This document shows, piece by piece, positions 1 to 35,508 of a stretch of 35,508 nucleotides of DNA. How positions within the stretch are numbered: position 1 is the stretch's first letter; every line of letters begins with the position of its first letter. This DNA comes from an uncultured Gammaproteobacteria bacterium (lineage in GTDB: Bacteria > Patescibacteriota > Microgenomatia > Levybacterales > GWA1-39-11). The position numbers and the translations under genes are program-made. The DNA lies in assembly GCA_964519355.1 (NCBI GenBank), contig CAZFJW010000002.1, forward strand, positions 1 to 35,508. Reading direction: 5' to 3'. The notes under the pieces were generated by a model that made no database searches, was not told the origin of the DNA, and saw only the letters and a list, made by a program, of their open reading frames with translations.

Positions 1-533
1 CCCAAGTCACGTGCAATAGCGCGAATGTATACTCCGGGTCCTGTTGCAATTTTGAGTTTTAGAATTGGATACTCATAGGAAAGAATTTCAATTGATTTTA
101 TTTCAATTTCTCGTGCATTCATAACAACTGTCTCACCTTTGCGAACTCTTCTATGGGCAGGTTTGCCCTGAATTTTAATGGAGGAATAAATAGGCGGAGT
201 CTGCATAACAGTACCAATGAAAGATTGAAGATTTTTTTCTATATCTTTTATGGCCGGTTTAATATTCACTGTTCTTTCTTCAATTTCCCCATCAATATCA
301 TCTGTAGAACTTGTCCCGCCAAGTGTTACCTCTGCTTCGTATTCTTTTTCACCTTTAACATATTCTGAAAGCTGGCGGGTAAATTCTCGGCCCACAGCGA
401 TCACCAAAACTCCTGTTGCAAATGGGTCGAGGGTTCCGCCATGACCGACACGTTTTATTCCTGTTTTGCGTCTTACAATTGCGACAACGTCATGAGAAGT
501 CATGCCGCTGGGTTTGTTAATAGCAAAAATCAT
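1..533 (-). CDS. truB: tRNA pseudouridine(55) synthase TruB, N-terminal part (3' end of the gene runs off the window)
   Basis: Reverse-complement translation from ATG (533-531) reads MIFAINKPSGMTSHDVVAIVRRKTGIKRVGHGGTLDPFATGVLVIAVGREFT... This contains the TruB GHxGTLDP catalytic-Asp motif. It is absent from the ORF track because the window edge truncates it. Confidence 0.85.
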   Translation of the reverse strand, partial: MIFAINKPSGMTSHDVVAIVRRKTGIKRVGHGGTLDPFATGVLVIAVGREFTRQLSEYVKGEKEYEAEVTLGGTSSTDDIDGEIEERTVNIKPAIKDIEKNLQSFIGTVMQTPPIYSSIKIQGKPAHRRVRKGETVVMNAREIEIKSIEILSYEYPILKLKIATGPGVYIRAIARDL

Positions 534-550
534 GAAGGTATTATACCGCT

Positions 551-2197
551 TTAAAGCCTCGAAAGATCATCAAGAGTGAGGGATCTATTGTAATTGTAGT
601 CTGATGTAAATCCGTAATAAGGACTAGGTGCTCCTCCGTAGCTATATGGATTTGGCATTGAAAATACCGTAAATACTGCAACGTAACGGGCGCCTTTTCT
701 GTAGCTGTATGTGCCAAGTTTGGCAATAACTGCTGCGTCAGTTAGATATCCGCCGGTTGATAGATCATTAAGTGAAATAGGATAAGAACTATTTGCCACG
801 TAATATTTTGTCATGGCTTCATTAATCATTGTTAGATCTTTATCAATTGCCGATTTTTTTGCCTCTAGTTCAATTTGTTCTTTTGTCTTGAAAGCATTTG
901 TGAGCTGTTTCATAAATTCTTCAGCTGTGATTACTTTTTCAGGTGCCCTAAATTCAAATTTTTCATTTACATCTTTGAGAACCAGAACTGTCGAAAGTGA
1001 TAATTTTGGATTGATTCCAAGCTGTGATGTATACCCAAGATATGGAGAAGGTGCTCCATATGAGTTTTGTCCCATTTTATTCAAGAAATCAAGATTCATA
1101 CTCATTTGAACACTGGATTTGCGTAAAATCGCATCTTTTTTCCCAATCCATATGCTCATTTCAAGGGAATCAATACCGTTGATAATTTCCTCAAATTCAT
1201 CTTTTGCCGTAGGATTATCAAGATCAACGTCGGCCTTGCTGTATTCTTTATAAATAGTGCGAAGGTTTTCTTTTGAAGGTTTGAAAACGAGATGATAGCT
1301 TTTTACTCCTTCAACTTCTTCATCCTTCATCTTTTTCACGTCAGGCAGAACTGAGGTTTTAAGTAAAAAGTCCTGCGCATTTTTTCTTGCGGCATCAATT
1401 ATTGATTTTTCAGAAGTATTTTTTTCCAGTTCGCGTCTTGCTTCAGATTCAATCCCCGGGTTTTCATATGCAATCCAGTTCTCGAATACCTTTTTAAGGT
1501 TCGTTTCAATTTCAGTGTTTGGTTTGGAAGTTCCTCCTGGTGTCATGTAGCTTCCAGCCATTGCAGAGACAAAAGACAAAATCTCATCAGATATAGAGTT
1601 GACTCTGGCATAGAGTTTTTTGTTCACTTGTCTGACGTTAAAGGAGGCTTTGTATGTTTTGCCGAGATAATTTATTGCACCTTGGGCTTGTGCGTCAAAT
1701 TGGAGACCCTTTTCCTCGTTTAGATCAATTGGACCCTTTATTACAAGATCGAGTCCTGCTGCTTCGATTGTCGATGATCCAAGTTGGGCTGTGAGAGAAA
1801 AGTCGGGATTGTAGGAGGATATCTTTGCATTTTTATCGACAGCATTGAGAAGAATTTGTTCTGAGGTTTTGGGGAAAAGCGGGATGTGATAGAAAAAGAG
1901 ATTAAGTTCCTTATTGTATGAGTTGAACAGAGGAATTTTTAAAGGGGTGTAGACCGTTAGGAAAGAAAGTGTAATTACGATCAAAATAGAAAGCAAAGTA
2001 AATACTACAAGAATTGGAATAATTGGGAGGCCATGCGTCCTGCTAAATATTTTTTTGAATTTTCCGTTCTGCTGCGGAGGAATAGCTGGTGGAGGCGGAG
2101 TGGCTTGTTGTGGAACGGGTGGCGGCTGAAACCCTTGTTGAGGAGGCTGTTGAGATGGTGGCTGCGCTGGAGGAGGCGTGATAGTATTTGGGTCCAT
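551..2197 (-). CDS. Membrane-anchored hypothetical protein with a Pro/Gln-rich N-terminus, one TM helix and a large extracytoplasmic domain
   Basis: 548-aa ORF. N-terminus is PPPAQPPSQQPPQQGFQPPPVPQQATPPPP, followed by the hydrophobic helix LPIIPILVVFTLLSILIVITLSFL. The motif SYG(G)APSPY[LY]G[YF]TS occurs twice. No family recognised. Confidence 0.7.
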   Translation of the reverse strand: MDPNTITPPPAQPPSQQPPQQGFQPPPVPQQATPPPPAIPPQQNGKFKKIFSRTHGLPIIPILVVFTLLSILIVITLSFLTVYTPLKIPLFNSYNKELNLFFYHIPLFPKTSEQILLNAVDKNAKISSYNPDFSLTAQLGSSTIEAAGLDLVIKGPIDLNEEKGLQFDAQAQGAINYLGKTYKASFNVRQVNKKLYARVNSISDEILSFVSAMAGSYMTPGGTSKPNTEIETNLKKVFENWIAYENPGIESEARRELEKNTSEKSIIDAARKNAQDFLLKTSVLPDVKKMKDEEVEGVKSYHLVFKPSKENLRTIYKEYSKADVDLDNPTAKDEFEEIINGIDSLEMSIWIGKKDAILRKSSVQMSMNLDFLNKMGQNSYGAPSPYLGYTSQLGINPKLSLSTVLVLKDVNEKFEFRAPEKVITAEEFMKQLTNAFKTKEQIELEAKKSAIDKDLTMINEAMTKYYVANSSYPISLNDLSTGGYLTDAAVIAKLGTYSYRKGARYVAVFTVFSMPNPYSYGGAPSPYYGFTSDYNYNRSLTLDDLSRL

Positions 2198-2277
2198 ATA
2201 TATACAATAGGGATTTGTTAGGGCTGGGTCAAGAAGAACATATAAGATATGAGAACTTTTTGGTAGAATAACAACTG

Positions 2278-3150
2278 TTGAGAAAAAAAGAAATTATCGA
2301 AAATGTCCCAATCGAACACAAATTCGTGAAGGTTAAGGGTTCTACAATTCATTATGTAGTAACTGGTGAGGGGCCGCTCCTTCTTCTTGTGCATTCATGG
2401 AATAATGATTGGTTTGGATTTATCCCGCTTCTTAAGGAATTAAAGGGATTTAAGATAATTGCGCTCGATTTGCCCGGATATGGAAAATCAACTGATGGTT
2501 TTAAAAGATATTCAGTTGATGTAATGGCGGATGTAGTTTCTGATTTTATTACAAGTTTGAAAATAAGGCCAAAAATTATTTGCGGAATTTCAATGGGTGC
2601 AGGAATTATGCTCGATTTCGGAGCAAGATATGCATATCAGACAGATGGCATTGTAGCCATGGGTGCACCTGTTCTAAAAGATGCGTGGGTTGGTGCAAAA
2701 ATTTATGAATTTTTAATGAGAATGGGGAATATGAACTCATTTACACAAAAAGTTGGCAAAAAGATTGTGTCTAATTACCATTATGGACATATGACAGCCA
2801 AATATCTGAATCTCCACAACTACACAAGAGAACTTGTTGACAGGTATGGTTTGAACGGACGAAGTGAGAATAACGCCAAGACACTTTTTAACATGTCAGT
2901 CAGTATGACAAGGTTTGATGCTGTGAATGCATTGCGTCTTGCATCTATACCGACTCATCTTGTTTTTGGGAAGTATGATAAGTTGGTTGATATTAAAAAG
3001 GCCAAACTGGTATCAAAGAAAAATAAATTTCTTTCAGTTGAATTGATTGAAAATGCGGGCCATGTTGTTACACTTGAAAAACCAAAAGAATCAGCCGAAA
3101 CAATCCATAATTTTGCATTAAGAACATTTAAAAAAGTTAGAAAAGCTTGA
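2278..3150 (+). CDS. Alpha/beta-fold hydrolase
   Basis: 290 aa with a TTG start. The N-terminus has the typical pattern VKVKGSTIHYVVTGEGPLLLLVHSW. The nucleophile elbow is GISMGAG (GxSxG) and a C-terminal AGH lies in ENAGHVV. Ends in TGA (3148-3150). Confidence 0.8.
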   Translation: MRKKEIIENVPIEHKFVKVKGSTIHYVVTGEGPLLLLVHSWNNDWFGFIPLLKELKGFKIIALDLPGYGKSTDGFKRYSVDVMADVVSDFITSLKIRPKIICGISMGAGIMLDFGARYAYQTDGIVAMGAPVLKDAWVGAKIYEFLMRMGNMNSFTQKVGKKIVSNYHYGHMTAKYLNLHNYTRELVDRYGLNGRSENNAKTLFNMSVSMTRFDAVNALRLASIPTHLVFGKYDKLVDIKKAKLVSKKNKFLSVELIENAGHVVTLEKPKESAETIHNFALRTFKKVRKA

Positions 3151-3181
3151 CGAGCGGGTGCCAACGTGTTCTAATAAAAAT

Positions 3182-3601
3182 ATGGAAGAAAAGAAAGAAA
3201 CAACATCAGCGCCCGAAGCGGCACCAAATGCAGCATCAACTGTAGAAAAAGAACACAACAATACTCCAACTATTGTTACAATTATTTTTCTAGTATTGAT
3301 CCCCCTTGTGGGAATTGTTCTCATGTGGGCATGGGCGAAATGGCCAAAATGGGTAAAGATCTTAATTACAACTCTCTATGCGCTCTCTATAGTTCTTTTT
3401 ATTGTTTTCTTTTCTGCAGTTGTTGCGACCATTAACCCTAAGGCTCAATTGAAAAAAGCTGAAGCTGTAACATGCGTAAACGAATGCATAACAACTCAGC
3501 AGCTGGACCAGGATACGTGTATTCAACAATGTGGCGCAGAGGGAATTATTCCTGCAGGCGCAACCGATTCAACCGATTCAAATACTCCAGTTTCAGACTA
3601 A
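3182..3601 (+). CDS. Small membrane protein with a Cys-rich C-terminal tail (hypothetical)
   Basis: The track ORF 3158-3601 starts at GTG. I prefer the in-frame ATG at 3182 (MEEKKETT...). Two hydrophobic helices are followed by CVNECITTQQLDQDTCIQQC. Confidence 0.55.
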   Translation: MEEKKETTSAPEAAPNAASTVEKEHNNTPTIVTIIFLVLIPLVGIVLMWAWAKWPKWVKILITTLYALSIVLFIVFFSAVVATINPKAQLKKAEAVTCVNECITTQQLDQDTCIQQCGAEGIIPAGATDSTDSNTPVSD

Positions 3602-3608
3602 CATTACT

Positions 3609-4460
3609 CTAAAACCCGTCTTGTAAATATTTCCAGAGAATTCCTGCATCAAAAAGAGCGCGCCGCGGAATCATCAGGTTCTGCAAGGATTCGGGATAGA
3701 TTTGTTCATATGCACGGTTAATTCTGCTGAAATTTGACGGCGAGCTGGCGCGTACCCACTGAAGACTTTCTGATGTTATGGTCAGGTACAATTCTTCCAT
3801 GTCTGGTCCTAGGTGCCTGGTCTCAAATGTCCCCTTGATGAGTCCGAGTGAAATCTTTTTTTTCCAGTCATGCTCTTGTTCCGGGTGTTCAATTTTTACG
3901 GAAAGCGGATATATAATTCGCACAACATCACAAGGAATTTCAGCAAAACCTGCAATAATGCTGGCTGCGACTTTCTTTATTCCGCTGGCAACATAGTAGA
4001 AAGGTCCGGCAGGTCCCATAATTTCAACTATTTTTATTCTTTTTTCAGGATTTCTTTCACTGAACATTTCTTCAATGGTTCCTGCATCATCGGCATGATC
4101 TACAAAATTTTTAGCAATTCCCTCAATGGTTCCGGGTTCGTCAATTGGTTCTGATGCCCATCCAAGCTCGTCCTCGTAAGGTTTGGCAATGATGTTATTT
4201 AAGAGAACCCAAGAGAATTCTGGCTGACTGTTCACTGAAGGGAGAATATCAGACAGTGTAAGGTATGAGACAAGGGGTTTGTCTTTCAGACGCATTTTTC
4301 TCACTGCCATTTCATTGAGAGTTATTGATCGCATAAGAGGAGTAATTTGCTCTGCGATATGAGCCAAGAGATGGTCATGAGAAGTGACCTTTTTAGGACT
4401 GAAATGGGGAATGAAATGATCTGTCGGGTATTCGAAAGTAAGAAATGAAGACAAACTCAT
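3609..4460 (-). CDS. Hypothetical protein
   Basis: 283-aa ORF with no overlapping competitor. The segment YYVASGIKKVAASIIAGFAEIPCDVV is faintly ParB/Srx-like, but I cannot support a family call. Confidence 0.6.
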   Translation of the reverse strand: MSLSSFLTFEYPTDHFIPHFSPKKVTSHDHLLAHIAEQITPLMRSITLNEMAVRKMRLKDKPLVSYLTLSDILPSVNSQPEFSWVLLNNIIAKPYEDELGWASEPIDEPGTIEGIAKNFVDHADDAGTIEEMFSERNPEKRIKIVEIMGPAGPFYYVASGIKKVAASIIAGFAEIPCDVVRIIYPLSVKIEHPEQEHDWKKKISLGLIKGTFETRHLGPDMEELYLTITSESLQWVRASSPSNFSRINRAYEQIYPESLQNLMIPRRALFDAGILWKYLQDGF

Positions 4461-4534
4461 GCTAATACTACTATATCAAATTCATGTGGGGGATTGATAT
4501 CTTTTATGATATATGATTATAGTTAATTAGACCT

Positions 4535-5008
4535 ATGAAACACTTTATGTCACCACTTACTATGAGCGCTTTAATCTTGAGCATCTTGGGGGTTGTCTTT
4601 TTCTACGGGGCGCTCCAATTTGCGACAGAAAGCAGGGGCGACTTTATGGTACTTTTGATATTACTTCTTGTGGTGATTGGGATTTCATCAGTGGTGTCTG
4701 CGCATTTTTGGGAAAAAGCATTGGTAAAAAGACATAAGAAATCACATATTTCAATTTCATCATCGGTTATTGTAGGCGGGGTTGTTTTTGCGCTGCTGTC
4801 AAATGTCCAAATTGACAACAAGCCGCTTCTACTTCTTCTTTATATTTTTATTGGAGACTTCTTACGAGATAGTTTTGGAATTAATATTTATTATCTTGAT
4901 TATCATGGTTTTGCATTGTTGTATCTTGGAATTTCAGGAATACTTTTGGCCTTAGCATTTGACTTTATACTTCTAAAAAACCTCATAAAAGATAAAAAAA
5001 GTAATTAA
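4535..5008 (+). CDS. Small multi-pass membrane protein (hypothetical)
   Basis: 157 aa with about 4 hydrophobic helices. Its stop overlaps the stop of the convergent gene (TTAA at 5005-5008). Confidence 0.6.
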   Translation: MKHFMSPLTMSALILSILGVVFFYGALQFATESRGDFMVLLILLLVVIGISSVVSAHFWEKALVKRHKKSHISISSSVIVGGVVFALLSNVQIDNKPLLLLLYIFIGDFLRDSFGINIYYLDYHGFALLYLGISGILLALAFDFILLKNLIKDKKSN

Positions 5009-6408
5009 CTGCGAGGAAATTTTTTAAAAACTCTTGAAAAATACCAGACAACAGGTGCTCCGAGGATAGATGCTTGGAGACAATGACTGATGAAAATGTT
5101 GAATTGGAAATGGTAAAAAATTACCAGCGGTACAAAATAATATCCGAACCCAGAAATGGTAAAAAGTAAAAGAAACTCTATTTTTTCTGTATTAGGGCGG
5201 ATACAAAAAAGTGCGAATACAGGAATTATGTACCATGGATAAAAGAGTGAAAGAATGCAAAAAAATACAAGAAGAATATTTCCCATTGCGGTTTCAGGAT
5301 GATCTGTCTTTTTCAGCCAATTACGAAAGATGAAAAGAAATATAAAAGAAAAAATAGCGATGCAAAATGAAAGGGCTATATTTTGAGGAATATGAAGTAC
5401 TCCTATGTCGATGAGTTCTCGAAACATTGAATAAAGTGAAGCATTATAAAAGGACTCCTGAGATGAAATAACAGACCCGAGCATCCCTTCAATTATTTTT
5501 CCGTGACTCCATAATGGGGCAAAAAGTAAAAAAAGAGTAAGCATTGCGATTGTGATTGAGGCGAACATCTTGGGCAGCGATTTAGTATTTTTGTATTGGA
5601 GGACTAGAAAAAGCGGCAAAACTGCAATTAAAAAATATTTAGTAAAAAGGGCTACTATAAAAACCGGTAGTGAAAAAAGTGATTTTTTCAATGCAAGGTA
5701 TAGTGAGATTATGAGCAATAGGGCCAGTAGTCCATCACTGTGTCCATTTACAATCCCTTCAAAAAGAATGAGAGGGTTGCCCAGGAAAAAATACATACCT
5801 ATCCATTGGTGTTTTTCCTCAGTCATGCGGTATATAAAAAATGAAGTTCCTGCAATGTAGAATGCACTGGCAATTTTATGAATAAGAATCGTCTGGTCAG
5901 CATTTTGAAAGTTGGAGAAAAATGATTGAGGAAAAGAAGCAAAAAGCCATCCTGGGCCATAGAAAAGATGGAGCTCATGAATAAATCCGCGTTCTATTAG
6001 TTGGTCCGGTAAGAAAAGTGCAGGGATAGTAGTGTAGGGATTTGCTCCAAAATGATAGAACATTTTTAGATACATAAGATAATTGAACATATCCAGTGAA
6101 ACAAAAGGAAACGTTAGGATATTCAGAAAAATAGAGATACAGGAAGTAACTAGAAATATTTTTATCCATGATTTTTTTATATTGTATTTTGTTATCAAAA
6201 AATAATTTATTACGTAAAAAGTTGTTAGAAGAAAAATAATGAAGGTAATAAAGTGAGTGTCGGGAGTCGTTTTTTTACAAAGTGAATCAAGTCCAAGATA
6301 GGGATGGGTGGGAACATTGAGCCTAAATTGTAAAAACAAAATAAACCAGAAAAAGTTAGACAGAAGAAAATTAAATGCAACGATATAACTTACAAAACTT
6401 TTTTTCAT
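5005..6408 (-). CDS. Polytopic membrane protein, possibly a GT-C-type (ArnT/PMT/DUF2029-like) glycosyltransferase
   Basis: More than 10 hydrophobic segments. The track ORF extends to 6504 but would overlap tRNA-Pro, so I chose the start at ATG 6408 (MKKSFVSYIVAF...). The family call is tentative and rests on topology only. Confidence 0.6.
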   Translation of the reverse strand: MKKSFVSYIVAFNFLLSNFFWFILFLQFRLNVPTHPYLGLDSLCKKTTPDTHFITFIIFLLTTFYVINYFLITKYNIKKSWIKIFLVTSCISIFLNILTFPFVSLDMFNYLMYLKMFYHFGANPYTTIPALFLPDQLIERGFIHELHLFYGPGWLFASFPQSFFSNFQNADQTILIHKIASAFYIAGTSFFIYRMTEEKHQWIGMYFFLGNPLILFEGIVNGHSDGLLALLLIISLYLALKKSLFSLPVFIVALFTKYFLIAVLPLFLVLQYKNTKSLPKMFASITIAMLTLFLLFAPLWSHGKIIEGMLGSVISSQESFYNASLYSMFRELIDIGVLHIPQNIALSFCIAIFSFIFLFIFRNWLKKTDHPETAMGNILLVFFCILSLFYPWYIIPVFALFCIRPNTEKIEFLLLFTISGFGYYFVPLVIFYHFQFNIFISHCLQASILGAPVVWYFSRVFKKFPRS

Positions 6409-6473
6409 TTCAATACAATGGTAACAAATTAAGATTTCGAGAAGAGTGTGAGACTTATTTATTAAAGGAGTAG

Positions 6474-6545
6474 TCGGGGTGGAGGGAATTGAACCCTCTG
6501 CCACACGAACCCGAATCGTGTATGCAACCGATACACTTCACCCCG
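6474..6545 (-). tRNA. tRNA-Pro (anticodon CGG)
   Basis: The reverse complement CGGGGTGAAGTGTATCGGTTGCATACACGATTCGGGTTCGTGTGGCAGAGGGTTCAATTCCCTCCACCCCGA folds as a cloverleaf. Acceptor stem is CGGGGTG/CACCCCG. Anticodon stem is CACGA/TCGTG with loop TTCGGGT (G37). T arm is GAGGG-TTCAATT-CCCTC. CCA is not encoded. Confidence 0.9.
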
Positions 6546-6616
6546 CTTAAGATTAATTATACTATCTCGAGGAGCATTGAAGTAAAAAGTTAAACGTGTC
6601 TTTGATTAAAAAAATG

Positions 6617-6689
6617 CGTCCCCGATAGGAGTCGAACCTACAATCTTTCCCTTAGGACGGGACTGCTCAATCCATTGAGCTACGGGGAC
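6617..6689 (-). tRNA. tRNA-Arg (anticodon CCU)
   Basis: The reverse complement GTCCCCGTAGCTCAATGGATTGAGCAGTCCCGTCCTAAGGGAAAGATTGTAGGTTCGACTCCTATCGGGGACG folds as a cloverleaf. Acceptor stem is GTCCCCG/CGGGGAC. D arm is GCTC/GAGC. The anticodon loop is GTCCTAA. T arm is GTAGG-TTCGACT-CCTAT. Confidence 0.9.
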
Positions 6690-6699
6690 ATTACAGGTT

Positions 6700-6729
6700 A
6701 TTATAAATCAAAAATAAGAGAGTATCCAA
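6700..6729 (-). promoter_or_regulatory. Putative promoter of the tRNA-Arg/tRNA-Pro pair
   Basis: The minus strand reads TTGGAT-18 nt-TATAAT. The -10 ends about 10 nt upstream of the tRNA-Arg 5' end. Confidence 0.4.
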
Positions 6730-6743
6730 CTTCTCGTACTTTA

Positions 6744-6772
6744 TTGACTTGGGCCTTATCTTTTCGTATCAT
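6744..6772 (+). promoter_or_regulatory. Putative promoter of the DsbA-like gene
   Basis: TTGACT (6744-6749), a 17-nt spacer, then TATCAT (6767-6772), 13 nt before ATG 6786. Confidence 0.5.
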
Positions 6773-6785
6773 AGACATCACTCAA

Positions 6786-7493
6786 ATGAATAAAATTGTC
6801 GTAATTATTTTGTCAGTGGTTTTAGGTCTTGGATTTGTCGGATTTATTATTTTTGCAAAAGAATCAAAGAAAAAAGCAGCTCCAGAGGCTGTAGATCAGA
6901 TTTTTACATTTTCAGACAAAGGAATGGTTAAAGGAGAAGCGGACGCGCCGCTTACACTTGTAGAGTTTGCTGATTTTCAATGTCCATACTGTGGCGACGC
7001 ACATCCTGTTCTTGATGCAGCACTCGCAGAATACAAAGGTAAAGTAAAGTTTGTATTCAAGCATTTCCCTCTGCTTTCGATTCACAAAAATGCACTTTCT
7101 GCAGCGGTTGCAGCAGAAGCAGCAGGAATGCAGGGTAAGTTTTGGGAGATGCACGATCTTCTTTTTGAAAGACAGCAGGAATGGAGCAGCCTGCCATCGG
7201 CAGACAAGAAGTTTGAGGAGTATGCAAAAGAAATAGGTTTGGATGTAGAAAAATTCAAATCAGACATGAAAGATGATAGTTTGTCTAAAAAAATTGATGA
7301 ACAAAGGAATGAGGGCATATCAGCAGTTGTTACATCAACACCAACGTTTTTTGTGAATGGCAAAAAAGTTGAATTACAAAGTCTTTCAATAGACGCATTC
7401 AAAGATATTTTTGATGCAGAGTTGGCAAAGAAACAGTCAAACGAAAAATCAGAAACATCAACACCTTCTGCAACTGCAGAACCAGCCCAGTAA
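6786..7493 (+). CDS. DsbA/BdbD-family thiol:disulfide oxidoreductase, membrane-anchored
   Basis: A TM anchor (MNKIVVIILSVVLGLGFVGFIIF) is followed by the thioredoxin-fold motif FADFQCPYCGDAHP (CPYC active site) and TPTFFVNG. The start was moved from 6675 to ATG 6786 to clear tRNA-Arg. Confidence 0.85.
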   Translation: MNKIVVIILSVVLGLGFVGFIIFAKESKKKAAPEAVDQIFTFSDKGMVKGEADAPLTLVEFADFQCPYCGDAHPVLDAALAEYKGKVKFVFKHFPLLSIHKNALSAAVAAEAAGMQGKFWEMHDLLFERQQEWSSLPSADKKFEEYAKEIGLDVEKFKSDMKDDSLSKKIDEQRNEGISAVVTSTPTFFVNGKKVELQSLSIDAFKDIFDAELAKKQSNEKSETSTPSATAEPAQ

Positions 7494-7495
7494 TT

Positions 7496-8053
7496 ATGGA
7501 TTCTCCAATTCCATTTGAATTAATTACCAACATTTTTGCTTTTGGTTCTGTTGTAACAGTTTTAACTTCAATTCTGCTACTAGTTCTATTGGTTTTGTCT
7601 TTCATATCTCCTAAAAATAGTTTTGTTAAAAAAACATCATCTTTAATTCATAAAAATTCATTGTATACAGGATTACTTTTTTCAATGCTGGCAACTGCAG
7701 GAAGTTTGTTTATGTCAGAATTGGCCGGATTCGTGCCGTGCGAGCTCTGCTGGTATCAGAGAGTTTTTATGTATCCGCAGGCGTTTATATTTTTACTGGC
7801 TATGTATTACAAAGATTCGAAGGTCTTTTTATACTCACTATTTTTATCATCAATCGGGCTTTTAATTGCTCTTTGGCATGTATTTATTGAGTACCAGCCG
7901 AAATTTGAGACATGCAGCGAGACATCAATTTCGTGTTCTTCAATTCAATTTCAGGCGTTTGGTTTTGTCACAATTCCATTTATGTCTGCAAGCATTTTCC
8001 TCTTTCTTGTTCTTCTTTCGGCAATTTCCCTCAGAAAAAATACTAAATCATAA
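7496..8053 (+). CDS. DsbB/BdbC-family disulfide bond formation protein
   Basis: Four TM helices, a PCELCWYQRVFMYP CxxC motif, and a second Cys pair in a later loop (CSETSISC). It sits immediately downstream of the DsbA-like gene. Confidence 0.8.
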   Translation: MDSPIPFELITNIFAFGSVVTVLTSILLLVLLVLSFISPKNSFVKKTSSLIHKNSLYTGLLFSMLATAGSLFMSELAGFVPCELCWYQRVFMYPQAFIFLLAMYYKDSKVFLYSLFLSSIGLLIALWHVFIEYQPKFETCSETSISCSSIQFQAFGFVTIPFMSASIFLFLVLLSAISLRKNTKS

Positions 8054-8096
8054 TTCAAACTATCCAGTGCGTCCAGAATTCTTGTAGAATAAAAAT

Positions 8097-8702
8097 ATGA
8101 TTGAACTTGTAGAGCAGCTTTTTGAGCACTACGGTCTTATTATCGTATTTTTAGGAGGAATTTTAGAAAGTCTTGTAGTTATAGGAATTTTTATACCTGG
8201 GAGCATTTTTTTATTGATCGGCGGGTACTATGCAAGCCTTGGTCTCATTTCACCTCTGGATTTGCTCCTGGTTGGGATTTCTGGCATGTATGTGGGGGAT
8301 ATCATCAATTATTTTCTTGGCAGGGCACTTGGGAAAAAATTTAATGCTAAAAAATCAGACAGGATTCTAAAAATTCATATTAAAAGTTTTCGCCATTTTG
8401 TAAAAAAATATGGAACAGGACTCATCGGGTATGGCCATGTTCTGGGGAGTGTTCGGTCTTTTGTGTGTTTTGGAGCAGGGGCTTTTGGATATCCCTTTTA
8501 TCATTATCTGCTTGTAACATTTCTTTCAACAACTGCATGGGCAAGTATTTTTGTTGTGACTGGAGTATTGCTTGGTTCGGCAAGTATTGCAGCACACGAT
8601 GTTATGCAAAAGGTTCAATTTATGGGATTGATATTATTTATTTTAGCCCTAGGGCTCTTCTTGGTTCACAAAAAAGTTCAGGCTGTATTTCGGTTACAAT
8701 AA
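8097..8702 (+). CDS. DedA-family membrane protein
   Basis: The N-terminus HYGLIIVFLGGILESLVVIGIFIPGS and the overall ~200-aa multi-TM layout are typical of DedA/SNARE-associated proteins. Confidence 0.8.
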   Translation: MIELVEQLFEHYGLIIVFLGGILESLVVIGIFIPGSIFLLIGGYYASLGLISPLDLLLVGISGMYVGDIINYFLGRALGKKFNAKKSDRILKIHIKSFRHFVKKYGTGLIGYGHVLGSVRSFVCFGAGAFGYPFYHYLLVTFLSTTAWASIFVVTGVLLGSASIAAHDVMQKVQFMGLILFILALGLFLVHKKVQAVFRLQ

Positions 8703-8706
8703 CATT

Positions 8707-9498
8707 ATGGCAATCCCACCTCCAGCTAAGAAAAAAAAGGTTTTTCCCAAGACAAAAAAGGGAATTATCCGCCTTTTTATTGTTCGAACGATTGCAAATT
8801 TTTTAATACTTTTTACTGTCTTTGGAATAATACTTACCTTTGCACCAGCAATTTATTATGAAGTGTCATACCGCATGCTCAAATTGAAGGGGTACGAGTT
8901 TGTGTTATCTGACAATGCACTTGATTCTGAACTCAATAAAATTTTGGATCGTCAAAAAGCACTTGCATCAGGAAGTGCAGAAAAGAGCGAGGAGTTACCT
9001 GATATTTCATTTCTTGAAGCAATCCTTTCTGATGGTACGAGAGCTCAGATTACGCCGAAATCTGTTGATTTCGGAATTGTAATTCCCAAAATCGGTGCGA
9101 ACGAAGAGGTGATAATAAATGTCGATCCTGAAAATCAAGATCAATACAATGAGGTTCTCAAGCACTCTGTTGCGCATGCCAGGGGGTCATCGCTTCCCGG
9201 TCTTGGCGGCTCGACATATCTTTTTGCACATTCAGCCACGACTTTTTGGGATGTAGGGCGGCATAATGCGCTTTTTTATCTCATAAAAGATCTTGAAAAC
9301 GGAGACGATATTGTTGTGTTCTTTGACAGGAAAAGACACAACTATAAAGTGGTAGACAAACAAACGATTGATGCAGAAGACACACATTTTCTTACTACCG
9401 ATAGAGGAGAGGGTGAAGAATTACTCTTGCAGACATGCTGGCCTCCTGGAACCACGCTGAAGCGTCTTGTTGTTATTGCCAAGCCTGTTATAAATTAA
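8707..9498 (+). CDS. Sortase-family transpeptidase
   Basis: It has an N-terminal TM anchor, a catalytic His context (YLFAHS), the LLLQTCWPPG TLxTC-type Cys motif, and a downstream Arg (TLKRLVV). Confidence 0.8.
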   Translation: MAIPPPAKKKKVFPKTKKGIIRLFIVRTIANFLILFTVFGIILTFAPAIYYEVSYRMLKLKGYEFVLSDNALDSELNKILDRQKALASGSAEKSEELPDISFLEAILSDGTRAQITPKSVDFGIVIPKIGANEEVIINVDPENQDQYNEVLKHSVAHARGSSLPGLGGSTYLFAHSATTFWDVGRHNALFYLIKDLENGDDIVVFFDRKRHNYKVVDKQTIDAEDTHFLTTDRGEGEELLLQTCWPPGTTLKRLVVIAKPVIN

Positions 9499-9550
9499 GA
9501 CACTGCATTTCTAATCATAGCTCATAAGAGTTAGCATCATACTTAAAAAC

Positions 9551-9578
9551 TTGACATTTTCTTGTCCTGTAGTATAAT
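9551..9578 (+). promoter_or_regulatory. Near-consensus sigma70-type promoter of the GC-rich unit
   Basis: TTGACA (9551-9556), a 16-nt spacer, then TATAAT (9573-9578). Confidence 0.6.
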
Positions 9579-9634
9579 TCACAATAGCTTTGAGGGATGA
9601 GATACCTCGAAGACTTTCACAGGAGGGATCAGCA

Positions 9635-9751
9635 ATGATCCGTCACAACATCTCGACCAACACGCGCTCCATGAGTGGCTGCCACGACGGCGACGTCGAG
9701 TCGCACCTGCTCGTCCGCGCGACGCCGCCGGCCTTCGCGAATTCCGCGTAA
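9635..9751 (+). CDS. Candidate 38-aa miniprotein (MIRHNISTNTRSMSGCHDGDVESHLLVRATPPAFANSA)
   Basis: AGGAGGG (9621-9627) lies 7 nt upstream of ATG 9635. Hand-counted G+C by codon position is 21/38, 20/38 and 35/38. The ORF is too short for the ORF track. The start codon sits in the loop/3'-arm junction of the hairpin GGATC(9626-30)/GATCC(9637-41). Confidence 0.4.
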   Translation: MIRHNISTNTRSMSGCHDGDVESHLLVRATPPAFANSA

Positions 9752-9956
9752 GAACCCGGCGCCGCCGTAACCCTGTCAGAGCCAGGGAAACGGCACTCCG
9801 GCCCACAAGGCCGGAAACGAGAACGGCGTATTCGTTCACGTGACCCCAAAAGGGTCGCAAATCCAGACGGACTCGTCCGTCACGCGCATCGGGAGATGCA
9901 ACTTCGGGTTCGCCCGCAGGGAGTCTTCCCAACGCTCGAGCCTCCGGGCTCACACC

Positions 9957-9991
9957 GAGGCGGCAGTAACCCTGCCGCCTCTTTCTATTTA
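9957..9991 (+). terminator. Rho-independent terminator
   Basis: GAGGCGGCAG (9957-9966), loop TAACCC, CTGCCGCCTC (9973-9982), then TTTCTATTT. Confidence 0.75.
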
Positions 9992-10004
9992 GAAGACTTT
10001 ACGC

Positions 10005-10033
10005 TTGATTTTATCTTATAGTTTTGTTATAAT
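10005..10033 (+). promoter_or_regulatory. Consensus-like promoter with extended -10; leaderless geometry
   Basis: TTGATT (10005-10010), a 17-nt spacer ending in TGt, then TATAAT (10028-10033). Only 8 nt separate the -10 from ATG 10042. Confidence 0.6.
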
Positions 10034-10041
10034 TCACACTT

Positions 10042-10677
10042 ATGGTTTCTAAGCTATCAGCTTCTAAAAAATTTGACACCCTTGTTGTTTTGGGGAAAAA
10101 CCACAACATCGGCTGGGGCAAGGAAAAAATTGCCCGTGATAAATACAATCTCAGTCCATATTCAAAGATGAATGTACTTGCCGCTGGTGCATTGTATGTA
10201 AGAGGTTTTACCTCTACAATTATTTTTTCAGGCGGAGCAACTTCTGGTGAGGATATTCTTTCTGAAGCAGAAGCTATGAAAATATATCTTAGAACGAGAT
10301 TTTCAAATCATATGATTCCTGATAAAAAAATTATTCTTGAGGCCAGATCTATTAATACAAAAGAAAATGCAAAATATACAGGGTTAATTGTAAACGAATA
10401 CAAATTCAAGAAAATTGGACTTCTTACTCTTGGATTTCATTCAAGCAGAGCTGAAAAATTCTTCAAGAATGAAGGTATGAAAGTTACAGTTCTTCACGCT
10501 GAAGAAATAATTCGCGAATATGTAAAGTCGTACACTCCATATGTTACAAGACATCTAAGAACTCAAACAGTACGGTTTGAAGTAGTAAAGGAAAAAGTAC
10601 TCGGAAATATCATAAAAGTAGATAGAAATAATTATCTTTTTGGTGCACTTACTCGTCTCACCAGATCAGGTGCATAA
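10042..10677 (+). CDS. DUF218 (YdcF/SanA/ElyC-like) domain protein
   Basis: The pattern LVVLGKN...IIFSGGATSGEDILSEAEAMKIYL...ILEARSINTKENAKYT matches the DUF218 GG...SEA..M..YL...E..S.NT.EN layout. Confidence 0.75.
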   Translation: MVSKLSASKKFDTLVVLGKNHNIGWGKEKIARDKYNLSPYSKMNVLAAGALYVRGFTSTIIFSGGATSGEDILSEAEAMKIYLRTRFSNHMIPDKKIILEARSINTKENAKYTGLIVNEYKFKKIGLLTLGFHSSRAEKFFKNEGMKVTVLHAEEIIREYVKSYTPYVTRHLRTQTVRFEVVKEKVLGNIIKVDRNNYLFGALTRLTRSGA

Positions 10678-10678
10678 T

Positions 10679-11341
10679 ATGGGGAACGAAAGAGATCCAA
10701 TTTTAATAAAATTACCGCGATCGGCTCTTTATAAAGAACTTGGGGAAATTCCGGCAAAATCATCACGTGTTATGCTCGTATTTGGTGATGTGCCGCAGGA
10801 TTCAAGATATGTTCCACAAGAAGGTGTGTCAATTTATGATTGTCATAAATTTCTCAGTCATGAGTCAGCAAGAATTGCAGGAATTGCTGCGACGAGAGTA
10901 TTAAGAAATGTTGAAAGACAAAAAGAAATTGAGGAGCTTGCGAGGGAACAGAAAAGTCCAATGCGTGATGTAATTAATACCGGGCACGAACCGGCAATAA
11001 AAGCCCCACAACCATCTATTGGTGACATAATAATTATTCTGGGTGGTTTTACTCGGCCGAATTATCCGCCCGAATCCCTTGCTCTTTTTTCTGGGATGCT
11101 CCAAGCAGTTCCAGATCTTGCCAATCTTCGTGGCGTTGACATACATCTGGAAGGGAATGATCGTACGAGTACATATGCCAGTATGGATTTTGCACAACGC
11201 GTTATAGAAGCACAGGAACAAAGCAGGGGTCGGGACTTTGTTGAGTCTGTGTCGCTTGTATGTCCTGCACCTCGTATTCAGGCACTATCTATGGCTGCCA
11301 GAAGAGTGAATCTTCGTATCTCAAATGCTACTTCGCTATAA
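10679..11341 (+). CDS. Hypothetical protein, weakly DUF218-like
   Basis: The track ORF starts at 10640. I prefer ATG 10679 (MGNERDPIL), just after the upstream stop. IIIILGGFTRPNYPPESLA...LEGNDRTSTYASMDFA loosely echoes the DUF218 pattern. Confidence 0.55.
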   Translation: MGNERDPILIKLPRSALYKELGEIPAKSSRVMLVFGDVPQDSRYVPQEGVSIYDCHKFLSHESARIAGIAATRVLRNVERQKEIEELAREQKSPMRDVINTGHEPAIKAPQPSIGDIIIILGGFTRPNYPPESLALFSGMLQAVPDLANLRGVDIHLEGNDRTSTYASMDFAQRVIEAQEQSRGRDFVESVSLVCPAPRIQALSMAARRVNLRISNATSL

Positions 11342-11342
11342 A

Positions 11343-12446
11343 TTAGGCTGCAAGGTTGAATCTTTGATCCTGATACGGTCTGGCGAGAATTCTTCCTACT
11401 TTATCTAGTAATTTTGGTTGATATAAAATTCCCATGTGTGTTCCGCCCACTTCAGTTGCTTGGTTCGGATTTTGTGGCTGAGGAACTGTAGAATCGCCTT
11501 CTGTGTAAAAAGTTACAATTTCAATTCGCGGGTCCGGTCCACGAAGTGCATAATCGATCATCATTTCTTCAAGAACTGAAAATCCATCATATTTTTCTGA
11601 ACGCATTGGATCTTCGCTCATTCTTTTTTGAGCGATTCCATGCACGAGCCCCATTACTCCATTTGGCCGGCGTGCTGCGCTGCTAAATTCAGAAATGGTA
11701 TCTTGGGTAATTTCAGGACTTCCGCCCTTTATAACCGTATTTACAATCGGTCTGCCATGTTTTTGCAGCAGATGGTCAGCGGCAAGCTCCATGAACATGC
11801 CTCCAGCTGAAAGTCCAATTCCTGTAACTTCACGATTCCCCGCCTGAAATTCCAGTGTCTCTACAAGATTGAAAAAAGTTTCGGTTTGTAATTCATTGGG
11901 CTCATCATACCCGAACATTACATCATGTCCAAGCCTCTCGACCCATCTGTTAAAAGGAACAAGAAAATCATTTGATTTAATTCCAATCATAGCCTGCATC
12001 GCACTAAGATTAAGATTGCGAATGTTATGAATTGATTGAAAGAGTGTCTGGGAGAAAGGATCCTGCAAAAAAGCTGAGTATGGTTCTTGTATATAGTCTT
12101 CAAGTGCTTCGATCAGGTATTCCGGAGGGGGAGAGAATCCATTGGCAACAACAACTTTTTTGGGGTAGTCTCTAGATAATCCTTCACCAAAAAATATTCT
12201 TCTCATTTCAGTGTCAGAAGAAATGGGCATTTTATTGAATTTTTCCAGCTGCATTCCTGTTATTGCGCCTTCATTCGCCATAGAGCCAAGTAATAGTCCT
12301 ACTTCTGTTCTTCGAAAAGGAATTTCGAAAGGAGCCATGTAGGGATCAAATGTTTTTTCTTGAGAGGAGGGTGAAGACCTGAGAAAAGAAGGATTAAAAC
12401 CTGTATCGGCCTGAGGGGGAGGACCAAGTGTTTCTGTCCTACTCAT
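11343..12446 (-). CDS. Alpha/beta-hydrolase-like protein (esterase/lipase/thioesterase type)
   Basis: 367 aa with a GxSxG-like elbow GIGLSAGGMF and AT-biased third codon positions like the rest of the genome. Its stop lies 1 nt from the stop of the convergent gene. Confidence 0.6.
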   Translation of the reverse strand: MSRTETLGPPPQADTGFNPSFLRSSPSSQEKTFDPYMAPFEIPFRRTEVGLLLGSMANEGAITGMQLEKFNKMPISSDTEMRRIFFGEGLSRDYPKKVVVANGFSPPPEYLIEALEDYIQEPYSAFLQDPFSQTLFQSIHNIRNLNLSAMQAMIGIKSNDFLVPFNRWVERLGHDVMFGYDEPNELQTETFFNLVETLEFQAGNREVTGIGLSAGGMFMELAADHLLQKHGRPIVNTVIKGGSPEITQDTISEFSSAARRPNGVMGLVHGIAQKRMSEDPMRSEKYDGFSVLEEMMIDYALRGPDPRIEIVTFYTEGDSTVPQPQNPNQATEVGGTHMGILYQPKLLDKVGRILARPYQDQRFNLAA

Positions 12447-12465
12447 AAAAAATGCCTATTCTTGA

Positions 12466-12493
12466 ATCATATGCTTATCAGAGGATTTGTCAA
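12466..12493 (-). promoter_or_regulatory. Putative promoter of the hydrolase-like gene
   Basis: The minus strand reads TTGACA (12493-12488), a 16-nt spacer, then TATGAT (12471-12466). Confidence 0.5.
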
Positions 12494-12531
12494 GAAGGTA
12501 ATTGGAATTACAGATAGAAATTGAGGAATAT

Positions 12532-12542
12532 TGTAATATAAT
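12532..12542 (+). promoter_or_regulatory. Putative -10 region for the GC-rich cassette
   Basis: TGTAATATAAT includes TATAAT at 12537-12542. The -35 is weak. The GC-rich sequence starts within about 10 nt downstream. Confidence 0.35.
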
Positions 12543-12641
12543 CACCAGAGAACAAGAGTTTGAAGTGTGGCGTGCGGTCTCTGACTGCTGCCACAGGGAG
12601 AATGCTCGTTACCAATTCGTGATGAAGGAGAGGACTTTCTT

Positions 12642-12965
12642 ATGTCGATCTACTATCCCAAGCACCATGAGTGCGGTGGGGAGATCCAGATGTGGCCGAA
12701 GGGTTTTGGCCTGTGCCTATTGTGCGGATATCGCATCAAGCCAGCCGAAGCTCCCGATCCCAAATGGAGAGAGTTCAGTGTGATCCACATCCATCCGCCG
12801 ATCACCCAAGAAGTCTTGGATGAGACTGATTCGTTCAACGAGGAGCACCGGCAGAGACTTGATCTCGCCGGCCTCACGCCGAATCTCATCCCAGCAGTTC
12901 TTGAGATCGATGCGCAAAACCTTGAAGGCAGGGCTCAGTTGCCCTTTCTTCGGCCATCCGAGTAG
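12642..12965 (+). CDS. Miniprotein A (107 aa) with a zinc-ribbon-like HxxC...CxxC motif
   Basis: GAAGGAGAGG (12624-12633) lies 8 nt before ATG 12642. The sequence reads KHHECGGEIQMWPKGFGLCLLCGYRI. Hand-counted GC3 is 70/107. Confidence 0.6.
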   Translation: MSIYYPKHHECGGEIQMWPKGFGLCLLCGYRIKPAEAPDPKWREFSVIHIHPPITQEVLDETDSFNEEHRQRLDLAGLTPNLIPAVLEIDAQNLEGRAQLPFLRPSE

Positions 12966-12974
12966 GAGGCTGGG

Positions 12975-13223
12975 TTGGCGCTATCGCAAAATGGTCGGGG
13001 GCATGTTGTCCTGATTCTTGAAGACTTTGAGGTCGTGGCTCTTCCGCCATTTACTCGAAGAACCATCAGTTCAGAACTTGCCGAATTTATCGCGCAGCAC
13101 GCGCGAAGGACTCGGCTCAATGGAGACTGGAGAGATCGTGACCATCATGCCACAACCGGTGCGAACACCGGGGCCGTCCCTGCCGGGACTCATTCCTGGG
13201 ATCATTCCCAGGCCCCGGCGTAA
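12975..13223 (+). CDS. Candidate miniprotein B1 (82 aa, TTG start)
   Basis: AGGAGG (12964-12969) lies 5 nt before TTG 12975. The N-terminal half looks protein-like (HVVLILEDFEVVALPPFTRRTISSELAEFIAQHARR). It overlaps alternative frames from 13120 onward. Confidence 0.4.
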   Translation: MALSQNGRGHVVLILEDFEVVALPPFTRRTISSELAEFIAQHARRTRLNGDWRDRDHHATTGANTGAVPAGTHSWDHSQAPA

Positions 13224-13326
13224 TCCGACGCGTCCGCATGAACCGCGTCCTCGTCCAGGCGATCCCCAGGGACCAACGTTCCCTGCAGATCCGCCGCCAG
13301 GTGAACCGCCTTCAAGGAGGGGTTAG
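13120..13326 (+). CDS. Candidate Pro-rich miniprotein B2 (alternative frame)
   Basis: GAAGGA lies 9 nt before ATG 13120, and the TAG stop abuts ATG 13327. However, GC3 is only 12/30 over 13219-13308, which argues against this frame in its 3' part. Confidence 0.25.
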   Translation: METGEIVTIMPQPVRTPGPSLPGLIPGIIPRPRRNPTRPHEPRPRPGDPQGPTFPADPPPGEPPSRRG

Positions 13327-13330
13327 ATGA
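13238..13330 (+). CDS. Candidate 30-aa ORF B3 (MNRVLVQAIPRDQRSLQIRRQVNRLQGGVR)
   Basis: This frame has the highest GC3 locally (26/29 over 13223-13309). Its TGA overlaps the next ATG (ATGA at 13327-13330). No obvious SD. Confidence 0.3.
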   Translation: MNRVLVQAIPRDQRSLQIRRQVNRLQGGVR

Positions 13331-13449
13331 GTTGTCCACATTGTCTCGGGCGTATCCTGCGTGAAGCAGGACGCATGCCGCAAATCGGCGGAAATAATAC
13401 TCCGCCTCAACAGCCGTCAACACCACCTCCTCCCAAGGAGAAAGACTAA
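13327..13449 (+). CDS. Candidate miniprotein C (40 aa) with an N-terminal CPHC knuckle
   Basis: AAGGAGGGG lies 5 nt before ATG 13327. The product is MSCPHCLGRILREAGRMPQIGGNNTPPQQPSTPPPPKEKD. GC3 is low (17/40), so the call is uncertain. Confidence 0.4.
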   Translation: MSCPHCLGRILREAGRMPQIGGNNTPPQQPSTPPPPKEKD

Positions 13450-13450
13450 C

Positions 13451-13615
13451 ATGGGAATGACCGTTCCGCCACCAAGAGTATGTCGCAAGTGCCTGAGTGC
13501 GCTTGAGACGTACATTGCCGCGAATCGCCCCGGAGTTCCCACCTGCACTGGTTGCGGGTGGAGAATCGGGCCGAGAAGGTCTCGAAAGAGAAAAAGGAAT
13601 CGAGGGGATCCCTGA
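13451..13615 (+). CDS. Miniprotein D (54 aa): CxxC-x17-CxxC zinc ribbon with a basic tail
   Basis: AAGGAGAAAG lies 6 nt before ATG 13451. The product is MGMTVPPPRVCRKCLSALETYIAANRPGVPTCTGCGWRIGPRRSRKRKRNRGDP. An in-frame GTG at 13361 is an alternative start (track ORF 13361-13615). Confidence 0.55.
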   Translation: MGMTVPPPRVCRKCLSALETYIAANRPGVPTCTGCGWRIGPRRSRKRKRNRGDP

Positions 13616-13833
13616 TGCCTGCCATTCAAGGGCCACCGCCAAAATTTTGTCCCAAATGTCATGGGACGATGATTGTCGAGCACGACTGGCACGGTACCTA
13701 CGGGTACTGTATTTTGTGCGGTTATCACCACGAGGTGCTGACCTCGCCGCCTATCGATCTGGCGGCAGAAGAGGCGGCGCTGCCTCAGCGTCAAAGGAGG
13801 CGTATGCCCTCACATGCCAAGCAGCGGCTTTAG
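13615..13833 (+). CDS. Miniprotein E (72 aa): CxxC-x16-CxxC zinc ribbon
   Basis: GAGGGG lies 7 nt before ATG 13615, which overlaps the previous stop (TGATG). The sequence reads MPAIQGPPPKFCPKCHGTMIVEHDWHGTYGYCILCGYHH... The track ORF 13552-13833 is in the same frame. Confidence 0.6.
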   Translation: MPAIQGPPPKFCPKCHGTMIVEHDWHGTYGYCILCGYHHEVLTSPPIDLAAEEAALPQRQRRRMPSHAKQRL

Positions 13834-13857
13834 GGCCTGCACCATTCATCACGCCAA

Positions 13858-13884
13858 TGCTCCCCCGCCGCCAGCGGGGGAGCA
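13858..13884 (+). terminator. GC-rich hairpin terminator closing the cassette
   Basis: TGCTCCCCCGC (13858-13868), loop CGCCA, GCGGGGGAGCA (13874-13884): 11 perfect bp. An AT/T-rich tract follows a few nt later (CTAATATTTTTATAATTT). Confidence 0.7.
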
Positions 13885-14145
13885 CCATCTAATATTTTTA
13901 TAATTTCCGAGGAATTTTTAGTCCTCATCACTATAACCAGTACAAAGTAGAACAAGGAACTTTTCATAGAAAAAAATTCGCGCCTGGTTCGTCCCATAAC
14001 AACATTTAAAATTCCATTTTTAGCTATAAAAATTGCGCCGTTTTCGGTGAAAACAGGCGCATAATAAAAGTGATTCACTTGTACTAAATAGACACTACTT
14101 TGTATCAGTTGACCCTACCAGTAGTGTTGCGCATATAATGACTAC

Positions 14146-14411
14146 GTTCTTTCTTAATCCAGCTAATGAGGTAGTAACATACTTCATCTTCGGGACTAGA
14201 AGGTAATGCCAGAACACCCGGGGGCTACTGCCCACCCGGGAGCCGGCGAAGTTAGGATAGAAGTGCCGTCTTTATGTCTACGAGCTTGATACATAAAGAC
14301 AAATAGTAAAAACGTAAGTTGTCGTTACTTTTTACATTATGGTTACTTACTGTCCAAAAAATTTAACTCGATATTATTACAAAAACCAGCCATAGTTGTG
14401 CTGGTTTTTTT
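14146..14411 (+). ncRNA. Candidate structured leader or small RNA upstream of the TasA-like operon
   Basis: A possible promoter is TTGACC (14109-14114)...CATATAAT (14132-14139). Hairpins lie at 14217-14240 (GC-rich, bulged A), 14268-14300 (10-bp perfect inverted repeat) and 14306-14335 (11 bp). A terminator follows at 14381-14411. No convincing ORF and no riboswitch class recognised. Confidence 0.35.
14381..14411 (+). terminator. Rho-independent terminator (A-tract/hairpin/T-tract, potentially bidirectional)
   Basis: AAAAACCAGC, a 9-nt loop, then GCTGGTTTTTTT. It sits 70 nt upstream of ATG 14482. Confidence 0.7.
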
Positions 14412-14481
14412 GTGTTCGAAAAAGGGCCTATATGCCTACATATAGGAATAAATAACTTTACAGAAAGGGGGTGAAAATAAA

Positions 14482-15063
14482 ATGATAAATAGAAGAATAA
14501 TAGCAAGCGGACTTTCAATCGTCTCAGCACTCGCAGTGATGGGAGGAGCGACATTCGCTTTCTTTACAAGTACTGCATCAAGTACCGACAACGTTTTTGC
14601 TAGTGGAAATATGACTTTGCAATTAGACGATAACGATGACGTCACGCCTGCATCAACAATTGACGCTTCATTTGGTGATGGAGATCTGGCACCAGGAGAC
14701 ACAACTTCTGGTTTTATTTCAATGCATAATGGTGGAAATATCGCGATTGCTGAAGTCAATTTGGGTTCAAATCAAACTGTAACAAGTTCTCCTGATTTGG
14801 CAACTAGATTGAATATTACCTCAGCAAAAATTGGTAATGATTCGACATGCTCAACTGGTGATGTTAATATCTCTGGAAGCTTCACAACTCTAGCTGCATT
14901 AGATGCTGCTGATTTGGATTTGCCAAGCTCTGCTTTGGCTCCTGGAGCAACAAGATATCTTTGTCTTACATTCCAGTTTGATCCTACTTCTGACGACACG
15001 TTTCAAGGAAAGACAATTACTGAAACGTTCACATTTGTGGGGCATCAAGATGCGTCTCAATAA
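14482..15063 (+). CDS. TasA/camelysin (M73)-superfamily secreted protein with a SipW-type signal peptide
   Basis: AAAGGGGGTG lies 9 nt before the ATG. The N-terminus LAVMGGATFAFFTSTASSTDNVFASGNMTL matches the TasA/CalY signal plus mature N-terminus pattern (GTFAxF(S/T)...N.F..G). The body has DLAPGD, NGGN and FQG...F.F motifs typical of the family. Confidence 0.8.
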   Translation: MINRRIIASGLSIVSALAVMGGATFAFFTSTASSTDNVFASGNMTLQLDDNDDVTPASTIDASFGDGDLAPGDTTSGFISMHNGGNIAIAEVNLGSNQTVTSSPDLATRLNITSAKIGNDSTCSTGDVNISGSFTTLAALDAADLDLPSSALAPGATRYLCLTFQFDPTSDDTFQGKTITETFTFVGHQDASQ

Positions 15064-15070
15064 AAAAATC

Positions 15071-15106
15071 GGTCGGAGAGACGGTGCCTACTCCTTCTCT
15101 CCGACC
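15071..15106 (+). promoter_or_regulatory. Intercistronic stem-loop without a T-tract (possible attenuator or mRNA-stability element)
   Basis: GGTCGGAGAG (15071-15080) pairs perfectly with CTCTCCGACC (15097-15106), directly after the TasA-like stop codon. Confidence 0.45.
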
Positions 15107-15205
15107 TACGATGGCACATTTAGTTTGAGATATTAAAAGACATTTGTCAATAGAATGATGTAGTTAGGGGACTTCGGAGAAAAACTTCTCCTTGGTTCGG
15201 TAATT

Positions 15206-15796
15206 ATGTCACACACAACTGCCCATAAAATTGTGCGGGGAACCATTAAGGTTCTTCATATCAAATTAACTATCCTTGCATTTATACTGCTGCCCATTGC
15301 AGTCTTTACTCTTATTACGTCAAAGACTGACAGAATCGGCGGAATTCAGTCCTTTGTCGTTCTGACTGGTTCTATGACTCCTAATATTCCACAGGGAAGC
15401 GTTATTTTTACGAAAAAAGCACATGCTTATTCTGAAGGCGATGTAATTGCTTTTAATTCAAATGGACGCAATATCACCCACAGAATTGCAAAAGTAGAAA
15501 ACCTCAATGGTGATGTATATTTCCAGACCAAAGGAGATGCCAATAATGTCGCAGATTCAGACTTGGTAAATATTAATGATATTGTCGGGAGGTCACAGCT
15601 GCATCTTCCATATATAGGCAAGGTTATTTTATTTCTTAAGACTATTCAGGGATTTTTGGTGATGATAGTTGCTCCCTCGCTTATCTTTATCGGGATGGAA
15701 TTGTGGGCTATAAAGCGTGAAATCGAACGAGAAACAGAAAAAAAGGTATTAAGACGAATTTCGGAACAGCAGGTATCAAATGTTGTTGTTAGTTAA
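15206..15796 (+). CDS. sipW: Signal peptidase I, SipW/archaeal-ER type (S26B)
   Basis: Motifs VVLTGSMTPNIPQGSVIF (catalytic Ser box), GDVIAF, ITHRI (catalytic His) and KGDAN, plus a C-terminal TM helix. Confidence 0.85.
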   Translation: MSHTTAHKIVRGTIKVLHIKLTILAFILLPIAVFTLITSKTDRIGGIQSFVVLTGSMTPNIPQGSVIFTKKAHAYSEGDVIAFNSNGRNITHRIAKVENLNGDVYFQTKGDANNVADSDLVNINDIVGRSQLHLPYIGKVILFLKTIQGFLVMIVAPSLIFIGMELWAIKREIERETEKKVLRRISEQQVSNVVVS

Positions 15797-15824
15797 ATCT
15801 AACCCTGAAGTGCAAGATGTGTAA

Positions 15825-16310
15825 ATGAAGAAAAACAGGGTAAAAATATTAGTATTATTAATGCTTTTGGCAGGATCTGCGTCCTTTAGTATAACTCGTG
15901 CCTTTTTTACGAGCAGTGCACAGTCACAGAATAATACATTTTCAGCCAAAGAATTTTTCCCAAGATCCGCACCTATTTATGTAAGTAATCCTTTCACATG
16001 TGCAACTGGCGCAACAGATACTTCAACTCAAAAAGGAACTGTCACTTTTGATAAGAACCCTACGACATTTGATATATCGATTAGCGTGACGAGCGCAAGT
16101 GCAAATACCCAGTATCAGCTATGGGTTAATCAAGACCCTGGGGCATGTCCTTTGGGTGCGCCTACCGTTCCCTCTTTCCTCACAACTGATGGAGATGGTA
16201 ATGGTTCAGGAACGTTGTCAGGTCATGGAATAGTGGGAGGAGCAGCAAATTTCTGGATATCCTTAGTCGGCGGATCTGATGTATTTCGGAGCACGGCTGT
16301 GAATTTTTAA
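15825..16310 (+). CDS. Small secreted protein with a SipW-type signal peptide
   Basis: MKKNRVKILVLLMLLAGSASFSITRAFFTSSAQSQNNTFSA shares the AFFTS...N(N/V)FxA motif with the 14482 gene product. Confidence 0.7.
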   Translation: MKKNRVKILVLLMLLAGSASFSITRAFFTSSAQSQNNTFSAKEFFPRSAPIYVSNPFTCATGATDTSTQKGTVTFDKNPTTFDISISVTSASANTQYQLWVNQDPGACPLGAPTVPSFLTTDGDGNGSGTLSGHGIVGGAANFWISLVGGSDVFRSTAVNF

Positions 16311-16311
16311 T

Positions 16312-17427
16312 ATGAAAAGACTTTTTAGAATAACAATGTTTTTCTCGCTTATTGCGATAATTACTGCCCAGACGCAGGATCTGCAGCGGGCAATTTCAAA
16401 TGCTGTAGAAGGATTCAAACCTGTCGAAACCGCCTACGCTATTGGAGGACTGAGTGTTAATTGGGGAGTTCCAGAGGGAAATCCAATATTTACCATATCA
16501 GGTGCCGCTCCGGGTCAAGATGAGGCACGAAGTGTGCTTGTTACGAATGGTGATATAGTTTCACTTCCTGTTGCAATAAAGGGTAAAAATCTTACATCAT
16601 CTGGGGGACTCGAGACAGTCCTGGATCTCAAAATTTCACAAGGTGGAGTTGATATATACGGAGGCACATCTCCAACAGGTCCTAAAACGCTTGCACAATT
16701 TATGACCGATTCGCTAAATCCAAATGGAATCTCCCTTTCAACAATTGGTGCAGGTTTGAACGAGACGTATGATATTACAGTTACATTTCTAGCAAGTGCG
16801 GGGAATGAATACCAAAATACTGATGTTGAATTCGATCTTGTTATCGGAATTTTAACTGATATTCCCGTCGAGTGTTCTTTTATAGATATGACCGGAAAAT
16901 TCCCAATTTTTGGAACGGGTGCCAGTGAAAAAATAAAAGGCACAACAGGATCTGATGTGATTTTCGGACTTGGCGGTAATGACAAAATTTATGCAAAGGG
17001 AGGGCGTGATTGTGTAATCGGAGGAGCGGGAGAAGATCAAATACATGGTGAGACAGGAGATGATGTACTTTTTGGAAATGAAGATGAGGACACGGTTGAT
17101 GGCGGGACTGGAAGCGATCTTATTTATGGAGGAGCAGGAAATGATGAAGTTGACGGTGAGTCAGGAGATGACATGGTAAATGGCGATGGTGGAGATGACA
17201 AGGTAGATGGTGGAAGCGGAAGAGATATTCTGCATGGTGGAGATGGAGCAGATGAAATGGATGGAGGAGCAGGTAATGATGATATATATGGGGAGAATCA
17301 AGCAGATATTCTGGACGGCGGTGCCGGAAATGACTTGCTTGTGGGAGGAGCTGACAGTGATAAATTGAATGGTCAGGCAGGACGTGATACATGCACAGGA
17401 GAGATTAAGAAAAATTGCGAGTTATGA
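16312..17427 (+). CDS. Secreted protein: TasA-like N-terminal domain fused to an RTX-type calcium-binding repeat region
   Basis: Signal/anchor MKRLFRITMFFSLIAIITA. The N-domain has APGQD...VLVTNGD...AGNEYQNTDVEFDLVIG. Then come 18 consecutive nonamers of GGxGxDxxx type (GLGGNDKIY, GGAGEDQIH, GGTGSDLIY...). Confidence 0.75.
   Translation: MKRLFRITMFFSLIAIITAQTQDLQRAISNAVEGFKPVETAYAIGGLSVNWGVPEGNPIFTISGAAPGQDEARSVLVTNGDIVSLPVAIKGKNLTSSGGLETVLDLKISQGGVDIYGGTSPTGPKTLAQFMTDSLNPNGISLSTIGAGLNETYDITVTFLASAGNEYQNTDVEFDLVIGILTDIPVECSFIDMTGKFPIFGTGASEKIKGTTGSDVIFGLGGNDKIYAKGGRDCVIGGAGEDQIHGETGDDVLFGNEDEDTVDGGTGSDLIYGGAGNDEVDGESGDDMVNGDGGDDKVDGGSGRDILHGGDGADEMDGGAGNDDIYGENQADILDGGAGNDLLVGGADSDKLNGQAGRDTCTGEIKKNCEL
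16912..17397 (+). repeat. Tandem 27-nt (nonapeptide) RTX repeat array inside the CDS
   Basis: Residues 201-362 parse into 18 in-register 9-aa units beginning GTGASEKIK and ending GQAGRDTCT. Confidence 0.75.
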
Positions 17428-17519
17428 GAAGGCAAAAAGTATGAAGCGCAAAGTAAGGAAGTAATTTTTAACTTAATACTTTTTACTTTTAAATTTTTTG
17501 AAAGGAGGTGAATAAAATT

Positions 17520-18119
17520 ATGACAATACGAACAAAAATTACAGCAGGTCTGTCTGCTGCTGCAATGTTTTCAGCTATTGCTGCGCCAGCTGCATTTGCG
17601 GCTACAACAGTTGATATCTCTGGAAATGGAGCAGGATCAAAAAATACTGTAGAGTTAACTGGGTCAAATTCTGACAAACTCGTACAGAAAAATAGCACAA
17701 CCGTTGTGACATCTATTGTTGCCAAGTCAAACACTGGCGGCAATAAAGCAAACGGAAATACCAATGGAGATGTAACAATCTCTACAGGGGACGCAACAAC
17801 GGAAGTTGCTGTTATGGTAGGAGGAGGAAGCAATGAGGCTACATTGCCTGATTGCGGCTGCGCGCCAGAGGATTTGGATGTAACAATCTCTGGTAACGGA
17901 AAGGATTCTGATAATAAAGTAAAGAAGTCAGATACAAATACCAAAACTACCAAACAAAAAAACAAGACAGCTGTTACAGCTGCTGTTACGGCCAAAGCCA
18001 AAACCGGAAAAAATAAAGCAAATAACAATACTGGTCCAGGTGCAGTTGACGTAACAACTGGTGAAAGTAATACATCAGTAGGCGTACAAGTTGACGGTGC
18101 CACAAACACACTCAACTAG
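17520..18119 (+). CDS. Secreted Asn/Gly/Thr/Lys-rich protein with two tandem ~75-aa modules
   Basis: AAAGGAGGTG (17501-17510) lies 9 nt before ATG 17520; the track start at 17508 is a GTG inside the SD. The signal peptide ends AAFA. Both modules carry ISGNGxxSxN...K(S/A)(N/K)TG(G/K)NKAN(G/N)NT(N/G)...V(T/D)(I/V)(S/T)TG(D/E). Confidence 0.7.
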   Translation: MTIRTKITAGLSAAAMFSAIAAPAAFAATTVDISGNGAGSKNTVELTGSNSDKLVQKNSTTVVTSIVAKSNTGGNKANGNTNGDVTISTGDATTEVAVMVGGGSNEATLPDCGCAPEDLDVTISGNGKDSDNKVKKSDTNTKTTKQKNKTAVTAAVTAKAKTGKNKANNNTGPGAVDVTTGESNTSVGVQVDGATNTLN

Positions 18120-18198
18120 TTTTTCTTGAGCATTCCCGCTCCGAGTCGACCGGGGCGGGAGCTCATATCTTGGAAAAAGCGGGAGGTGAATTTTAAAA

Positions 18199-18555
18199 AT
18201 GAATATTAAAACAAAGATCACAAGCGGAGCAGTTACCGGAGCGCTCCTTATAACATGCGTTGCTCAAAGCGCTCACGCTTCAGTGGAAATAAAAGGAAAC
18301 GGGTCAGGATCTAACAACTCTATATCAATTTCTAAGAGTTCGTCTGTTGGAATTTCACAATCTAACTCTAATTCGATCTCAAGTTCTGTCACAGTGAAAT
18401 CAAATACTGGCGGAAACAAAGCGAACAACAATACAGGGGGAAATGTGTCAATTCATACTGGCAGTTCCAAAACAACTGTAAAAATAAAAAATAATGTCGG
18501 CGGTAACGCCATTTCAGGCTGGCTGAAAAGCTGCTGGAATTGGTTTTGCTGGTAG
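18199..18555 (+). CDS. Secreted single-module paralog of the 17520 gene, with a Cys/Trp-rich tail
   Basis: GGGAGGTG SD. Signal peptide ...AQSAHA. The module is IKGNGSGSNNSI...VKSNTGGNKANNNTGGNVSIHTGSS. The C-terminus is GWLKSCWNWFCW. Confidence 0.7.
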   Translation: MNIKTKITSGAVTGALLITCVAQSAHASVEIKGNGSGSNNSISISKSSSVGISQSNSNSISSSVTVKSNTGGNKANNNTGGNVSIHTGSSKTTVKIKNNVGGNAISGWLKSCWNWFCW

Positions 18556-18566
18556 ACTTTAGGCAG

Positions 18567-18612
18567 AGAAAGGATCAGCCGCACTGCTGGTCCTTTCTTT
18601 TTGCCTTTTTTT
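18567..18612 (+). terminator. Rho-independent terminator of the fibre/matrix cluster
   Basis: AGAAAGGATCAGC (18567-18579) pairs with GCTGGTCCTTTCT (18586-18598), followed by TTTTGCCTTTTTTT. Confidence 0.75.
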
Positions 18613-18626
18613 AGCGTGAAAGGCAT

Positions 18627-18655
18627 TTGATTTCAATTTGGTTACAGGCTACAAT
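18627..18655 (+). promoter_or_regulatory. Putative mreC promoter
   Basis: TTGATT (18627-18632), a 17-nt spacer, then TACAAT (18650-18655). Confidence 0.5.
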
Positions 18656-18657
18656 GG

Positions 18658-19416
18658 GTGGGAAACGTGAGAAGCATTCTTATTTCAATTCTAGTCCTCG
18701 TTCTATTTTTTCTTGTAATTGTCTTGTTTGATAGATCAGGCCCTGTTGGAGTTTTCAGAAAAAATTCTCAAGATGCTCTGTCAATTCCCAGAAGTTTTAT
18801 TTACAAAATATTCCGTTCTGAAGAGAGTGCTCTTGATAAGGAAAAACTTGATACAAATGCACTTCTTCTCGAAATTGAAAATTTAAAAAAAGACAATCAA
18901 GCATTCAGATCTCAATTTGAAACTGCCGGAATCCCAACTGTAACTCTTCTTCCCGCAAAAGTTGTTGGTTTTTTGGGAGAAGCACATACTCCTCATAGTT
19001 TTATTATTGATCAAGGAGAAAAGAGCGGGGTAAAAAGAGGGATGGCAGCAGTATTCCAAAATCACCTTGTTGGAGTTGTGCATGCTGTTGTGGGTGATTA
19101 TTCTGAGGTATATCTTCCAAGTCATGAGTCATTTCGAATTTTAGGAAAAGTTGTCGGAAAAGAAGCAAATGGAGTGATCGTTGGCGGAGGAAGTGAAATA
19201 AATTTTGAGAATGTCGTCTCGTCTCAAGATGTTGTCGAAGGTGATATTGTGAGGACTTTTGAAAATCAAAAAAATATTGAATTTGGAATACCAGACGATT
19301 TGGTAATTGGCAAACTTATTGAGGTAAATAAAGACAGGTCAGTTCCACTCAAATCGGGCAAAATAAAGTCGTATATCGTATTCCCAAATCTGCACAAGGT
19401 TTTTATTGTAAAGTAA
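18658..19416 (+). CDS. mreC: Rod shape-determining protein MreC
   Basis: N-terminal TM helix, coiled coil LLLEIENLKKDNQAFRSQFE, then beta-domain motifs HLVGVVHAVVGDYSEVYL and ANGVIVGGG. The start is GTG 18658 or, more compatible with the promoter, in-frame GTG 18667. Confidence 0.8.
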   Translation: MGNVRSILISILVLVLFFLVIVLFDRSGPVGVFRKNSQDALSIPRSFIYKIFRSEESALDKEKLDTNALLLEIENLKKDNQAFRSQFETAGIPTVTLLPAKVVGFLGEAHTPHSFIIDQGEKSGVKRGMAAVFQNHLVGVVHAVVGDYSEVYLPSHESFRILGKVVGKEANGVIVGGGSEINFENVVSSQDVVEGDIVRTFENQKNIEFGIPDDLVIGKLIEVNKDRSVPLKSGKIKSYIVFPNLHKVFIVK

Positions 19417-19417
19417 T

Positions 19418-19885
19418 ATGGTTTTCGTAATTCTAATACTCAGCAGTATTTTTTTAGATTCTTCTTTTTTCTCTATTCCTCTGGTTTATATTCTAAGCAT
19501 ACTTTTTGTAAGACGGGCATTTGTGAAGCATGAACTCGCGAAAAGAAAAACATTAGGCTACTCAAGTCATAAGACAGAACACCTTGATATTATTTTCCCT
19601 TTAGTAGTTGGAATATCAGCACTTTTTTGCATAGATGTTGTCAGAATGGGAACATTGGGAGTTTCTCCTTTGCTATTTCTTCTAAGTGTCACGCTTCTTA
19701 TTGGGTATGGGAGATTTTTCGAAATAAAAAAGTCTCGTTTTTTTGCACTTTTTCTGACAGGGGTAGTTGGATTATATGCGTACTTTTTAGGATACGATGT
19801 ATTTGCAACGATGGTTTTCTTAAGCATTCTGGTTGTTGGAAAATGGATACTGTCACTGTATAAAAAGAACAATGAAAAAAATTAA
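19418..19885 (+). CDS. mreD: MreD-like membrane protein
   Basis: 155-aa multi-TM protein positioned between mreC and PBP2. The call rests on position and topology. Confidence 0.6.
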   Translation: MVFVILILSSIFLDSSFFSIPLVYILSILFVRRAFVKHELAKRKTLGYSSHKTEHLDIIFPLVVGISALFCIDVVRMGTLGVSPLLFLLSVTLLIGYGRFFEIKKSRFFALFLTGVVGLYAYFLGYDVFATMVFLSILVVGKWILSLYKKNNEKN

Positions 19886-21644
19886 AGTAGGTCTTGCTTT
19901 TCCTGACTATATTCTCAACGATCACGTAAAGCATAAAAGAGAGAATTTGTCCCCACCTAATTCAGAATTATTGCTTTTAGTGCCGCTCATAATTCTTGGA
20001 ATTATATTCGGAATCATTCTTATGAGACTTTTGTATTTGCAGGTTTTGAGAAAGTCATATTATGAAAGATTGTCTTATGAAAATAGAACCCGTACTGAAA
20101 CAATTCCTGCATCACGAGGAATAATTCTTGATAGAAAAGGAAGAGCACTCGTAGCAAATATTCCAGCATTCAAACTTATTTCAAAAGATAATAAAGTTCA
20201 ATTTATTACAAAAGAAGATGCTCTCGCACGTATCGCTGATGGCCAAAAAATTGATAACGACATAATGCGTGAGTATTTGTATCCGGATATTTTTGCACAT
20301 GTTCTTGGATATGTAGGGCAAATTTCTGAAGAGGAAATGAATAGCCCTACATATCAGGATTATTCTTTACTTGATATAGTTGGAAAAATTGGGATTGAGA
20401 GGGAATATGAGAGTGTTTTACATGGACAGAATGGACGAGAGCTTCACGAATCAGACGCCATGGGAAAGAAGATCCGATCTCTTGGGAAAGAAGATCCAGA
20501 GCCTGGTAAAAATCTCACCACGACTTTGGATATCGATATACAAAAAAATGCATACGACGCAATGAAAAATGTATCAAGAGGTGCAGTTGTGGTAAGCGAT
20601 CCGAGAAATGGAGCGATTCTATCGATTGTTTCAAGACCATCATTTGATACCAATCTTTTTACTCATCCGACGTCTTATGAAGCAAAAGGCGAGTATTCAA
20701 CGCTGGATGAGGTTCTGGGTGATACAAAAAGAATGCCGGCACTTGATCGCGCAATAGGAGGGGTTTATCCTCCGGGGTCTACGTTCAAGCTGATTACTGC
20801 CGCTGCTGTGCTTGAGGAAAAAGAAATGAATAAAGACACACAAGTTGAGGATACGGGTGTTGTTGAGTTGGGAGGATTGAGATTTGGGACATGGTATTAC
20901 TTGCAGTATGGAAGAAAAGAAGGAAAAGTAAGCATGGTTCGGGCAATTGCCAGGTCTAATGATATTTATTTTTATCGGGCAGCAGAAAAATTAGGAGATG
21001 AGAAATTATCAGAATGGGCGCACAATTTTGGACTGGGAGGAAAATTGGGGATTGATATCGCAGGGGAAGAACGGGGGACAGTTCCTAATAATGAATGGAA
21101 AATTAAGACTCTTGGTGAGAAATGGTACACGGGAGACACGTTCAATATGGGGATAGGTCAGGGTTATTTATTGACAACACCTCTTCAGGTGAATGCATGG
21201 ACGAATGTTTTTGCCAATGATGGGATTCTCTATCGTCCGCATCTTGTGGCAGACCAAAAACATGTTCTCAATAAAAATTTTGTAAGCAAAAAAAATATTG
21301 AACTAATTCGCGAGGGAATGCGGGAATCATGTGCAACAGGGGGAGTTGCATACACATTTTTTAATTTTGGGGTGGTAAATAAAAATTTGAAGATTGATGA
21401 TAAAGACTATCAAAAGGGAACTTCTCAATCAGCAAATTTCGTCAGAATCCCAGTTGGATGTAAAACCGGGACTGCTCAGACTCCAGGAGATGAAAATGAG
21501 CCTCATGCATGGATTACTGTCTTTGCACCATTTTTCAATCCTGAAATTAGTGTCACAGTTCTTGTTGAGCATGGAGGGGAAGGGTCAAAAGTTGCAGGCC
21601 CAATTGCGACAGAAATTTTGAAAAAGTATTTTGAGAGGAAGTAG
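19872..21644 (+). CDS. mrdA: Penicillin-binding protein 2 (elongasome transpeptidase)
   Basis: SxxK (PPGSTFKL), SxN (ARSNDIYF) and KTG (GCKTGTAQ) boxes. The N-terminal TM and dimerisation domain include RGIILDRKGRALV. The start is ATG 19872 (MKKIKVG), which overlaps the mreD end by 14 nt. Confidence 0.9.
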   Translation: MKKIKVGLAFPDYILNDHVKHKRENLSPPNSELLLLVPLIILGIIFGIILMRLLYLQVLRKSYYERLSYENRTRTETIPASRGIILDRKGRALVANIPAFKLISKDNKVQFITKEDALARIADGQKIDNDIMREYLYPDIFAHVLGYVGQISEEEMNSPTYQDYSLLDIVGKIGIEREYESVLHGQNGRELHESDAMGKKIRSLGKEDPEPGKNLTTTLDIDIQKNAYDAMKNVSRGAVVVSDPRNGAILSIVSRPSFDTNLFTHPTSYEAKGEYSTLDEVLGDTKRMPALDRAIGGVYPPGSTFKLITAAAVLEEKEMNKDTQVEDTGVVELGGLRFGTWYYLQYGRKEGKVSMVRAIARSNDIYFYRAAEKLGDEKLSEWAHNFGLGGKLGIDIAGEERGTVPNNEWKIKTLGEKWYTGDTFNMGIGQGYLLTTPLQVNAWTNVFANDGILYRPHLVADQKHVLNKNFVSKKNIELIREGMRESCATGGVAYTFFNFGVVNKNLKIDDKDYQKGTSQSANFVRIPVGCKTGTAQTPGDENEPHAWITVFAPFFNPEISVTVLVEHGGEGSKVAGPIATEILKKYFERK

Positions 21645-21646
21645 GT

Positions 21647-22546
21647 TTACAACGGCTGAATTGTTTCAAAAATTGTTAGGAATAGTTCTTTTTGAATTGT
21701 TTCAATTCCATTTCCTTCTGCTGAACCTGGTGTCCTAGAACAGTTTTCTCTCATAGTTTCTACTCCATAATAATAACTTCCTATTTTTTTGTTCTGATAT
21801 TCAGTTTTTTCTTTCGCTTGAGTAATCCAGCCAAGTCCGCCTGTCGGAAATTCGCATGCAGGAAATTGAGAGGCCAGGGAGTCAGTTGTAAAAAGTATCG
21901 CAGTTGATGTTTCATACTTTTCAACATGATATCGAAGATCCAGAAGTTCAGGAGGAAGAGTTACTTGAATTCCAATTTCTGGAATTTGTAAAATTGCGGC
22001 CGATGTTGCAGTGGGTAAGTTTGTTTGTCCTTCGATGGGTGTCGGGCAGGGGGCAAATTCACAATTTGGCCCTGTTCGTCCGACCGCTGACCCGTCAGGA
22101 CACACTTTTGCTTCCATGGTGCACGCTACTTTTCCAATCTCTTCATACACAGGGAAAATAGATGTAAAGATGAGGAGGGGAAAAGTTAAAATGATAAAAG
22201 TAGGAGTGAAAATAAGAATTCCGATAGATATTTTTTTTAGTACATTTTTGTAGAGTTCGTAGCGTATAAAAAATATAACACCTAAAATAATTTGAATTCC
22301 AGCAAAAATTACGATAACTGCAAATACGAATTGGAACGGAATTGTCTTTTTAAATTCTAAAATACTAACAACAGGCTTTAGGGGAGAAAGACTTGCAAGG
22401 AATACCAGCTCAATAACACCCGTCAGAATCAAGAGAAATCTTATAGAAGATTTTCGCTCTTTGCGGGCTTGGGTATCTATTTTTAAAGAATCGTTTGATG
22501 GTGGGAGTATGTTGTTATCTGATTCTATACTGAGGTTTTGTTCCAT
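21647..22546 (-). CDS. Membrane protein with a Cys-rich extracytoplasmic domain (hypothetical)
   Basis: 299 aa with 3-4 TM helices, then CTMEAKVCPDGSAVGRTGPNCEFAPCP and a further C-terminal domain. Confidence 0.65.
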   Translation of the reverse strand: MEQNLSIESDNNILPPSNDSLKIDTQARKERKSSIRFLLILTGVIELVFLASLSPLKPVVSILEFKKTIPFQFVFAVIVIFAGIQIILGVIFFIRYELYKNVLKKISIGILIFTPTFIILTFPLLIFTSIFPVYEEIGKVACTMEAKVCPDGSAVGRTGPNCEFAPCPTPIEGQTNLPTATSAAILQIPEIGIQVTLPPELLDLRYHVEKYETSTAILFTTDSLASQFPACEFPTGGLGWITQAKEKTEYQNKKIGSYYYGVETMRENCSRTPGSAEGNGIETIQKELFLTIFETIQPL

Positions 22547-22570
22547 CCCTTATTCTATACATCGTCTTTA

Positions 22571-23401
22571 CTATCTGCCAAGATACGAAAAATATCCATC
22601 TTCCTTCTCTTCAATACGACTTATCCATTCTTGAATTCTTTCGATGTCAAATTCACTGCCAAACATATCAGCAGATGATTCGACGATGTGTCTGACCTCT
22701 CTTACTGAGCGCGCTAAGGCAACTGTAGTGCTGTTCGTTATTGCCCGATATAAATTATATTCGTATCCCGTAACAAATCTTCCAAATGTTTTTCTGTGAG
22801 CATCAGACGATGCAATCGCAGCACCAAGAGTGTTAGTATTTTCTTTGTAAAAAGCATATGCGTCTTGATTGGCTTGTGTTGGAAATTTTTTCCCTGCAAG
22901 AGTTTTTCTCATCGCATAATCAAAAACTCCTCCATTGAAAACCTCAATTCCATCAGGCCTGGTTGAAGGCTTTGCGGCTAGCTGGAGTATTCTTTCTTTT
23001 TTAGCAGATTGAATAAGGGTAAATTCAGGATGTGGAATGATCGCAAGGCCTCCCTGTCCATGGATTGCCTCAATTGTTTCACTTATTGGCATGTTGGCAC
23101 GGATAGGTTCTCTGAGGAAGAGGGCGACAACATGTCCTTCACGTGAGGTTACTTCCATCCCGGGGACTACAGTAACTTGAGAATTTCTTCTTTGGGCAGT
23201 GTTCCATGCAGTAAGTGAGGACTCAAATGTATCGTGATCTGTTATTGCAATTGTGTCTATTCCAATTCTTTCTGCCAGTTCAACAGTCTGATCCGGGGTC
23301 ATACCTTCTCTGGCGTCTGGTGAGGCATTTGTATGAATATGAAGATCTGCAAGATTCATTCCTCCCCTTTGATATTCCCCCCAAATCTCTCGCATGGGCA
23401 A
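22571..23401 (-). CDS. PHP-domain metal-dependent phosphoesterase
   Basis: ADLHIHTNASPDA, IAITDHD and HPE motifs. 23401 is a TTG; ATG 23359 (MNLADLHIHT) is a plausible alternative start. Confidence 0.8.
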   Translation of the reverse strand: MPMREIWGEYQRGGMNLADLHIHTNASPDAREGMTPDQTVELAERIGIDTIAITDHDTFESSLTAWNTAQRRNSQVTVVPGMEVTSREGHVVALFLREPIRANMPISETIEAIHGQGGLAIIPHPEFTLIQSAKKERILQLAAKPSTRPDGIEVFNGGVFDYAMRKTLAGKKFPTQANQDAYAFYKENTNTLGAAIASSDAHRKTFGRFVTGYEYNLYRAITNSTTVALARSVREVRHIVESSADMFGSEFDIERIQEWISRIEEKEDGYFSYLGR

Positions 23402-23425
23402 ATTGTAACATAGGGAGAGTATGTA

Positions 23426-23764
23426 TTATTTTTGAATAAAATGCAGTGGGTCAGTTCTTACCACATGCTTTCGTTTTAGATCTACAAATTCTCCGGGTTG
23501 TAGGGTGTTAAATAATTCGGGTTGTGCAAAAAATTCAATTGATCTGCATTCTTCAGTGTCCCCCTCTCCACAATAGTTAATTCGGAGAATGTGATCTTGA
23601 TCATCAACAACTGTTACTCCGTTTGGAAGAGTCCAGGCACTCTCGGGCTGAAACTCTTTATCCAGAAGTTCACCTACGGGAGGAATGTATTCTTGGCCGC
23701 AGGAAGTAAGAGTTAGACTCAAAGTAAGTAACCCTCCAAGCAGCTTTGGTTTTCTTTCTAGCAT
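23426..23764 (-). CDS. Small lipoprotein (hypothetical)
   Basis: The signal peptide has the lipobox LTLTSC (LLGGLLTLSLTLTSCGQE). Confidence 0.65.
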   Translation of the reverse strand: MLERKPKLLGGLLTLSLTLTSCGQEYIPPVGELLDKEFQPESAWTLPNGVTVVDDQDHILRINYCGEGDTEECRSIEFFAQPELFNTLQPGEFVDLKRKHVVRTDPLHFIQK

Positions 23765-23811
23765 ATGGAATGGGATTATAGCAAAGTTTTATCTCCTATT
23801 TGGTATGTGAC

Positions 23812-23839
23812 TTGAAATTTCGAAGGCAAAGATTATAAT
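23812..23839 (+). promoter_or_regulatory. Promoter with leaderless geometry
   Basis: TTGAAA, a 16-nt spacer, then TATAAT (23834-23839), 7 nt before ATG 23847. Confidence 0.55.
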
Positions 23840-23846
23840 CACTGGT

Positions 23847-24404
23847 ATGGCAGGAGAAAAATTTATAGGTCTATCTCAAAGACCAGATTTTTTAATATTT
23901 GAAAGGCGCTTTTCTGATTGGGGAAAATTTGATAGTTCAGAGCCTGCTCCAAATGATCCGATGAGGCCCGCGATCGAAGGTTTTATGGAACATGCATCAA
24001 ATTTTCCCGCATTAATTGAAGAAAGCCGAAGGCTTGATGGTAAATTCGAAGAGAGTAGCTCAGTAACTGTTGCTTTTCGGTCACGCGACCCGCGAAATAC
24101 TCCCCGAATGTATGTAGTAGAGGGCCAATATGGTGATTCAGATCGTAAGATTTTTTATGTCGGTCTTCCACACTTCAGACAAGTAATGGTTTTTGACACA
24201 AAAAATGGTCCTCATATGAGATTTCGGAGAGCCGAAGCTGTTGCTGAGTGGATATCGGTTGGTGGCATTCAGGGCTCAGGTGCTCTTGACTACCCGGCAG
24301 GCCCAGCACAAATTGACCAATATGCCTCAATTCTTCAATATGCAGCAGAAAGTCTTAGTAGACAAACTGCCATTATCGAAACTCGAATAGCTGGAAAAAG
24401 ATAA
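23847..24404 (+). CDS. Hypothetical protein (185 aa)
   Basis: Clean ORF with no recognised motif. It sits directly upstream of the ParB-like gene. Confidence 0.6.
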   Translation: MAGEKFIGLSQRPDFLIFERRFSDWGKFDSSEPAPNDPMRPAIEGFMEHASNFPALIEESRRLDGKFEESSSVTVAFRSRDPRNTPRMYVVEGQYGDSDRKIFYVGLPHFRQVMVFDTKNGPHMRFRRAEAVAEWISVGGIQGSGALDYPAGPAQIDQYASILQYAAESLSRQTAIIETRIAGKR

Positions 24405-24434
24405 TCGTAAAATTGATTGCACCAGTAAGATATA

Positions 24435-24463
24435 TTGAATTTAAATCAAGATCAGTTTATATT
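24435..24463 (+). promoter_or_regulatory. Promoter with leaderless geometry
   Basis: TTGAAT (24435-24440), a 17-nt spacer, then TATATT (24458-24463), 8 nt before ATG 24472. Confidence 0.55.
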
Positions 24464-24471
24464 TCTCTAGA

Positions 24472-25971
24472 ATGACGGCAGAACACGGGAGTTTCATAAA
24501 TGGCATTGGTGAGAATTCGGAGGGGGCGAAAATTTTTTATCCAGGTAAAGCTCAGATGGGATTTGGTGGGTTGACAGGCTTGGAGGGGGTCGATTCGGAT
24601 TTCTTCGCGGCCATCCCTAACACAGCTCCCGAGTTAAATGGCAGCCTTACGGGTGAAAATGGCATTACACCTCATGCGGATAGTCAGGGTGGGTTGTTTG
24701 GTCGTGTAAATCATGATGTGATTGTAGAACCAGGGCTTGATCTTTCCACTCCCGTTGAAGTATCTGGGCGAGATGGAGAAGTCAAACAAGGTGCCTTTGA
24801 AAGAACCAACCTCGCTTTATTAAATGTAATTGTTCAGCAAAGAGATGAATATTCTGGAATTAGTGGATTGGCTGCCAATATTGAAGAGCATGGCATGATC
24901 CATCCGCTTCTTGTTGCAAGATATGATGCAGATGGAGCGCGTGATTATCTTGTTGCAGCATACGGAACATACGGTAAAAAGGTATCTGCTGATCAGAGAA
25001 AAAGATTACCTGATCTGGTAAAGACTACCGAAAACGGAAACGAAACTTATTATATTGTTATAGCTGGGCACAGAAGATTGAGGGCCTTGAGGATGCTTCA
25101 GAAAAAAACAAGCATTCTTCAAATAGTGAATGACATTGATCCATTTGAGGCTCTAGAAATCCAGGCATCGGAAAATACTGCAAAACTTCCGAAAGATTAT
25201 GAAAGAGCAGAATCAAACGGAGATCTTCATTCCATTTTAAAAGCACGTGATCCGAAGTTGAGAATTGAAAAATTTGCAACAAGAGTAGGTCATCCGGTGG
25301 CGGTTGTAAGAAAAGACTTGAGGTACTACGGCCTTCCTCCTGAGGTAAAAAACTTTGTCGTACCTCGCAACAGACGTGATAGCGGTGAAGGTGACACTGA
25401 GATTCCCGATCAACCACTCATGGAATTTAATATTGCTTGTCAATTGGGAAGACTTGTAGAAGTGGGAGCAAGTTTTGATGATATTTTATTCTTGGCAAAA
25501 AGATTTTTTGTTGAGAATATTACAAATGAGAAGACTGCGAGTAGAAGAGTGACGCAATATATCAGAGATTCAATCGTTCACGGAGGAGCAGATATGACAG
25601 ATATTTTCGGATTTAATGTACGACGGGTTGCTGAAAATACACGTACCAGACAAGTGGCCAAGACATTTATCGATCCAGCATTGGCTGGATTGGGATTATT
25701 GGAAAGGGTGCGAATTGCAAAAGAAAATGGATTTGGAGGCGAAAAAGATGACAAATTGTCTTTTGCTGCGGCGGGAGGATATATTAAAAGACTGGCTGAG
25801 CTTGCTGATGAACTTACTGATGCCCTTCATGAGACTATGGATGCTGATGCGAGAAATGAGATACACACACGCCTTCAAAGGCTTAGGGATGCTGCTGATA
25901 TTGTAGCAAGAGAGTATGAGGGCGGTGCCCCAAAAGAGAGAGGCCTTTTAGACCTTCTAGAAAAAGATTAG
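24472..25971 (+). CDS. ParB/Srx N-terminal-domain protein with long N- and C-terminal extensions
   Basis: The central region GMIHPLLVARYD...YYIVIAGHRRLRALRML...LEIQASENTAKLP matches ParB box motifs (PI/LxV, GxRRxxA, EN). No parA is adjacent. Confidence 0.7.
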   Translation: MTAEHGSFINGIGENSEGAKIFYPGKAQMGFGGLTGLEGVDSDFFAAIPNTAPELNGSLTGENGITPHADSQGGLFGRVNHDVIVEPGLDLSTPVEVSGRDGEVKQGAFERTNLALLNVIVQQRDEYSGISGLAANIEEHGMIHPLLVARYDADGARDYLVAAYGTYGKKVSADQRKRLPDLVKTTENGNETYYIVIAGHRRLRALRMLQKKTSILQIVNDIDPFEALEIQASENTAKLPKDYERAESNGDLHSILKARDPKLRIEKFATRVGHPVAVVRKDLRYYGLPPEVKNFVVPRNRRDSGEGDTEIPDQPLMEFNIACQLGRLVEVGASFDDILFLAKRFFVENITNEKTASRRVTQYIRDSIVHGGADMTDIFGFNVRRVAENTRTRQVAKTFIDPALAGLGLLERVRIAKENGFGGEKDDKLSFAAAGGYIKRLAELADELTDALHETMDADARNEIHTRLQRLRDAADIVAREYEGGAPKERGLLDLLEKD

Positions 25972-25985
25972 TTATTTAGAATATA

Positions 25986-27308
25986 TTAGTTATAAATATA
26001 TACTGGTGTTCCGACGTCTGCCCAGGCATATACAACTTCTGCAACTCCCACGTCCAACGATACACATCCTCCTGTGTGAGGGCTTCCTAAAAAGTCACGG
26101 GGGCGCCTGATTTGGGTTCCATCTCCGGTAACCCAATAAGGTAATTCATGAATTCCAAGATATGCATGAATATCCGGTGCTAGATAAAATGCCATCCAGT
26201 ATGGCATCCACACATTGTAGATATCTGAAAATGCATTGTTGTATTTGTTCAGTATTTTGTATGTTCCGGGCGGTGTTGGGTAGTAAAGACCTGTTGAGAC
26301 AAGATGTTCTGCGATAAGATTGCCCGTCTCAAACCGATACATTCTTTGTTGAGAAATATCAATTTCGATGTATTTATCAGCTCTTTCTCCATTTGTATTG
26401 GGTTTGTATTTGGTTTCGGCAATAATGGGTCCAGTTGCTGCTCCCAGGACTCTTGCATTTAAAATGTTTGAGACTTCTTGAGTAACTTTTCCTTTATTTA
26501 CTGTTTTTTCACTCGAAAGATCGGTGGCAGCGATTTTTCCATCAAGGAGGGTGCTGAGTTTGGATTCATTGGTCTCTACTGTAAATGAATTTGACTCAGG
26601 ATGGAATGTGGCACCAAGTACTGCCTTAAGATCCTCTTGGGAAAGTTCGATATTCGTATTTTTCACTTGATCAAGAACTATAGAAATAGGGTTGCGAGTG
26701 GCTTCGTTGAGGCGCTGATTGTTGAGTGCAATAATCTCTTTTTTTGAGGGTTTGGGTATTTTTGCCAGAGATGGAGTGAGAGTATTTTTAGTCGCAAAGT
26801 TTTGTTTGATTTGAAATTTCAGTGAACCAAGATCAAGAATATATTTATCGTCATAAAGCGTATATAAAAATTCAGAACTGGACGGATCAAAGGTTACTTC
26901 TTCTTTGCGTGGAGTGAAATCGAAAATTGTTTGCTTGAATCTCTTTTCAAACTCATTTGAGAATGTGACAGTAGCAAGATGTGAAGTGGGTTTGAAATAT
27001 GCTTTTGCGAAGTGATACATATTTAGAGGAAAGATATTATGGCCTTTAAAAATTGAGTTGATTGTAGCGTTGGTATCGACAGATATTCCAATACTCTTTG
27101 AGGGGTAAATATACACTCTATTTTTAATTTGCATTGATATTGGGGCGTTTTCTTTTTCTTTGAGAAGAGACGCAATTTGACTTTTGGTTTTGAGTGAGAG
27201 ATCAAGATTGCCAATTGTAGTATTGGGATATGAATACATACTGATAAAGAGTTGAAGAACAAGAATTCCCAGAATTGTCGGAATTGAAAAAAGGAGCAGA
27301 TTTTTCAT
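25986..27308 (-). CDS. L,D-transpeptidase (YkuD domain) with a long N-terminal extracellular region
   Basis: The C-terminal motif LGIHELP...FLGSPHTGGCVSLD corresponds to the YkuD H...(S/T)HGC(V/I) active site. An N-terminal signal/anchor is present. Confidence 0.8.
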   Translation of the reverse strand: MKNLLLFSIPTILGILVLQLFISMYSYPNTTIGNLDLSLKTKSQIASLLKEKENAPISMQIKNRVYIYPSKSIGISVDTNATINSIFKGHNIFPLNMYHFAKAYFKPTSHLATVTFSNEFEKRFKQTIFDFTPRKEEVTFDPSSSEFLYTLYDDKYILDLGSLKFQIKQNFATKNTLTPSLAKIPKPSKKEIIALNNQRLNEATRNPISIVLDQVKNTNIELSQEDLKAVLGATFHPESNSFTVETNESKLSTLLDGKIAATDLSSEKTVNKGKVTQEVSNILNARVLGAATGPIIAETKYKPNTNGERADKYIEIDISQQRMYRFETGNLIAEHLVSTGLYYPTPPGTYKILNKYNNAFSDIYNVWMPYWMAFYLAPDIHAYLGIHELPYWVTGDGTQIRRPRDFLGSPHTGGCVSLDVGVAEVVYAWADVGTPVYIYN

Positions 27309-27448
27309 GAATAGGCAGTTAATTTGTGGTACTTATTACATAGTATGGTAAATAAAAGTATTATCAAGCCTCAATATTTTTCTTCGATTTCCTTTGATCT
27401 CTTTTGACTCTGTTGACTCATATTATATAAATAAGATATATTGGTTTT

Positions 27449-29383
27449 ATGGCCGAAGCAGCACTACAATTTCCAGGCACAATGCCACAGCAGGGCGAAG
27501 TACCAGGAGCCCAACAACCACTTGAATTAGCAGGATCAACTATGCCTGGAGCACCCGTTCAGACAGAGGGCGGCCGTGGAGGTTTTTTGGGTAAATTATT
27601 TGGAAAAGGCGAGAAGGGCGCAGATGCTCCTGCAGCTCAAGGAATTTCTCCTATGACGCTTCCAGGAAGACCAGATATTGCAGCAGGCATGACAGACGTA
27701 GCTGGAAAAATTGGTCTGAATGTAGAGCCTGTTATTGGAGGAGCTCCAAGAGTTACGGTCCCGACACCTGATAGCGGCATGGTCATTGGTGCAGATACAC
27801 CTTCAAATGGAATTATTGTAGATGAGGGTGCGCCCAAAATAATTGTTAAAAGACCATGGGAGGGTGGAAGAAGACCATCTGGGGCACAGGCAGGTGAAGC
27901 AGCAACAGATAGTGTTTCACAAATGGCTGCTGGGCAGGCTGAATTCGCTTCTCAAGATGGCAGATCAGGTGATGTTGGACTTGGGAATACAGTAGGAAGT
28001 AATGAGTCTGGTGATCCTGCAGCAGCACAGTCAGCAGATGAAGTTGTTGCAGATGACACAAATGCAGCGGCTGGACAAGGTTTGGAAAATACTGGTGTAA
28101 CAAGCGGCATGTCTGAGACTGCAGCTGTAGTCGGAGACGCGGCAATTACATCGGGCGTAGAAGAAGTAGTACGCGATGAGTCAGCAGAGGATCCAGCCCA
28201 AGGAGATTCTGGTGAGCCAGATATGTCAGGAGTTGGAGTGCCCCCTCCGGGTGAGAAATATCCGAATATGGCTGCTCCTATGACCAGTGTCTGGAGTAAA
28301 CCAAGCGCGGGTGAGCCAAGTGTTACCTCAGATCCTGATTCAGGAGTTGCAGCACCTGCCCCAAGAGAATTAACACAAGAAGAGCAGGATGCTCGGGAAG
28401 ATAGAGAAGAAGCAGAAGCAGACAGACAAAAATTAATAGATGAAGGTTTGGGAGAAGATCCAGCCCCGACAGAAGGAGCATCTGGAGACACTGCGCCAGC
28501 TATTGATTCTGCAGCTTCTGGAGATGCACTTGCTGCTCAGATGAGGGATCAGGGAGTGATCACTGGGGATGGAGAGGATCAGATTATTAATGCAACTCAT
28601 ATTGCCGCTGCCCCCGAGACACCACAAGCACCTGAAATGACAGATGAAGTAGTTGGTCAGGCAGAAGAAACGGTAGATGCCAGCGCTCCAGCCGAAGGCA
28701 TGACCGCAGATCCAGTACTCGATACAGCAGAGGAACCAGTTTTACCTGCAGAGCAGCCAGTAGTTGTCGGTGAAGAGCCAGCTCAAGCTCCAGCAGCTGA
28801 GATGGTGTCAAATGCTACTGTTCAAGATGCTGATGATACCTCCGGACAATCAGAAGATGGTGCGTCTGATGATGATGGAGATTCTGGTGATGCAGTCAGT
28901 AAAGATCCATACAGAGCGGCAATGGAAAAAGATCCAGCAAATGATCCTGCAGCAATTTTAGAAGATCTCCACAAGAATGCTGCTCCATCAACAGTTGATA
29001 ACATCGGAAATGTTCTTTCTGGAATCAAAGAAACAAATCAAGCATTACAAGAAGAAACAGAAAGACTTGCTGAAATGCCATTGCGGGATGCAATACAGGA
29101 ACTGCGAAAAAAAGACGAAACACAAACACAACAGCTCATAACAAGACTAGCTTGGGCACATGCTTTTAAAAACCTTGAAAAACAAGGAATCACCACACTT
29201 TCTGCAGTTGAAGATACAAAAAAAACTATTGAAGAGATTCGGGGAATGGAAGAATTATTGAAGCTTTTTCTTGAAGAGTCTGGTGATCATAAGGGAGGGT
29301 GGGAAACAACACAAGGACTTACGCCTCAAGCCGAAGAGCCAAATGATCCATCAGGTGCAACACTTATTGCAACCGCTGCATAG
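27449..29383 (+). CDS. Highly acidic, Ala/Gly/Pro/Glu/Asp-rich (probably disordered) protein with a helical C-terminal ~130 aa
   Basis: 644-aa ORF whose composition is clearly GC-richer than its neighbours. No family recognised. TTGACT...TATATT (27437-27442) lies 6 nt before the ATG. Confidence 0.6.
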   Translation: MAEAALQFPGTMPQQGEVPGAQQPLELAGSTMPGAPVQTEGGRGGFLGKLFGKGEKGADAPAAQGISPMTLPGRPDIAAGMTDVAGKIGLNVEPVIGGAPRVTVPTPDSGMVIGADTPSNGIIVDEGAPKIIVKRPWEGGRRPSGAQAGEAATDSVSQMAAGQAEFASQDGRSGDVGLGNTVGSNESGDPAAAQSADEVVADDTNAAAGQGLENTGVTSGMSETAAVVGDAAITSGVEEVVRDESAEDPAQGDSGEPDMSGVGVPPPGEKYPNMAAPMTSVWSKPSAGEPSVTSDPDSGVAAPAPRELTQEEQDAREDREEAEADRQKLIDEGLGEDPAPTEGASGDTAPAIDSAASGDALAAQMRDQGVITGDGEDQIINATHIAAAPETPQAPEMTDEVVGQAEETVDASAPAEGMTADPVLDTAEEPVLPAEQPVVVGEEPAQAPAAEMVSNATVQDADDTSGQSEDGASDDDGDSGDAVSKDPYRAAMEKDPANDPAAILEDLHKNAAPSTVDNIGNVLSGIKETNQALQEETERLAEMPLRDAIQELRKKDETQTQQLITRLAWAHAFKNLEKQGITTLSAVEDTKKTIEEIRGMEELLKLFLEESGDHKGGWETTQGLTPQAEEPNDPSGATLIATAA

Positions 29384-29414
29384 TAACGGTTTTTATTCCA
29401 ATTCTATTCTCGTC

Positions 29415-30248
29415 TTATACTTCGACTTGTGTCAAAATTCCAAAATGGTCAGAAAGGTCAACAGAGTCGATTAATTGGCATTTTATAACATTCATTTCAG
29501 GCGAGGTAAAAGTAAAATCTACTGCAAGTCCAGGGGGGAAAAGATTTTGTGCAGGATGAATTCTTGGATTAAGAGTATTTGTAAAATTATTTTCTACCGA
29601 AAGATTTCTCCCCAACTCGTCAAGTGCCCTAACAACTGCTGAATTTTTGTCGACATTAAAGTCACCTGAAAGTATCCAAGGCGTTTCCATCTCCTTCATA
29701 TGTGCAACTAGGGGCATGTTAATTTCAAGTTTGTAATCTTCATCAAATGGACGTGGTCCCCATGCAAGGTGGGTATTTATCGTCCAAAGTTTTTTACGTC
29801 CAATTTCGAGCCTTGTAGCGATCGCGTTGTATCCAGCACTTTTCCAATTCACATTCTCACGATCGTCTGCTTCATAAAATTCTTTGAGCCAGAAAATTTT
29901 GTGGTCAACAAGGGGAAATGATTTTTTGAAAAAAGTGGCATTTGCATTGAAAGAATCATGGTCTCCCTTGAGAACGACTCGGGGTGCGAAAATTCCTTCA
30001 AAATTCAATCTTTTTTTTATTTCCTCAAAGATATTGAGTCCTGCATATTGAGGAGACGAAGAAGCATTTTTTTCTGCTTGGGCTTGGAGTCTCTCATCAG
30101 GATAGGTATATTCTCCGCCGCCTGAGAACTGCCCGCCTGAAACTTCCTGAAAGTGCAGGATATCCACGTCGTGTTCTTTTACAAAAGATATAACCCGATC
30201 CAAAAATTTGCCCTGGAAGATGTTAAGCTGGAGAATGGAAATAAGCAT
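29415..30248 (-). CDS. Endonuclease/exonuclease/phosphatase (EEP) family protein
   Basis: DILHFQEV near the N-terminus, GDFN, and a terminal SDH (VDLSDHFGI). The track start at 30263 is a GTG; I prefer ATG 30248 (MLISILQLNIFQG). Confidence 0.8.
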   Translation of the reverse strand: MLISILQLNIFQGKFLDRVISFVKEHDVDILHFQEVSGGQFSGGGEYTYPDERLQAQAEKNASSSPQYAGLNIFEEIKKRLNFEGIFAPRVVLKGDHDSFNANATFFKKSFPLVDHKIFWLKEFYEADDRENVNWKSAGYNAIATRLEIGRKKLWTINTHLAWGPRPFDEDYKLEINMPLVAHMKEMETPWILSGDFNVDKNSAVVRALDELGRNLSVENNFTNTLNPRIHPAQNLFPPGLAVDFTFTSPEMNVIKCQLIDSVDLSDHFGILTQVEV

Positions 30249-30301
30249 ATATTTAATATACACGATTTACTTTTTTTCCCAAAATTTTTACGATAAAAGA
30301 T

Positions 30302-31402
30302 ATGACTGAGTGCGACTGTCATTTGGCTTTTTCTCTTTCTCCCCGTATTGGGCCGAAGAGATTTTTGGATATTCTAAAAGTCTTCGGATCTGCACGGTCT
30401 GCATGGAGTGCATCTTCTGAAGATTTAAGAAAAGCAGGTCTTGGAGAAAGAATCCTTGATGACTTTATAAGTTTTCGTAAGGACTTTAATGTTGAGTTAG
30501 AAAAGAAAAAGCTGGTAGATTCTGGTGCAGTATTTATTACACAGTGTGACAAGGGATATCCTCAGTCTTTAAAAAAACTCCCCAATCCTCCAATTGGTAT
30601 TTTTGCAAAAGGAAATATTGATCTTTTGTATGAAGAAAATGTTCTTGCTGTGGTGGGTTCAAGAAAGACCACTCAGTATGGGCGTGAGGCAACTACTAGT
30701 CTTGTGAGTGATATTACAAATCATGGTATTGTAATTGTTTCAGGACTTGCTCTTGGAATTGATGCCATAGCTCATATGTCTTGTCTTGATTCCGGAGGTA
30801 GAACTATTGCGGTTCTTGGGTGTGGGGTGGACTGTTGCTATCCGCAGGAAAATTACAACTTATATAAAAAAATACTTTCGTCTCGCGGGCTTATTATTTC
30901 TGAGTATCCATTGTCTGCTCCTCCTTCGAAGGGGAGTTTTTTGGCTCGAAATAGAATTATCGCAGCCCTTTCGAAGGGAGTTTTGGTATCAGAAGCTACT
31001 GAGGACAGTGGGTCTCTAGTTACTGCGGAATGGGGGGAAAAATTGGGAAAAACAATTTTTGCAGTACCCGGTCTGATAACCTCACAAAATTCATATGGTA
31101 CTTTAGGTCTTATTCAAGAGGGTGCAATTTTAGTACGAAATCCGCCAGACATTCTGAAAGTGTACCAATCAACTATTCATGCGATGAGAAAAAGTTCTCA
31201 AAAGCCTACGTTAAATCTGAGTAAGGATGAAGCTAAAATATACAAACTGCTTTCTGAAGAAAAAGATATTGAAGAATTAAAGTATGAGACTGGTCTTGTA
31301 ATAACAGTGTTGAATTCTCTTTTGAGTGAAATGGAATTGAATGGATACATTTCCATTACAAATGGAAAAATAAGAAAACAGCATGTTGACAGAACATTCT
31401 GA
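30302..31402 (+). CDS. dprA: DNA processing protein DprA (Smf)
   Basis: GSRKTTQYGREAT, VSGLALGIDAIAH, FLARNRIIAALS and SGSLVTA motifs. Confidence 0.9.
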   Translation: MTECDCHLAFSLSPRIGPKRFLDILKVFGSARSAWSASSEDLRKAGLGERILDDFISFRKDFNVELEKKKLVDSGAVFITQCDKGYPQSLKKLPNPPIGIFAKGNIDLLYEENVLAVVGSRKTTQYGREATTSLVSDITNHGIVIVSGLALGIDAIAHMSCLDSGGRTIAVLGCGVDCCYPQENYNLYKKILSSRGLIISEYPLSAPPSKGSFLARNRIIAALSKGVLVSEATEDSGSLVTAEWGEKLGKTIFAVPGLITSQNSYGTLGLIQEGAILVRNPPDILKVYQSTIHAMRKSSQKPTLNLSKDEAKIYKLLSEEKDIEELKYETGLVITVLNSLLSEMELNGYISITNGKIRKQHVDRTF

Positions 31403-31425
31403 AAGGAATAGTTTTAATATAGCGT

Positions 31426-31746
31426 ATGAGCATGGAGAATCGATCAAATCAACACGGGTATGTTTCGTATCGTTTTGAACGACCACAAGGAAATTTTTTA
31501 GGGAATAACTCTCGTCCCCAAGAGAGTTATTTTACTGACTTCCCATGTGCGGGAATTGACAGAGAGGCTGGAGTTGCGTATATCCTGGTTTCTGCTCATG
31601 ACAGCGCAAGTCTAGAAGAACGTGAGGTAAAATTAAAAACTGTATATGGTCTTAGTGAGGTTTTTACAGGACTGGGTGGACAGCCAGAAATTGCAACACG
31701 AGCAGATCCTCAGCAAGAATGGAAAAATTGGAAAAAGGTGTCGTAA
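31426..31746 (+). CDS. Hypothetical protein (106 aa)
   Basis: ORF only; no motif recognised. Confidence 0.45.
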   Translation: MSMENRSNQHGYVSYRFERPQGNFLGNNSRPQESYFTDFPCAGIDREAGVAYILVSAHDSASLEEREVKLKTVYGLSEVFTGLGGQPEIATRADPQQEWKNWKKVS

Positions 31747-31857
31747 TTAAGTTTTTAATTTTTGCTGTAGTGTAAGTTGTTAAAGAATATGTGCTCTTGA
31801 ACCTTTTTATTCATTCTCTTTTCAATTCACAAAGAGCCAGCTATAATACAAAAAAAT

Positions 31858-33504
31858 ATGAATAACTTATTTGGAAGAGTAAAAAGTAACTGGAAATCAG
31901 GAATTACAGTATCATTCGTATCTATCCCGCTTTCTGTTTCACTTGCGATTGCAGCAGGTTCTACACCAGTTGCCGGAATTATTACTGCAATTTGGGCAGG
32001 ACTTCTGGCGGCACTTTTTGGAGGAAGCAATTTTAATATCGTGGGCCCAACCGGAGCACTCTCGGGAATATTGGCAATGTATGCCTTTGCACATGGTGCC
32101 GAAAGTCTTGCGATTCTTGCAGTCTGTACAGGACTTGTTGTTCTTCTTTCATGGGTGTTAAGACTTGAGCGTTATTTAGTATTTATTCCAGCCAATACTA
32201 TTCAGGGTTTTACATTGGGAGTAGCTTTTATTATCGGTATGAATCAGTTAAATTTTGCACTCGGTCTTCCCAAACTTCCAGGTCACGAGAAATTTATCGA
32301 GAATATCTTTGAATCTTTTGGCCACCTGAATCAAACCTCTTTTGAATCTGTTTTGATTTTTGTCATTTTCTTCTTTGGAATAATTATTACTGAAAAGTAC
32401 AGGAAGAATATTAAGATAATTTCACATATTCCAGCAACTGCGCTTTTTGCTATTCTTGGAATTTTTCTTGGTTTTTTGGCAGCAAATAAAGTGCTTCCGT
32501 TATCAATTCAAACACTTGACTCCAGGTATTCTGATTTAACTCCTGCTCTTTTTATGCTGCCAAAGTTTTCTTTTGCATTTGATAGATCATTTCTTTCTGC
32601 GCTTTTCACAGTCTCGCTGATCGCCATTATCGAAACTATGCTCTCTGCCCGAATTGCTGATAGCATGACCAAAACCAAGCATAACAAAAGAAAAGAAATG
32701 CTCGGACTTGGTCTTGCAAATATTGCATCCGGAATTGCCGGAGGAATCCCTGCAACTGCAGCGTTGGCTAGAACTTCACTCAATATCAAAAGTGGCGCAA
32801 CAGATAAAATGTCTGGAGTTGTCAGCTCAATTTCAGTTGCGGTCATCGCACTTTTCTTGCTTCCGTATTTTAAGTATCTGCCACTTACTGTTATTGCAGC
32901 GATACTTGTAACGGTTGCAGTGAGAATGATCGAAAAAGAACATTTCATCCGAATGTTCCATATAGACAAGAAAAGCTTTTTTATTGCTCTGCTTGTTGCA
33001 TTAATTACAATCGTAGAAGATCCGATAATTGGAATTCTTGTAGGTGCGACAATATCGCTCGTTCTTTTTCTTGAAAATTTGTCTCATGGTCAATTCGAGC
33101 TCGTAGCTAATAATGCAAAGAACAAAATGGTGGGTCAGCTGTCCGGAAGCAGAATCGATAAAATTATTAAGGATTCACATACGATTGTTTACTCATTTAA
33201 GGGACACCTTACTTATATTGATAGTCAGGCTCATATTGCAAGATTTGAGACCAATCATGGTTATCATAAAAATATAATTTTGCGACTTCGTGAACTCAGT
33301 TTTATCGATGTTGATGGCGTGAATGCGTTTGAGGAAATAATTGAAATACTTGAGAGGCGAAAAATTGAAATTTATGTAACAGGAGTTAACGACGTAATTG
33401 ATCAGATGCTTCAGAAAAGTAAACATTTTGTGGCGCTTGAAAAAAGAGGGAGAGTATTCCCAAGAACTTCTGATGCATTAAAAAAACTTGGATTTAAGTT
33501 GTAG
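31858..33504 (+). CDS. SulP-family anion permease with a C-terminal STAS domain
   Basis: SGITVSFVSIPLSVSLAIAAG, NIVGPTGALS and GIAGGIPATAALARTS motifs. The C-terminal STAS-like region includes ILRLRELSFIDVDGVNAFEEI. Confidence 0.9.
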   Translation: MNNLFGRVKSNWKSGITVSFVSIPLSVSLAIAAGSTPVAGIITAIWAGLLAALFGGSNFNIVGPTGALSGILAMYAFAHGAESLAILAVCTGLVVLLSWVLRLERYLVFIPANTIQGFTLGVAFIIGMNQLNFALGLPKLPGHEKFIENIFESFGHLNQTSFESVLIFVIFFFGIIITEKYRKNIKIISHIPATALFAILGIFLGFLAANKVLPLSIQTLDSRYSDLTPALFMLPKFSFAFDRSFLSALFTVSLIAIIETMLSARIADSMTKTKHNKRKEMLGLGLANIASGIAGGIPATAALARTSLNIKSGATDKMSGVVSSISVAVIALFLLPYFKYLPLTVIAAILVTVAVRMIEKEHFIRMFHIDKKSFFIALLVALITIVEDPIIGILVGATISLVLFLENLSHGQFELVANNAKNKMVGQLSGSRIDKIIKDSHTIVYSFKGHLTYIDSQAHIARFETNHGYHKNIILRLRELSFIDVDGVNAFEEIIEILERRKIEIYVTGVNDVIDQMLQKSKHFVALEKRGRVFPRTSDALKKLGFKL

Positions 33505-33580
33505 GCGCTGTTTTCCTTCAGTTTTCAAGATCTCTAAAACTGCATAATAACTCATAGTATTGTATCTTAGTTTCTCATTC

Positions 33581-33589
33581 TGATATAAT
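33581..33589 (+). promoter_or_regulatory. Extended -10 element with leaderless geometry
   Basis: TGaTATAAT lies 9 nt before ATG 33599. Confidence 0.45.
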
Positions 33590-33598
33590 CTCCCCCAT

Positions 33599-35347
33599 AT
33601 GACAGAACGCAGGCTTCGTGGTATTCGCAATAAAACTCCCGATCAATCGATGAGTGTTCGTGCACATCTGGGTGTAGAGTCTAGGTTGAATGATTCATAT
33701 GTGGCGCTTCACGCATCTTACTCACAAAGATTGGCATCAGGAAATCTTTTTTTACCTCCCGAAGAATTAGGACTTGAATTTGGAATTGCTGTAATGCTGG
33801 GCGAGAACAGTAGGGCTTATGAAGACGTTGCACTTAGCACATTGCCCAAAGATGCAGCTGAAAAAGCTGAAGGAGAAATTGAAAAAATGCGCATTCTTCC
33901 TCCATATGCTGCCATAGTACGGAGAAATGAACAGGATGTGTCATTGCTTGATGCAGTAGAAAAAAGAGATATTCCTATCGCACAAAGATACTCTGCAATT
34001 TTAGGACCTGTGAACCGTAAAATTCATACGCAAGAGGCAGTAGGTACGCCAACTTCAGAAGAAAGCCGCACGTTCTTATTGGACTATCTTCATTCAGATT
34101 ATGTTGTAAAGTTTAATAAAATTGACCCAAAGTTTTTCCTCCAGAAGAAAAAGGCTGTGAGAGGCGGAGTGCCGTATTCTGCGTACGACAGGGCAGCAAA
34201 ATTTGGGGATGGAATACACGCATTTAGAGAAGATCTAAAGAAAACGCTTTTTGATGTTGATGCGCGAGAACACGTTGCTGTTATTGATGCAGTAAGAGAA
34301 CATTTTGATCAAGGATCTCGTGAGTTTGAAGCAACTCTGACGGAATTTCTGCTCGGCAATGGAGAAGATTTTATAAAAGTGTATAGGGCCTGTGATGAAT
34401 TGGCAAGTTCTGCTATTGGGGAAAGCGATATCTATCTAACTTTTGTTCGAGGACTTTTAACAACGCTGGCTGCTTCAAAAGTCGATAAAGCAATTATTAT
34501 GAGGGCTGAGGACTTTAAGTCAATATTACAGGGCTCAATTGATCCTGAAAAGCCACTAGCAAAGGGTCAAGATGTGCTAGCGCTCGCAAGTGCTATTTCG
34601 CCAAAGGCAATCACGAATGGCCTCCGACTTAACTGGCAAGACATTGAATGGGGATGTTTTGTCCCAACTACAGATGTAAGAGCAGAGATTGATCCAAAAG
34701 AGGTTCGTTTGAGATTGTATTATACGACAGATGAAGGTAATACTGTCTTTTTTGAATGTACAGTGAACAGAATGAATGGAGAGTTTGACTGGAGTGCATT
34801 GCCGTCTCCTAAATTAAATCAAGAGATTGCAAGCGATGCAGTGAGAATGATGCGATCAGTACTCGCGAATTTTAGAATTGACAAAGACAGCAGTGTTGCC
34901 GATTCGGGTTCGGTAAAACAAGGCGGGAATGGAAATGGGAATGGTCACAAAAGAAATGGAAACGGCGAGAGGTCTGGAGGAGTTGCTCAACAGACGATCA
35001 TTACAAATGGTGAGTCTGAAAAAGAAAAGCCAAGTCCAAGAAATGTTACTTTTGATGGCCCAGCAATGGAAATGGTAAAAGGAGTTCCAAATGTTGACAG
35101 AAGAAGAATTTTTGCAAAAGTAGACGAAATAAGAAAGGGTATCCGTCTTATTCCGCTTGAACATGAAGATGAATTTTCTGCGGATGGATGTAGGCAGTAT
35201 GAAGTAAAAACAGGCGGTAAAAATGGGGGTAAAAATGGATATAGAATTTTTGTAAAACAAACTGGCAAAGATGACTATGTAGTGTCTGAAGTTAAATTTA
35301 GAAGAGACACAAGCAGGTCTTCATCTATGCGTAGGAGAGGAAGATAG
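33599..35347 (+). CDS. Large hypothetical protein with a Gly/Asn-rich linker and a RelE/ParE-like C-terminal module
   Basis: 582 aa. The linker is GGNGNGNGHKRNGNGERSGG. The C-terminus IFAKVDEIRKGIRLIPLEHEDEFSADGCRQYEVKTGG..GYRIFVKQTGKDDYVVSEVKFRRD follows the RelE/ParE pattern (...G..yr.rvG.yRiiy.....v.v..v.hR.d). Confidence 0.6.
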   Translation: MTERRLRGIRNKTPDQSMSVRAHLGVESRLNDSYVALHASYSQRLASGNLFLPPEELGLEFGIAVMLGENSRAYEDVALSTLPKDAAEKAEGEIEKMRILPPYAAIVRRNEQDVSLLDAVEKRDIPIAQRYSAILGPVNRKIHTQEAVGTPTSEESRTFLLDYLHSDYVVKFNKIDPKFFLQKKKAVRGGVPYSAYDRAAKFGDGIHAFREDLKKTLFDVDAREHVAVIDAVREHFDQGSREFEATLTEFLLGNGEDFIKVYRACDELASSAIGESDIYLTFVRGLLTTLAASKVDKAIIMRAEDFKSILQGSIDPEKPLAKGQDVLALASAISPKAITNGLRLNWQDIEWGCFVPTTDVRAEIDPKEVRLRLYYTTDEGNTVFFECTVNRMNGEFDWSALPSPKLNQEIASDAVRMMRSVLANFRIDKDSSVADSGSVKQGGNGNGNGHKRNGNGERSGGVAQQTIITNGESEKEKPSPRNVTFDGPAMEMVKGVPNVDRRRIFAKVDEIRKGIRLIPLEHEDEFSADGCRQYEVKTGGKNGGKNGYRIFVKQTGKDDYVVSEVKFRRDTSRSSSMRRRGR

Positions 35348-35467
35348 GGCTTGTTATTTTGCTTATTTTTTGATACACTCATATTTACTCTAAAGAAAGC
35401 ACACATTCTAAAAAATATAAGTTGTGCCGAGGAGACAGTTTAGATATTAGCAATTGCTAGAATATAA

Positions 35468-35490
35468 ACACTCCTTAGGGAGTGTTTTTT
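35468..35490 (+). terminator. Rho-independent terminator
   Basis: ACACTCC, loop TTAG, GGAGTGT, followed by TTTTT. Confidence 0.6.
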
Positions 35491-35508
35491 AATACTAAAA
35501 TTATTAGA

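Follow-up and report, generated by a model that had tools for sequence, protein, structure and literature searches.

Several small bacterial RNAs combine a regulatory function with the coding information for a peptide, among them the Staphylococcus aureus RNAIII (hld), SgrS/SgrT and SR1/SR1P. Members of the RNAIII class carry a short open reading frame (ORF) near the 5' end and a conserved 3' domain of multiple hairpins. CreT-type RNA toxins consist of a strong Shine-Dalgarno (SD) sequence with an AUG, a few rare codons and a hairpin, and act by the sequestration of a rare tRNA. REP sequences can stabilise the mRNA located upstream of them. For the CPR/Patescibacteria, few lineage-specific non-coding RNAs have to our knowledge been described in the literature that we searched. 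In AT-rich genomes, long GC-rich intergenic regions are enriched in structured non-coding RNAs, an observation exploited by the GC-IGR/DIMPL approach, where a candidate needs covariation in many homologues to be accepted (PMC8723152, PMC11109978, PMC6429828).

The window, the whole stretch of 35,508 nt that was analysed, has a G+C content of 40% and contains an intergenic, GC-rich unit of about 405 nt between a sortase gene directly upstream (8707-9498) and a DUF218/YdcF-type gene downstream (10042-10677). The unit shares with the GC-IGR/DIMPL RNAs the location in a long GC-rich intergenic region of an AT-rich genome, and differs from them in having two allele types with one covarying hairpin and in its absence from Rfam 15. 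The comparison with the RNAIII class concerned the architecture only. In both cases a separate transcription unit of a few hundred nucleotides, from promoter to terminator, has a short ORF behind a good SD sequence in its 5' part and contains many hairpins, and the 3' hairpin domain is the best conserved part. However, there is no sequence or Rfam relationship, the ORF of the unit is without protein-level constraint, recurrent C-rich loop motifs were not seen by eye, and the unit is confined to two closely related Patescibacteria lineages. The RNAIII class is thus the nearest architectural analogue, in the sense of an analogy only. With CreT the unit shares a strong promoter, a strong SD sequence, a short ORF of host-rare codons with a codon adaptation index (CAI) of 0.32 and stable hairpins, again a mere resemblance: neither CRISPR-Cas genes nor a creA-like antitoxin are located nearby, and the 38 codons of the ORF include no tandem run of one rare codon. 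Our preferred, still tentative reading, to which we give somewhat less than an even chance, is a lineage-specific RNA gene with the RNA itself as product and a hairpin array as functional module. The RNA is probably non-coding or dual-function.

The unit is equipped with its own transcription signals. A sigma-70-type promoter, TTGACA-16-TATAAT, is located at 9551-9578 on the plus strand and matches the consensus in 12 of 12 positions, in agreement with an earlier note on this DNA that had described it as near-consensus. Both hexamers are intact in the related locus L041, and L045 has TGTAAT. From the promoter position, transcription would start at about 9585. The intrinsic terminator (9957-9990, plus strand), previously described as a 10-bp GC stem with a T-tract, is present as well: the 10-bp stem (9957-9981) has eight G-C pairs out of ten and a UAACC loop, is followed by the T-tract TTTCTATTT and, like that tract, is invariant across all haplotypes. 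Promoter, SD sequence and terminator are all co-oriented on the plus strand, and a promoter-like site on the minus strand was not found within the unit. Of the composition reported before, the count of 41 G+C in the 60 nt of 9721-9780 was reproduced, but the overall estimate of about 68% was too high; 9585-9990 has 62%. Behind the upstream dsbA-dsbB-VTT-sortase genes, no terminator-like site precedes the unit. Genes of the wider region code for envelope and surface proteins, namely DsbA, DsbB, a VTT/DedA-like protein, a Peptidase_M73 protein, an S26 signal peptidase, one protein with RTX repeats, MreC and a PBP. Gene content and nearest relatives assign the window to the Patescibacteria (CPR), close to Microgenomates/Levybacteria, the labels borne by the nearest named homologues of the sortase. 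The DUF218 gene has its own promoter at 10005-10033, which is kept in the loci L011 and L044, both without the hairpin-array element. A function of the unit as leader-peptide attenuator of DUF218 was rejected in view of this promoter and of a possible antiterminator of only 6 bp, seen by inspection.

The predicted minimum free energy (MFE) of the whole unit on the plus strand was -185 kcal/mol, compared with -144.6±6.3 kcal/mol in dinucleotide shuffles (z -6.4). The comparison with shuffled controls, suggested in the earlier note, thus revealed an excess of folding energy, confined to the 3' part. The array at 9752-9956 had a z of -6.3, likewise -6.3 in the allele of the related locus L006, and -7.6 was obtained when the terminator was included (9752-9991), whereas the 5' part (9585-9751; z -1.6) had no excess structure and the ORF alone (9635-9751) had a z of +0.5. 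A sliding scan of 353 segments of 200 nt over the 35 kb yielded a mean z of -0.32 with a standard deviation of 1.53, and its two extremes were 9752-9951 and 9952-10151. The count of perfect hairpins of at least 5 bp agreed with the energies: 9752-9991 contains eight, compared with 1.34±1.05 expected, and none of 1000 dinucleotide shuffles reached eight. In the 5' part the count was at chance level, hence the hairpins 9626-9641 and 9690-9704 are statistically unremarkable. The warning that GC-rich DNA forms hairpins by chance therefore applies to the 5' part, but not to the 3' part, which is far above the shuffles. Across related loci, the raw hairpin count had a high background of AT hairpins and was weakly discriminating.

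The 3' part (9752-9990) forms a chain of 10-11 short GC hairpins. The array itself (9752-9956, plus strand) consists of hairpins at 9764-9794 (two-tier), 9797-9815, 9821-9837, 9840-9858, 9866-9881, 9886-9899, 9905-9916, 9919-9930 and 9938-9951, with short A/C-rich linkers between them. All ten hairpins listed from the first reading of the DNA exist, at the same positions or within 1-2 nt, and the CUCG, GGGA, UUCG and UCCG loops assigned to four of them are present. The long-range pairing proposed between 9609-9618 and 9919-9928 was retained as a 7-bp complement of 9609-9615 and 9922-9928, but neither the MFE nor the consensus fold contains it; a competing local hairpin lies at 9919-9930, and other strains have lost one of the pairs without compensation. 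The array is without long-range helices. Complex folded RNAs do not usually consist of hairpins strung together independently, and this counts against the reading as RNA gene.

The locus was recovered from several independent assemblies by exact-protein look-ups and by synteny searches, the latter via DUF218 (GTDB genomes, JGI metagenomes) and via sortase homologues, and the element was present only at the same locus. Among the loci searched, the hairpin-array element was found in two closely related lineages only. A dozen contigs carry the window-type element in identical form or with 97.6-99.8% identity, and several samples of independent origin in ENA, Logan and JGI contain the identical element. 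The second allele type, represented by L006 and L041, belongs to a lineage with a genome about 85% identical. A 46-nt module (9816-9861, plus strand), comprising the hairpins 9821-9837 and 9840-9858, is restricted to the window type and absent from L006 and L041; its length is not a multiple of three. The hairpin GACGGA-CUCG-UCCGUC at 9866-9881 on the plus strand of the window-type allele is replaced in L006 and L041 by GGAAGG-GAAA-CCUUCC, a hairpin with a GNRA loop.

The two allele types differ far less in the array than in the neighbouring gene. Between the window and L006, 60 of the 636 sites of DUF218 are different, 55 of them at third codon positions, while the protein is identical; 26% of the third positions differ. 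The shared 3' array differs at 4 of 170 sites (2.4%) and the segment 9885-9990 at one of 106, an array divergence of about one tenth of that at the synonymous sites of the neighbouring gene. For ORF-A, the small ORF of the 5' part, about 8 of 111 sites are different, plus an indel. Two window-type haplotype groups differ at 5.2% of the third positions of DUF218, at 1.3% of the array and at 5.1% of ORF-A. In both comparisons the array changes at about 0.1-0.25 of the neutral rate, which means constraint at the level of the nucleotides, and the conservation covers stems, loops and linkers. Recent recombination, instead of selection, could also account for the small distance between the window and L006. 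The ORF-A region evolves near neutrally within the population and at about a third of the neutral rate between the lineages, a pattern of either weak constraint or an exchange of the element between the lineages after their split.

An alignment of seven distinct sequences of the two allele types was examined for covariation on a consensus structure of 117 pairs, with 99.1% of the cells paired. Invariant pairs amounted to 94 of 117. Compensatory changes affected four pairs, all in the hairpin 9866-9881 and representing one event, eight pairs had wobble-compatible one-sided changes, and in six a single change breaks the pairing, in most cases in the L041 allele. The variation of the pairs is compatible with the structure, with little statistical power at seven sequences, and the support by covariation is weak. 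The occurrence of G-U pairs on the plus strand is in favour of the RNA gene. The minimal covariation counts against it, as does the very narrow distribution of the element. Since homologues occur in two close lineages only, a structured RNA family is a candidate rather than a demonstrated class.

The 5' part combines a leader hairpin with the small ORF. The hairpin UUUGAGGG...CCUCGAAG (9588-9612, plus strand) was predicted in all three folds (MFE, centroid and consensus), and U-A alternates with U-G in two of its pairs, leaving the pairing unbroken. The SD sequence GGAGG (9622-9626, plus strand) is located 8 nt before the ATG, and a hairpin over the start (9626-9641, plus strand), which half-buries the AUG at 9635, is invariant together with the SD sequence in all haplotypes. 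ORF-A (9635-9751, plus strand; 38 codons, MIRHNISTNTRSMSGCHDGDVESHLLVRATPPAFANSA) is alien in its codon use and probably not a conserved protein. It has a G+C content of 0.54/0.51/0.90 by codon position, a CAI of 0.32 compared with 0.63-0.70 for the genes of the window, and host-rare codons almost throughout.

According to an unlikely but still serious alternative, the unit is a small-protein gene: its product would be the 38-aa ORF-A peptide, possibly fast-evolving, and the array would be a 3' UTR for termination and for stabilisation against 3' exonucleases. The GGAGG motif 8 nt before the ATG, the coincidence of the high third-position G+C (GC3 0.90) with the limits of ORF-A, the near invariance of the SD sequence, the AUG and most of the first eight codons, the frame-neutral length differences of 3 nt inside ORF-A and a stop codon at the equal place in the window and L006 agree with such a gene. 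The substitutions do not. Differences between the window and L006 are distributed 4/3/1 over the codon positions of ORF-A, with no synonymous and seven non-synonymous codons, and lack the concentration at third positions that is seen in the neighbouring genes, DUF218 (5/0/55) and a 367-aa gene (32/13/119); small zinc-ribbon ORFs of a second island, used as further controls, ranged from 4/4/11 to 7/4/14. In addition, ORF-A changes at about the neutral rate within the population, a 29-nt deletion inside it shifts the frame in L041, and a family or homologue was not detected in NCBIfam or PADLOC. For a mere stabiliser, moreover, loops and linkers would not have to change at only a tenth of the synonymous rate. 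ORF-A is not being preserved as a protein, although translation of it may continue. By inspection the peptide has no hydrophobic stretch, and with no antisense promoter-like site in the unit, a type I toxin-antitoxin system of the hok/sok type was rejected.

Six-frame translations revealed no frame that is open in all alleles, with the 46-nt and 29-nt indels between them. The sole long plus-strand frame of the array, which is high in GC3, lacks a start codon in L006 and has its stop codon beyond the T-tract of the terminator, and an ORF on the minus strand is called at 117, 73 or 54 aa depending on the strain. A protein-coding gene on either strand is improbable, as no frame is kept across the alleles and a synonymous excess is missing in ORF-A. 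Nevertheless, the coding periodicity that had been raised before as a caveat to the RNA reading was justified: GC3 is 0.90 in 9635-9751 and 0.8-0.9 in 9845-9950. This second period-3 stretch is in another phase than ORF-A, and three of five substitutions in its frame are at third positions, a point against the RNA reading. In L006 the two segments share one frame, with one stop codon on the plus strand and 84 open codons on the minus strand, in keeping with a derivation of both from one coding fragment of about 100 codons. We interpret the period-3 composition as a trace of coding ancestry, and ORF-A looks like a relic of, or a capture from, a high-GC coding sequence.

Such an ancestry raises the question whether the unit is a fragment of high-GC DNA that was acquired horizontally and is now decaying, e.g. 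a piece of a pseudogene, and that lies behind a promoter by chance and has no function. The alien composition and codon use, the shared frame of the two periodic segments in L006, the variability of the locus with a roughly neutral ORF-A region in the population and the degraded appearance of L041 (the deletion and two stem-breaking changes) are in line with decay, yet we consider it improbable, to about the same degree as the small-protein gene. Conservation of the 3' array far exceeds that of synonymous sites and even that of the complete DUF218 gene. A past as coding DNA leaves unexplained the eight perfect hairpins compared with 1.3 expected and the z values of -6 to -7.6. Polarised by hand with L006, the window lineage has acquired five AT-to-GC and one GC-to-AT changes, the opposite of the decay expected in an AT-rich genome, and both lineages retain the consensus promoter and a perfect terminator. 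A donor-like protein was not found with the conceptual translations in Pfam, by phmmer or by tblastn against plasmids. With the high-GC3 translations, Pfam, NCBIfam, PADLOC and plasmid tblastn returned nothing, and the L006 read-through frame that contains ORF-A had no match in Pfam or plasmid tblastn. When the 73-codon high-GC3 frame was compared by phmmer with 1.84 billion representatives, two matches were obtained (E 4e-8 and E 8e-4), the first being a 3235-aa protein aligned in 23 stretches; both were judged to be compositional. The spurious minus-strand ORF of 124 aa was compared with a set of 5.8 billion proteins to catch homologous elements miscalled as genes, and retrieved only its own cluster, on contigs of equal context.

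The stems of the array are nearly all perfect Watson-Crick palindromes with few G-U pairs, and the minus strand folds well too (z -4.4). This could be expected of an element acting as DNA, such as REP/BIME-like or MITE-like palindromes, a recombination site or a single-strand origin, with an incidental promoter and terminator. Hairpin modules have been gained or lost between alleles, several assemblies break at the 5' edge of the element, and a 9-bp direct repeat, GAAGACTTT, brackets the GC-rich body at 9609-9617 and 9992-10000. The unit resembles 3' stabiliser hairpins and REP/BIME clusters in carrying short, palindromic GC-rich hairpins in series at a transcript's 3' end. Unlike in these, however, all hairpins differ from one another in sequence, the element is single-copy in the available DNA, loops and linkers are conserved, and a dedicated consensus promoter is present. 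Not one 11-mer of the unit recurs on the same strand elsewhere in the 35-kb window, and nhmmer detected the element among the fetched related loci only at the orthologous site. The flanking repeat is down to about 6-7 bp in other alleles, terminal inverted repeats around the unit were not seen by eye, and the genes near the unit include no reverse transcriptase, Cas, TnpB, integrase, transposase or Rep gene. Together with the co-orientation of promoter, SD sequence and terminator, this makes a DNA-level element a distinctly improbable explanation. Membership in a REP/BIME or MITE repeat family was rejected in the absence of dispersed copies in the window and the fetched loci and of terminal inverted repeats. 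The motif GTAACCCTG, with two copies in the unit, is not enriched across the window.

Genes for RNase P RNA and tmRNA are about 400 nt long, GC-rich in AT-rich genomes and equipped with their own promoter and terminator, properties that the unit shares. A divergent housekeeping RNA (RNase P RNA, tmRNA, SRP or 6S RNA) missed by the models is nevertheless highly improbable. At the gathering threshold, Rfam 15 identified only two tRNAs in the whole window. At E<=10, the region 9400-10150 and positions 1-440 of L041 gave chance-level matches of at most 19 bits to unrelated eukaryotic and archaeal families. The families covered included RNase P, tmRNA, SRP, 6S, ROOL, GOLLD, OLE, raiA, HEARO, group I/II introns and small ribozymes. 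A tmRNA was likewise not detected by ARAGORN, which was applied to the window, L041, L006 and L011. No known family matched, in agreement with the first reading of the sequence, in which RNase P, tmRNA, SRP, group I/II intron cores and hammerhead motifs had been looked for without success. Inspection showed neither a tRNA-like pairing of the 5' and 3' ends nor long-range helices of the P4 type. Housekeeping RNAs are expected to be universal, but sister species lack the element at the locus and have a protein gene instead. Blastn of the unit against phages and plasmids was empty or returned the same locus only, and four motif scans of viral contigs, exact or degenerate and in one case with the stems as N and the loops fixed, detected no distant homologue. 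In a search for targets by complementarity, the number of 11-mers equalled the chance expectation by our own estimate. A crude duplex scan against the translation-initiation regions in the window was uninformative.

Relatives carry either RNA or protein genes at the site, which thus represents a variable slot. In the sister species represented by L011-L016, with flanking proteins 80% identical, it is occupied by an unrelated 294-nt unit with its own promoter and terminator, a G+C content of 48% (counted on the displayed sequence) and a fold z of -6.2. This L011-type RNA has no Rfam match, and nhmmer found no similarity to the window RNA. A homology of the two RNAs, considered because of the motifs GAUCAGC and GUAAC seen by eye, was rejected: the local alignment score of 22 was below the shuffle mean of 25.4. 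In L044 and L017, a gene for a protein of 227/244 aa occupies the site; an origin of the unit from this gene was rejected, as tblastn gave no similarity. L043 contains the RNA plus an extra gene for a 336-aa protein behind a duplicated copy of the DUF218 promoter.

The unit has its own transcription signals, excess structure, nucleotide-level constraint and no conserved reading frame. Its first description as a candidate novel structured RNA holds for the 3' 240 nt, on the basis of the excess in energy and hairpins, the constraint, the lack of a shared frame and the hairpin swap between alleles, but not for the 5' third, which is without excess structure and carries the period-3 signal. In the preferred reading as lineage-specific RNA gene, the consensus promoter would give rise to a transcript of about 405 nt ending at the intrinsic terminator. 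The 3' 240 nt, with about ten very stable GC hairpins, several of them with UNCG or GNRA loops, would be the functional module, most likely a nuclease-resistant platform for the binding of a protein or of other RNAs. As loops and linkers are conserved, a specific partner is suggested rather than a mere block of exonucleases, and we infer that the array is the active part of the RNA and has such a binding partner. Since the upstream operon lacks a terminator-like site of its own, the array would also end read-through sortase transcripts, a role similar to that of 3'-UTR-type small RNAs with their own promoters.

A further, rather improbable possibility is that the unit is a self-contained foreign high-GC RNA gene, exchanged among related Patescibacteria by recombination and kept for a function at the RNA level. 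It might act as a nuclease-resistant decoy or sponge, or, in the manner of CreT, as an RNA that, on being translated, occupies rare tRNAs or ribosomes; the latter is proposed because a consensus promoter and a strong SD sequence drive an ORF of nearly all host-rare codons. A foreign gene of this kind would cover the roughly neutral polymorphism of the ORF, its divergence between species about three times below neutral and the array at about 0.25 of the neutral rate.

On the sequence evidence, we regard the unit as a real but narrowly distributed new RNA candidate without affiliation to any RNA or protein family known so far. With its very narrow distribution, it is at present of modest general importance. 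The coding-type periodicity suggests the birth of a non-coding RNA from captured foreign coding DNA, and the unrelated RNA and protein genes at the same site in sister species offer a small natural experiment in gene turnover. If the interpretation is true, a strongly promoted structured RNA beside the Dsb, sortase and DUF218 genes would provide a handle on regulation in these reduced episymbionts.

The window carries a second GC-rich island at 12540-13890, with a G+C content of 53-59%. A promoter-like site precedes it at 12515-12542, and a strong hairpin with a T-tract, recognized by eye, closes it at about 13861-13900. The island holds small open reading frames in tandem, overlapping in part (12642-12965, 13327-13449, 13451-13615 and 13615-13833), and most of them encode CxxC...CxxC zinc-ribbon motifs. 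Weak matches to Zn_ribbon_RPB9/TFS were obtained; a search for a family assignment beyond these yielded none. The differences between the window and L006, a contig from a lineage with a genome about 85% identical, were biased to the third codon position, and the last reading frame was kept in the sister species (L011) and in another relative (L017) at a DNA identity of 67-71%. On sequence comparison, the small reading frames evolve as real genes do. Downstream of the island, the L006 lineage possesses two additional genes, for proteins of 580 and 152 amino acids (L006 4292-6034), which are missing from the window.

Two further coding regions of the window were inspected. The reading frame at 27449-29383 (644 amino acids) has a central part of about 50% G+C, and its composition over the three codon positions is unusual (0.69/0.50/0.25). 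It had no Pfam family, the sole match being LiaX-like and sub-threshold. A 499-amino-acid protein (24472-25971) has a ParB/Noc-like N-terminal domain with a score under the curated cut-offs. Its gene contains three of the seven reverse-complement 11-mer matches to the window RNA; the total of seven equals our estimate of the chance expectation. On the minus strand, genes for tRNA-Pro(CGG) and tRNA-Arg(CCT) are present at 6473-6689, therefore the organism decodes G-ending proline and arginine codons.

The GC-rich body of the element, the candidate RNA gene of about 405 nt, is flanked by a 9-bp direct repeat, GAAGACTTT (9609-9617 and 9992-10000), of which just 6-7 bp or so are common in other alleles. 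Terminal inverted repeats were not seen by eye. The repeat could be the faded scar of an insertion, or it could have arisen by chance. Five contigs from independent assemblies (L006, L008, L041, L045 and L051) end at or just upstream of the 5' end of the element (window ~9537-9641). The element is far less diverged than the spacer from the sortase gene to the promoter, for which a divergence of roughly 25% was judged by eye. The clustered contig ends and the diverged spacer suggest a strain heterogeneity at this edge.

The slot between the sortase gene (8707-9498) and the DUF218 gene (10042-10677) has other occupants among the relatives. In the sister species, a 294-nt unit unrelated to the window RNA is located there (L011 2602-2925; also in L012, L013 and L016), with its own promoter, TTGACA-17-TATAAT. 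Its G+C content is about 48% by hand count and its minimum free energy z-score is -6.2. An Rfam search gave no match, and the unit does not significantly resemble the window RNA; it is a second orphan candidate for a structured RNA. Homologous proteins of 227 and 244 amino acids without an assigned function are encoded in the slot of two other relatives (L044 2653-3336; L017 126-860), and one strain has an additional gene for 336 amino acids inserted (L043 154-1164), with a 38-bp duplicate of the DUF218 promoter in front of it. Judged by these sequences, the slot is a hotspot of gene turnover.

Follow-up and report, generated by a model that had tools for sequence, protein, structure and literature searches.

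Compositional island and host lineage

What does a short GC-rich segment encode in an AT-rich genome, and where did it come from? The question is raised by positions 12545 to 13890 of a 35,508-nt stretch of DNA from an uncultured bacterium (the window), where GC content is 57.1%, against a mean of 39.7% for all other 1346-nt segments (standard deviation [SD], 2.9; maximum, 50.9; z score, ~6). The edges of this island, at ~12550 and ~13890, are abrupt, and its tetranucleotide distance lies more than 7 SD off the mean. An earlier reading of the sequence alone (the sequence-only reading) had reported the switch as 40 of 60 G+C at 13201 to 13260 and 19 of 60 at 9481 to 9540, and both counts are correct. 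The discrete island that it described among neighbors with AT-biased third codon positions is also seen in our data: GC3 is 0.41 to 0.66 in the island open reading frames (ORFs; 0.52 to 0.66 without the 40-aa O3) and 0.24 to 0.34 in neighboring genes. GC3 and GC4 are both ~0.6 in the island versus 0.25 to 0.4 in the flanks, and a native gene of elevated GC content (27449 to 29383) has a GC3 of just 0.25. The island proteins are rich in Arg, Pro, Gly, and Cys and poor in Lys. More than 20 contigs, obtained from independent samples with independent assemblers, share both island junctions, which recur at 99 to 100% identity in many assemblies; a chimeric assembly is thereby ruled out, and the GC-rich small-ORF island is genuine. 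A neighboring island (Island A, 9580 to 9985) displays a structured-RNA signature (z = -7.5, with compensatory changes).

The penicillin-binding protein PBP2 of the host is closest (54 to 55%) to proteins of Candidatus Levybacteria/Patescibacteria, bearing out the CPR host suspected earlier. Four diverged sub-lineages of a Levybacteria-like CPR clade carry this operon at one syntenic position, with a shared gene order in which sortase, DUF218, and a 220-aa gene precede O1, and RTX, MreC, and PBP2 follow it. Flanking and housekeeping proteins of these sub-lineages are 60 to 79% identical. The synteny survey places the island at the same locus in all relatives found and shows a fixed, vertically inherited locus of the clade; a recent or strain-variable acquisition is not supported. 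As the sequence-only reading stated, no integrase, transposase, or flanking repeats occur nearby, and the nearest tRNAs lie 6 kb from the island, leaving no adjacent tRNA target.

Operon organization and coding evidence

The island holds six small, coupled ORFs of 40 to 107 aa, each led by a Shine-Dalgarno (SD) site, and sequence comparison shows an arrangement consistent with one transcription unit: promoter, structured leader, O1, O2a, O2b, O3, O4, O5, and terminator, all on the plus strand. The promoter-like site (12515 to 12542) combines the -10 element TATAAT at 12537 to 12542 with a weak -35-like TAGAAA at 12515 to 12520 (10 of 12 matches in a scan), and TGTA(A/C)TATAAT is kept in all four CPR sub-lineages, as seen in the leader alignment and the L037 sequence. 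At the other end, an 11-bp GC hairpin (13858 to 13884) and, behind it, A/T-rich sequence that includes a T-run form an intrinsic-terminator-like structure (13858 to 13897) that marks the 3' border of the island and has an equivalent in L024; a simple terminator scan missed it because the T-run starts more than 2 nt past the stem. Both the TATAAT and the hairpin had been correctly placed by the sequence-only reading.

The 5' leader of ~97 nt (12545 to 12641), delimited by multiple alignment and cross-lineage comparison, is nearly invariant among close relatives whose identity elsewhere is 82 to 95%. Its hairpin P1 (12566 to 12595) retains pairing while the sequence varies between sub-lineages, with stems UGUGGC/GCCACA in the window, CGUGGC/GCCACG in L030, CGCGGCG/CGCCGCG in L024, and CGCGGC/GCCGCG in L037. 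Downstream lies an invariant 27-nt element, GCTCGTTACCAATTCGTGATGAA(A)GGAG (12604 to 12630), defined by cross-lineage comparison and folding; it is present in 28 of 28 CPR loci compared, plus L037, and absent from 8 other loci, and it occurs once in the window (0 expected by chance). A predicted 7-bp hairpin (UCGUUAC-CAAUUC-GUGAUGA) could form within it, abutting the SD of O1. The leader is lineage specific, composed of a covarying hairpin and an invariant element ending in the O1 SD. A leader peptide within this element (ARYQFVMK) is unlikely, since third positions are invariant, the frame downstream is lineage dependent, and no SD precedes it.

O1 (12642 to 12965; 107 aa; GC1/2/3, 0.60/0.39/0.66) consists of a predicted N-terminal zinc ribbon (His/Cys...CxxC) and a C-terminal helical hairpin (AlphaFold2 model pLDDT, 84). 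It is intact in all relatives, and distant homologues (P0020, P0021, and P0023) occupy the same syntenic slot. An exhaustive HMMER search with the O1 profile over 1.84 billion representative proteins recovered true relatives only at syntenic CPR loci; matches P0022 and P0024 were repeat driven and were discarded. Scans of GTDB species representatives with O1 and with the DUF218 neighbor yielded no relative, and a metagenome scan with O1 brought up just two matches, both of 11 residues and attributable to chance, from an organism of high GC content. O2a (12975 to 13223; 82 aa), recognized by alignment across the four sub-lineages, starts with TTG behind AGGAGG in the window and with a GTG overlapping or abutting the O1 end in other sub-lineages; it evolves fast but for a conserved PFxRRxI motif. 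The Pro-rich O2b (13120 to 13326; 68 aa) reads in a different frame from O2a, whose 3' end it overlaps, and begins at Met35 of a mechanical ORF starting at 13018, whose 5' part (13018 to 13119) is not conserved. Homologues of O2b are found at 8083 to 8268 of L024 (47% identity) and as the C-terminal body of a 79-aa protein of L037, in which O3 (13327 to 13449; 40 aa; a single CxxC and a Pro-rich tail) matches the N terminus; O3 is absent from L024 and L030. O1, O2a, O4, and O5 are always kept, while O2b and O3 are variable and fused in one lineage (L037). The overlap of O2a with O2b and the rearrangements of O2b and O3 mark the middle of the operon as evolutionarily fluid. The searches of large protein databases covered O1 and O5; O2a, O2b, and O3 were recognized in this CPR clade only.

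Several lines of evidence support the encoding of real SD-led, coupled miniproteins with probable zinc ribbons. O1, O3, O4, and O5 remain open in copies at 82 to 95% nucleotide identity, with starts, stops, and cysteines kept. O1, O2a, O4, and O5 are found in three further sub-lineages at 23 to 78% amino acid identity, where synonymous sites are saturated, and O2b is found in L024 and L037. In distant lineages each ORF retains its own SD and start codon, and the zinc-ligand residues of O1, O4, and O5 are invariant. Excess synonymous conservation, a mark of RNA-level constraint, was looked for and not found. Purifying selection is weak in close comparisons (11 synonymous versus 12 nonsynonymous codon changes in O1, and 7 versus 9 in O4), and the O2 region carries frame-disrupting indels between relatives. 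Public gene calls place minus-strand genes of 144 to 229 aa over the island.

Most of what the sequence-only reading claimed about these ORFs stands, with corrections. All five SD/start pairs that it listed (ATG12642, TTG12975, ATG13327, ATG13451, and ATG13615) are present, with a spacer of 4 nt, not 5, between AAGGAGGGG and ATG13327, and its stop/start couplings TAG|ATG (13324 to 13329) and TGATG (13613 to 13617) are there. Of the two-knuckle zinc motifs attributed to at least three products, those of O1 (H/C...CxxC), O4, and O5 are seen, and O3 has a single CxxC only. The statement that no ORF exceeds 107 codons is mechanically wrong, as there are ORFs of 131 aa on the plus strand (13497 to 13892) and of 146 and 125 aa on the minus strand; compared with a relative, these show a noncoding pattern (6 to 12 synonymous versus 26 to 36 nonsynonymous codon changes), with a stop gained in one of the three. 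That no family could be recognized agrees with Pfam, NCBIfam, PHROGs, and PADLOC, in which no island ORF scores above cutoffs.

Zinc-ribbon proteins O4 and O5

O4 (13451 to 13615; 54 aa) combines a predicted zinc ribbon with a very basic tail (RSRKRKRNR) and is conserved in all sub-lineages. O5 (13615 to 13833; 72 aa), TGATG coupled to O4, comprises a predicted zinc ribbon, an acidic helix, and a basic tail (DLAAEEAALPQRQRRRxPSH). On sequence similarity, O4 is a diverged paralogue of O5 (BLASTP of L030 O4 versus O5, 4e-11; hhalign probability, 89%; E value, 2e-6). AlphaFold2 models show beta-ribbons; the O5 model is a zinc ribbon with a pLDDT of 66. On these models and their invariant ligands, O1, O4, and O5 can be assigned to the zinc-ribbon structural class, which is defined by two CxxC (or HxC) knuckles on either side of a three-stranded sheet, and zinc binding itself is predicted. 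The fold resembles ribbons of the RPB9/C11/TFS/TFIIB/Elf1 class. O5 scores below curated cutoffs for PF02150 (23.2 versus 25.2 bits), PF08271 (20.2 versus 29), and TIGR01384 (18.7 versus 64.75), so that its likeness to Zn_ribbon_RPB9, the TFIIB zinc ribbon, and TFS is fold-class resemblance only, and neither Foldseek nor profile searches of the PDB gave a significant neighbor (best Foldseek E value, ~0.09).

In size and in the three-stranded CxxC...CxxC fold, O5 and O4 resemble zinc-ribbon transcription modules (the N-terminal ribbon of RPB9/RPC10/TFS, the TFIIB ribbon, Elf1, and Spt4) and small bacterial zinc-ribbon proteins such as ZifS (PDB 8yoz), for which a literature search returned nothing usable; these rank first among the matches of O5 and O4 in Pfam, NCBIfam, Foldseek, and PDB profiles, all below family thresholds. 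However, these modules have no counterpart of the acidic-helix/basic-tail extension of O5 or of the O1 helical hairpin. No ORF matches zinc-ribbon ribosomal proteins (bL32, bL33, bL36, bS14, and similar) in Pfam/NCBIfam at E values of 1 or less.

O5 homologues in Chloroflexota and the c-di-AMP riboswitch

O5 is 76 to 83% identical over 100% of its length to protein clusters named Dehalococcoidia, Chloroflexota, or Tepidiformaceae, with the 72-aa family consensus MPAxQ..PPK.CPKC...(I/V)VE(R/H)DWHGTYG.C(I/M).CGY.HEVLT.PP.DLAAEEAALPQRQRRR.PSH..(R/K)L and 48 invariant columns in an alignment of 16 sequences. Apart from three small short-contig clusters left unplaced, every cluster that the homology search returned was either from this CPR clade or named as Chloroflexota. 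The Chloroflexota bearers have genomes with 66 to 78% GC, in which O5 is a stand-alone (monocistronic), core-like chromosomal gene annotated as “hypothetical protein”; one exact Chloroflexota O5 sequence is indexed in ~1,900 blocks of the contig collection.

A c-di-AMP riboswitch (ydaO/yuaA, RF00379) lies directly upstream of the O5 homologue in all 12 Chloroflexota loci, representing three protein clusters (75 to 91 bits; gathering threshold, 38), with the full-length aptamer followed by a terminator-like hairpin and then the gene. The homologues are therefore members of a c-di-AMP-controlled regulon in Chloroflexota. Described members of such regulons are mostly potassium/osmolyte transporters and cell-wall enzymes; we know of no cytoplasmic 72-aa zinc-ribbon protein among them, and a literature search for a link between this riboswitch and zinc ribbons found no paper. 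In contrast to these regulon genes, with which the Chloroflexota homologues share the full-length upstream aptamer, the window operon has an unrelated leader. In the window and the three other sub-lineages, O5 closes a polycistron and RF00379 is lacking: no match was found in window positions 9400 to 14100 even at an E value of 10, nor at the L024, L030, and L037 loci.

Origin of the operon

Since O5 is 79 to 83% identical to Dehalococcoidia/Chloroflexota proteins while host housekeeping proteins are only ~55% identical even to those of other CPR bacteria, we strongly infer a horizontal capture of O5 from Chloroflexota (Dehalococcoidia) that predates the divergence of the four sampled CPR sub-lineages. 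In a neighbor-joining tree of the 72-aa O5, the CPR copies form no clean clade; the probable direction of transfer follows from distribution and composition. The high-GC donor proposed by the sequence-only reading thus fits O5, with Chloroflexota rather than the suggested Actinomycetota as the lineage. As O1 has no relatives outside the CPR clade, a single donor for the whole module is unproven.

After capture, the zinc-ribbon gene would have been duplicated to give O4, and possibly also the ribbon of O1, and would have joined the clade-restricted O1 and the fast-evolving O2a and O2b/O3, while the donor riboswitch was presumably replaced by the lineage-specific leader with its covarying hairpin and 27-nt element. 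Cross-phylum transferred genes and islands in Patescibacteria (PMC12455944) likewise consist of foreign-composition DNA from another phylum in a streamlined CPR genome, but the present island is only 1.35 kb, devoid of mobility genes, old, clade fixed, made of miniproteins only, and remodeled through gene duplication and a change of leader; Table 1 of that study does not list Chloroflexota as a donor phylum.

Substitutions within the island show a net GC-to-AT flux (86 versus 56; P = 0.015), and those in the flanks are balanced (50 versus 62). The high GC content thus partly reflects what seems to be foreign ancestry, still slowly decaying, and is partly demanded by protein make-up. GC4 at saturated sites (0.54 to 0.60) nonetheless exceeds a rough neutral-amelioration expectation of ~0.47 or less, so that either the transfer or replacement is younger than synteny suggests or selection partly holds GC. 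The island mRNA is mildly overstructured, with folding that is slightly stronger than that of shuffled sequence along its whole length (mean z, approximately -1.6).

Alternative explanations

We consider it fairly probable that the island is a single coding transcription unit, inherited vertically in the clade, with O5 from Chloroflexota, subsequently remodeled and encoding zinc-ribbon adaptors or regulators. A rather unlikely alternative is en bloc transfer of the whole operon, whose source would be a high-GC donor not yet sampled or one of its mobile elements, the relatives of O1 to O4 being unsequenced or too diverged. The GC-rich, Arg/Pro-rich make-up is common to all ORFs and the composition borders coincide with promoter and terminator, and miniproteins changing at this rate (23 to 47% identity within the clade) would soon become undetectable. 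However, O1 relatives are confined to syntenic CPR loci, O4 is accounted for by duplication of O5, and the genes beside O5 in the 12 Chloroflexota loci, compared by size and domains, differ between clusters and are unlike the CPR partners. Phage, plasmid, and viral-contig searches (blastn/tblastn against INPHARED and PLSDB; IMG/VR scans with O1 and O5 profiles) revealed no relatives and no sign of a phage or plasmid vehicle. The same searches make improbable a recent, strain-variable phage or mobile-element accessory module for anti-defense or host manipulation, as do the fixed position in four sub-lineages, the lack of mobility genes, repeats, and an adjacent tRNA, and the core-like chromosomal status of O5 in Chloroflexota with its own riboswitch. 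Tightly packed, SD-led zinc-ribbon ORFs without family are typical of phage early and anti-defense regions, the composition is atypical, and CPR episymbionts do carry genomic islands (PMC12455944), yet the best PHROG match is a generic zinc ribbon (E value, 0.0035) and PADLOC returned nothing for the six ORFs at E values of 1 or less.

GC-rich islands in AT-rich genomes are a classic signature of structured RNA, which Island A exemplifies, and the mild overfolding and the GC persisting at saturated 4-fold sites would suit a large noncoding RNA with incidental ORFs, or a transcript acting as both RNA and mRNA. Such an RNA is very improbable here, given that ORFs, starts, SDs, coupling, and Cys ligands are kept while synonymous sites are randomized, that the O5 family is annotated as protein in Chloroflexota, and that the z scores are modest beside Island A. 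With Rfam 15, two tRNAs are all that passes gathering thresholds in the window, and even at E values up to 10 the island gives nothing beyond chance-level matches. Scarcely credible is an artifact or decay, whether a chimera or frameshifted fragments of one longer gene: GC-rich DNA does keep spurious ORFs open, and the public minus-strand calls and the O2-region indels could be read in this way, but the junctions are independently assembled, each ORF has its own SD and start in distant lineages, and the long alternative ORFs show noncoding substitutions. No homology to a longer protein, which the sequence-only reading had named as refuting, was found in Pfam, NCBIfam, the PDB, or (for O1 and O5) large protein databases.

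Putative function

Our best guess, from the fold class and the donor-side riboswitch, is that the operon encodes zinc-ribbon regulatory or adaptor proteins. These might be cytoplasmic, with nucleic acid or a large assembly (for example, RNA polymerase or the ribosome) as their binding partner, and would probably be produced at a fixed ratio and work together. The conserved task of O5 may be one and the same in CPR and in Chloroflexota, and in the latter O5 expression would follow c-di-AMP and hence osmotic, potassium, or cell envelope status. Translation or mRNA stability is likely controlled at the invariant leader element, to which a product of the operon itself possibly binds. Autoregulated ribosomal-protein operons are alike in their coupled small basic/zinc-ribbon proteins and a structured leader over the first SD, and by analogy the window operon might be autoregulated, although its ORFs have no sequence relation to any ribosomal family. 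A RiPP or toxin-antitoxin reading was rejected, there being no modifying enzymes or partner genes nearby, and the anti-defense or host-manipulation roles raised earlier are pure speculation.

Rather unlikely is the further proposal that the O5 family is an unrecognized protein effector of c-di-AMP signaling, a zinc-ribbon regulator gated by the riboswitch and conserved across Dehalococcoidia, which a CPR episymbiont lineage captured from a Chloroflexota partner and amplified into a complex of O1/O4/O5 and Pro-rich proteins under a new leader. If so, the symbiont would gain a host-type stress/envelope regulator, or a mimic disturbing the host’s own pathway.

Implications

A polycistronic system of miniproteins, conserved in a CPR lineage, is defined by these results, and automated annotation currently miscalls long antisense genes over it. 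The results also tie a very abundant, highly conserved 72-aa “hypothetical protein” of Chloroflexota to the c-di-AMP riboswitch as a regulon member that is neither transporter nor enzyme, linking an uncharacterized miniprotein family to a major stress-signaling pathway. Tepidiforma strains are cultured, and the riboswitch-O5 link is therefore directly testable. A GC content of ~0.6 at saturated synonymous sites poses a small puzzle of amelioration or mRNA selection. The old transfer from Chloroflexota to CPR, followed by duplication, partner recruitment, and regulatory-RNA replacement, would be a rare case of stepwise-traceable remodeling in a streamlined symbiont, and it hints at an association of this CPR clade with Chloroflexota.

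The GC-rich island is a conserved miniprotein operon

The island at 12545-13890 is real and conserved, and its translationally coupled miniproteins (O1-O2a-O2b-O3-O4-O5, plus strand) form one operon with a single promoter, fixed in a Levybacteria-like CPR clade. The compositional island described in the sequence-only reading is borne out: the interval has 57.1% GC, against a mean of 39.7% for other windows of the same length (standard deviation, 2.9; maximum, 50.9; z of about 6), and its tetranucleotide profile lies more than 7 standard deviations from the remainder of the window. In 500-nt windows, 12501-14000 reaches 52 to 58% GC versus about 38 to 40% over most of the window; in 100-nt steps, GC climbs from about 12550 and drops at about 13890. 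The earlier line counts (40/60 and 19/60 G+C) are exact, and neighboring genes indeed keep AT-biased third positions, with GC3 of 0.24 to 0.34 versus 0.41 to 0.66 in the island ORFs (0.52 to 0.66 excluding the 40-amino-acid O3). As an internal control we used the ORF at 27449-29383 (plus strand), a 644-amino-acid frame without a Pfam domain that forms a third GC-elevated region (49 to 51% GC). Since this native gene combines a GC1 of 0.69 with a GC3 of 0.25, its GC is due to amino acid makeup and its codon usage is native.

The predicted gene signals are also present, namely, the -10 box (12537-12542), the TAG/ATG and TGATG junctions, the 11-bp terminal hairpin, and all five pairs of Shine-Dalgarno (SD) sites and starts, one of which has a spacer of 4 nt rather than 5. 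The claim that no ORF exceeds 107 codons does not hold, as frames of 131 (plus strand), 146, and 125 amino acids (both minus strand) exist; these were rejected as genes because their substitution pattern is not gene-like. Public annotations place antisense genes of 144 to 229 amino acids over the island, at 13202-13794 (minus strand) in the window and in the CPR relatives L001 (10557-11246), L005 (5561-5995), L015 (3644-4210), L023 (1119-1802), and L024 (7876-8535), while O2b, O3, and O4 are called in none of the loci and O5 in just two. The substitution patterns of these antisense frames are noncoding, and the calls are a systematic misannotation caused by GC-rich DNA.

As first noted, no family is recognizable: all island ORFs score below the cutoffs of the Pfam, NCBIfam, PHROG, and PADLOC models. 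O5 has only subthreshold matches to generic zinc ribbons (RPB9 at 23.2 bits versus a cutoff of 25.2, plus TFIIB and TFS) and stands outside every curated zinc-ribbon family. An exact 11-residue O1 match, WPKGFGLCLLC, occurs in unrelated context in a high-GC organism, within a short ORF (locus L003, 3971-4114, and L004), and was judged a chance extension of an 8-residue search pattern.

Conservation and remodeling among CPR relatives

The window comes from a CPR bacterium whose PBP2 has its best named relatives, at 54 to 55% identity, in Candidatus Levybacteria/Levyibacteriota and "Patescibacteria group." Relatives of O1 form one 90%-identity cluster, on contigs syntenic with the window. In a multiple alignment of copies at 82 to 95% nucleotide identity, O1, O3, O4, and O5 remain open, with starts, stops, and all cysteines kept; the 97-nt leader is nearly invariant, and the O1-O3 interval is fluid, with indels of 1, 2, 3, and 27 nt. 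In exhaustive HMMER searching, an O1 profile yields just three more true homologues, at about 45% identity, and the synteny survey proposed at the outset finds all three in the same neighborhood of more diverged genomes (L024 to L030, L037). The gene order there is DsbA, DsbB, VTT, Sortase, DUF218, a 220-amino-acid gene, the operon, SipW-like, RTX-repeat, MreC, and PBP2.

Every one of these diverged loci carries a GC-rich island (54 to 69% GC) of identical plan, starting with a conserved TGTA(A/C)TATAAT box followed by the leader and O1. The O2a-frame ORF bears a PFxRRxI motif and a GTG start overlapping or abutting the end of O1, within which L024 and L030 have its SD site. A Pro-rich ORF is found in L024 and L037 and is missing in L030; its homology to the ORF at 13018 starts only at Met35, which places O2b at 13120-13326. 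O4 and then O5 follow, the latter coupled via TGATG or TAATG. The terminator hairpin is seen in L024, and the L030 and L037 contigs stop within or just past O5. In L037, a single 79-amino-acid protein fuses an O3-like N terminus (MGCSHCLGRILRNAG...) with an O2b body, so that O2b and O3 are real, related, and rearranged modules. The operon core is O1-O2a-O4-O5, with O2b and O3 variable. At 12975-13326, the window's clade has an overlap of about 104 nt between O2a and O2b, which are read in different frames; L024 is without this overlap. The operon middle is under remodeling via indels and reading-frame extension.

The 72-amino-acid O4 of L030 shares 53% identity over 32 residues with O5 (E = 4e-11), and a profile-profile comparison aligns O4 with O5 at 89% probability (E = 2e-6), which argues strongly that O4 arose from O5 by duplication and diverged. 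The O1 ribbon is weakly similar to O5 (44% probability). AlphaFold2 predicts a zinc ribbon plus helical hairpin for O1 (pLDDT, 84); for O5 (pLDDT, 66), it predicts a short helix and a disordered basic tail besides a three-stranded ribbon. Foldseek and PDB profile searches returned only nonsignificant matches, to ribbons of RPC10, RPB9, TFS, TFIIB, Elf1, Spt4, and ZifS.

Between the window and L024/L030, flanking housekeeping proteins share 60 to 79% amino acid identity, compared with 71 to 78% for O5, 44 to 47% for O1, 47% for O2b, about 30 to 47% for O4, and 23 to 28% for O2a. GC at four-fold degenerate sites (GC4) is 0.54 to 0.60 in the island versus 0.29 to 0.43 in the flanks. Polarized singleton changes among close relatives number 86 GC-to-AT versus 56 in reverse in the island (P = 0.015) and are balanced in the flanks (50 versus 62), a net flux which indicates that the island is still ameliorating. 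By a rough calculation, neutral decay since the split predicts a GC4 of about 0.47 or below by now; since the island lies above this, some selection for GC may slow its decay. Codon positions 1 and 2 show that much of the island GC is inherent in its proteins, which differ from neighboring proteins in Pro (14.4 versus 3.5%), Arg (9.7 versus 4.2%), Cys (3.1 versus 0.6%), and Lys (2.8 versus 7.5%).

O5 and the c-di-AMP riboswitch

Relatives of O5 at 79 to 83% identity are found in NCBI/UniRef clusters named as Dehalococcoidia, Chloroflexota, or Tepidiformaceae "hypothetical protein." A single exact sequence of this family was found on 986 contigs and is listed in about 1,900 index blocks, and the Chloroflexota loci lie on megabase contigs of genomes with 66 to 78% GC. 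The 72-amino-acid O5 is thus about 80% identical across phyla, in contrast to a housekeeping enzyme at about 55% even within CPR. Homology search recovers clusters of this CPR clade and named Chloroflexota only, save three small, unplaced ones from short contigs. This cross-phylum identity and distribution, the foreign composition, and the GC-to-AT flux all support transfer from Chloroflexota to CPR, and strongly suggest that O5 was captured long ago, before the four CPR sub-lineages (the window, L024, L030, and L037) split. In the O5 tree, Chloroflexota copies are near-identical and CPR copies long branched; so short a tree does not prove direction.

Each of the 12 Chloroflexota loci examined, which represent three protein clusters, has its O5 homologue as a stand-alone gene with a full-length RF00379 (c-di-AMP, ydaO) riboswitch 40 to 120 nt upstream, scoring 75 to 91 bits versus a gathering score of 38 (L031, 9837-9972; L036, 7873-8002; L032 to L035; L038 to L043, about 3775-3922). 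In L038 at least, the aptamer precedes a terminator-like hairpin and T-run. These data make it very probable that O5 belongs to a c-di-AMP riboswitch regulon in Chloroflexota. In two of these three clusters, we also observe H+-pyrophosphatase genes upstream; the Tepidiformaceae cluster has two acetyltransferases, a PQ-loop protein, an ABM protein, and a LuxR-type response regulator as neighbors.

RF00379 is absent from all CPR loci. The window O5 falls within the sequence definition of the Chloroflexota family but lacks its hallmark, a monocistronic gene behind RF00379, and in CPR the riboswitch was very likely replaced by a new leader. A leader hairpin there varies in sequence and keeps its pairing (UGUGGC/GCCACA, CGUGGC/GCCACG, CGCGGCG/CGCCGCG, and CGCGGC/GCCGCG). 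In addition, the element GCTCGTTACCAATTCGTGATGAA(A)GGAG is present as a single copy in the window and in each CPR locus examined, and is predicted to form a 7-bp hairpin abutting the O1 SD site. Its invariance at positions that in any frame would be synonymous points to a control element acting at the RNA or DNA level.

Alternative explanations

That the region is an artifact or pseudogene is countered by the presence of the island with both junctions on over 20 contigs (ten at 99 to 100% identity), whose samples and assemblers are independent; this excludes an assembly chimera. A GC-rich island of 1.3 kb within an AT-rich genome first suggested a structured RNA gene; a known RNA was rejected after Rfam returned only two tRNAs in the window and no match within 9400-14100 even at E = 10. 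A dual-function or noncoding RNA could be read from the folding of the island mRNA, which is slightly more stable than that of shuffled sequence (mean z of about -1.6 throughout, versus about 0 in the flanks). Four-fold degenerate sites are, however, saturated between the window and L024/L030 (identity of 0.24 versus 0.26 random in the island, and 0.33 versus 0.27 in the flank); excess synonymous conservation was not found, which disfavors conserved RNA architecture over the coding part.

The remaining rivals concern the source. Of the high-GC host or phage donor envisaged in the sequence-only reading, the high-GC donor is supported for O5 by the Chloroflexota genomes; a phage-derived accessory cassette fares worse, as DNA and protein comparisons with phage records, plasmid records, and IMG/VR contigs gave no similarity, and flanking repeats, integrase, and transposase genes were not found, as that reading had said. 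Transfer of the operon en bloc from an unsampled donor would likewise bring in foreign composition, to be weighed against the stand-alone O5 genes of Chloroflexota. Capture of O5 from Chloroflexota is the reading we prefer.

Other elements in the neighborhood

A separate stretch, Island A (9551-9985, plus strand; also L001 7017-7345, L015 158-563, and L019 1-200), is richer in GC (about 65%) than the miniprotein island. Its promoter (9551-9578) is a perfect TTGACA-16-TATAAT, and a terminator lies at 9957-9981. Folding of its 406-nt RNA gives a succession of about a dozen GC-rich hairpins (minimum free energy, -185 kcal/mol; z = -7.5). Comparison of relatives shows one hairpin swapped for a different sequence that still pairs (four compensatory pairs), whole hairpins deleted by indels of 29 and 46 nt, and an invariant 3' end of 110 nt. 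Rfam gives no match to Island A, probably a novel structured noncoding RNA limited to the window's own sub-clade. In its slot between sortase and DUF218, some relatives carry an ordinary AT-rich gene of 227 to 336 amino acids (L019 252-1262, L027 126-860, and L030 2653-3336), which in L019 adjoins an Island A remnant; the slot is a gene-turnover hotspot. Downstream of the operon, at about 14095-14300 (plus strand; L024, about 8860-9080), a TTGAC-N-TATAAT promoter-like sequence and a short stretch of about 53% GC precede the camelysin (Peptidase_M73) and SipW-like signal peptidase genes. Kept between diverged sub-lineages, this stretch may be a leader or small RNA.

Possible roles of the operon

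The operon products might be zinc-ribbon adaptors or regulators acting jointly on nucleic acid or a large machine, with expression conceivably set via the invariant leader element, possibly by autoregulation. O5 could have a conserved task tied to the conditions for which c-di-AMP is the signal in the donor phylum (osmotic, potassium, or envelope status). Gene transfer from other phyla into Patescibacteria has general precedent (PMC12455944). Our literature search turned up neither a clade-fixed miniprotein operon around a captured c-di-AMP-regulon gene nor a riboswitch link to an O5-type zinc-ribbon protein. The operon combines known kinds, namely, a horizontally acquired islet, zinc-ribbon miniproteins, and a member of a riboswitch regulon, and an admissible, less likely reading is that O5 is a new protein effector of c-di-AMP signaling, co-opted by a symbiont.

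What the first reader, a model, noticed from the sequence alone, without database searches (positions are those of the whole stretch)
14482..18555. TasA-like/SipW-type peptidase cluster with RTX and repeat proteins: candidate surface-fibre or matrix system
Six co-oriented genes make up the cluster:
- a TasA/camelysin-like protein with the SipW-cognate signal (GGATFAFFTST...NVFASG);
- a SipW/archaeal-type signal peptidase I (GSM Ser box, THRI His box);
- a second small protein with the same signal type (TRAFFTSS...NTFSA);
- a TasA-like domain fused to 18 RTX nonamers;
- two Asn/Gly-rich repeat proteins with classical signal peptides.

The cluster is bracketed by terminators at 14381-14411 and 18567-18612.

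Established knowledge: in Bacillus, the tapA-sipW-tasA operon builds biofilm fibres, and TasA-superfamily subunits also form archaeal bundling pili by donor-strand exchange.

Inference: this cluster may encode an uncharacterised fibre or adhesin apparatus on a CPR-like cell. Such an apparatus would be plausibly relevant to host attachment. The major subunit has the strongest SD and a downstream stem-loop.
Basis: partly seen in the sequence, partly recalled or inferred. Interest (0 to 1): 0.7.

Follow-up and report, generated by a model that had tools for sequence, protein, structure and literature searches.

The report
TasA-like surface fibre gene cluster
This is a gene cluster from an uncultured "candidate phyla radiation" bacterium that most likely builds a protein fibre related to the Bacillus biofilm fibre TasA; the main building block is swapped for very different versions between near-identical strains, as in pilins or flagellins that are under attack.

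Summary
Six co-oriented genes lie at 14482-18555.

- g1 passes the curated thresholds for Peptidase_M73/TasA and for the SipW-cognate signal.
- g2 passes the archaeal-type signal peptidase I threshold.
- g4 is a TasA-like jelly roll (hhalign 97.9%; Foldseek hit to the TasA fibre) fused to 18 RTX nonamers.
- g5 and g6 are paralogous Asn/Gly-rich secreted proteins.

The four-gene core g1-g4 is syntenic in at least 10 Microgenomates-type (Levybacteria-like) loci.

New findings:
1. g3 carries only the TasA signal and donor-strand motif, followed by an unrelated domain, like TapA. g4 has the acceptor domain but no donor motif. This suggests a polar fibre, g3-(g1)n-g4.
2. In four relatives the peptidase is fused to the g3-like substrate.
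3. The g1 mature domain is a hypervariable cassette. Seven alleles at the same locus share 24-43% identity. They sit between near-invariant blocks: codons 1-28 are identical in six loci, and the 3' hairpin block in four. One strain's flanks are 97.7-99.5% identical to the window.
4. The Asn/Gly-repeat protein belongs to a large unannotated family (2317 representative clusters), often but not always next to the cluster.

Verdict: a new variant of a known kind, the TasA-superfamily donor-strand fibres. Interest is moderate to high.

The parts
14378..14414 (+). Upstream intrinsic terminator (hairpin plus U7). It marks the 5' boundary of the unit.
   Evidence: RNA fold -14.6 kcal/mol, z -2.96. Conserved in L013, L015, L017, L018 and L019.
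14425..14462 (+). Short promoter-proximal segment holding a 20-nt palindrome (14428-14447). In six sister loci a roughly 105-140-nt hairpin-forming leader sits here instead.
   Evidence: Alignment of the 5' regions. The L017 leader folds at -50.1 kcal/mol, z -3.2, and has no Rfam match.
14463..14566 (+). 5' invariant block: the Shine-Dalgarno sequence GAAAGGGGGTG plus g1 codons 1-28 (signal peptide through the predicted A26|F27 cleavage site and F28).
   Evidence: Coding nt 1-84 are 100% identical in the window, L013, L014, L015, L017 and L019, although the flanks are only 85-93% identical in several of these.
14482..15063 (+). g1: TasA-like major subunit (193 aa) with a SipW-type signal and a donor-strand motif (FFTSTASSTDNVFASG).
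   Evidence: PF12389 47.7 bits. TIGR04088 20.4 bits. The family profile hits TasA 5OF1/8AUR at E 2.5e-8. Strong SD.
14567..15060 (+). Hypervariable cassette: the mature jelly-roll domain of g1.
   Evidence: No nucleotide match between loci over about 14600-15045, while both flanks match. The seven alleles share 24-43% aa identity (one close pair 88%), against 72-95% in residues 1-40.
15061..15126 (+). 3' invariant block: the g1 stop codon plus an 11-bp-stem hairpin (15071-15106) with no U tract. It is probably an mRNA stabiliser or attenuator, and possibly a recombination anchor.
   Evidence: 100% identical in the window, L013, L017 and L018. One compensatory A-U to U-A change is seen in L016. 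Fold -24.6 kcal/mol, z -3.47.
15206..15796 (+). g2: SipW/archaeal-type signal peptidase I, with two hydrophobic stretches (likely TM segments), S56 (GSM), H92 (THRI) and GDANN...D.
   Evidence: TIGR02228 94.7 bits (cut-off 51.85) and NF046067 100.8 bits. It is fused to the g3-like substrate in L005, L007, L008 and L011.
15825..16310 (+). g3: minor subunit carrying only the SipW-type signal and donor-strand motif (TRA|FFTSSAQSQNNTFSA), followed by an unrelated domain of about 115 aa. It is the TapA-like initiator or end subunit.
   Evidence: The g1-family N-terminal profile hits it at E 1.9e-5 among 704 ORFs and hits every g3-position protein in the relatives. BLASTP against the g1 N-terminus gives 0.002. 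The mature part has no Pfam or PDB relative.
16312..17427 (+). g4: N-terminal hydrophobic helix (residues 2-34), a TasA-like acceptor jelly roll (about residues 45-185; nt 16444-16866), 18 RTX nonamers (residues 205-366; nt 16924-17409) and a conserved ...DTC...CEL end. There is no donor-strand motif.
   Evidence: hhalign against the g1 family: 97.9%, E 4.3e-13. AF2 pLDDT 89.8. Foldseek finds CyaA RTX and the TasA fibre 8aur_A. PF00353 135.7 bits. No g4-position protein scores better than E about 2.5 against the N-terminal profile.
17520..18119 (+). g5: secreted Asn/Gly-rich protein with two repeats of about 85 aa and a conserved CxC between them. Strong SD.
   Evidence: Family alignment A4. 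At least 197 homologues have no Pfam domain. The family has 2317 representative clusters. Three of four sampled homologues lie directly downstream of a TasA cluster.
18199..18555 (+). g6: one-repeat paralogue of g5 with a Trp/Cys-rich C-terminus.
   Evidence: BLASTP against g5 gives 1e-11. An orthologue is present in L013.
18565..18625 (+). Double hairpin terminator that closes the unit.
   Evidence: The terminator scan finds a 15-pair stem. Fold -31.7 kcal/mol, z -4.44.

Best explanation
The cluster encodes a TasA-superfamily extracellular fibre that assembles by donor-strand exchange, together with its own dedicated SipW-type signal peptidase.

Proposed mechanism:
1. g1, g3 and g4 are exported by Sec.
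2. g2 (SipW) cuts g1 and g3 after the invariant Ala (g1 A26|F27-F28; g3 A|FF). This frees an N-terminal strand (FFTS...N.F.A) that corresponds to TasA residues 28-38.
3. The strand inserts into the jelly roll of the next subunit, so g1 polymerises head to tail into the shaft.
4. g3 has the donor strand but no jelly roll. In relatives it carries a Pro/Thr linker and a lamin-tail domain (LTD). It can therefore only start or cap the acceptor end, as proposed for TapA.
5. g4 has the jelly roll but no donor strand, so it can only take the last free strand. It would terminate the other end, carrying a Ca2+-dependent RTX beta-roll (replaced by LTD or Asn/Gly repeats in relatives). If its N-terminal helix is not cleaved, it would also tether the fibre to the membrane, like TafF of haloarchaeal tafi.

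Expression signals fit this stoichiometry. The strong SD and the 3' hairpin of g1 suit an abundant shaft subunit. The weak SDs of g2-g4 suit an enzyme and minor subunits.

The exposed g1 core is exchanged between strains by homologous recombination at two near-invariant flanking blocks. Phage or partner-cell selection is the presumed driver. g5 and g6 are abundant secreted partners of unknown role.

Shown here: family memberships, synteny, motif distribution, the fusions and allele replacement. Inferred: cleavage, polymerisation, polarity, Ca2+ dependence and any role in attachment.
For: Family membership:
- g1 passes PF12389 and TIGR04088, and g2 passes TIGR02228, all above cut-off.
- The g1 family profile hits TasA 5OF1/8AUR at E 2.5e-8, with ...ATFASGTLDL aligned to ...NVFASGNMTL.
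- A26, F28, N37, F39 and G42 are invariant in 38 homologues. They correspond to TasA P1 Ala, P2' Phe29 and Phe39, the donor-strand contacts described in PMC9674648.

Minor subunits:
- The g4 N-domain is TasA-like and lacks the motif.
- g3-position proteins in 10 loci carry the motif and then diverge straight after it.
- Peptidase-substrate fusions occur in L005, L007, L008 and L011. Pfam confirms S26 plus LTD in L008 and L011.

Conservation:
- The core is syntenic in different genomic neighbourhoods.

Expression signals:
- SD strengths and the 3' hairpin.

Allele replacement:
- A mosaic patch in g2 of L017 is identical to L015.

Published precedents:
- TapA donor strand: PMC9674648 and PMC10151520.
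- TafF as a TM helix plus jelly-roll anchor, TafC as tip, TafD as peptidase: PMC12337348.
- Tip, minor and anchor genes in AbpX loci: bioRxiv 10.64898/2026.01.04.697558.
Against: - No multimer model or experiment shows strand insertion, cleavage at A26|F27 or fibre formation.
- g1 is far below the TasA equivalog score (21.4 against 450) and g2 is below the Bacillus SipW equivalog score (100.8 against 190). They are family members, not orthologues.
- g3 does not reach TIGR04088.
- Whether the g4 N-terminal helix is an anchor or a cleaved signal is unresolved. A conserved (A/V)-x-A precedes its first strand.
- The interchangeable C-terminal modules of g4 look more like an adhesin than an anchor, so the polarity is open.
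- The window lacks the upstream leader that six sister loci have, so its expression may differ.
- In L017 the peptidase carries a stop at codon 93.
- One g5 homologue lies away from any TasA cluster.
- The g5 model is poor (pLDDT 49.7).
Confidence: 0.7

Rival explanations
1. The products form a released biofilm or matrix scaffold, as B. subtilis TasA and P. abyssi AbpX lattices do, and not a cell-anchored appendage. g4 would be a secreted Ca2+-responsive cross-linker, and g5/g6 would be further matrix proteins. The assembly chemistry is the same as in the best explanation, but the biological role differs.
For: TasA and AbpX are matrix proteins. g4 is acidic (16.4% D+E) and rich in RTX repeats. 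No sortase or LPXTG signal was seen among the six genes, whose products are the TasA-like proteins, the peptidase and the repeat proteins.
Against: g4-family proteins all keep an N-terminal hydrophobic helix. Sortases lie beside the cluster in L003 and L011. Strain-level hypervariability of the shaft subunit is more typical of cell-surface receptors than of shared matrix.
Confidence: 0.25
2. g5 and g6 are not part of the fibre system. They would form an independent module of secreted, disulfide-bonded repeat proteins that often happens to sit next to the cluster.
For: The L020 homologue lies after DsbA-DsbB-sortase with no TasA gene within 7 kb. L001, L005 and L008 have the core cluster without such a gene. 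g5 and g6 have their own strong SDs and 80-nt spacers.
Against: Three of four homologues sampled by sequence alone lie immediately downstream of the RTX gene. The same holds in L007 and L013. The repeat is fused to the C-terminus of the g4-like protein in L004 and L006. No + strand terminator was found between g4 and g5.
Confidence: 0.35
3. g1 is a camelysin-type (M73) secreted metalloprotease and the cluster is a protease or RTX exoprotein locus, not a fibre system.
For: The Pfam family name is 'Camelysin metallo-endopeptidase'.
Against: g1 has no HExxH motif and only two His residues. The family's solved member is the non-enzymatic TasA jelly roll. No ABC or MFP type I secretion genes accompany the RTX protein among the six cluster genes or the MreC-PBP2 genes downstream, and the protein has an N-terminal rather than a C-terminal export signal.
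Confidence: 0.04
4. The apparent hypervariability of g1 is an artefact (chimeric metagenome assemblies, or paralogous loci mistaken for one locus), or it reflects decay of a dispensable gene.
For: Most allele contigs are short (1.4-4 kb) and come from metagenomes.
Against: There are seven intact ORFs from independent NCBI, ENA, JGI and Logan assemblies. All are PF12389 members. All match the same window coordinates on both sides. The breakpoints are identical, at codon 28 and at the stop codon. The P0057 allele was recovered in two different assemblies (L013, L014).
Confidence: 0.05

Closest known systems
Bacillus subtilis tapA-sipW-tasA operon (TasA fibres; PMC9674648, PMC10151520)
   Same: - The major subunit belongs to PF12389 and has a SipW-type signal with Ala at P1 and Phe at P2'.
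- A dedicated Ser/His signal peptidase is encoded next to it.
- A minor protein resembles the major subunit only in its N-terminal donor strand.
   Different: - The gene order differs.
- g3 has no homology to the TapA body.
- There is an extra acceptor-only TasA-like subunit fused to RTX repeats.
- g1 and g2 are well below the Bacillus equivalog scores.
- g1 is much smaller than TasA (about 167 aa mature) and lacks TasA's long inserts.
- The host is a CPR bacterium.
- The shaft subunit is hypervariable.
Haloarchaeal Tat-fimbriae (tafi: TafA/E pilins, TafC tip, TafF anchor, TafD signal peptidase; PMC11821415, PMC12337348)
   Same: [quoted passage not shown] That last protein resembles the N-terminal two thirds of g4.
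   Different: - Tafi are archaeal, and many are Tat-dependent.
- Tafi loci include the DUF5305 accessory protein and a regulator, which were not seen here.
- Tafi have no RTX module.
- g1 is closer in sequence to bacterial TasA than to TafE.
AbpA/AbpB bundling pili and AbpX loci (PMC9245690; bioRxiv 10.64898/2026.01.04.697558)
   Same: - They belong to the TasA superfamily.
- AbpB is proposed to give the first donor strand and to carry distal adhesin domains.
- AbpX loci encode minor subunits, tips, signal peptidase I and anchors.
- Calcium is involved in assembly.
   Different: - The g1 family matches AbpX only weakly (E 0.036-0.057).
- AbpX peptidases have ten TM helices.
- In AbpX calcium is bound at the strand-groove interface. 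Here the only Ca2+ motif is the RTX roll of g4.
Chaperone-usher pili (FimH/PapG tip, PapH terminator): analogy only
   Same: The polymer is polar and built by donor-strand exchange. Its specialised end subunits lack either the donor strand or a usable groove.
   Different: The fold family is unrelated, no chaperone or usher is involved, and those pili belong to a diderm envelope.
Allelic pilin, flagellin and S-layer cassettes (for example P. aeruginosa pilA groups and Neisseria pilE; PMC3950515)
   Same: The N-terminal export and assembly segment is conserved while the exposed domain is hypervariable and is exchanged by recombination.
   Different: The filament type is different. No silent cassettes were found in the 35.5-kb window. 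The variation is seen between strains, not within a clone.

Membership tests
TasA / Peptidase_M73 superfamily (g1) | Match to PF12389 above the gathering score | tested here: met
   47.7 bits against 22.5, covering residues 5-192 of 193.
TasA / Peptidase_M73 superfamily (g1) | Detectable relationship to the solved TasA jelly roll | tested here: met
   The family profile hits 5of1_A at E 2.5e-8 and 8aur_A at E 3.8e-8 over positions 33-191.
TasA / Peptidase_M73 superfamily (g1) | SipW-dependent signal (TIGR04088), with Ala at P1 and an aromatic residue at P2' | tested here: met
   20.4 bits against 19. A26 and F28 are invariant in 38 homologues.
TasA orthologue (NF046066 equivalog) | Score of at least 450 bits | tested here: not met
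   21.4 bits. g1 is a superfamily member, not an orthologue of B. subtilis TasA.
TasA-type donor-strand fibre | The N-terminal strand of subunit n completes the beta-sheet of subunit n+1 | not testable with these tools
   No multimer prediction was available. Only the conserved motif and the alignment to TasA residues 28-46 are shown.
SipW / archaeal-type signal peptidase I (g2) | TIGR02228 above cut-off, with a Ser-His (not Ser-Lys) catalytic pattern | tested here: met
   94.7 bits against 51.85. GSM (S56) and THRI (H92) are in the translation.
SipW / archaeal-type signal peptidase I (g2) | Bacillus SipW equivalog NF046067, at least 190 bits | tested here: not met
   100.8 bits.
SipW / archaeal-type signal peptidase I (g2) | Encoded next to its substrates | tested here: met
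   It is adjacent to g1 and g3 here and in at least 10 relatives. It is fused to the g3-like protein in four loci.
TapA-like initiator (g3): function, not homology | An N-terminus resembling the major subunit's donor strand, on a non-TasA body | tested here: met
   The g1 N-terminal profile hits g3 at E 1.9e-5 (profile positions 24-41) and all g3-position proteins at E 4.7e-10 to 4.2e-5. The body has no M73 match.
TapA-like initiator (g3): function, not homology | Sequence homology to TapA itself | tested here: not met
   No Pfam or NCBIfam hit beyond chance. No PDB hit.
TasA-like domain in g4 | Profile-profile and structural similarity to TasA | tested here: met
   hhalign 97.9%, E 4.3e-13, 130 columns. 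Foldseek finds 8aur_A at E 1.2e-3 and 5of1_B at probability 0.99. A direct PF12389 match is absent.
RTX repeat proteins (g4 C-terminus) | Tandem GGxGxD nonamers matching PF00353 | tested here: met
   135.7 bits in 7 stretches. There are 18 nonamers in register. The beta-roll model has pLDDT 94-98 over residues 221-370. CyaA RTX is the top Foldseek hit.
RTX toxins / T1SS substrates | C-terminal secretion signal with adjacent ABC, MFP and OMF genes | tested here: not met
   None of the six cluster products or the MreC and PBP2 products downstream matches a T1SS family. The protein has an N-terminal hydrophobic helix. NF033943 scores 91 bits against 1000.

The most novel reading that the evidence does not exclude
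The fibre is the cell-cell or host-attachment organelle (or the main phage receptor) of these ultra-small bacteria. Its shaft subunit is kept as a population-wide library of interchangeable cassettes. The two near-invariant blocks (SD plus codons 1-28, and the stop codon plus hairpin) would serve as dedicated recombination anchors. Any strain could then swap the exposed jelly roll, by uptake of DNA and homologous recombination, while keeping the peptidase site, the donor strand and both end subunits. That would be a pilin-type variation system on a donor-strand (TasA-type) filament, which has not been described.
Probability: 0.3. Interest if true: 0.8.

Novelty: new variant of a known kind. 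Interest (0 to 1): 0.6.

Why it matters
How candidate-phyla-radiation bacteria hold on to surfaces or partner cells is largely unknown outside a few cultured Saccharibacteria with type IV pili. This cluster offers a concrete, conserved and testable candidate for Microgenomates-type lineages: a self-contained donor-strand fibre with its own peptidase.

It also adds three points of general interest for the TasA superfamily:
- A division of labour that can be read from sequence, with a donor-only subunit and an acceptor-only subunit.
- Natural fusions of the signal peptidase to its substrate, which argue strongly for the enzyme-substrate pairing.
- Strain-level cassette replacement of the shaft subunit, which implies strong diversifying selection at the cell surface.

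The Asn/Gly-repeat proteins form a large family (2317 representative clusters) that has no annotation at all.

Tried and rejected
- A profile scan of GTDB genomes with the broad g1 alignment failed because no conserved stretch was found. The narrower alignment returned only five loci.
- The single metagenome DNA scan with the invariant 5' block found one contig only.
- The AlphaFold2 model of g5 was too poor (pLDDT 49.7) to use for fold search.
- PDB sequence searches found nothing for the g3 body or for the Asn/Gly family.
- TIGR04088 does not detect the g3-type signals even at E<=10, so a custom profile was used instead.
- Rfam found nothing in the GC-rich stretch upstream or in the leader of sister loci. 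I checked this because c-di-GMP riboswitches are, to my knowledge, found upstream of related genes in Firmicutes.
- No second copy of either invariant block exists in the window, so no silent cassette lies within 35.5 kb.
- The camelysin-protease and RTX-toxin readings were rejected: there is no HExxH motif, no T1SS gene was seen, and the export signal is N-terminal.
- The reading of the 12.5-13.9 kb GC-rich region as a non-coding RNA was rejected, because substitutions favour third codon positions of small Zn-ribbon ORFs.

Full report
**1. What is there**

The window has about 38% G+C. Six + strand ORFs occupy 14482-18555. I call them g1 to g6:

| Gene | Coordinates | Length |
|---|---|---|
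| g1 | 14482-15063 | 193 aa |
| g2 | 15206-15796 | 196 aa |
| g3 | 15825-16310 | 161 aa |
| g4 | 16312-17427 | 371 aa |
| g5 | 17520-18119 | 199 aa |
| g6 | 18199-18555 | 118 aa |

- The ORF list starts g5 at a GTG at 17508. The ATG at 17520 behind AGGAGGTGA is the likelier start.
- A hairpin with a U7 tail lies at 14378-14414, and a double hairpin at 18565-18625. Both fold much better than shuffles (z -3.0 and -4.4).
- Downstream come mreC, a putative mreD (no family match) and a PBP2-type transpeptidase.

**2. Family assignments**

- g1 matches Peptidase_M73 (the TasA/camelysin family) end to end at 47.7 bits (cut-off 22.5). It also matches the SipW-cognate signal model TIGR04088 at 20.4 bits (cut-off 19).
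- A profile of 38 homologues hits the solved TasA structures 5OF1 and 8AUR at E 2.5e-8 and 3.8e-8. It hits archaeal AbpX only weakly.
- g1 is not a TasA orthologue: it scores 21.4 bits against the equivalog, whose cut-off is 450.
- g2 passes the archaeal-type signal peptidase I model at 94.7 bits (cut-off 51.85) and is best matched by the Bacillus SipW model, though below that model's cut-off. Its GSM (S56) and THRI (H92) boxes are visible in the translation.
- g4 has 18 RTX nonamers in perfect register at residues 205-366.
- g3, g5 and g6 match nothing in Pfam or NCBIfam.

**3. The N-terminal half of g4 is a TasA-like jelly roll**

- BLASTP against g1 is not significant and Pfam is silent.
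- Profile-profile comparison of 23 g4-family N-domains with the g1 family gives 97.9% probability, E 4.3e-13, over 130 columns. It aligns the family hallmarks APGD...N.G and AGN.[YF]Q...F.F.
- The AlphaFold2 model is confident (pLDDT 89.8). It shows a helix at 2-34, a disordered linker at 32-43, a beta-sandwich at 47-180, then 18 strands of period nine.
- In the Foldseek search of the PDB, CyaA RTX blocks come first. The best non-RTX hit is the TasA fibre 8aur_A (E 1.2e-3, probability 1.0). The TasA monomer 5of1_B also appears.

**4. Conservation in relatives**

- Homologues of g1 (63 found; the named ones are Candidatus Levybacteria and Candidatus Roizmanbacteria) and of g4 (26 found; one is named 'Patescibacteria group') all come from uncultured bacteria.
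- In every longer contig examined, the order TasA-like, peptidase, g3-position protein, g4-like protein recurs: L001, L003, L004, L005, L006, L008, L010, L011, L012 and L013. L007, a Levybacteria MAG, has a permuted order.
- The flanking genes differ between lineages, so the cluster moves as a unit.
- The C-terminal module of the g4-like protein is interchangeable. It is RTX here and in L003, L007, L008 and L010-L013. It is a lamin-tail domain (LTD) in L001. It is an Asn/Gly repeat of the g5 type plus LTD in L004 and L006.

**5. Who carries the donor strand**

Published work on TasA:
- The mature N-terminus (residues 28-38, with F29, I32 and F39) is the strand donated to the next subunit.
- TapA resembles TasA only in that N-terminal strand and is proposed to supply the first strand (PMC9674648; also PMC10151520).

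In the g1 family:
- A26, F28, N37, F39 and G42 are invariant.
- The segment NVFASGNMTL aligns with TasA ATFASGTLDL.
- By analogy, cleavage is predicted at A26|F27, leaving Phe at P2'. The title and abstract of PMC10269814 (listed) describe a P2' Phe as the feature that makes TasA a SipW substrate rather than a LepB substrate.

I built an HMM from residues 1-45 of the g1 family and searched all 704 ORFs of the window and the loci:
- It finds every g1-type protein.
- It finds every g3-position protein (E 4.7e-10 to 4.2e-5; window g3 E 1.9e-5, matching TRAFFTSSAQSQNNTFSA).
- It finds no g4-type protein.
- In the g3 proteins the similarity stops straight after the motif. Relatives continue with a Pro/Thr linker and an LTD. 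The window lineage continues with an unrelated domain of about 115 residues.

So three classes can be read from sequence:
- g1 has both the strand and the acceptor domain.
- g3 has the strand only.
- g4 has the acceptor domain only.

The simplest reading (inference) is a polar polymer, g3-(g1)n-g4.

**6. Peptidase-substrate fusions**

- In L005, L007, L008 and L011 the peptidase gene is long (396-539 aa).
- The donor or cleavage motif sits inside the protein at about residues 180-245, followed by an LTD.
- Pfam confirms Peptidase_S26 at the N-terminus and LTD at the C-terminus in L008 and L011. In L008 it also gives a weak M73 N-terminal match at residues 204-231.
- In these lineages the last membrane helix of the peptidase would double as the signal peptide of its own substrate.
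- This is independent 'Rosetta stone' evidence that g2 processes the g3-type proteins.

**7. The shaft subunit is a hypervariable cassette**

Seven proteins in the g1 search share the window's N-terminus but little else. Their contigs are the same locus, because DNA on both sides matches the window at the same coordinates.

Protein identity of the window against the syntenic 21-kb contig L013:

| Protein | aa identity |
|---|---|
| PBP2 | 96% |
| g2 | 94% |
| MreC, g3 | 91% |
| g4 | 90% |
| g6 | 80% |
| g5 | 78% |
| g1 | 40% (88% in residues 1-40, 27% in the rest) |

- L017 is 99.5% identical to the window upstream and 97.7% identical downstream at the nucleotide level. Its mature g1 is only 27% identical and 27 residues longer.
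- Across the seven alleles, mature domains share 24-43% identity, apart from one close pair.
- The boundaries are sharp. Coding nucleotides 1-84 are identical in the window, L013, L014, L015, L017 and L019, even where the flanks are only 85-93% identical. At about 12% background divergence some ten differences would be expected.
- Identity returns exactly at the stop codon with a roughly 65-nt block containing the 15071-15106 hairpin. That block is identical in four loci and shows one compensatory pair change in the most distant one.
- In L017, a patch of 12 differences from the window in nucleotides 31-72 of g2 is identical to L015, so the locus is a mosaic.
- The window's own allele is the widespread type. 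It is 63-70% identical to g1 in lineages whose g2 and g4 are only 34-52% identical to the window's.

I read this as allele replacement by homologous recombination at conserved anchors, under diversifying or frequency-dependent selection. That is the pattern expected for an exposed filament shaft. Assembly artefact is unlikely, since the seven ORFs are intact, come from four data sources and share breakpoints. No second copy of either anchor exists in the window. What I see is therefore between-strain polymorphism, not shown to be programmed switching.

**8. Expression signals**

- g1, g5 and g6 have long SD sequences. g2, g3 and g4 have weak or no SDs, and g4 starts one nucleotide after the g3 stop codon.
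- The hairpin after g1 has no U tract. It is more likely an mRNA stabiliser or partial attenuator than a full terminator.
- The g2 start codon lies within a predicted hairpin (15157-15210, z -3.2).
- Together these fit a high shaft-to-accessory ratio (inference).

**9. g5 and g6**

- g5 has a classical signal ending AFA, two repeats of about 85 residues (ISGNG.GS.N...Q.N...NTGGNKANGNTGG.V.I.TG) and an invariant C-x-C between them. g6 is a one-repeat paralogue.
- The family is large and wholly unannotated. At least 197 homologues have no Pfam domain. In the 50% identity library there are 2317 representative clusters, 792 of them at E<=1e-30, and many are 400-500 aa with two to six matched stretches. 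There is no PDB relative, and the AF2 model is poor.
One lies after DsbA-DsbB-sortase near mreC, with no TasA gene nearby (L020).
- The repeat is also fused to g4-like proteins (L004, L006) and forms multi-repeat proteins beside a sortase in L003.

I conclude that g5 and g6 are frequent but separable partners. Their role is unknown.

**10. Comparison with known systems, and novelty**

- PF12389 homologues were already counted in Patescibacteria (PMC9245690).
- TasA-superfamily loci with a dedicated peptidase, tip, minor subunits and anchors are described for Bacillus, ABP, tafi and AbpX.
- The closest architectural analogue of g4 is TafF, a membrane helix plus jelly roll that is proposed as an anchor. 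The closest analogues of g3 are TapA and AbpB.
- Full-text searches found no paper that discusses TasA fibres in candidate phyla radiation bacteria or describes a hypervariable TasA-type subunit.
- Five features are new here: the CPR-specific five- or six-gene architecture, the acceptor-only subunit with swappable RTX, LTD or Asn/Gly modules, the peptidase-substrate fusions, the cassette-type hypervariability of the shaft, and the link to a large unannotated repeat family.

This is a new variant of a known kind, not a new kind.

**11. Limits**

- Cleavage, polymerisation, polarity, Ca2+ dependence and any role in attachment are inferred, not shown.
- It is unresolved whether the g4 helix anchors the protein or is removed. 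It is also unresolved which end of the fibre faces the cell.
- The window lacks a roughly 105-140-nt hairpin-forming leader that six sister loci have.
- One sister strain has a stop codon in the peptidase. The locus may therefore be switched off or decaying in some strains.

Noticed in passing
window 12560-13890: A GC-rich island (about 56% G+C against about 38% elsewhere) has no long ORF but carries several tandem small + strand ORFs with CxxC...CxxC zinc-ribbon motifs (12642-12965, 13327-13449, 13451-13615, 13615-13833). It is conserved at about 88% in L013 and L015. Substitutions are biased to third codon positions and the main ORFs have no indels, so it is coding, not a large RNA. There is no Rfam hit, and only a sub-threshold Zn_ribbon Pfam match.
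   Followed up: partly
window 14425-14462, compared with L013 6553-6690 and L017 557-694: Six sister loci carry a roughly 105-140-nt leader with a GC-rich extended hairpin (-50 kcal/mol, z -3.2, no Rfam family) between the upstream terminator and the g1 SD. The window has only about 38 nt there, containing a 20-nt palindrome (CCTATATGCCTACATATAGG). L018 has a different hairpin sequence at the same place. It could be a regulatory leader or a small inserted element.
   Followed up: partly
L017 1521-2111 (orthologue of window 15206-15796): In the strain whose flanks are 97.7-99.5% identical to the window, the SipW gene has AGA changed to TGA at codon 93, directly after the catalytic His (THRI becomes TH*I). 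This is a pseudogene, a sequencing error or a recoding event; I cannot tell which.
   Followed up: partly
L005 7677-8867; L007 4637-5866; L008 7599-8879; L011 4240-5859: The signal peptidase is fused in one ORF to its presumed substrate (internal FAFFS...N.F motif, then a lamin-tail domain). This implies self-cleavage in cis.
   Followed up: yes
L013 4242-6167: Relative to the window (between 13888 and 14041), L013 carries a 1.9-kb insertion with a 580-aa minus-strand ORF that has no Pfam match. This is a second variable spot just upstream of the fibre cluster.
   Followed up: no
L020 4108-7606; L003 1482-7692; L011 7723-9011: Asn/Gly-repeat proteins recur next to sortases, and in L020 next to DsbA/DsbB. 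This fits the invariant CxC and hints at disulfide-bonded, possibly wall-linked, proteins. Multi-repeat forms of 400-730 aa exist.
   Followed up: partly
L012 1699-3153; L007 1903-4505: There are other TasA-like architectures in relatives. One is an M73 N-terminal region fused to a von Willebrand A domain (484 aa). Another is three TasA-like paralogues (458, 285 and 193 aa) in a single Levybacteria locus.
   Followed up: no
window 15157-15210: A predicted hairpin (-22.1 kcal/mol, z -3.2) includes the g2 start codon and the bases just upstream. It may keep peptidase translation low.
   Followed up: no
window 9001-10000, 11001-13000 and 28001-29000: There are further local G+C rises (0.44-0.50) in the composition profile. 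They were not examined.
   Followed up: no
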